From NCBI RefSeq assembly GCF_000014265.1, contig NC_008312.1, positions 5,430,001-5,462,000 of the forward strand: 32,000 nt of DNA, written 5' to 3'. Shown in pieces: positions 1-32,000 of the stretch. The position numbers and the translations under genes are program-made. The stretch is from Trichodesmium erythraeum IMS101 (GTDB lineage: Bacteria; Cyanobacteriota; Cyanobacteriia; Cyanobacteriales; Microcoleaceae). Numbering within the stretch: position 1 is the stretch's first letter; each line of letters begins with the position of its first letter. The notes under the pieces were generated by a model. That model did not search any database. It worked only from the letters and a program-made list of their open reading frames with translations, and was not told the origin of the DNA.

Positions 1-2135
1 CTGAGTACCAATACCAAAAAAATCGGCAACTTCAAGATTTTATTAAAATAGTAAATATGCAAATAGCTAATAGTAACAAAGAATTTAAAACCTGGCTATT
101 TAAACAACAAAAAAAAGTCCAAATTGAACTATCTCAATATAATCGAGAAACCCAATATTTGAACGCAGCATATCAACGGGAAATTGCCCTAGAAATCAAA
201 GAATTAGAAAACTGGCCGCTCAAAAATTATCCCTGGCAAATACTCCAATATCATCAAGACAGAAATCCTATTCCTATACAAATAATACTTGCACCTCCAG
301 AGGTAAATTATGATCGTTTTCAGAGTATCAATTCAACTTCTAAACCAGAATTTCCTCAAGTAGAAAAACGTCTTTCTCAATACTTAAAAAACTTCCTACA
401 AAAATATTATCCTGTAGAAAACCAACAAAGACCAACGGAGCTAATAGACCATGCTTGGGAGAGTAATCGTTTTGCTGGAGGTAGCGCGGTAAAAACTATA
501 TTTAGTCGGTTAAAGTCGGAACCAATAGTATTAATAGAATCAGAAGTAGATGGAGGATTTATTAATATTCAACTTGCCTATTGGAGTGGTGGGCAAGAAG
601 TTTCTCCTTTCTACAAAACTATAATTTCTCATTTGCATTATCCGAAAATTATCTATGCATTTGCTATTCAACGTGCCTTACATTGGGAAGCAAATGTTAA
701 ACAGAAACTCCTGGCACAAGGGGTAAATGAACAAGAAATAGATCAAGAATATGGAGGAGATAATCTGTTAAATTTGCAGATTTACAGAAAATATGAACAA
801 GACAAACTAGCTGGAATAGAGTTTGAACGTCAATACAAAACTAATCAGGAGGATTTTGACAAGTTATCAGCTTTGTTGGGAGCATATCATAATATTATTG
901 TTGCTCTATTTACTGATATCCATTACTTAATTCATACTAATTTATCACCTAAATTGCCAGAGTTATTGGCAGAGCTAGAAACAGAGTTTTCGGTGGATAA
1001 ACGTCTGGGAGAAGACTTATTTAAAATGGTGGTTGAAAGTTATATTGGCAGTCTCAGAGCGATGGAACAAGACCGCTCTGAGTTAGTACCAGAATTTGCT
1101 GTTGATATTGCTCTTGGTTTGGCTCGTTTATCTAATCCTATTTGGGCAGAACAAATGTTAGATTTTGCTTTAGAGTCTTGGCTAAATTCCCGCTATCTTT
1201 TCCCTAAGAACGGCAAAGAAAAATTTGATCTAGTTACTGAAAATTTACTACCTCTGGATCAGGAATTTATGACTAAAGTTAATCGCTGCATGGTTGATTT
1301 GGCTGAAGATAAAAAGGAGAGCCTATCTGATAATGTTACTAACAGCATTACTGAAGTTCCTATTCTGGAAATTCCCCCGAAAGCCCTGGAACTTCCTAGC
1401 CAAAAAATTGAAGACTTGGGCAATGGTATTGAGTTGGAAATGATTTATGTTCCTGGGGGAAGTTTTCTAATGGGATCGCCGAAAGATGAAGAGGCAAGAA
1501 ATTCTAATGAAAGTCCACAACATGAAGTAATTCTTCAAGCCTTTTATATGAGTAAATATCCTATTACTCAAAATCAGTATCAAGCTATTATGGGAAATAA
1601 TCCTTCTAGTTTTGAAGGAGAAAGTCGTCCAGTAGAATATGTGAACTGGTATGATGCTACGGAGTTTTGTCAAAAACTATCATCAAAAACTGGGGACGTT
1701 TATGTGCTGCCGAGTGAGAGTCAGTGGGAATATGCCTGTCGTGCTGGTACAGTTACTCCTTTCTATTTTCAAGATACTATAACGTCTGAGTTAGTTAACT
1801 ATAATGCTAACCATCCTTATGGCGATGCTCCTAAAGGAGAATATCGGCAAGAAACAACTGATGTAGGAATTTTTCCACCTAATGCATTTGGTTTATACGA
1901 TATGCACGGCAATATCTCGGAATGGTGTCAGGATGTTTGGCATAATAGTTACAAGGGAGCGCCTATCGACGGAAGTGCTTGGGAAAGTGGGCGAAGCAAT
2001 AGTTATCGACTGCTCCGTGGTGGTAACTGGTCTGACGGTTCTAGGTATTGCCGGAGTGCTGGGCGTGTTTATGCCCATGCCGATATCCGTAGTAATGGTA
2101 AGGGTTTTCGAATTATCTTGTCGCTCAAAAGTTAA
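1..2135 (+). CDS. Large multidomain protein, 5'-truncated by the window edge: Gln-rich coiled coil, unrecognised central domain, C-terminal FGE-sulfatase (SUMF1/C-type-lectin fold) domain. Paralogue of 7935..10724.
   Basis: The frame of the 57..2135 ORF stays open back to base 3 (..EYQYQKNRQLQDFIKIVNMQIA). That stretch aligns with VEYQCQENRKLQEFIKAVDMQIA inside the paralogue, so the true start lies upstream of the window. The C-terminal ~250 aa carry FGE-sulfatase hallmarks: MIYVPGGSFLMGS, PQHEV, YMSKYPITQNQY, NWYDATEFC, LPSESQWEYACRAG, FGLYDMHGNISEWC, LRGGNW, CRSAGR, GFR. Confidence 0.85.
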   Translation, partial: EYQYQKNRQLQDFIKIVNMQIANSNKEFKTWLFKQQKKVQIELSQYNRETQYLNAAYQREIALEIKELENWPLKNYPWQILQYHQDRNPIPIQIILAPPEVNYDRFQSINSTSKPEFPQVEKRLSQYLKNFLQKYYPVENQQRPTELIDHAWESNRFAGGSAVKTIFSRLKSEPIVLIESEVDGGFINIQLAYWSGGQEVSPFYKTIISHLHYPKIIYAFAIQRALHWEANVKQKLLAQGVNEQEIDQEYGGDNLLNLQIYRKYEQDKLAGIEFERQYKTNQEDFDKLSALLGAYHNIIVALFTDIHYLIHTNLSPKLPELLAELETEFSVDKRLGEDLFKMVVESYIGSLRAMEQDRSELVPEFAVDIALGLARLSNPIWAEQMLDFALESWLNSRYLFPKNGKEKFDLVTENLLPLDQEFMTKVNRCMVDLAEDKKESLSDNVTNSITEVPILEIPPKALELPSQKIEDLGNGIELEMIYVPGGSFLMGSPKDEEARNSNESPQHEVILQAFYMSKYPITQNQYQAIMGNNPSSFEGESRPVEYVNWYDATEFCQKLSSKTGDVYVLPSESQWEYACRAGTVTPFYFQDTITSELVNYNANHPYGDAPKGEYRQETTDVGIFPPNAFGLYDMHGNISEWCQDVWHNSYKGAPIDGSAWESGRSNSYRLLRGGNWSDGSRYCRSAGRVYAHADIRSNGKGFRIILSLKS
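2010..2135 (+). other. Putative DGR variable region (VR) at the 3' end of the FGE-sulfatase domain
   Basis: The peptide LLRGGNW-SDGSRY-CRSAGR-VYAHADIRSNGK-GFRIILSLKS keeps the invariant scaffold (RGGxW, CRSAxR, GFR) around positions mostly encoded by NNY codons (tct gac ggt tct .. tat .. gct .. cgt gtt tat gcc cat gcc gat atc cgt agt aat ggt). By hand count A is about 24 of 126 nt, well below the surrounding A-rich coding sequence. The scarcity of A opens alternative-frame ORFs here (1882..2142 +, 1893..2078 -). Confidence 0.5.
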
Positions 2136-2785
2136 AAGTTAAGTAGGTTTAACTTTTCAGGGGTGTAAAGTTTCTGTTAAGAGATGATGTGGGCATTGGA
2201 GCTAACTCATGAGAAAGAGATAGTAAGGCTATTTAATTCTAAAGTTTTGCGATCGCTATTACTACGGAAGTTGAAGGCAGTTTGCTGTCTTTTTTTTCTG
2301 AGTTTGAGTGTCTCATCTTAAATAAAAATTGAGCTATGGCTTATTATGAAAAGCTTTTAGATATTTAACCAGATTAGGGATGGGGTTAAGTGCCCTAGTT
2401 AAGGGAATGAAAGAAGTAGATTTCAGTTATAGGTTTTAGGCAAGTATATTATGTATAGTACTAAGTAATATAGGTGATCGCATATCTAAGAGTGGGCGAT
2501 CGCTTCAAATTTATAGCATAATTAAATTTGCCTAAAAACAGTTGATTTATTAGCACAAATTACTTTTAAGATTCAGGGTAATTTTAATTTTTTGTGTTTT
2601 TTTTCACTCCTGCAATTTCTTGATTCACAAGTTGATTAATAGTTTTTTCAAGATATTTTTTTATTTATATTATAGCACTTTTCATAAGTATAAACCACAT
2701 AGTAATATTATTTATCAATTTTTTTTTACATTTTCTTTAGCTAGGAACTATGATTCTTTAAAATAATGTAATTTTAATTGTTAAT

Positions 2786-3997
2786 TTAGGTCATAATTGC
2801 TTGTTCTCTAGCTAATTTAAATTTTGGCAATGCTTGAGTAAGCATATCTTTATTTGCTGTCAAAGATATCCGAAAATAACCAGGAATTTCTTGGGGAGTT
2901 CCTGGCAAAACAAATACTCCATAGTTAGTTAATAATTCGGCAAAAGCACAGTCATCTTTATAAGGAGATTTTACTAATAAGAAGAAGGTTCCCTGTGGTA
3001 CGTTTACTTCATATCCAATTTTCTGTAATTCTTGAATTATCCAATCCCTTTTATCTTGTAAATGTTTAATATTTAGTTTTAAATTTTCCAAATCTTCTAA
3101 GGCATATTGCATTAGGGCACTAGGAAAACACCAACCAAAATATAAGGTTTGTAATCGACCAATTAAATTTCTGATCTGTTCACGTTCTGGCATAGTTTCA
3201 GGAAGAGCAATATAACCTATTCTTTGACCAGGAGCTATCCAAGTCTTGCTATAACTATATACTAAAAAAGAAAGGGGATAAAATTGTGTCGGACTCGGGC
3301 AATTTTGATGATTAAAAACAACACGACTAAATGTTTCATCAGAAATTAAATAAATTGGTTTGCCATAATTTTTAGAAGCTTCAGTTAATAAATTACCTAA
3401 ATTCTCTAATGTTTTTTCAGATAATATTTTACCTGTTGGATTATGAGGGGAATTAATTAGAATAGCGCGAGTTCTTTCTGTAATAGAATTTGCGATTTTT
3501 TCTAGGTCTAAATCAAAGGTTTTAGCCATGACTGGAATGCCCACAGATTTAGCACCTACTGCATTAATCATTCCGCGATAGCCTAACCAGGGAGGAAGAT
3601 TAATAATCACTTCATCCCCTTCTTGAACTAATAGTTTTAAACATATTGCTAAACCGATAACTGTACCATTTGTCATAAAAATATCATCAGGTAAAATAGA
3701 TATTCCTCTATGTTTTTTTAGTGCCTGAGAGACAATTTTTCTAGTTTCAGGTAAATTCATTTTATAGCCATAATACCCTATTTTACTCGCTATTGCATTC
3801 TTTTGTAAAGCTTCAACAAATCCAGGTAAAGGCATTTCATGAGAATCTCCCAAAATTAAATTAATATTACCTGCTTCGTTTATTCGACTCATATAAGTTG
3901 CTGTTCTATAGAATTTGCTCATTGGTGTTTCATGTTCTATTGTTTTGAGTAATTTAGGTGCAATAAAATGGGATTTTGATTGTTTTTGTTTGTTCAT
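2786..3997 (-). CDS. Pyridoxal-phosphate-dependent aminotransferase, class I/II
   Basis: 403-aa ORF with an ATG start. It has the class I aminotransferase motifs NSPHNPTGK and YSYSKT (PLP lysine) and the overall fold-type I length. Confidence 0.85.
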   Translation of the reverse strand: MNKQKQSKSHFIAPKLLKTIEHETPMSKFYRTATYMSRINEAGNINLILGDSHEMPLPGFVEALQKNAIASKIGYYGYKMNLPETRKIVSQALKKHRGISILPDDIFMTNGTVIGLAICLKLLVQEGDEVIINLPPWLGYRGMINAVGAKSVGIPVMAKTFDLDLEKIANSITERTRAILINSPHNPTGKILSEKTLENLGNLLTEASKNYGKPIYLISDETFSRVVFNHQNCPSPTQFYPLSFLVYSYSKTWIAPGQRIGYIALPETMPEREQIRNLIGRLQTLYFGWCFPSALMQYALEDLENLKLNIKHLQDKRDWIIQELQKIGYEVNVPQGTFFLLVKSPYKDDCAFAELLTNYGVFVLPGTPQEIPGYFRISLTANKDMLTQALPKFKLAREQAIMT

Positions 3998-4322
3998 TTT
4001 GAAGTAGATAAAAATTAATTACAATAGAATTAAATGGTTGAAAGTAGATATGATTACTATACCTATTTATTCCTAGATCTTGATGATTTAAATATTAAAG
4101 CGTTTACAGATAAAGTTAAATGCATTGTTGGAGTGAAAAAAAGTACAATCCTTTGAATGATAATGACTAAAAAATCAGGATTTTTTGCAGAATAATTGTT
4201 AAAAAGTTAAGGGCAAATATATCTGAATATTTCTTTTATAATTCCCTGTTCCTTTTAACTTCTAATTTTTTTTTAATCTCTACCTCCTAAAAATATTTTT
4301 TTAGTTATCCCTAAATATTATA

Positions 4323-5174
4323 TCAAATGCTTTCTAAAAATTCTGCTACTTTCTGATTAAATTTTTCTGGTTCTACCAAAAATACCCAATGATTTCCAGG
4401 AATTTTTTCTATTTTTAATTTCCTTAAATATTTAGCATAAGGTTTCATTTGTCGATTGTTTTTATTGACGCCTTTTTCTGGTTGAATAAATAAGGTTGGT
4501 ACATCAATATATTCTGTTAAACCAGGAACTTTCATCACTTCCTCAAAAATTTCATTCCTAGCAGAAATAACAAATTTACTTCCCCACTTTCCATTAGTTT
4601 TTTTCTCAAGACTTTCCCGAAAAACTATCTGTTGAATTTTACTCCAACCCCTATACTTTCCTAACTCTTTTGCCTGAGTTTCTGCCTCAGTAAAACTATT
4701 AAATGGACCCATGCCTTTAAGAGTTTCTAAGGTTCTATAAAGAATAGGAAAAGTAACTTTAAGTAATCCAGGCATTTTCCCAATAAAAACTGGGTCTACT
4801 AAAATCATACTTTTAAATATTTCTGGATTTTTTTTTGCCCAAATACAAGCTAATTTTCCTGTCCAAGAATGACCTAAAATATTAGCTGAGGACCAGTTTA
4901 AATTCTCCATTAATGCTTCTAAATCGGTAATTGTTTTCTCAAAACTATAACCACTTTCTGGTTTTCCACTTTCTCCATGACCGCGCATATCTGGGGCAAC
5001 AATATGATATTTATCTGCTAAATATTCTCCTAAGTTTAGCCAGACTAAAGCTGAATCTGCTAAACCATGTAATAATAAAAGTGGTTGTTTTTTATCCTGA
5101 TTTTCTTTTGGCTGCCATTCTAGATAAGAGAGTTGAATCTCGGATAAATTTAATTTTTTACGAGTATAAACCAT
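4323..5174 (-). CDS. Alpha/beta-fold hydrolase
   Basis: LLLLHGLADS (HG oxyanion motif), a nucleophile elbow ILGHSWTG, and a C-terminal GNHW catalytic-His region. The track starts at a TTG (5180), but an ATG two codons downstream (5174) is the more likely start. Confidence 0.8.
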   Translation of the reverse strand: MVYTRKKLNLSEIQLSYLEWQPKENQDKKQPLLLLHGLADSALVWLNLGEYLADKYHIVAPDMRGHGESGKPESGYSFEKTITDLEALMENLNWSSANILGHSWTGKLACIWAKKNPEIFKSMILVDPVFIGKMPGLLKVTFPILYRTLETLKGMGPFNSFTEAETQAKELGKYRGWSKIQQIVFRESLEKKTNGKWGSKFVISARNEIFEEVMKVPGLTEYIDVPTLFIQPEKGVNKNNRQMKPYAKYLRKLKIEKIPGNHWVFLVEPEKFNQKVAEFLESI

Positions 5175-5760
5175 AATCAAATATGAGGATTAAATATTTA
5201 GCAAGATAATATTATAGCAAATTTATTACTTCTTTAGCTCTGGTATTTGGCTTGCTTTTATCTGATTGAGATTAAATTTGCTATATAATATAAATATTAT
5301 TTTAGGGTTTAATTAAAAAAACAGTTGATTCGATTATTTGTTTTGTTTTATGGTGGTATTAGTAACAATTATAGTCTCTTTTATGAGGATTTTTTTCTCT
5401 ACTTCGGATGGTTAAATAAATATTTAAACCATGATTTTAGTGATAGTTTATATCGGCAATAGCAATTCTCATATCAAAATTTAAGTATTGTTTTAAGGGA
5501 AGGTTTAAACTTTTATAAAATCATTTTTTATTGCATATTTTTGCAAATTAATATGGCAGTTTTAGTAAAAATTATGGATTCTAAAAAATAGTAGTTTTTG
5601 CTCATAAAAAATGAGATAATCAATACTTTATTACAGGTTTTTATAAAGTAAATTCTGATTTTTTCTTACCATAAATTTATAATTTTTAGCATATATAAAA
5701 TAATTTTTTCTTAAGTTATTATACTTTTGAGAGTTAAAATATAGGTCTATTTAGTCATTT

Positions 5761-7676
5761 TTAGCCTAGCTTACTTTCTCAAGCTGTCAAATTTTTTGAG
5801 GCTTTTTTTTTACCGATAAAAAATTTCTCATCAGCTCTGAAATTATTAGAAAAATAGAGGTTGAGTCTGACAGCTTTAGCCAAGCTCACTTTCTGAAGCA
5901 CTCTAAATTTATGAGACTTTTTTGAACCGACAAAAAATTGCTCATCAGTCAAATTTGGAAACTCCAATAATTTCTCAAATTATTAGAAAAATAGAGGTTG
6001 AGTCTGACAGCTTTAGCCAAGCTCACTTTCTGAAGCACTCTAAATTTATGAGACTTTTCTGAACCGACAAAAAATTTCTCGTCAGCTCTGAAATTATTAG
6101 AAAAATATAGGTTGAGTCTGACAACTGGAGCCGAGCTCACTTTCTGAAGCACTCTAAATTTCTAAGACTTTTTTGAAGCGACAAAAAATTTCCATCAGCT
6201 ATGAAATTATTAGAAAAATAGAGGTTGAGTCTGACAGCTTTAGCCAAGCTCACTTTCTGAAGCACTCTAAATTTATGAGACTTTCTTGAACTGACAAAAA
6301 ATTGCTCATCAGTCAAATTTGGAAACTCCAATAATTTCTCAAATTATTAGAAAAATATAGGTTGAGTCTGACAACTGGAGCCGAGCTCACTTTCTGAAGC
6401 ACTCTAAATTTCTAAGACTTTTTTGAAGCGACAAAAAATTTTCCATCAGCTATGAAATTATTAGAAAAATAGAGGTTGAGTCTGACAACTTTAGCCAAGC
6501 TCACTTTCTGAAGCACTCTAAATTTATGAGACTTTTTTTAACCGACAAAAAATTGCTCATCAGTCAAATTTGGAAACTCCAATAATTTCTCAAATTATTA
6601 GAAAAATATAGGTTGAGTCTGACAACTTTAGCCAAGCTCACTTTCTGAAGCACTCTAAATTTATGAGACTTTTCTAAACCGACAAAAAATTTCTCGTCAG
6701 CTCTGAAATTATTAGAAAAATAGAGGTTGAGTCTGACAGCTTTAGCCAAGCTCACTTTCTGAAGCACTCTAAATTTATGAGACTTTTCTAAACCGACAAA
6801 AAATTTCTCGTCAGCTCTGAAATTATTAGAAAAATAGAGGTTGAGTATGACAGCTTTAGCCAAGCTCACTTTCTGAAGCACTCTAAATTTATGAGACTTT
6901 TTTGAACCGACAAAAAATTGCTCATCAGTCAAATTTGGAAACTCCAATAATTTCTCAAATTATTAGAAAAATAGAGGTTGAGTCTGACAGCTTTAGCCAA
7001 GCTCACTTTCTGAAGCACTCTAAATTTATGAGACTTTTCTAAACCGACAAAAAATTTCTCGTCAGCTCTGAAATTATTAGAAAAATAGAGGTTGAGTCTG
7101 ACAACTTTAGCCAAGCTCACTTTCTGAAGCACTCTAAATTTATAAGACTTTCTTGAACCGACAAAAAATTTCTCGTCAGCTCTGAAATTATTAGAAAAAT
7201 AGAGGTTGAGTCTGACAGCTTTAGCCAAGCTCACTTTCTGAAGCACTCCAAATTTATGAGACTTTTCTGAACCGACAAAAAATTTCTCGTCAGCTCTGAA
7301 ATTATTAGAAAAATAGAGGTTGAGTCTGACAGCTTTAGCCAAGCTCACTTTCTGAAGCACTCCAAATTTATGAGACTTTTCTAAACCGACAAAAAATTTC
7401 TCGTCAGCTCTGAAATTATTAGAAAAATAGAGGTTGAGTCTGACAGCTTTAGCCAAGCTCACTTTCTGAAGCACTCCAAATTTATGAGACTTTTCTGAAC
7501 CGACAAAAAATTTCTCGTCAGCTCTGAAATTATTAGAAAAATAGAGGTTGAGTCTGACAACTTTAGCCGAGCTCACTTTCTGAAGCACTCTAAATTTCTA
7601 AGACTTTTTTTAACTGACAAAAAATTTCTCGTCAGCTCTGAAATTATTAGATAATTTAGGTTGAGTCTCATAACTT
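5761..7676. repeat. Tandem array of 16 units: 114-bp basic unit, with 137/138-bp long variants as units 2, 5, 7 and 10. The first and last units are degenerate.
   Basis: I hand-mapped unit starts (TTAGCC/GGAGCC) at 5761, 5876, 6013, 6127, 6239, 6377, 6491, 6628, 6742, 6856, 6993, 7107, 7221, 7335, 7449 and 7563. The consensus unit is ttagccaagctcactttctgaagcactctaaatttatgagacttttctgaaccgacaaaaaatttctcgtcagctctgaaattattagaaaaatagaggttgagtctgacagc. Long variants replace tttctcgtcagctctgaaattatt with ttgctcatcagtcaaatttggaaactccaataatttctcaaattatt. Confidence 0.95.
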
Positions 7677-7934
7677 AAGTAGAGCTTATCCCCCATAGAA
7701 AAATACAATTCCTTGAAGAAAAATATCAATAATAATCAAACTCATAATAAAATATAACTTAGGTTTAGTTTCAGAACCTTAGAGAAGCTTATCCCCTAGG
7801 TCAACTTAACATTTAGATCAGATTTACATCTAATCTAATCATAGATAATTTAAGTTAGGTTTATAAAGGAAAACCCTGGCTTATTAAACTTTTTGAGCAT
7901 ACAAAAAATTTATAATTATCACAAGGAAAAAATT

Positions 7935-10724
7935 ATGCCTATACCTTTACTTCCATTGCTTGCTCCCGCCGCAGCTTCAGCATGGAATGGAGTAGTTAAT
8001 GCCTTTAATGGTGCCTCCGGTAGAACAATGCAACAAAATTTAGAAGGGCAACGACTAGCTCATCAAAAAGAATTACAAGAAAAACAAATAGTCGCTCAAT
8101 TTGAGATTGAATATATGCGTACAATGTCTCAGATAAAGTTGCAGCAGAATAATCAACAATTTCAACAAAAACTAGAAATTGCCCGTCAAGAATTTCAAGG
8201 AAAAATAGTTGAATACCAATGCCAAGAAAATCGGAAACTTCAAGAATTTATTAAAGCCGTAGATATGCAAATAGCTAAAAGTAACCAAGAATTTCAAACC
8301 TGGTTATTTCAACAACAAAAACAACTTCAAATTGAATCAGCTCAATATAACCGAGAAACCCAATATCTCAACGCGGTATATCAACGAGAAACTACCCTAG
8401 AAATTAAAGAATTAGATAACTGGCCTCTGAAAAATTATTCTTGGCAAATACTCCAATATCATCAAGGTCGCGACCCCATTCCTGTACAAATAATACTAGC
8501 ACCTCCAGAAATAGACTTTGACCGTTTTGAACATCTAAATAAAACTTCAACTTCCACATTTCCTAAAGTGGAAAAACGCCTTTCTCAACACTTACGAAAC
8601 TTCTTAGAAAAACACTATCCCCTAGAAAACCAACAACGACCCACAGAACTAATAGACCATACTTGGGATAGTAACCGTTTTGCCGGAGGTAGCGCAGTTA
8701 AAACTATATTTAGTCGCTTAAAATCTGAACCAATACTATTAATAGAATCAGAAGTAGATGGAGATTTAATTAATATCAAAGTTGCCTATTGGAGTGGGGG
8801 ACAAGAAATATCTCCCTTCTACAAAACCATAATTTCTCAGCTACATTATCCGAAAGTTCTCTATGAATTTGCTATTCAACGTGCCTTACATTGGGAAACT
8901 AATGTTAAACAAAAACTCTTAGCAAGAGGTAAAACTGAACAAGAGATAAATCAAAAATTTGCTGGAGATAATGCTTTAAATTTAAGTATTTATAGAGAAG
9001 ATAAAGAGCTACAAGCGGAAGGAATAGAATTTGAAATAGCCTACAAAACCAATAGCAAAGACTTTGGTAAATTATCAGCTTTGTTAGGAGCATATCATAA
9101 TGTTATTGCTGCCCTATTTACTGATATTCATTATTTAATTAATACTAATTTATCGCCGAAGTTGCCAGAATTATTGGCAGAGTTGGAAACAGAATTTTCT
9201 ATAGAAAAATGTCTGGCAGATGACCTATTTCAAATGGTAGTTGAAAGTTATATTGGTAGTCTCAAAGCAATGGAACAAGACCGCTCCGAATTAGTACCAG
9301 GATTTGCTGCGGATATTGCTTTTGGTTTGACTGGTTTATCTAATTCTAATTTGGCAGAAAAAATGTTAGATTTTTGCTTCGAGTCTTGGCTAAGTTCTCG
9401 TTATCTTTCTGTGGAGAATGGTAAGGAAAAATTTGATATGGTGGCTAAAAATTTACTGCCTCTGGATCAGGAATTTATAGGTAAAGTTAATCGCTGTTTG
9501 GTTGGTCTGGGTCAGCAGAAAAAATTGAGTTTGATAAATTCTTGTTACCTCCGGGGAATTGATAAATTTAATCTCGAAAAATATGAGGAAGCAATTATTG
9601 ATTTTGGCTATGTTATAAGTTTAAATCCTAAATTTGCTGATGGTTATTATCGGCGAGGTTTGGCTTATATTCAGTTGGAAAATTATGGAGATGCGGTTGA
9701 TGATTTGACTCAGGTTATTAGGTTAGATCCTAGTCACGCTGTGGCATTTAATTATCGGGGTTATGCTTACTATAAATTAGGTGAATATCAATGGGCAGTT
9801 GATGATTATAACCGGGCGATAAATTTGGGTTTGACTGAGGCGGTGAAAAATCGAGATATTGTTCTGGGTGTTTGGGAAGAAATTAAAAGGCAGCAGGAGT
9901 CGAAAGGGGATCTCTTTACTTTCGAGGTAATTACTGTTAACAATACTGGCAAAGTTATTAGTTCTAACCAGGGAAGTGCTAGGCAAAAATTTGAAGACTT
10001 GGGTAGTGGAATTAAATTAGAAATGGTTTATATTCCTGGGGGAAGTTTTCTCATGGGGTCGGCGGGAAATGAGGGGAGCAGAAGATCTAATGAAGGTCCC
10101 CAACATGAAGTAACTCTCCAACCTTTTTATATGAGCAAATATCCTATTACTCAAGACCAGTACCAAGCCATTATGGGAAATAACCCTTCGTATTTTAAGG
10201 GAGGAAGCCGTCCAGTAGAACAAGTAAACTGGCACAATGCTACAGAGTTTTGCCAAAAGCTATCATCAAAAATTGGGAAAATTTACAGGCTACCCAGCGA
10301 GAGTCAGTGGGAATACGCCTGCCGTGCCGGGACTACTACTCCTTTTTATTTTGGAGAAACTATAACCTCTGAGTTAGTTAACTACCGTGGTGACCATTCT
10401 TATGGCAATGCTCCTAAAGGAATATATCGGGGAGAAACAACAGATGTGGGAAGTTTTCCTCCTAATGCCTTTGGTATATATGATATGCACGGGAATGTTT
10501 GGGAATGGTGTGCTGATGATGGGCATGAAAACTATAATGGTGCGCCTACAGACGGCAGTGTTTGGCTAGATGGAGAAAAAAATGGATCACCGCTGCGGGG
10601 CGGTTCTTGGTACTTCATTCCTAATTATTGCCGTTCTGCGGTTCGCGACTACTATTTTAGGCGCGACGACCCCTACTACTTTATTGGTTTTCGTCTTGTC
10701 TGCGATGGCGGGAGAACTCTTTAA
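7935..10724 (+). CDS. Large multidomain protein: hydrophobic N-terminus, Gln-rich coiled coil, unrecognised central domain, three TPR repeats, C-terminal FGE-sulfatase (C-type-lectin fold) domain
   Basis: The track ORF starts at a TTG (7893). The ATG at 7935 is preceded by aagga 7 nt upstream and by a TATAAT at 7911..7916, so 7935 is preferred. TPR-like repeats: YEEAIIDFGYVISLNPKFADGYYRRGLAY, YGDAVDDLTQVIRLDPSHAVAFNYRGYAY, YQWAVDDYNRAINLG. FGE-sulfatase motifs: MVYIPGGSFLMGS, PQHEV, YMSKYPITQDQY, NWHNATEFC, LPSESQWEYACRAG, FGIYDMHGNVWEWC, LRGGSW, CRSAVR, GFRLV. Confidence 0.85.
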   Translation: MPIPLLPLLAPAAASAWNGVVNAFNGASGRTMQQNLEGQRLAHQKELQEKQIVAQFEIEYMRTMSQIKLQQNNQQFQQKLEIARQEFQGKIVEYQCQENRKLQEFIKAVDMQIAKSNQEFQTWLFQQQKQLQIESAQYNRETQYLNAVYQRETTLEIKELDNWPLKNYSWQILQYHQGRDPIPVQIILAPPEIDFDRFEHLNKTSTSTFPKVEKRLSQHLRNFLEKHYPLENQQRPTELIDHTWDSNRFAGGSAVKTIFSRLKSEPILLIESEVDGDLINIKVAYWSGGQEISPFYKTIISQLHYPKVLYEFAIQRALHWETNVKQKLLARGKTEQEINQKFAGDNALNLSIYREDKELQAEGIEFEIAYKTNSKDFGKLSALLGAYHNVIAALFTDIHYLINTNLSPKLPELLAELETEFSIEKCLADDLFQMVVESYIGSLKAMEQDRSELVPGFAADIAFGLTGLSNSNLAEKMLDFCFESWLSSRYLSVENGKEKFDMVAKNLLPLDQEFIGKVNRCLVGLGQQKKLSLINSCYLRGIDKFNLEKYEEAIIDFGYVISLNPKFADGYYRRGLAYIQLENYGDAVDDLTQVIRLDPSHAVAFNYRGYAYYKLGEYQWAVDDYNRAINLGLTEAVKNRDIVLGVWEEIKRQQESKGDLFTFEVITVNNTGKVISSNQGSARQKFEDLGSGIKLEMVYIPGGSFLMGSAGNEGSRRSNEGPQHEVTLQPFYMSKYPITQDQYQAIMGNNPSYFKGGSRPVEQVNWHNATEFCQKLSSKIGKIYRLPSESQWEYACRAGTTTPFYFGETITSELVNYRGDHSYGNAPKGIYRGETTDVGSFPPNAFGIYDMHGNVWEWCADDGHENYNGAPTDGSVWLDGEKNGSPLRGGSWYFIPNYCRSAVRDYYFRRDDPYYFIGFRLVCDGGRTL
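10593..10724 (+). other. Putative DGR variable region (VR) at the 3' end of the FGE-sulfatase domain
   Basis: The peptide LRGGSW-YFIPNY-CRSAVR-DYYFRRDDPYYFI-GFRLVCDGGRTL has variable positions that are almost all NNY codons (tac ttc att cct aat tat .. gtt .. gac tac tat ttt .. gac gac ccc tac tac ttt att). That is the pattern expected if AAY template codons were adenine-mutagenised. By hand count A is about 20 of 132 nt, against clearly higher A in the ~150 nt just upstream. An alternative-frame ORF (10570..10776) opens because stop codons need A. Confidence 0.55.
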
Positions 10725-11001
10725 CCCTCTTATCTTTTACCCTTTTGCCCTTTGCCCTGTTTTTCTTTTCCCTTGAGGTTCCCGCTTTAGCGGGTCGAAA
10801 TTTTTTTGAGATTTAGGGTTTTTATGGTTTTGGCCATAGGTGAGTTGAAGAATGAAAACCCACATTAGCTATCTATATATATAGATATAAACTTCTGACT
10901 TCCTCGCACTAAGTCAAAAAAAATCAAGCGATCGCCTAAACAGATAACCATCAAAAAATAACATTCTCTGAAGACCAAAAAAAAGAGAAATGTGGTTAGT
11001 A

Positions 11002-11030
11002 TTGCATTGATAAATTAACTATGGTAGAGT
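11002..11030 (+). promoter_or_regulatory. Promoter-like element in repeat module B1 (TTGCAT-N17-TAGAGT)
   Basis: The -35 TTGCAT is at 11002..11007, followed by an exact 17-nt spacer and the -10 TAGAGT at 11025..11030. A 7-bp stem hairpin (ataaggg/cccttat, 11037..11058) sits at the predicted transcript 5' end. Confidence 0.35.
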
Positions 11031-11321
11031 TATGTCATAAGGGTAAGCTCGCCCTTATACTAGACTTTTTATTCAACATAGAAAAGATGCAGAAAATAAT
11101 TCAAGAAAATGTTGGCGATCGCTTCAATTTCAGGAAAGTATCAAATAACATTTTCTAAAGCTCTAAAAAAAAGAGAAGCCGTAGATTAAGTCGAAAAATC
11201 AAACCTAAAATTAGCCGTTCATATAAAAGAAGCAAAATTCATCGTTAATGTCTAGAAAAAAGTTGGAGCGATCGCCCCTCAACATTTTCTGAAGCACCAA
11301 AAAAAAGAGGTGTGGTTAGTA

Positions 11322-11350
11322 TTGCATTGATAAATCAACTATGGTAGAAT
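11322..11350 (+). promoter_or_regulatory. Promoter-like element in repeat module B2 (TTGCAT-N17-TAGAAT)
   Basis: It has the same architecture as B1, with the -10 being TAGAAT at 11345..11350. The spacer length is conserved. Confidence 0.35.
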
Positions 11351-11776
11351 TATGTCATAAGGGTAAGCTCGCCCTTACACTAGACTTTTTATTCAACATA
11401 GAAAAGATGTAGAAAATAATTCAAGAAAACGTTGGCGATCGCTTGAACAGACAAGCATCAAATAACATTTTCTGAAGCTCTAAAAAAAAGAGAAGCCGCA
11501 GATTAAGTGGAAAAATAAAACCTAAAATTAGCCGTTCATATAAAAGAAGCAAAACTCATCGTTAATGTCTAGAAAAAAATTTGGAGCGATCGCCCCTCAA
11601 CATTTTCTGAAGCTCTTGAAAAAAGAGAAGTAGTAAATGAAGTTGGAAGATAAAACCTAACACTAGCCGTTGATATAAAGAGGGAAAATTTAATTCTTCA
11701 TGGCTGCAAAAAAAAATTGAAGCGATCGCCCCTCAACATTTTCTGAAGCTCTTAAAAAAAAACAGTCAGATTAGTG

Positions 11777-11805
11777 TTGCATTGATAAATTAACTATGGT
11801 AGAGT
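11777..11805 (+). promoter_or_regulatory. Promoter-like element in repeat module B3 (TTGCAT-N17-TAGAGT)
   Basis: The -35 is at 11777..11782 and the -10 at 11800..11805, separated by a 17-nt spacer. Confidence 0.35.
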
Positions 11806-12086
11806 TATGTTATTGATGCTAACTCGCCCTCATACTAGACTTTTTATTCAACACAAAACAGGCCAAAAAGTAGAAAATAATTCAAGAAAATGTTGGCGAT
11901 CGCTTCAATTTCAGGAAAGTATCAAACAACATTTTCTGAAGCTCTTGAGAGACTGAAGTTGAAAAATCAAACCTAATATTAGCCGTTGAGATAAAGGGGG
12001 AGAATTTAATTCTTCATAACTACAAAAAAGCGATCGCCTCTCAACATTTTCTGGAGCTCTTGAAAAAGAAAGCAGTAGGATTAGTG

Positions 12087-12115
12087 TTGAATTGATAAAT
12101 AAACTATGATATAGT
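12087..12115 (+). promoter_or_regulatory. Promoter-like element in terminal module B4 (TTGAAT-N17-TATAGT); candidate recQ promoter
   Basis: The -35 is at 12087..12092 and the -10 at 12110..12115, on the same strand as the recQ ATG (12199) and ~85 nt upstream of it. The intervening leader keeps the module hairpin remnant (taagg..cctta) and a T-run. Confidence 0.4.
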
Positions 12116-12198
12116 TATGTTATAAGGATTAGCTCGCCCTTAGACTAGATTTTTTATTCAACACAGAAAAGTAAAAAGTCAAACGATACGAAAACAGA

Positions 12199-13665
12199 AT
12201 GAAAAACTCAGAAGAAACATCGTGGAATAAAATCAAAGAAACATTTAAAAAAATCTGGGGATACGATAACTTCCGACCTCCACAAGAAGAAATAATAAAC
12301 TGCTTATTAACAGGAAAAGACGCCCTAATAATAATGCCCACAGGAGGAGGAAAATCAATATGCTTTCAACTTCCAGCGCTCCTAAAAAAAGGATTAACAT
12401 TAGTTATTTCTCCCCTAGTTGCCCTAATGGAAAACCAAGTAGAAGAACTAAGCGATCGCTCCCTACCCGCCAGCCTACTCCACAGCCAACTTACCCGAGA
12501 AAAAAAACGACAAACCCTCGAAAAAATAGAACAAAATCAACTTAGGCTACTCTACCTTTCCCCAGAAACATTATTCAACCAAAAAATATGGAACCTACTA
12601 TCGAAAAGCCAAACAAAAATCAACGGTTTAATATTAGATGAAGCCCACTGCTTAGTAGAATGGGGAGAAACATTTCGTCCCTCCTATAGACGTCTAGGAG
12701 CAGTCAGACAAACACTAATAAAATCAAAACCACCAGGAACAAAAATTAGCGTTGCAGCCTTCACAGCCACAGCCGATCCTCAAGCACAAAAAATCATCAA
12801 AACCGCCCTACAACTAAGAAACCCAAAAACATATTTAATCAGCCCCTATCGAAATAATTTACAACTAAAAATTCAACATATTTGTACTTCCAGAAGTCGC
12901 TATCAACAACTACTTAAATTTATCAAAACCAGAGAAAAACAATCAGGCATAGTTTATGTAAGAACAAGAAAAGACAGTGAAAAACTAGCAGAAACATTAC
13001 GAGAAAAAAATTATCAAACCACAAGTTATCATGCAGGTTTAAGAGCAGAAGAAAGACGACATATTGAAAAAGCTTGGATCAAAGGAGAAATCAACTTTGT
13101 AGTGTGTACTTCCGCCTTTGGAATGGGAATAAATAAACCAGATGTGAGATGGGTAATACACTTTCAAGCGCCATCATTATTATCAGAATATATTCAAGAA
13201 ATTGGAAGAGGAGGTAGAGACGGAAAACCAGCAGAAGCCTTAACCCTAATTAGCGAACCAACTGGTTGGTTAGACCCAGAAGATAAACAAAGACAAAAGT
13301 TTTTAGCAGATAAATTAAAACTAGAATATCAAAGAGCAGAAAAATTAATTAAGCAACTACCAACCAGAGGAAATATTAATCTTTTAAAAGATGAATATCC
13401 CCATGCAGCAAACGCCCTATCTATTCTACATTCTTCCGGCAAATTAAGATGGTACGACCCATTTAACTATGTTATGATTAATAATAGTAAAAAAGTATCT
13501 CTAAACTACAACTCAAAAGTTAAAGATCTAAATAAATATTTTGCCACCAGGAAATGTCGATGGCAATTTTTACTAGAAGTATTTGGTTTTTCTCAAGAAG
13601 CTCAGAATATAGGTTATATGGGTTGTGGTCATTGTGATAATTGTCTTAAAAAAAGAAAAAAGTGA
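12199..13665 (+). CDS. recQ: ATP-dependent DNA helicase RecQ, short form ending at the zinc-binding subdomain
   Basis: It has RecQ N-terminal motifs (FGYDNFRPPQEEII, MPTGGGKS Walker A, LDEAHCLVEWG DEAH box, TATA, VYVRTRK, YHAGL, AFGMGINKPDVRWVIH, QEIGRGGRDG). The C-terminal CRW..LL..FG..GCGHCDNC matches the RecQ Zn-finger. Confidence 0.9.
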   Translation: MKNSEETSWNKIKETFKKIWGYDNFRPPQEEIINCLLTGKDALIIMPTGGGKSICFQLPALLKKGLTLVISPLVALMENQVEELSDRSLPASLLHSQLTREKKRQTLEKIEQNQLRLLYLSPETLFNQKIWNLLSKSQTKINGLILDEAHCLVEWGETFRPSYRRLGAVRQTLIKSKPPGTKISVAAFTATADPQAQKIIKTALQLRNPKTYLISPYRNNLQLKIQHICTSRSRYQQLLKFIKTREKQSGIVYVRTRKDSEKLAETLREKNYQTTSYHAGLRAEERRHIEKAWIKGEINFVVCTSAFGMGINKPDVRWVIHFQAPSLLSEYIQEIGRGGRDGKPAEALTLISEPTGWLDPEDKQRQKFLADKLKLEYQRAEKLIKQLPTRGNINLLKDEYPHAANALSILHSSGKLRWYDPFNYVMINNSKKVSLNYNSKVKDLNKYFATRKCRWQFLLEVFGFSQEAQNIGYMGCGHCDNCLKKRKK

Positions 13666-13750
13666 GAAATAAAAACTTCAGCTTCAATTCATAGCATATT
13701 TGATATTAATCTCGTAAAATTAATTGAATCAATATTTTTTTCCATACTTC

Positions 13751-14248
13751 TTATTTTTTATTACCTAACTTAGGTATTTCAGCAAAAAATGTAGCAACTA
13801 GTAAGCAAATAATACCAATATTAATAGAAACATCTGCCACATTAAAAATAGGAAAATTTATAAGGCTAAAATGCAAAAAGTCAACGACATAACCAGAAAC
13901 AAACCTATCAATACCATTACCCAATGCTCCTCCTAAAATTAAACCATAACCTAGTTGTTCCCATCTATCAAACTTCGGTCCAAACCAAGCAAAACCCATG
14001 AGACCTAGACTAACTATTAAAGATAACCAGCGCAACCAAGAAACTCCACCATTACTAAACAGACTAAAAGCTGCTCCAGTATTAGTTACATAAGTAAAGT
14101 TAAATACACCAGGCCATAAAACCATACTTTCTTCTAATTGAAAATTTTGTACCACCCAAAATTTAGTCAAATGGTCTAAAATAATGCTGATAATAGCAAC
14201 TATCCAGAATAAGGAATTTTTTTTAAAACGTAATTTCAACTTTAACAA
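13751..14248 (-). CDS. lspA: Lipoprotein signal peptidase (signal peptidase II)
   Basis: 165-aa polytopic membrane protein with the LspA motifs NTGAAFS and FNVADVSINIG. The start is a TTG, with no in-frame ATG nearby, so the exact start is uncertain. Confidence 0.85.
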   Translation of the reverse strand: MLKLKLRFKKNSLFWIVAIISIILDHLTKFWVVQNFQLEESMVLWPGVFNFTYVTNTGAAFSLFSNGGVSWLRWLSLIVSLGLMGFAWFGPKFDRWEQLGYGLILGGALGNGIDRFVSGYVVDFLHFSLINFPIFNVADVSINIGIICLLVATFFAEIPKLGNKK

Positions 14249-14700
14249 TTAAGCAACTACACAAAATTATTTGCAAAGCGCGATATTTAGACAAAGATTA
14301 AATTTTAGTTTTTCAAGTGTGTAATTTATTTTATATACCCACTTACTATACTAATTATATTTACCGAAAAATTAGATTTCAAGCCTCCGACCTAAGCAGA
14401 TAACTTTTTAATACTTTTTCGTTATGTTTTTGAATAAATATATTATTACTTTATTAAGTATTAATTAATTAGTAAGGAGTAAGTAATTCGAGACAAAAAA
14501 ATCACTCACTAGACAAAAGGTTTAACTTATATTTAAATTTTAACCTTCGCGACATGAAAAACAGTAACCATTAAGACTTCAGCTCGCCCTCAAAGAACCA
14601 GACAGTAGTTATACCGTCGCAGGTAACAGCGAGGAATAATCTAAAAGTAAGTTATAGCAAATACCAAATCCAAATCTGTTATATAAAAGCAAATAGCTAG

Positions 14701-15297
14701 TTAATAAAATAGTAAACGTCTGAGGAAATAAGCAATAACAGCAACAGCACATATAATTCCTAGATGTCCTGGTAAAGAAACAATAGAATATCTAAAAATA
14801 GCATCAAATAAAGACAATGATTCTATACTTTTCCACCCTAAAATATAAATAATAATCAGATAAGCCAACCCAGTTAAATGAACAGTGAACAAACCACATA
14901 AACAGTTAAAAGCCAATAACTCTAGTTTAGGATCTGTTTGAAAAGCTAAATTTCCACATATCCAAGCTCCAGGGATAAAACCTAATAAATAACCAAAACT
15001 AGGTTCTCTGAAATAATCAATACCACCACCGTGAGTAAACACAGGTAATAAAGTGAGACCTAAAAATATATAGGCTATTTGAGAAATAACAGCAGCATTT
15101 TTTCCTCCCAAACAACCAACAAAAAAAACCGCTCCAACTTGGTAAGTTACCTCCAAAGAAAAAGTCTTAACTTCTTGCTGTTCCCAAATCCAAACAGGAC
15201 TTGCAAAAGATGCTGGTAAAAATGTAGCTGCAATTGTCAAGAGTAAACCAGCAATTGCCCAAAGAAGTTCTATCGTAATTGTCACGACAATTAACAA
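14701..15297 (-). CDS. bioY: BioY-family biotin transporter S-component
   Basis: 198-aa protein with ~6 TM segments and BioY-like motifs (GGKNAAVSQ..YIFLGL..LPVFTHGGG..Y...PSFGYLLGFIP). It lies next to bioB on the same strand. The annotated start is a TTG and there is no ATG near the N-terminus, so the start is uncertain. Confidence 0.75.
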   Translation of the reverse strand: MLIVVTITIELLWAIAGLLLTIAATFLPASFASPVWIWEQQEVKTFSLEVTYQVGAVFFVGCLGGKNAAVISQIAYIFLGLTLLPVFTHGGGIDYFREPSFGYLLGFIPGAWICGNLAFQTDPKLELLAFNCLCGLFTVHLTGLAYLIIIYILGWKSIESLSLFDAIFRYSIVSLPGHLGIICAVAVIAYFLRRLLFY

Positions 15298-15852
15298 TTA
15301 TTTTTGAGAATAAGTACATATAATAACATCCCATAGCATTCGGTTAAGACAAATAATGTACAAAATGTGAACAGTCAAACTCTTGTAGTGGTAAAATTTT
15401 GAGAGCTAAATAATTAATGTCTACTTCACACATCAGCCCTATAGCACCAAGTGCTGTCAAATATGATCAGTATTCAGCAATAAACTGTCAGGTCTCAGCA
15501 ATATAACCACCTTCAAAAGTGATACTCAATCAACATCTTGCTTAATATAAAACTTAAAACCTTATTGACTCATAATGTATTTGCCATGGAATAGATATTT
15601 CAGAACAGTAAATATATTGAAAAATATATTTTTTCGGTCTTTGGTAATTTTGGAATTCTTCTCCCACCTAACCCCACTTCAGAAAAGGATTTTAGGAGTT
15701 CCTTGCCAAGATAGCTCAAGCAGAGGTTTGAAATGAATATAAGCTAGGAAATCAAAAGAGATTACCCTCAAACTCAGATTTTGGATCAATTAATAAAGTT
15801 TTGAGTAATTATCAAAAGCAATAACTGATAGCTAAAACTGATCTCTGAATCT

Positions 15853-16965
15853 TTACAAGCCATTAGTTGCAATAGGAGTTTCACCACCTTGAAGTCCAAG
15901 AGATTTTAGCATTGCTTGATCTTTTTCTGGAGGTTGACCAAGAGTTGTCAGATAATGGCCAATTAACATAGCATTAATACCAGCCTTCAAACCCAAAGCT
16001 TGCAAATCTCCCATTACAGCTTCTCGCCCTCCAGCATAGCGAATAATTTGCTTTGGTAAAATTAGACGAAAAATAGCGATCGCTTTCAAAGCATCATAAG
16101 GATCTAACTTAAGCAAACCACCTAGTGGAGTACCTTCGCGAGAATTTAACAAATTCAAAGGTACAGACTCAACCTCTAACTCTCGCAAGGCCAAGGCCAA
16201 ATCTATCCTATCTGCCCAAGTTTCACCCATACCAATAATACCTCCTGTGCAAGCTTGAATACCTGCTGCCTTTAGGTTTTTCACAGTTTCAACTCGGTCA
16301 TTCCAGCTATGAGTACTTACAATTTCCGGGTAAAAATGCTCAGAAGCTTCCAAATTATGATTGTAGCGAGTCACTCCTGCTTCGGCCAATGCTTGAGCTT
16401 GTTCTGGGGTCAGCTCTCCCAAAGCACAACAAGGCTTAATATTAGTTTCAGCCAGAATTTGTCTTACTGTCCCCAGAATTTGTTCAAATTCTGTAGACTT
16501 AGGACTATTATACTTAACACCCCGACCCTGAGACACCAAGCAAAATCTTTTAGCTCCAGCAGCTTCTGCTGCCTTAGCTTGATCTAAGATTTCTTCAGTA
16601 GACTTAAGGCCATAAATAGGAGAATCTTCTCCAGGATGATGAACTGACTGGGAACAGAAACTACAATTTTCTGAACAGCCTCCAGACTTAACATTAATAA
16701 TGCTACACAGGTCTACAACATTTCCACAGCAAGCTTGACGAACCCGATCAGCAGCTTCACACAGAAGAAGAATATCCTCTTCTCCTGCTATTTGAGTCAG
16801 TATAATTGCCTCTTCTCGACTGAGGCGATACCCAGAAATAATTTGTTTAGCCAAATCATCAAGGGATATCTCCAACTCATTTTTTGTCTTTGGCAAAGAT
16901 GAGAATAAAGCTTTAGTATTTGCTTTTATATGATTTGATAAAGGTGTTTTGAGCACGGCAATCAT
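15853..16965 (-). CDS. bioB: Biotin synthase (radical SAM)
   Basis: It has the CSENCSFC radical-SAM CxxxCxxC motif and matches BioB along its length (RFCLVSQGRG, NHNLE, CTGGIIGMGE, SVPLNLL). It carries ~40 N-terminal residues beyond the usual BioB core. Confidence 0.9.
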   Translation of the reverse strand: MIAVLKTPLSNHIKANTKALFSSLPKTKNELEISLDDLAKQIISGYRLSREEAIILTQIAGEEDILLLCEAADRVRQACCGNVVDLCSIINVKSGGCSENCSFCSQSVHHPGEDSPIYGLKSTEEILDQAKAAEAAGAKRFCLVSQGRGVKYNSPKSTEFEQILGTVRQILAETNIKPCCALGELTPEQAQALAEAGVTRYNHNLEASEHFYPEIVSTHSWNDRVETVKNLKAAGIQACTGGIIGMGETWADRIDLALALRELEVESVPLNLLNSREGTPLGGLLKLDPYDALKAIAIFRLILPKQIIRYAGGREAVMGDLQALGLKAGINAMLIGHYLTTLGQPPEKDQAMLKSLGLQGGETPIATNGL

Positions 16966-17683
16966 TTATTGTTGAAGTTATTTTTAATATCGTCCAAATT
17001 CTACCATTTTTATCTGTTTTACTAAACTTACTCAAAACATGATTTTGAGCTTTGGCTGCTCAGTTTCTGTTCTGCAATAAGACCACTTATATATATGTCT
17101 GCAAATTATCTTCAAGAGCGGACTCAAAAATTTATGAACACTCTACTAACCCAGGTTTATCAACTTCATACTCGATGACTCAAACTCAGTGATAGCCATT
17201 CTTTTTTTTGTTTCAGTTGAAAAATATGGCCTGAAGTGAGTCCGAGTTTTTCGACTAGGACAAACTCAGTCTTGATACGAATTTGCCGTCCACCTATTTC
17301 TCTGTCAATAGTTTTTCCTGTACTTGTTTGACATTAGCACTCAAATTTTTGTCAGCCGTCCAATCAGATACAACACAGGTAGTAAATTCTTTTAGTAACA
17401 CAGTCAAATTAGCTGTTTTTACTTATGTAAAAAATAATAATAGCAGATAATAAGTTCACTTTCAATACTTTTTAATATGTATTCAATATTGTCCAATTAT
17501 TTAAATCCTATAATTATCTATTCATTTCCATAGCATTAACTTCAAAGTAGTTTTGAATCAAAATATCTAAGAAATTCATAGGGAAGTTAAAAATTCAAGT
17601 AAATCATAGATTAGAATTGTCAAAATCAAAATATGATCCAAATTCTTGGATTGACTTTTCAAGTGATCTAAAATTTATGAACT

Positions 17684-17725
17684 TTTAACTTTATATTTGA
17701 TATTTTTTTAACCTGTTCTTAATCT
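17684..17725 (+). promoter_or_regulatory. Pho-box-like array of 8-bp PyTTAAPyPy(T/A) direct repeats upstream of the first pstS paralogue
   Basis: TTTAACCT (17707..17714) and CTTAATCT (17718..17725) are perfect matches spaced 11 bp apart. They are preceded in phase by the 6/8 match TTTGATAT (17696..17703). A further perfect unit TTTAACTT (17684..17691) is one base out of phase. The array lies 160-200 bp upstream of the ATG at 17888. Confidence 0.5.
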
Positions 17726-17887
17726 CAATATGTTTAGATATTACCTGTATCTCTAGCAGGAATTACGCAGTACCCATAGATCATAGATATGGTAGATAAT
17801 TTAGCATTTTTCATAAGGCTAAAATTAGTATCGTTGCCTAAATCCTGTTTCGTATAAAATCAGTGTCAAACTTTAACACTTAAACTT

Positions 17888-18973
17888 ATGGTATTTAGTC
17901 TTAATTTTCGTCAGATAATTTGTAATACTTCTAAATTCTCTGCAGTAGCCTTAACCATTGGTCTAGTTACTACAATTGCTGGAGTTAAGTACAGTCTCGC
18001 TAAACAAAGAGTCAACCTTATAGGTGCAGGTGCATCTTTTCCAGCTCCACTATACCAACGTTGGTTTAGTGATATGAGAAATAATAATTTTGAGGTTCAA
18101 GTAGATTATCAATCAGTTGGTAGTGGTGCTGGTGTTGAAAGATTTACTCAAGGACTAGTAGATTTCGGTGCTTCTGATGTGGCAATGAAAGATAGTGAAA
18201 TAGCCAAGGTCTCTCGAGGAGTTATGATGCTGCCCATGACTGCAGGTAGTGTTGTATTGGCTTACAATTTACCAGGTATATCCGACCTGAAGTTATCCAG
18301 GAAAGTTTATGTAGATATCCTTTTGGGTAGGATTAAGAATTGGAATGACTCAGAAATTGCTACTATTAATTCCGGTGTAAATTTGCCAGATCTACCAATT
18401 ACCGTAGTTTATCGTTCCGATGGTAGTGGAACTACAGGAGTGTTTACAAAGCATCTAAATTCTATTAGTCAGGAGTGGAAAAAGAAAGTAGGAGAAGGTA
18501 AAACTGTTCAGTGGCCTGTAGGCATAGGTGGCCAAAAAAATGATGGCGTAAGTGCTTTAATTCGTCAAACAAAAGGTGCTATAGGTTACGTAGAGTTTGG
18601 TTTTGCTAAAAATGCTAAACTTAATACTGCAGCTTTAGAGAATAAATCTGGTAATTATATTAAGGCTTCTTTAGAGTCTGCTAAGTCTACTCTAGCAGCA
18701 GTAAAATTACCTAAAAATCTCCGTGCTTTTATTAGTGACCCAGAAGGTAGTAATTCTTATCCTATTGTTACTTATACTTGGATGCTAATTTATAATCAAT
18801 ATAATGATGCAGCTAAAGCTCAGGGTATAGAAAAAATGATTGAATATGGATTAAATGAAGGGCAAAAGGTAAGTGCTGATTTAGGTTATATTCCACTACC
18901 TAACAATGTTCGTCAAACAGTTGCGGCAGCTGCAGATAAAATCAGCTCTAGCCATCAAATTAGCCTTAAGTAA
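17888..18973 (+). CDS. pstS: Phosphate ABC transporter substrate-binding protein, upstream paralogue (possibly the SphX-type copy); no lipobox
   Basis: It has PstS-family motifs (GAGASFPAPLYQRW, YQSVGSGAG, FGASD, RSDGSGTT, GAIGYVE). By eye it is roughly three-quarters identical to the 20918..21994 copy. The N-terminus has a hydrophobic segment but no Cys lipobox. Confidence 0.9.
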   Translation: MVFSLNFRQIICNTSKFSAVALTIGLVTTIAGVKYSLAKQRVNLIGAGASFPAPLYQRWFSDMRNNNFEVQVDYQSVGSGAGVERFTQGLVDFGASDVAMKDSEIAKVSRGVMMLPMTAGSVVLAYNLPGISDLKLSRKVYVDILLGRIKNWNDSEIATINSGVNLPDLPITVVYRSDGSGTTGVFTKHLNSISQEWKKKVGEGKTVQWPVGIGGQKNDGVSALIRQTKGAIGYVEFGFAKNAKLNTAALENKSGNYIKASLESAKSTLAAVKLPKNLRAFISDPEGSNSYPIVTYTWMLIYNQYNDAAKAQGIEKMIEYGLNEGQKVSADLGYIPLPNNVRQTVAAAADKISSSHQISLK

Positions 18974-18996
18974 TTCCTAGTAAAAAAACCTGATTC

Positions 18997-19038
18997 AACC
19001 CTTCTTTTATATAAGATATTAAGAAGGGTTTATTTCTT
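18997..19038 (+). terminator. Rho-independent terminator after the upstream pstS paralogue
   Basis: A perfect 10-bp stem, aacccttctt (18997..19006) with aagaagggtt (19021..19030), encloses a 14-nt loop. It is followed by the T-rich tatttctt. Confidence 0.65.
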
Positions 19039-19072
19039 GATTTATTTAAAAAAAAACTTGTAAATTTTTTAT

Positions 19073-20448
19073 CGGGACTTTAGCAAATTTCAAGCCCAAA
19101 CAAACCCTAAACTCTCTTTATGAGCGGTAAATACGTCGATGTTTTCATCTAACCACTCAACAAAACGATAAGATATTGCGGTACGAAATGCTTCTAAAGT
19201 ATCAGTAAACGTATTTAATGGTTTGTTAGCCCAACGCCTTCTTATACCTCCTGTTAACTGATGCCAGATAATAAATGTATAAGCACAAAATACTAAAATA
19301 AAATGCCTTTTAAGGCTGATTTTATCTCTGACTTGATATTCTCTTAATCCTAACCATCCTTTGGCTTCCCTGTAGAAAACTTCCACCCAATTTCTTTGAG
19401 AATAAGTAGAATATATCCACTCAGGAGTTACATATTTGTCTTCTCTATTAGTGATATAATAGTTAATATCAGTGGCCTCAGAAAAACTTTTAGCATTCAT
19501 AACGATAGCTATAGTTTTTTGACCTGACATCCTAGATATTTCTACTTCTAATGTAGCTACCCAAACTTCTCTAGCATTTTTTGTACTTAGTTGAACTAAG
19601 TTGAAAGCTTTCTGAGGTATACTTTCTGCCAGCTTGTCTAATCTAATTTCCTCTTTAATGTCATCTTGTTTTTTAATGATGACTTTTCGATTTTTAGCTA
19701 ATCCTCCTATATAAGTTAAACTTCTTTTCTCTAGTTGATTTAAGAATGATGTATTGTTACCATAGCCAAATTTCAATTAACACAATTTCTGGTTGGTGTC
19801 CTCTGGACAAACATTGATCTACTAGAGACATTGCACTCGTCTGGTTTCTTGACAAATTCTGGGTCTTTTTTTCCTTTTGGAAAAGAATCAGCTTTCTGAT
19901 ACAAAGCTATGTCTAAAGGTAGACTTTTAACTCCATCATAAAGATGAGTTGTCACCACGACTACACCATTATCTGTTTTTCCTATTTCTCCTATATATTG
20001 CCGCCCTACTCCTGCAGTAAAATTACCACTTTTTCTGTGGCCTGAATCGTCTATAATTAAAGCAATAGGATCGAGAAGGTTTTGTTTGGCGACGTTCCCA
20101 CATTACTTGAAGACGACGCTCATTCACAGCATCTACAGACCAATTTGCTCGAACTAGAAAATGCCGTAATTTGTGGTACGTGTGACCTACAGTGTTGTTG
20201 GCAATTTGAGACAAGTTTTTTCGATCGCTTTCTCAAGAGTAATCCTCCTATATATTCCCTAAACCCTGTTTTTTGGGCTTTTGTTTTAAAGACATTGTTA
20301 AAGCGATCGCACCATCGATGGAAACAAGAGGGCATGGCCACTGAAGTTGTTTCTTTCATCAAACTTTTCCCAGGCCAGTAATTAACGTAAAATACATATC
20401 AGGTATACATTATACCCTTTTTTTTACTATTTTTTCACTAAAGTCCCG
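19073..20448 (-). mobile_element. Decayed IS701-family (IS4 superfamily) insertion sequence, ~1.38 kb
   Basis: The terminal inverted repeats have the core CGGGACTTTAG (19073..19083) and its complement CTAAAGTCCCG (20438..20448). Both ends are flanked by TTAT (19069..19072 and 20449..20452), a possible 4-bp target duplication. The interior encodes a fragmented DDE transposase. Confidence 0.8.
19090..20362 (-). pseudogene. IS701-like DDE transposase disrupted by at least three frameshifts
   Basis: The homologous reading frame is split over ORFs 20120..20362, 20023..20214, about 20070..19773 and 19090..19776. IS701/DDE_5 hallmarks are present: IIDDSGHRKSGNFTAGVGRQYIGEIGKTDNGVVVVTTHL, and NWVEVFYREAKGWLGL (catalytic E with K seven residues later). 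Confidence 0.8.
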
Positions 20449-20534
20449 TTATAAATTATGGCAATAAATTATGACAATAAATAAACTTTAGGTATTAGAT
20501 AATTATACTATTTAAAATCACAACCGTCAATTAT

Positions 20535-20553
20535 TTTAACTTAATTTTAACTT
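20535..20553 (+). promoter_or_regulatory. Pho-box-like pair of 8-bp repeats upstream of the second pstS
   Basis: TTTAACTT occurs at 20535..20542 and again at 20546..20553, with exact 11-bp phasing. Only two units are present. They lie ~370 bp upstream of the ATG at 20918 and ~85 bp from the IS end. Confidence 0.35.
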
Positions 20554-20917
20554 ACAAGCACAAACTAAAACCAAGTAAATAACCTAAAAAAAGTGAAAAT
20601 TAATCAAGGTAAAAGTGTTTATAATTATCCTTTTATAGAAGGTAAATACTAGCTAATTTTCGGGTGTAACCAAAATAAAAAAAGAAATCAACCCACTATT
20701 AATTAATATGTCAATAAAAAAATATAGAGTTGATAAAATTTTAAAAACCTAGTAAATCAATCTTGAGAATTTATTGATCCTTTAATTGACAGATTTACAG
20801 ACTAATATATATATAATTTCCAATCATCAACAAGAATTTACCTTTATTAAAACTCAATATGTGACTCTTTCGTTTATTCTTTTTAGTATCTAGAAAAATA
20901 TAGAAATTCAAATAATT

Positions 20918-21994
20918 ATGAAATTTTGTATAAATCTTTCTAGGATAACTCATCTTACTGCAAAAGTATCTGCCGTTGTCCTAACAATTGGTTTAACAGC
21001 TTGTAGTAGTAGTGATCTTGGAAGTTCTCAAGTAAGCCTTTTAGGTGCGGGAGCTTCTTTTCCATCACCTATATATCAACGTTGGTTTCAAGACTTGGGG
21101 AACAGTGGCCTAAACCTACAAGTAGATTATCAGTCAGTAGGTAGCGGCGCTGGTGTTGAGAGATTTACTCAAGAACTAGTAGATTTTGGTGCTTCTGACG
21201 TCGCAATGAAAGATGAGGAAATTTCCAAAGTAAACCGAGGAGTTATCCTGCTACCAATGACTGCAGGTAGTATTGTTTTAGCTTACAACTTGCCGAATGT
21301 TTCTAATCTCAAACTTTCCAGGGAAGCTTATGTAGATATCCTTTTGGGTAAAATTAAAAAATGGAATGACCCGAAGATCAAAGCAATTAACCCTGGCGTA
21401 ACTCTCAGAGATCAAAAAATTACAGTTATATATCGCTCTGATGGTAGTGGTACAACTGGAGTTTTCACAAAGCATTTGAGTGCTATTAGTCCAGAATGGA
21501 AACAGACAGTAGGGGAAGGTAAAACCGTTCAATGGCCTGTAGGTATTGGTGGTGCCAAGAACGATGGTGTAACTGCTCAAATTACTCAAACTGAAGGAGC
21601 AATAGGATATGTTGAGTATGGTTATGCTAAGAATGCTGGTTTGAATATGGCTTCCCTACAAAACAAATCTGGTAAATATATAAATCCTACTTTTGAATCA
21701 GCAGAAGCAACTTTAGGAGCAGTTGCACTACCTGAAAATTTACGAGCTTTTATTAGTGACCCAGAAGGGGATAATTCTTATCCAATTGTAACTTACACTT
21801 GGATTCTTGCCTATAGTAAATATGATGACGCAGCCAAAGCTCAAGGTGTGGAAAAAATGATTGAATATGGTTTAAATGAAGGTCAAAAAGTTAGTTCTGA
21901 GTTAGGTTATATTCCTTTACCTAAGAATGTACGTCAAAAAGTTCTAGAAACTGCGGATAAAATTAGTCAAGATTACAACATGACCCTCAAATAG
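20918..21994 (+). CDS. pstS: Phosphate ABC transporter substrate-binding lipoprotein
   Basis: It has the same PstS motifs as the upstream copy, and the N-terminus ends in a lipobox (GLTAC, followed by SSSD). It is followed by pstCAB on the same strand. Confidence 0.92.
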   Translation: MKFCINLSRITHLTAKVSAVVLTIGLTACSSSDLGSSQVSLLGAGASFPSPIYQRWFQDLGNSGLNLQVDYQSVGSGAGVERFTQELVDFGASDVAMKDEEISKVNRGVILLPMTAGSIVLAYNLPNVSNLKLSREAYVDILLGKIKKWNDPKIKAINPGVTLRDQKITVIYRSDGSGTTGVFTKHLSAISPEWKQTVGEGKTVQWPVGIGGAKNDGVTAQITQTEGAIGYVEYGYAKNAGLNMASLQNKSGKYINPTFESAEATLGAVALPENLRAFISDPEGDNSYPIVTYTWILAYSKYDDAAKAQGVEKMIEYGLNEGQKVSSELGYIPLPKNVRQKVLETADKISQDYNMTLK

Positions 21995-22021
21995 TATAAA
22001 ATAAATTTAATTTATCATCAG

Positions 22022-22060
22022 AAAGTGGTACTATTATATAGTACCACTTTTGTATTTTTT
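22022..22060 (+). terminator. Rho-independent terminator or attenuator between pstS and pstC
   Basis: A perfect 11-bp stem, aaagtggtact (22022..22032) with agtaccacttt (22040..22050), encloses a 7-nt loop. It is followed by tgtatttttt. Confidence 0.7.
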
Positions 22061-22204
22061 GACTTTTAAGCGAAGCTTGTCACTGCTGATTCGTCAGATA
22101 TAAATATTCTAGAGATAAGCACCAGAAATCATTTTTCCTCTTCTTTTTGAGAGGCAAATCTCGCCCTTTTCCAGCACTGTTTCAAGAGATGTAAAAGTTA
22201 TCAT

Positions 22205-23191
22205 ATGCTTCCCAAAGACATAAACAATCTCAAATTAAACAAAGATATTCGCTCTCGGAGTAATATAGAAAAAAGACTTGATTATGGTTTTATTAATCTA
22301 ACTAAAGTTTTTGCTTGGAGCATAGCAGTTCTTCTCATATTAATGGCTCTAACAGTAGTTTGGCAAGCAATACCATCTTTGAATGAATTCGGTTTTAGCT
22401 TTCTATTTAAAAGTGTTTGGAATCCTGTTGCTAATGATGGTAAAGGTGATTATGGCGCATTGCCAATGATTGTTGGAACTATATTTAGTTCATTATTAGC
22501 TCTGCTTATTGCAGTTCCTCTTGGTCTGGGTACAGCAATATTTTTAAGTGAGAATTTTATCCCCAAAAAAATTATTACCCCATTAACTTTTATGGTGGAA
22601 TTATTAGCAGCTATTCCGAGTGTAGTTTATGGTTTATGGGGTATTTATATTTTAATCCCTTTTATGAAGCCAATAGAAATTTTTCTGGGTAAATATCTGG
22701 GGTGGATTCCAATTTTTTCTATTCCTGACAATATTAGTGCAGGAGGTCCGGGAATGTTTCCCGCAGCAATTATTTTATCAATAATGATTTTACCAATTAT
22801 TACTGCAATTTCTCGCGATTCTCTTGCTAGTCTACCACCTAATTTGCGACAAGCTTCTTTAGGTTTAGGAGCTAGCCGTTGGTTTACTATTATTAGAGTA
22901 TTAATTCCAGCAGCTTTTTCAGGAATTGTTGGTGGTGTAATGTTAGCTTTGGGTAGAGCAATGGGAGAAACTATGGCTGTCACAATGTTAATTGGTAATT
23001 CTAACTCAATTAACATTAGCCTTTTTGCTCCAGCTAATACTATTGCCTCTTTAATGGCAAATCAATTTGGTGAAGCTTCCGGCTTACAACGTTCTGCTTT
23101 GATGTATACAGGGGTTATTCTGTTTGCTTTGACCCTAATTGTTAATGTATTAGCTAATTGGATTGTAAATCAAATTAAGGTTAAGTATTAA
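22205..23191 (+). CDS. pstC: Phosphate ABC transporter permease PstC
   Basis: 328-aa polytopic permease with the PstC-type EAA region (ASLGLGASRW..LALGRAMGETMAVTMLIGN). It sits first after pstS. Confidence 0.9.
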   Translation: MLPKDINNLKLNKDIRSRSNIEKRLDYGFINLTKVFAWSIAVLLILMALTVVWQAIPSLNEFGFSFLFKSVWNPVANDGKGDYGALPMIVGTIFSSLLALLIAVPLGLGTAIFLSENFIPKKIITPLTFMVELLAAIPSVVYGLWGIYILIPFMKPIEIFLGKYLGWIPIFSIPDNISAGGPGMFPAAIILSIMILPIITAISRDSLASLPPNLRQASLGLGASRWFTIIRVLIPAAFSGIVGGVMLALGRAMGETMAVTMLIGNSNSINISLFAPANTIASLMANQFGEASGLQRSALMYTGVILFALTLIVNVLANWIVNQIKVKY

Positions 23192-23261
23192 TGGGAATTA
23201 ATTATCCTATTTGATTTATATATAACCAACAATTTTTATGCTAATATTATCTTAATTCATT

Positions 23262-24149
23262 ATGGCAGATATTACCCCAAAACATTCTGAATCTATCGTT
23301 AACCTGAAAAGAAATCCTACAAGGCCAAGGGAAATATTTAATAAAGTGATGACAGGATTATCAGGTGCTTGCATAGTTATCACTCTTATCCCTCTATTTG
23401 CAGTATTAACCTATGTTTTTATCAAAGGATTAGCTCGTTTAAACTTAGATTTATTTACTAAGTTACCTCCAACAGCAGGTCAAGAAACAGGGGGTATTGC
23501 TAATGCAATACTCGGCACAATTATGGTAGTAGCAATTGCTAGTTTAATTGCTGTACCTTTTGGTATCTTAACAGCAGTTTATTTATCAGAATTTAGTAAC
23601 GAAAGAAATGCTCGTCCAATTCGATTTGCTACTAATATTTTGAGCGGTGTCCCATCAATTATTGCTGGGGTATTTGCCTATAGTTTACTAGTTTTATCTA
23701 TGGGTAAGTTTTCAGCCTTTGCCGGGGGATTTGCTTTATCTGTTTTGATGTTACCTACTATTATTAAAGCTACTGATGAAGCTTTGCAAATAGTTCCTAG
23801 AGATATTAGAGCAGCATCCCTAGGAGTTGGTGCTTCTAATTATCAGACTGTTCTACAGATAGTTTTACCCACTGCTTTTCCCAGTATTATCACAGGTATA
23901 ACTCTTTCTATTGCTCGTGCTGCTGGAGAAACAGCTCCACTACTTTTTACTGTGATTTATTCTAATAATTGGCCTCGTAGTCCCTTTGCTCCCACGTTAC
24001 CATCTTTGTCATATCTAGTATATGACTTTGCCCGCAGTTTTGATGTGGTTTTACAAGAATTTGCTTGGGCAGGTTCCTTGGTTTTAGTTTTATTAGTTTT
24101 AATTACCAGTATTCTTTCTCGTTGGGTAACGAGTAAAAAGCAATTTTGA
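23262..24149 (+). CDS. pstA: Phosphate ABC transporter permease PstA
   Basis: 295-aa permease with PstA-type motifs (ASLGVGASNYQT, ARAAGETAPLLFT). Confidence 0.9.
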   Translation: MADITPKHSESIVNLKRNPTRPREIFNKVMTGLSGACIVITLIPLFAVLTYVFIKGLARLNLDLFTKLPPTAGQETGGIANAILGTIMVVAIASLIAVPFGILTAVYLSEFSNERNARPIRFATNILSGVPSIIAGVFAYSLLVLSMGKFSAFAGGFALSVLMLPTIIKATDEALQIVPRDIRAASLGVGASNYQTVLQIVLPTAFPSIITGITLSIARAAGETAPLLFTVIYSNNWPRSPFAPTLPSLSYLVYDFARSFDVVLQEFAWAGSLVLVLLVLITSILSRWVTSKKQF

Positions 24150-24516
24150 TGATTAACTTATAGTTATGTGTTTAGGAAAAATTCAATTATACCTCTTGCT
24201 TCTATCGAAAACATAGATAAAGATAAGTAATTGTAAACTTGACTAAATAGGGCTTTAATCAAACCCCTTACTGAAGAGTAAATTCTAGACAAAGTTTTCA
24301 AAATAATTATTGATTTACTTATTTGTAAATAAAACTAACTAAAGTATTCAAAACTAATATATTTTTTTGAAATCTGACTAGAAAAAGTTTCATTCATGAA
24401 AGATCAAAGTAGATTTACCTGCTAGTTCTTACCTTTTTGGGTAAAAGACTTATTCAATATAATCTAAATAGTAAACACAAAAATCATTTTTACACTAAAT
24501 TAGCAAGTTATATTTT

Positions 24517-25338
24517 ATGCTAGAGCATCAAACAAATACTTATCAACAGAATTCTACTCCTGCTCTTTCAGCAGAAAACCTTAGCATTTTTTATGGTGAT
24601 TTTAAAGCCCTAAAAGATATTTCAATGAGAATTCCTAAGAATAAAGTAACTGCTTTTATCGGACCTTCAGGTTGTGGTAAAAGTACATTATTACGATGCT
24701 TTAATCGTCTCAATGATTTGATTGATATTTTCCGCTTAGAAGGTCGTATTCTTTATCATAATCAAAATATTTACGACCCAGATATTGACCCTGTAGAAAT
24801 TCGCCGTCACATCGGTATGGTTTTTCAAAAACCCAATCCTTTTCCTAAGTCAATTTACGATAACATTGCTTATGGAGTAAGAGTGAATGGTTTGGCTAAA
24901 TCTAAAGAAGAAATGGATGAGATAGTCGAGCGATCGCTAAGGCAAGCAGTTTTATGGGATGAGGTCAAGGATAAATTAGGACAAAGTGGTTTTGCTCTAT
25001 CTGGAGGTCAACAACAACGTTTGTGTATTGCTCGTGCAGTTGCTATTAGTCCAGATGTAGTTTTAATGGATGAACCTTGTGCTTCCCTGGATCCTATTTC
25101 AACTGTGAAAGTAGAAGAGTTAATTAACGAACTCAGGCAAAAATATACTATTATTATAGTGACTCATAATATGCAGCAAGCTACTCGGATAGCTGACTTA
25201 ACTGCTTTTTTTAATGCCAAAGCTGTAGAAAGTGGCCAACGTTTTGGTTATTTGGTTGAATTTGATAAAACTAACAATATTTTTCAAAACCCAAGGGAAA
25301 AAGCCACTCAAGATTATGTAAGTGGTCGTTTTGGCTAA
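24517..25338 (+). CDS. pstB: Phosphate ABC transporter ATP-binding protein PstB
   Basis: Walker [10 protein letters not shown], signature [14 protein letters not shown], Walker [14 protein letters not shown], and the PstB-typical length of 273 aa. An ORF-free gap of ~367 bp separates it from pstA. Confidence 0.92.
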
Positions 25339-26565
25339 AATTTAGTTTTTGATCATTGTTTTTTATTGACTTGTATAGGATGTTCTTACAAACTAGTAAT
25401 TTTGGTTCCTTGGCAATAGAAAAGAAGAAAAACAACTATACTTCACTAACCTGAGAAACTCTATACATAGCACCCCTCAGGGTAAACGCATCTTATTAAT
25501 AAAACATGGGGCAATTCTTAATAAGCTCTAGCTCATAGCGCTTGTTAACAATATATTTTTCACTTATGGTGTTTATTGAACTTTAAAAAAACTATATATA
25601 GGAGGAATTAGGCAATTAGATGGCTTTGCCCTGTAGTGATCCTAAATTATTTATCAAAAATTTCACAACAGATAAATAATCTGAAACTCTTGGTCCTGTT
25701 CCCTTTTTCCCAAAGAACTAACAGGACTAACAAATATGGGTAGGCACAACTATGTCAAGAACTCCTATATAAGTTTTAACTATAAAACCAGGTTTTAAAC
25801 TTCGTATTTTTCTGAACAGCTTACTTTATGTAGTATAAAAGCCTAGCCTATAAGTCAATCTTTTTATCAAAACTAGACTATTACCCACATTTTTCCTGCT
25901 CAAGTCAGGGAAAATTCCAAGTGAGCAAATATTAATTTCGCAATTTTTTGACACTTTTCTCAGGTAAGGAAGCACTAAATATACTGATAGCTACATTTTT
26001 GTTATAGTCCTGTTGATAACTAAAGTTAAAACAAAACTATTCTCAAGGCTTAGTAAATATCTAAAATTTACTAAATAATTTTTCTAAAAGCTTCCCCCAG
26101 TCATCGGGAAAATTTTTGGTTGTTTTTTTTGATTGCAAGTGTTGCCTCTACTCGAACTAATTTTGCACACTGCTAGTCCGATAAAAAAACGACATATAAA
26201 ACTTGTGGTTTAACTGCCATCAAGTTTTGCGTTCATGACTTTATTGTAGCAACCTGTAAAACATTAACCCCCCTTCTCATGGGCTATGCTAGGAATAAAT
26301 TTTCTCCTTGAGACTAGCGAATAATTCAATACCTTTAAATCTCCAACAAGAGCTAGTTTTAGATGTTGGTCTCCAGATATTAATTACTGTAAAATTAGGA
26401 CCATATTTTTCAATTTTTCTGATTTAGAAATGTTTCTATGGGTCACCAACTAAATCTCTAACCCGCATAATTAGGCTCCTCTTCCAGTAAGAGTTGGAGG
26501 GGGTTAAATTTTTTAACTCTTCCAGAAGCATTCAACCCAATTACCCAGTCAATCTATATTCTAGA

Positions 26566-26736
26566 TTAATCAGGAAAAGTACGCTTTAATTCATCAATCA
26601 AGTCATCAATTTCCTCTATTGCTTGATTCACATCAATTCTGAGAGTCCCTAAATCAGGATTTTCTAGTAGTTTGACTAGAGATTCCCGTTTACTTTCAAT
26701 ATTAGCCAGTCTGACTTTAACGATTTGTGAGTCCAT
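26566..26736 (-). CDS. Small hypothetical protein (56 aa), below the ORF-track length cut-off
   Basis: My hand translation of the minus strand gives MDSQIVKVRLANIESKRESLVKLLENPDLGTLRIDVNQAIEEIDDLIDELKRTFPD, with an ATG start and a TAA stop. It looks helical and acidic with non-random composition, and it is the only convincing ORF I found in a ~2.8-kb ORF-poor stretch. I do not recognise a homologue. Confidence 0.3.
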   Translation of the reverse strand: MDSQIVKVRLANIESKRESLVKLLENPDLGTLRIDVNQAIEEIDDLIDELKRTFPD

Positions 26737-28121
26737 AAGAAAATGCGTAATATAATATAAAGTATTTGTTAGTCCTCAATAAAGGTTTCAGGACATAATA
26801 TCAGTTACTATAATTTTTTAAATTTTCATACGTTGATACATAAGGTAATTATTAAAAATCATTACTTGTTTAATACTAACTATTATTTTAGTCTAACTTA
26901 TCAACATATTCAATTTCAATCGACCAATAAATCAGGTCTCAAGTATCCTAACTCTTTCAAGGAGATAAAAAAGGGAATTAATTTGAGTTTTTTCCCTCGT
27001 CTTTCAGCCAGAGGTGTTGATAAGTGATAACTAAAATATAAAGCAAGTAGTATCAGGATAGATGCCAAAAAATAAAATCTCACGCCTGGGCAATAATTTA
27101 ATATCACTTTTCTCTTCTATTCTTGGAGAATATAGCTTCTGGTTGTAAGAGCTTTTCAGGTTGCCGCTAACTAAGCAAACCTAGATGACAGTTTTTTTTC
27201 GATCATACAACCGACTTTTTGTTTTCGTCACGAACAAATATTAAGGGGAGTCCTCAACTGGAAAACTCAAAGATAAGATGGTTAAATCTATAATTGTCAA
27301 AAGTCTCGTGATTATTGAAAAAATTACTCCGCCACGACTTTTAGGTGCGGGGAAAGTTCAACCGTTGGGTTGATAAAGGGCAGGTTGAGGTTTTTTTACT
27401 TAGCAGGCCTTTCGTAATACAAAGAATGTTGCAATTCAAGTAATGAGTGGGATAATTAACCTTAGTTATAAAGTCCTGTTGGTATGCATCAATTTTTTTT
27501 GCACTACCCTTCACAATTAATTAAAATTAATATTATAACATATGTATTGAAAAAAAACTAAAAGTATCCTCAATGGGTGGGGGAGATTTTAAACCGAATT
27601 TTTCGTATTTGTTGCTCTCTTTTTTTTCTTACCTCTTCCCTAACGTCAAAAATTTATGTGGCTAATACCATTAATTAATGTTTGATTTGATAATTACTTG
27701 ATATTTAGCTGATTGAGTGTAAGACGCCTAATACCTAGGATTTTTTTTGATAATACATAGTATGCTTTTAAGATTTGGTATTATTCAGAATGATAGTTGC
27801 TATAGAGTGAATAACTATTAAAATTAGTGAGAGTTTTTTTATTATAATCCTCGTATTTCTAAAATTACTGAAAAAAAATTATGTATCTTAGGGTGCTATA
27901 ACTATAATAAATATTTTCTATGTTTGTTTAAGATTAATCATTAAGTTTAGGTGAAAAATAATATAAATAAATAATATAAATATAATTTTAAAAAAAATAG
28001 TTGACCATTATTCATTGGTTATGTAAGATATCTATTGAAACTACTAATTTGTAGTTTGCTTAATAGTTCAAACAAAAAATTTAGTATTTATTAATATTCT
28101 AACTTTACATAATTCAGTTAT

Positions 28122-28682
28122 ATGCTACGTCAAATTTCATTAGCGACAGTAGGATTGGTTTTAGGTGGAATTATTTCTGTGATTGGAACAGTAGCTTACT
28201 TTACGAATAATCCCACACTTAACCTAGCAGGATTCTTTTATGGAATTCCCCTACTTCTAGGAGGGCTTGCTCTGAAAGCTGCTGAACTTAAGCCAGTACC
28301 TTTTACTCAACTAACTACGGAAGAAATCTTAACTCTTAGGGAAAAACAGGCTACTCCCACTCAAAATCAATTACGTCAAGATGTAACTCGCTATAGGTAT
28401 GGCCAAAAAGTGCATTTAGAAGAATCTCTGACTCGCTTAGGTTTAGGTCCGACAAATGAGGAAAGACCTATACTCCAAGGATTAAAGGAAATAGCAATTA
28501 ATGGTGCTTATGGTTTAGTGTTAGAATTTGATTCTTCATTAATTGCTTTAGATACTTGGCGAGAAAAAGAAGATAAATTATCAACTTTTTTTGGACCAAA
28601 TTTACAAGCAGAAGTGAGTCAACCTAGGGAGGGAAAGATTGATTTAACTTTGATGACTATTCCAGAAGTAGAAAAAACATAA
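28122..28682 (+). CDS. Conserved cyanobacterial two-TM membrane protein, possibly DUF2854 family
   Basis: 186-aa ORF with an ATG start. The N-terminus has two hydrophobic helices (VGLVLGGIISVIGTVAYF; GFFYGIPLLLGGLALKAAELKPVP) followed by a soluble domain. The family assignment is from memory of similar cyanobacterial and plant proteins and is not verified. Confidence 0.6.
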   Translation: MLRQISLATVGLVLGGIISVIGTVAYFTNNPTLNLAGFFYGIPLLLGGLALKAAELKPVPFTQLTTEEILTLREKQATPTQNQLRQDVTRYRYGQKVHLEESLTRLGLGPTNEERPILQGLKEIAINGAYGLVLEFDSSLIALDTWREKEDKLSTFFGPNLQAEVSQPREGKIDLTLMTIPEVEKT

Positions 28683-28897
28683 TTTATTCTTAAAAAGAAA
28701 AATCATATTTTTTAGGTTTAACATAAATATCTAGCAAAGTTGTTTTTTTGTAGGCTCTAAAATAATCTGCTTCAGATAAGATTATAATTCTTATATTATG
28801 TCATGGAAGCAGAATTAGAGCTTTTCATAATTAGATGCAAAAAAAATATTTCACTGAAGCCTATTGTGGTTTTACATAAGAACTAGGATGGTGAAAC

Positions 28898-29155
28898 CTA
28901 CTTTTCCAGACGCACCACGTACCATTGTATGAATTTGCCAGGGGTAAATTCATATTCACAATAGGTATCTCTTAATTTTTCAGCTTGATCATCTAAGGAA
29001 GATAATTTTTGTAAATCTCTAGGTAAATTATCTTGTTGTGTAGCTATAATACCACGCAATTTTTCTAGTAGTTCTACTGCAGTCATAAATTGCTCAGGTT
29101 TATTTGCCTCTAAGACTACATAGTTTTCTTCTTCGTACATTAGTGAAATAGGCAT
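28898..29155 (-). CDS. Small conserved cyanobacterial protein, possibly CRR7-like (NDH-1 assembly family)
   Basis: 85-aa ORF with an ATG start. The N-terminal YEEENYVVLE and C-terminal QWYVVRLEK resemble my recollection of the CRR7 family. This is unverified. Confidence 0.55.
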   Translation of the reverse strand: MPISLMYEEENYVVLEANKPEQFMTAVELLEKLRGIIATQQDNLPRDLQKLSSLDDQAEKLRDTYCEYEFTPGKFIQWYVVRLEK

Positions 29156-29411
29156 TTTTATTGAAAAATTTATTAGCTACTAAGCAACCCTATTTAGGCA
29201 GTAATATTTTGGTGCTAGTCAGGAGTCAGGACTCAATATTCAGGATTTATAATTTCAAAGGTTTTCAGTAAAAATTAAAGATTATAGAAATTATTACTAC
29301 TAGTCTAGGATTGCTATATGATAAATTATACAAATTCTAGATGATAATTCACCTAAAACATATAGTTTTTATAGTAAAAAGAAACAGTCAATCTTGTGGA
29401 TTTAGTATAGG

Positions 29412-29442
29412 TTGACAAAATATGGGTGTATGAAATTATAAT
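29412..29442 (+). promoter_or_regulatory. Promoter-like element TTGACA-N19-TATAAT (repeat copy A)
   Basis: Both hexamers match the consensus perfectly (TTGACA at 29412..29417, TATAAT at 29437..29442). The 19-nt spacer is longer than optimal. Confidence 0.3.
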
Positions 29443-29603
29443 GAAAAACTAATTATTAATAAAAAACTAATTAATTATTGACATAGTGATACTAAATTAT
29501 TATCAATGCTAAAGTCAAGAGATTAGTAAAAATGAATTAGGGTAAATTATTGATATATGGTTTTTATAGTGAAAAAAAAGTAAACCTACAAAATTATTAG
29601 AGG

Positions 29604-29634
29604 TTGACAAAATACGGATGTATGAGAGTATAAT
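29604..29634 (+). promoter_or_regulatory. Promoter-like element TTGACA-N19-TATAAT (repeat copy B), ~195 nt upstream of sir
   Basis: TTGACA is at 29604..29609 and TATAAT at 29629..29634. Both hexamers and the spacer length are conserved between the two repeat copies. Confidence 0.3.
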
Positions 29635-29826
29635 ATAGTATTAATGAATTATTGGTATAGTAATGCTAAATTATTGTCAATGCTAAATTCAAGAGATTAG
29701 TCAAAACAAAGTAGAGCAAATTATCAATAAAACTAAGCAAAATTAAGTTCCTAATTGTGACTCGAAAGCAATGCTAAAAGAGTAACTATACTGACTGATA
29801 AAATAGTAGCAATTTGCACTTTCACC

Positions 29827-32000
29827 TATGATAATTCCATCTCAAATTTCAACACCTAAAGAGGCAAAACCTTCCAAGTTAGAAGGAATAAAAGAAAATA
29901 GTAATTTATTGCGGGAACCTCTGGCAAGTCAACTACTGGAAGATACAAATCACTTCACTGAAGAAGCTGTTCAGATACTAAAATTTCATGGTTCTTATCA
30001 ACAACATAATAGAGATAATAGAATCAAGGGGCAAGAGAAAGATTATCAAATGATGCTTCGCACGCGAAACCCCGGAGGTTTTATTCCGCCACAACTTTTT
30101 CTTACTCTAAATAAGTTGTCTAACGAGTATGGTAATGGAACACTTCGTGTGACAACTAGACAAGGTTTTCAGTTGCACGGAGTATTAAAGAAAAATTTAA
30201 AAAAAGTTATATCATCGATCATAAAAAGTATGGGTTCGACTCTAGGGGCTTGTGGAGATATAAACAGAAATGTCATGTCTCCACCAGCTCCCTATAAAAA
30301 TCGTCCTGAGTACGAATATGCTAAAGATTATGCTAATAAAATAGCAGATTTATTAACACCACAAACAGGAGCATATTACGAAATTTGGTTGGATGGAGAA
30401 AAAGTAATTAGTGCACAAGAAGCTTCTGAAGTAAAAGTGGCAAGACTTCGTAATGGTAATGGTACGATATTCCCTAATAGTGAAGAACCTATCTATGGTA
30501 CTCACTATATGCCAAGAAAATTTAAGTGTGCTGTAACGGTTCCAGGAGATAACTCTATAGATCTGTATACTCAGGATGTTAGTTTGGTTGTAATTACCAA
30601 TGAAGTAGGTGAATTAGAAGGATTTAATGTTCTAGCAGGTGGTGGTCTAGGTCGTACTCATAGAAAGGAAGAAACTTTTCCTTGTTTAGCCCAAGAAATT
30701 GGATATGTTACTAAAGAAGATATATTTGATTTTATGAAGGCTATAGTGGCTACTCAAAGAGATTATGGTGATCGCAGTAACCGTCGGCATGCTAGAATGA
30801 AATATTTACTACATGATTGGGGAGTCGAAAAATTTAAGGCGAAGTTGATAGAATATTTTGGTAAATCCATTGCTCCCTTCAAACCTCTACCAGAATGGAA
30901 GTATTTGGACTTTTTGGGATGGCATGAACAAGGGGATGGAAGGCTATTTTTAGGAATTTCTGTCGAAAATGGACGTGTTAAAGATGAAGATTCATTTCAA
31001 CTAAAAACAGCTCTGCGAAAAATAGTTGACTTGTTTAAGCTACCTATGCTTTTAACTGCTAATCACAACATTATTCTCTACGAAATTAAACCACAGCAAC
31101 AACAAGCAGTAGAACAAATTCTGAATAAACACGGTATTAGCACAGAAAAAAATATTGATCCCTTAGTACGTTATAGTATGGCCTGTCCTGCTTTACCTAC
31201 TTGTGGACTAGCAATTACAGAATCAGAAAGGACCTTACCTGGCATACTGGGACAAATTAGGTTATTGTTGGACAAGGTGGGACTAGGACAAGAGCATTTT
31301 GTAGTTAGAATGACAGGATGTCCCAATGGCTGTGCTAGACCCTATATGGCGGAATTAGGATTTGTCGGTAGTGCTGCTGATTCTTATCAGATTTGGTTAG
31401 GGGGCTCACCAAACCAAACACGACTGGCAAAACCTTATATCGATAAACTGCATATCAATAATCTGGAAGCTGAGTTGGAAAGAATTTTTATTTATTTCAA
31501 GCAACAACGGCAACCAGATGAGAGTTTCGGTGATTTTTGTAATCGTGTCGGTATTGAAGCCATCCGTAAGTTTGTAACCAACTATCAATCTAGTTTCTCG
31601 ATGAATACAGATATTAACAATTCAAGTTTGACCTCAATTAATTCTGAAAAGAATATTCCAATCGTTACAGATGTTACTGAGACAACTCCAGACACTAAAT
31701 CTCAAGAAGAATCGACAAGTAAAAATCTGGAAAATAATCAGGAAGTGATTCCAATGAATTCTCCAGTAACTCAATCAACTAATATGACTCAAACGACAAC
31801 GACTTCAACAACAATTAGTGAAGCTCAACCTCTAAGTACTCATCAAACTCCAAAAACTCCTACTTTTAGTAGTGATACTAATACAACAATATCCACACCT
31901 TCTACTTTAGGTAAACAGGAAGGTCAGCCTACTGTGGAAACTACACCTTCTACTTCAGTTCAACAGGAAGATAAGCTTACTGTGGAAACTACTTCAGGTC
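29827..32000 (+). CDS. sir: Ferredoxin-sulfite reductase (siroheme/4Fe-4S) with a Ser/Thr/Gln/Asn-rich C-terminal extension; 3' end lies beyond the window
   Basis: This gene is absent from the ORF track because there is no stop in the window. I translated the frame from the ATG at 29827 to 31998 by hand and found no stop. Sir hallmarks: [51 protein letters not shown], and the siroheme/cluster Cys motifs [12 protein letters not shown] and [11 protein letters not shown]. Confidence 0.9.

Follow-up and report, generated by a model that had tools for sequence, protein, structure and literature searches.

[quoted passage not shown] Trichodesmium ranks among the major nitrogen fixers of the ocean, and the target set of its diversity-generating retroelements (DGRs) is, to our knowledge, the largest known within one genome. 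Exact protein look-up identified both genes in IMS101, gene 1 as ABG52613.1 and gene 2 as ABG52617.1, which is Tery_3529. Gene 1 (1..2135) makes up the C-terminal 711 codons of ABG52613.1/WP_011612955.1, based on its translation, an exact-sequence cluster look-up and full-length orthologues; its locus tag is probably Tery_3525. An earlier reading of this DNA from its letters alone (the sequence-only reading) drew attention to both genes. Position 57 is not the start of gene 1, as full-length orthologues show: the ORF enters from upstream, beginning ~273 nt before the window, and the full protein has 802 aa. Gene 2 (7935..10724; ABG52617.1/WP_011612959.1, 929 aa) was defined by translation, Pfam, exact look-up and Table S2 of PMC8867640, whose coordinates for it also place the window on CP000393.

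The two genes had been described as paralogues of the FGE-sulfatase type, and this description is borne out. In their common N-terminal and FGE regions, three repeat blocks of 300 nt are 81–86% identical at the nucleotide level, and each gene matches Pfam FGE-sulfatase (PF03781) with E ∼4e-52. In gene 1, the match spans residues 461–687 of the 692 encoded by the 57..2135 ORF. In gene 2, the FGE-sulfatase/C-type-lectin-fold domain (10020..10700; PF03781, E = 4e-52) extends to residue 936 of 943, i.e. to the 3' end of the ORF. Gene 1 consists of an N-terminal module without known match followed by the FGE/CLec domain. Gene 2 has the same module, then TPR repeats, found in this gene only (9570..9821; TPR_1, TPR_2, TPR_11 and TPR_16; residues ∼560–643 of the ORF starting at 7893), and then the FGE/CLec domain. 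Among PDB sequences, PvdO (5hha) and TvpA, the variable protein of a DGR (2y3c, E = 3e-25), match the FGE domain of gene 2. Searches of Pfam, NCBIfam, PADLOC and PDB sequences with the N-terminal module returned no match, and its AlphaFold model, a confident one (pLDDT 78.8, pTM 0.82), matched no fold in the PDB significantly (best E = 0.12). In both proteins, a common ∼530-residue module is joined to a ligand-binding FGE/C-type-lectin domain at the C-terminus.

Translations confirm that both C-termini carry the scaffold RGG(N/S)W..CRSAxR..GFR, and alignment of the paralogues confirms that the tails are nearly unalike between the fixed residues. The tails are also poor in A: 2010..2135 has 19.0% and 10593..10724 has 15.2%, while the remainder of either gene has 34%. 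Among the windows of their genes, they take ranks 14 of 652 and 5 of 887, respectively, for low A. NNY codons are in excess (76% and 84%, versus 51% gene-wide), and each segment is overlapped by an ORF in an alternative frame (1882..2142 and 10570..10776, respectively), as had been noted. The sequence-only reading took both segments to be variable regions (VRs) of a trans-acting DGR encoded elsewhere, with composition and codon pattern as the discriminating evidence. This proposal stands for 10593..10724, a live VR, and falls for 2010..2135, which is frozen; A depletion and NNY codons alone failed to separate the live from the dead VR. It is also correct that the window holds neither RT nor template: Pfam searches of all larger ORFs found no RT, no template-like copy of either segment was found within the window when mismatches were permitted at adenines alone, and an Rfam scan of the window gave no RNA families.

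DGRs of this organism are well documented. Pfreundt et al. (2014, PMC4143802) described the Trichodesmium TR RNA and 12 targets, and Table S1 of Paul & Eren (2022, PMC8867640) gives the sequences of two templates, TR1 and TR2, together with the RT genes Tery_1035 and Tery_1728. The Tery_1728/1729 RT is a pseudogene in IMS101, Tery_1035 being the other reported RT (PMC4143802, PMC8867640). In Table S2 of the 2022 study, Tery_3529 (5437934-5440724, +) appears among the remote targets, with the entry 'hypervariable: yes' and homology to TR2. It is one of 18 remote loci given there for IMS101, trans-served and with a C-terminal DUF323/FGE domain (PMC8867640). Tery_3529 apparently lies outside the 12 TR-matched VRs of 2014, which are not all named there and were otherwise matched by accession numbering (PMC4143802), and the 2020 study (Vallota-Eastman et al., PMC7517822) calls it no more than a 'paralogue'. 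Its identification here as a hypervariable remote target is a re-discovery, already published. Gene 1 appears in none of the 2014, 2020 and 2022 target lists (PMC4143802, PMC7517822, PMC8867640).

The VR-like segment of gene 1 (2012..2122) is identical in 14 orthologues of the T. erythraeum clade, among which 33 other columns vary. A second clade has one other tail sequence, uniform in 11 orthologues. Between IMS101 and a wild contig (L129), 5 differences are seen in the 2135 nt of gene 1, none of them in the tail. The excess variability that the sequence-only reading proposed to look for in these codons is absent, and the tail of gene 1 is not an active DGR target.

Comparison of this tail with the published TR1 suggests what it may once have been. 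Ungapped identity is 69%, length and codon register are the same, and the shared sequence includes TGCCGGAGTGC and GGTTTTCGA. Changes over 99 nt affect 16 of the 29 A sites and 15 of the 70 other sites, which places 52% of the mismatches at A; the rates of change, 55% at A sites versus 21% at non-A sites, are significantly different (P = 0.0017). Nine of the 15 non-A changes fall at third codon positions. Homology to TR1 on the 3' side, which homing requires, is absent beyond GGTTTTCGA.T.ATC, ending ∼17 nt after GGTTTTCGA. Based on this decayed match, the tail is probably a fossil TR1-type VR, a claim less certain than that it is not an active one. It is possible, though on balance doubtful, that gene 1 was never a DGR target, its C-terminus being simply an ordinary one for a paralogue of the FGE family. 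Its tail is as conserved as the rest of the protein, the scaffold motif occurs also in non-DGR enzymes (PvdO, FGE), and the A-site excess might come about just because surface codons evolve faster, as in any FGE paralogue. However, an ordinary C-terminus would have to share the length, register and identity of TR1 and its bias toward A sites, and close paralogues and orthologues of gene 1 in Okeania and other Trichodesmium have clearly diversified TR1-type tails.

The tail of gene 2, here termed VR2, was delimited in the sequence-only reading as a scaffold-bearing, A-poor and NNY-rich segment at 10593..10724. At least 12 alleles of it, counted at the protein level, occur in wild and cultured Trichodesmium on near-identical flanks. 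Allele comparison places a hypervariable core of 77 nt, with ∼18 rewritten codons, at 10611..10687; the codon at 10695..10697, outside this core, also varies (CTT, GTT or ATT). In pairwise comparisons of six alleles, divergence was 18–32% in the core versus 0.6–3.5% in the rest of the gene, with P values from 5e-10 to 2.5e-24. IMS101 and the wild contig L129 differ at 21 positions of the core. Differences fall almost entirely at the first two codon positions, one example pair showing 11, 10 and 0 at positions 1, 2 and 3. Across nine VR2-family sequences, 26 columns contain at least three bases, distributed 13/12/1 over the codon positions, so that 25 of 26 lie at position 1 or 2. All four bases are present at the variable columns, and A is the modal base (94/234 in the nine sequences); at third positions and in the codons between, no variation is seen. 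For gene 2, then, the predicted concentration of polymorphism in the tail codons is found. VR2 is a genuine variable region of a DGR; it is served in trans and is hypervariable in nature. Direct observations of the present analysis are its hypervariability, the confinement of this variability to the first two codon positions, and a conserved cis flank.

All IMS101-derived copies carry a single VR2 allele, which is shared by a MAG from the Great Barrier Reef (P0049). Activity of VR2 in IMS101 itself would therefore be presumptive, and the RT of DGR2 has been reported as a pseudogene in this strain (PMC4143802). In one pair of alleles (P0002 and P0100), differences are limited to the 3'-most variable codons, as a partial homing event would give. 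Some of the alleles could be old variants reshuffled by recombination. Collectively, the two genes show that a shortage of A, an abundance of NNY codons and the scaffold CRSAxR/GFR outlast the retirement of a VR and do not tell a live target from a fossil, whereas population variation separates the two cleanly.

The 3' end of VR2 (GGTTTTCGTCTTGTCTGCGATGGCGGGAGAACTCTTTAA, 10686..10724), aligned across alleles and paralogues, is invariant and represents a candidate homing or priming homology that may be likened to an IMH. Seven orthologous alleles and two unrelated Trichodesmium sp. MAG_R03 target genes have it in identical form, except for two lineage-variable bases. It is followed by a pyrimidine-rich 3' UTR tract (10725..10780), common to target genes of the VR2 family, and by a conserved hairpin, CCCGC-TTTA-GCGGG (10781..10794), 57 nt after the stop codon. 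In all, ∼130 nt comprising the VR end and the 3' UTR with its hairpin are common to gene 2 and unrelated target genes of another Trichodesmium species. Folded as DNA, the hairpin has a centroid energy of –5.5 kcal/mol (z = –2.4 in a 46-nt context), and at the equivalent position the paralogue L038 has CCGCC-TAAA-GGCGG, i.e. two compensatory pair swaps. Alternatively, the hairpin may belong to a terminator; a simple terminator scan made no call here, with the T-run starting 6 nt past the stem.

VR2 is closer to TR2 than to TR1, and TR1 belongs with another VR family by sequence comparison. One possibility is that the published TR2, the template of DGR2, is the source of VR2 diversity and that there is no further template. 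This is the assignment in Table S2 of Paul & Eren (2022), and there is something to be said for it: ungapped identity over 100 nt is 65%, GGTTTTCGTCTTGT matches exactly, and VR2 has changed at 17 of the 26 A sites of TR2. But 18 of 74 non-A sites differ as well, and only 49% of the mismatches are at A, compared to at least 80% at TR adenines by the usual TR/VR criterion. Thirteen columns are invariant in all nine VR2-family members, from at least three lineages, yet unlike TR2, the template assigned to Tery_3529 in 2022 (PMC8867640), and each homing event from TR2 would reset these bases. Four hypervariable VR2 columns sit where TR2 is not A; codons 5 and 6 of VR2 vary as NNT, where TR2 reads AGG AGG; and after GGTTTTCGTCTTGT the gene 2 flank diverges from TR2 and is unrelated beyond. 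VRs of the TR2 type form a separate family (e.g. P0315, P0316 and P0354). A near-repeat of VR2 with mismatches almost only at adenines was found in neither TR1 nor TR2. These data make TR2 an improbable donor. Given the misfit, with 49% of mismatches at A and 13 differing fixed bases, we infer from the allele comparisons that the template feeding VR2 is a third one, neither TR1 nor TR2, which is absent from the literature lists. The misfit itself seems to be unpublished.

It is reasonably likely that Tery_3529 is one member of a third VR family, a large one spread over Trichodesmium and Okeania, for which TR1 and TR2 are not the donors and a predicted, unannotated template is. Members of this family have the protein pattern W-xxxPxx-CRSAxR-xxxx-(R/G/W)R-DxHxxxx-GFR(L/V/I)VCDGGRTL, followed by the conserved 3' UTR with its hairpin, and the carriers include kinases, membrane-anchored lectins and TPR proteins. 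Of the 18 published loci, Tery_2689, 2415, 2228 and 2158 probably have tails of this CDGGRTL type. The predicted donor, which may lie away from any RT gene, would read CTGCGGGGCGGTTCTTGG AAC AAC AAT CCT AAT AAT TGC CGY TCT GCG ATT CGC AAC AAC TAT AAT AGG CGC GAC GAC CAC AAC AAC AAT AAT GGT TTT CGY ATT GTC TGC GAT GGC GGG AGA ACT CTT TAA. If such a template exists, either one RT serves at least two templates or there is a third DGR. The discrepancy with TR2 bears on how the assignment of templates and RTs to targets is modelled, and it yields a concrete sequence to search for.

Several collections were searched. An unspecific 18-base VR pattern gave at least 116 loci in the genome collection, and among the matches listed were the two target genes of Trichodesmium sp. 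MAG_R03 (L038 and L104). The metagenome scan, in which the pattern had CGT fixed at one codon whereas the non-erythraeum alleles L132–L135 have CGC, returned only an unrelated cyanobacterial VR (L123). No match to the VR, its flank or the predicted template was found in the viral collection. A search for RT homologues seeded with the RT of another cyanobacterial DGR listed 120 RTs, none of them named Trichodesmium. No adjoining RT/TR was found for five lectin paralogues, the contigs obtained being either short or carrying a group II intron RT.

Two further explanations can be set aside. It is very improbable that VR2 diversity arose without a retroelement, by positive selection and recombination among paralogous lectin tails: many similarly tailed paralogues could act as donors, and some orthologue clusters do contain tails of different families (e.g. 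P0251 versus P0354), but VR2 varies only at positions 1 and 2 of particular codons with A commonest, a signature of adenine mutagenesis, and its divergence is ∼30-fold above that of the rest of the gene. The proposal that both tails are live VRs of one trans-acting DGR fits their shared scaffold, low A and NNY excess, and IMS101 does hold DGRs with many remote targets, yet it is hardly tenable given that the gene 1 tail is invariant in 25 orthologues of two clades and that the tails, which have no common 3' flank, differ at many bases fixed within each family. Since these non-variable differences place the tails in different VR families, they cannot have one template, and the single shared template of the sequence-only reading is ruled out.

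We favour, with a probability of roughly 0.85, the reading that Tery_3529 is a remote DGR target served in trans, presumably via a third template, and that the gene 1 tail is a retired VR of the TR1 type. In the mechanism we propose, a template RNA encoded elsewhere in the genome would be reverse-transcribed with random misincorporation opposite adenines, and the cDNA would replace ∼80–100 nt at the 3' end of Tery_3529. Some 18 codons, for which the inferred template has AAY, ATT, TAT, AGG, GAC and CAC, would be rewritten; these are predicted to line the binding surface of the lectin fold. The invariant 3' end of VR2, possibly along with the downstream hairpin, would be kept as cis-acting signals. 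Gene 1, by the same account, would have kept the scaffold and a residual adenine-site bias from its retired VR, while drift at non-adenine and third-codon positions and loss of 3' homology would have left it with an ordinary conserved protein tail.

Parts of this arrangement are known from other systems. The trans-acting, multi-target DGRs of Thiohalocapsa PB-PSB1 (PMC10907252) likewise have many remote targets, diversification in natural populations and lectin domains on diverse N-terminal modules; in contrast to their targets, PADLOC, Pfam and NCBIfam find no STAND NTPase or conflict-system domain in the N-terminal module described here. TvpA of Treponema denticola (PDB 2Y3C) resembles Tery_3529 (E = 3e-25) in its FGE-type C-type-lectin fold with C-terminal variable residues, but it is a lipoprotein and the cis target of its own cassette, whereas Tery_3529 is remote and has a 690-residue chassis of N-terminal module plus TPR repeats. 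The Mtd/VR of Bordetella phage BPP-1, with its IMH, shares with VR2 an invariant GC-containing 3' end and a downstream stem-loop with a 4-nt loop. The hairpin of Tery_3529, a putative counterpart of that of BPP-1, has been kept through compensatory changes; it lies ∼95 nt from the last variable codon and has a 5-bp stem, compared to a few bases and 8 bp in BPP-1.

Translated from its ATG at 7935, gene 2 (7935..10724, + strand) gives a 929-aa product that exactly matches ABG52617.1/WP_011612959.1, i.e. Tery_3529 of Trichodesmium erythraeum IMS101. Paul & Eren 2022 (PMC8867640) place Tery_3529 at 5437934-5440724 (+), so the window corresponds to CP000393 5430001-5462000. Gene 1 (..2135, + strand) is cut by the window edge; exact protein look-up gives its full-length product as ABG52613.1/WP_011612955.1, a protein of 802 residues in which the ATG at 57 is internal. 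The sequence-only reading had proposed both C-terminal tails (2010..2135 and 10593..10724) as variable regions (VRs) of a trans-acting diversity-generating retroelement (DGR) encoded elsewhere, and the features it had described were reproduced. Both C-termini carry an FGE-sulfatase scaffold (Pfam E ∼4e-52; motif RGG(N/S)W..CRSAxR..GFR), with residues between the fixed positions that are unrelated in an alignment of the two genes. Adenine makes up 19.0% (gene 1) and 15.2% (gene 2) of the segments, compared to 34% elsewhere, and both rank among the most adenine-poor windows of their own gene. NNY codons are in excess (76% and 84%, versus 51% gene-wide), and alternative-frame ORFs run over the segments (1882..2142 and 10570..10776). 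A Pfam domain search of all larger ORFs in the window detected no reverse transcriptase (RT), and neither segment has a template-like copy within the 32,000 nt searched. The remaining window genes encode an aminotransferase, a hydrolase, a RecQ-like helicase, LspA, BioY, BioB, two PstS, PstCAB, DUF2854, CRR7 and a transposase fragment.

For gene 2, the proposal stands. Tery_3529 orthologues, drawn from cultures, wild MAGs and marine assemblies (Tara and others), are nearly identical up to ...SPLRGGSW and again from GFR(L/V)VCDGGRTL on, and at least 12 different tails lie between these flanks. Allele DNA was obtained for six further orthologues. In pairwise comparisons of 6 alleles, the core of the gene 2 variable region, VR2 (10611..10687, 77 nt), diverges by 18–32%, compared to 0.6–3.5% in the remaining 2713 nt (Fisher P from 5e-10 to 2.5e-24). 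The excess of polymorphism thus lies in the VR codons, with core differences at codon positions 1 and 2 (e.g. 11, 10 and 0 at positions 1, 2 and 3). Gene 2 is a DGR target, hypervariable in wild populations. When 7 orthologous alleles are compared together with two unrelated target genes from Trichodesmium sp. MAG_R03 (nine sequences), 26 columns contain three or four bases, at codon positions 13/12/1, the lone third-position column falling outside the core; the commonest base at these columns is A (94/234). Such a pattern is the product that would be expected of adenine-specific template mutagenesis. The template codons behind VR2 would be AAY, ATT, TAT, AGG, GAC and CAC; residues at AGG codons are R, G or W only, because NGG permits just these.

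Two alleles, P0002 and P0100, match throughout the first 14 variable codons; their differences are limited to the last four and the L/V codon that follows GFR, which fits replacement of only part of the tail, anchored on its 3' side. The allele of P0049, from the T. erythraeum GBRTRLIN201 MAG (Great Barrier Reef), is exactly that of the IMS101 culture, and the other wild contigs, unlike P0049, each carry a different one. Either diversification is episodic or the IMS101 lineage and this MAG are very closely related.

That gene 2 is a hypervariable remote DGR target is already in the literature. Paul & Eren 2022 (PMC8867640) include Tery_3529 among 18 remote loci ('hypervariable: yes', 'TR2') and print the template repeats TR1 and TR2. 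Vallota-Eastman et al. 2020 (PMC7517822) give ABG52617.1 as a lectin paralogue only, not as a remote variable protein, and ABG52613.1 is absent from their listing. Pfreundt et al. 2014 (PMC4143802) described 12 VRs, 26 adenines in 17 codons, and a TR RNA encoded downstream of the RT pseudogene Tery_1728/1729; exactly the same adenine count, in as many codons, holds for the printed TR2, which is therefore the template of Pfreundt et al. The sole potentially new element is that the VR family of Tery_3529 mismatches both published templates.

Over the first 100 nt, VR2 differs from TR2 at 17/26 A sites and 18/74 non-A sites; only 49% of mismatches fall at adenines, which is not the near-exclusive adenine mismatching of a template and its VR. 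Beyond GGTTTTCGTCTTGT the two are unrelated. Thirteen columns are fixed in 9/9 members of the VR2 family yet unlike TR2, and four hypervariable core columns coincide with non-A bases of TR2; for instance, TR2 has AGG AGG where the VR2 family shows NNT at codon 5 and (A/T)AT at codon 6. Because each homing from TR2 would reset the 13 fixed bases, the VR2 alleles were probably not generated from TR2. A separate family of tails is of TR2 type (W..YP(R/W)(R/W)CRSAxR..Y.SDE....GFRLVSFPP; proteins P0315, P0316 and P0354). Together with the misfit of VR2 to TR2, this points to a third template, of predicted sequence, that would feed the VR2 family. 'CDGGRTL' tails are also found in Trichodesmium and Okeania on kinases, on lectins with a membrane anchor and on small proteins consisting of a lectin domain alone. 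P0354 and P0251 (ABG53529.1, IMS101) belong to the same 90% cluster and have tails from different VR families (cf. L124, 800-930): P0354 has the TR2-type tail, ending in GFRLVSFPPRTPE, whereas GFRVVWNAGMEKYGKG closes the IMS101 copy, which suggests exchange of entire VR cassettes between families.

For gene 1, the proposed hypervariability did not hold. Its tail, SDGSRYCRSAGRVYAHADIRSNGK, is identical in 14 T. erythraeum-clade orthologues (including IMS101, strain 21-75, GBRTRLIN201, and ALOHA and St-series MAGs), and 33 columns outside it vary (ten distinct full-length sequences). Eleven members of a second clade have SDSSRYCRCAGRVYSHADIRNNSR in common, which differs from SDGSRYCRSAGRVYAHADIRSNGK at 5/24 residues and thus reflects ordinary divergence. 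Between IMS101 and a syntenic wild T. erythraeum contig (L129), gene 1 shows 5 differences in 2135 nt, with 0 in the tail; as an internal control, gene 2 of the same two genomes has 21 in the 77-nt core. Gene 1 is not a live DGR target. Its tail nevertheless equals TR1 in length and codon register, with 69% identity and TGCCGGAGTGC and GGTTTTCGA in common, and 55% of TR1 A sites are changed versus 21% of non-A sites (P = 0.0017). Clear diversification of TR1-type tails is seen in paralogues from Okeania and other Trichodesmium; an example is the gene directly downstream of the Tery_3529 orthologue in loci L132 and L133, where adenines account for 65% of the positions mismatched with TR1. In the gene 1 tail, 3' homology to TR1 is absent from the alignment past about 17 nt, and third codon positions account for 9/15 of the non-A changes. 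The best reading of these comparisons is that the tail is probably a retired TR1-type VR that drifted under purifying selection; a reasonable rival is that it never was a VR. As gene 1 shows, DGR compositional signatures outlive DGR activity.

The L132/L133 gene (4060-7023 and 3902-6865) encodes a 987-aa TPR-FGE paralogue of the P0005 type (second Trichodesmium clade), with a TR1-type tail 76% identical to IMS101 TR1 over 131 nt. At that position IMS101 instead carries repeats and a recQ-like gene.

Downstream of the VR2 core, the invariant end GGTTTTCGTCTTGTCTGCGATGGCGGGAGAACTCTTTAA is common to Tery_3529 and the unrelated target genes L038 and L104 of another Trichodesmium species, as are a pyrimidine-rich tract and a hairpin (CCCGC-TTTA-GCGGG, 10781..10794, + strand). 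The L038 equivalent at the same position is CCGCC-TAAA-GGCGG, i.e. two compensatory pair swaps in the stem. Phage BPP-1 has a homing element (IMH) followed by a stem-loop, an arrangement that the invariant VR end and putative cis hairpin of Tery_3529 resemble. The stem folds modestly (−5.5 kcal/mol, z about −2.4), and a terminator is a possible alternative. L104 (1819-4065, minus strand; Trichodesmium sp. MAG_R03) encodes two tandem FGE domains. The VR2-type tail, followed by the conserved 3' UTR and hairpin, is restricted to the C-terminal one; CRSAFR..GFRVVC is retained in the internal domain, which has no flank of this kind.

The two proteins share a conserved N-terminal region of ∼530 residues (7935-9554 in gene 2, 1-1400 in gene 1), for which searches of Pfam, NCBIfam, PADLOC and PDB sequences gave no hit. 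AlphaFold confidently models this region (pLDDT 78.8, pTM 0.82, 26 homologues) as an alpha/beta core surrounded by long helices, for which Foldseek found no significant fold match in the PDB. More distant homologues have a C-terminal WD40, DUF1566 or no lectin domain. In other cyanobacteria the module is fused to WD40, DUF1566 or TPR, replacing or adding to the lectin domain. These varied partners would fit a shared module to which different binding domains can be attached.

A tandem array of ∼16 copies of a 114/137-nt unit (5736-7700), without an Rfam match, lies between the hydrolase gene and Tery_3529 and contains spurious minus-strand ORFs (6564..6947 and 6929..7588). In L129, flanks 97.6–97.9% identical on both sides enclose only ∼4 copies plus ∼1.1 kb of extra DNA; thus, copy number differs between strains. 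A second intergenic repeat cluster (10979-12212; units ∼317 and ∼135 nt) lies downstream of Tery_3529. Each unit contains the GCGATCGC (HIP1) palindrome, forming a GGGGCGATCGC(T/C)CC hairpin followed on the minus strand by a T-run, which looks like a terminator. Two pstS-like phosphate-binding genes (17888-18973 and 20918-21994; 76% nucleotide identity over 300 nt) flank a DDE transposase fragment (19090-19776), with pstC, pstA and pstB (22205-25338) downstream of both.
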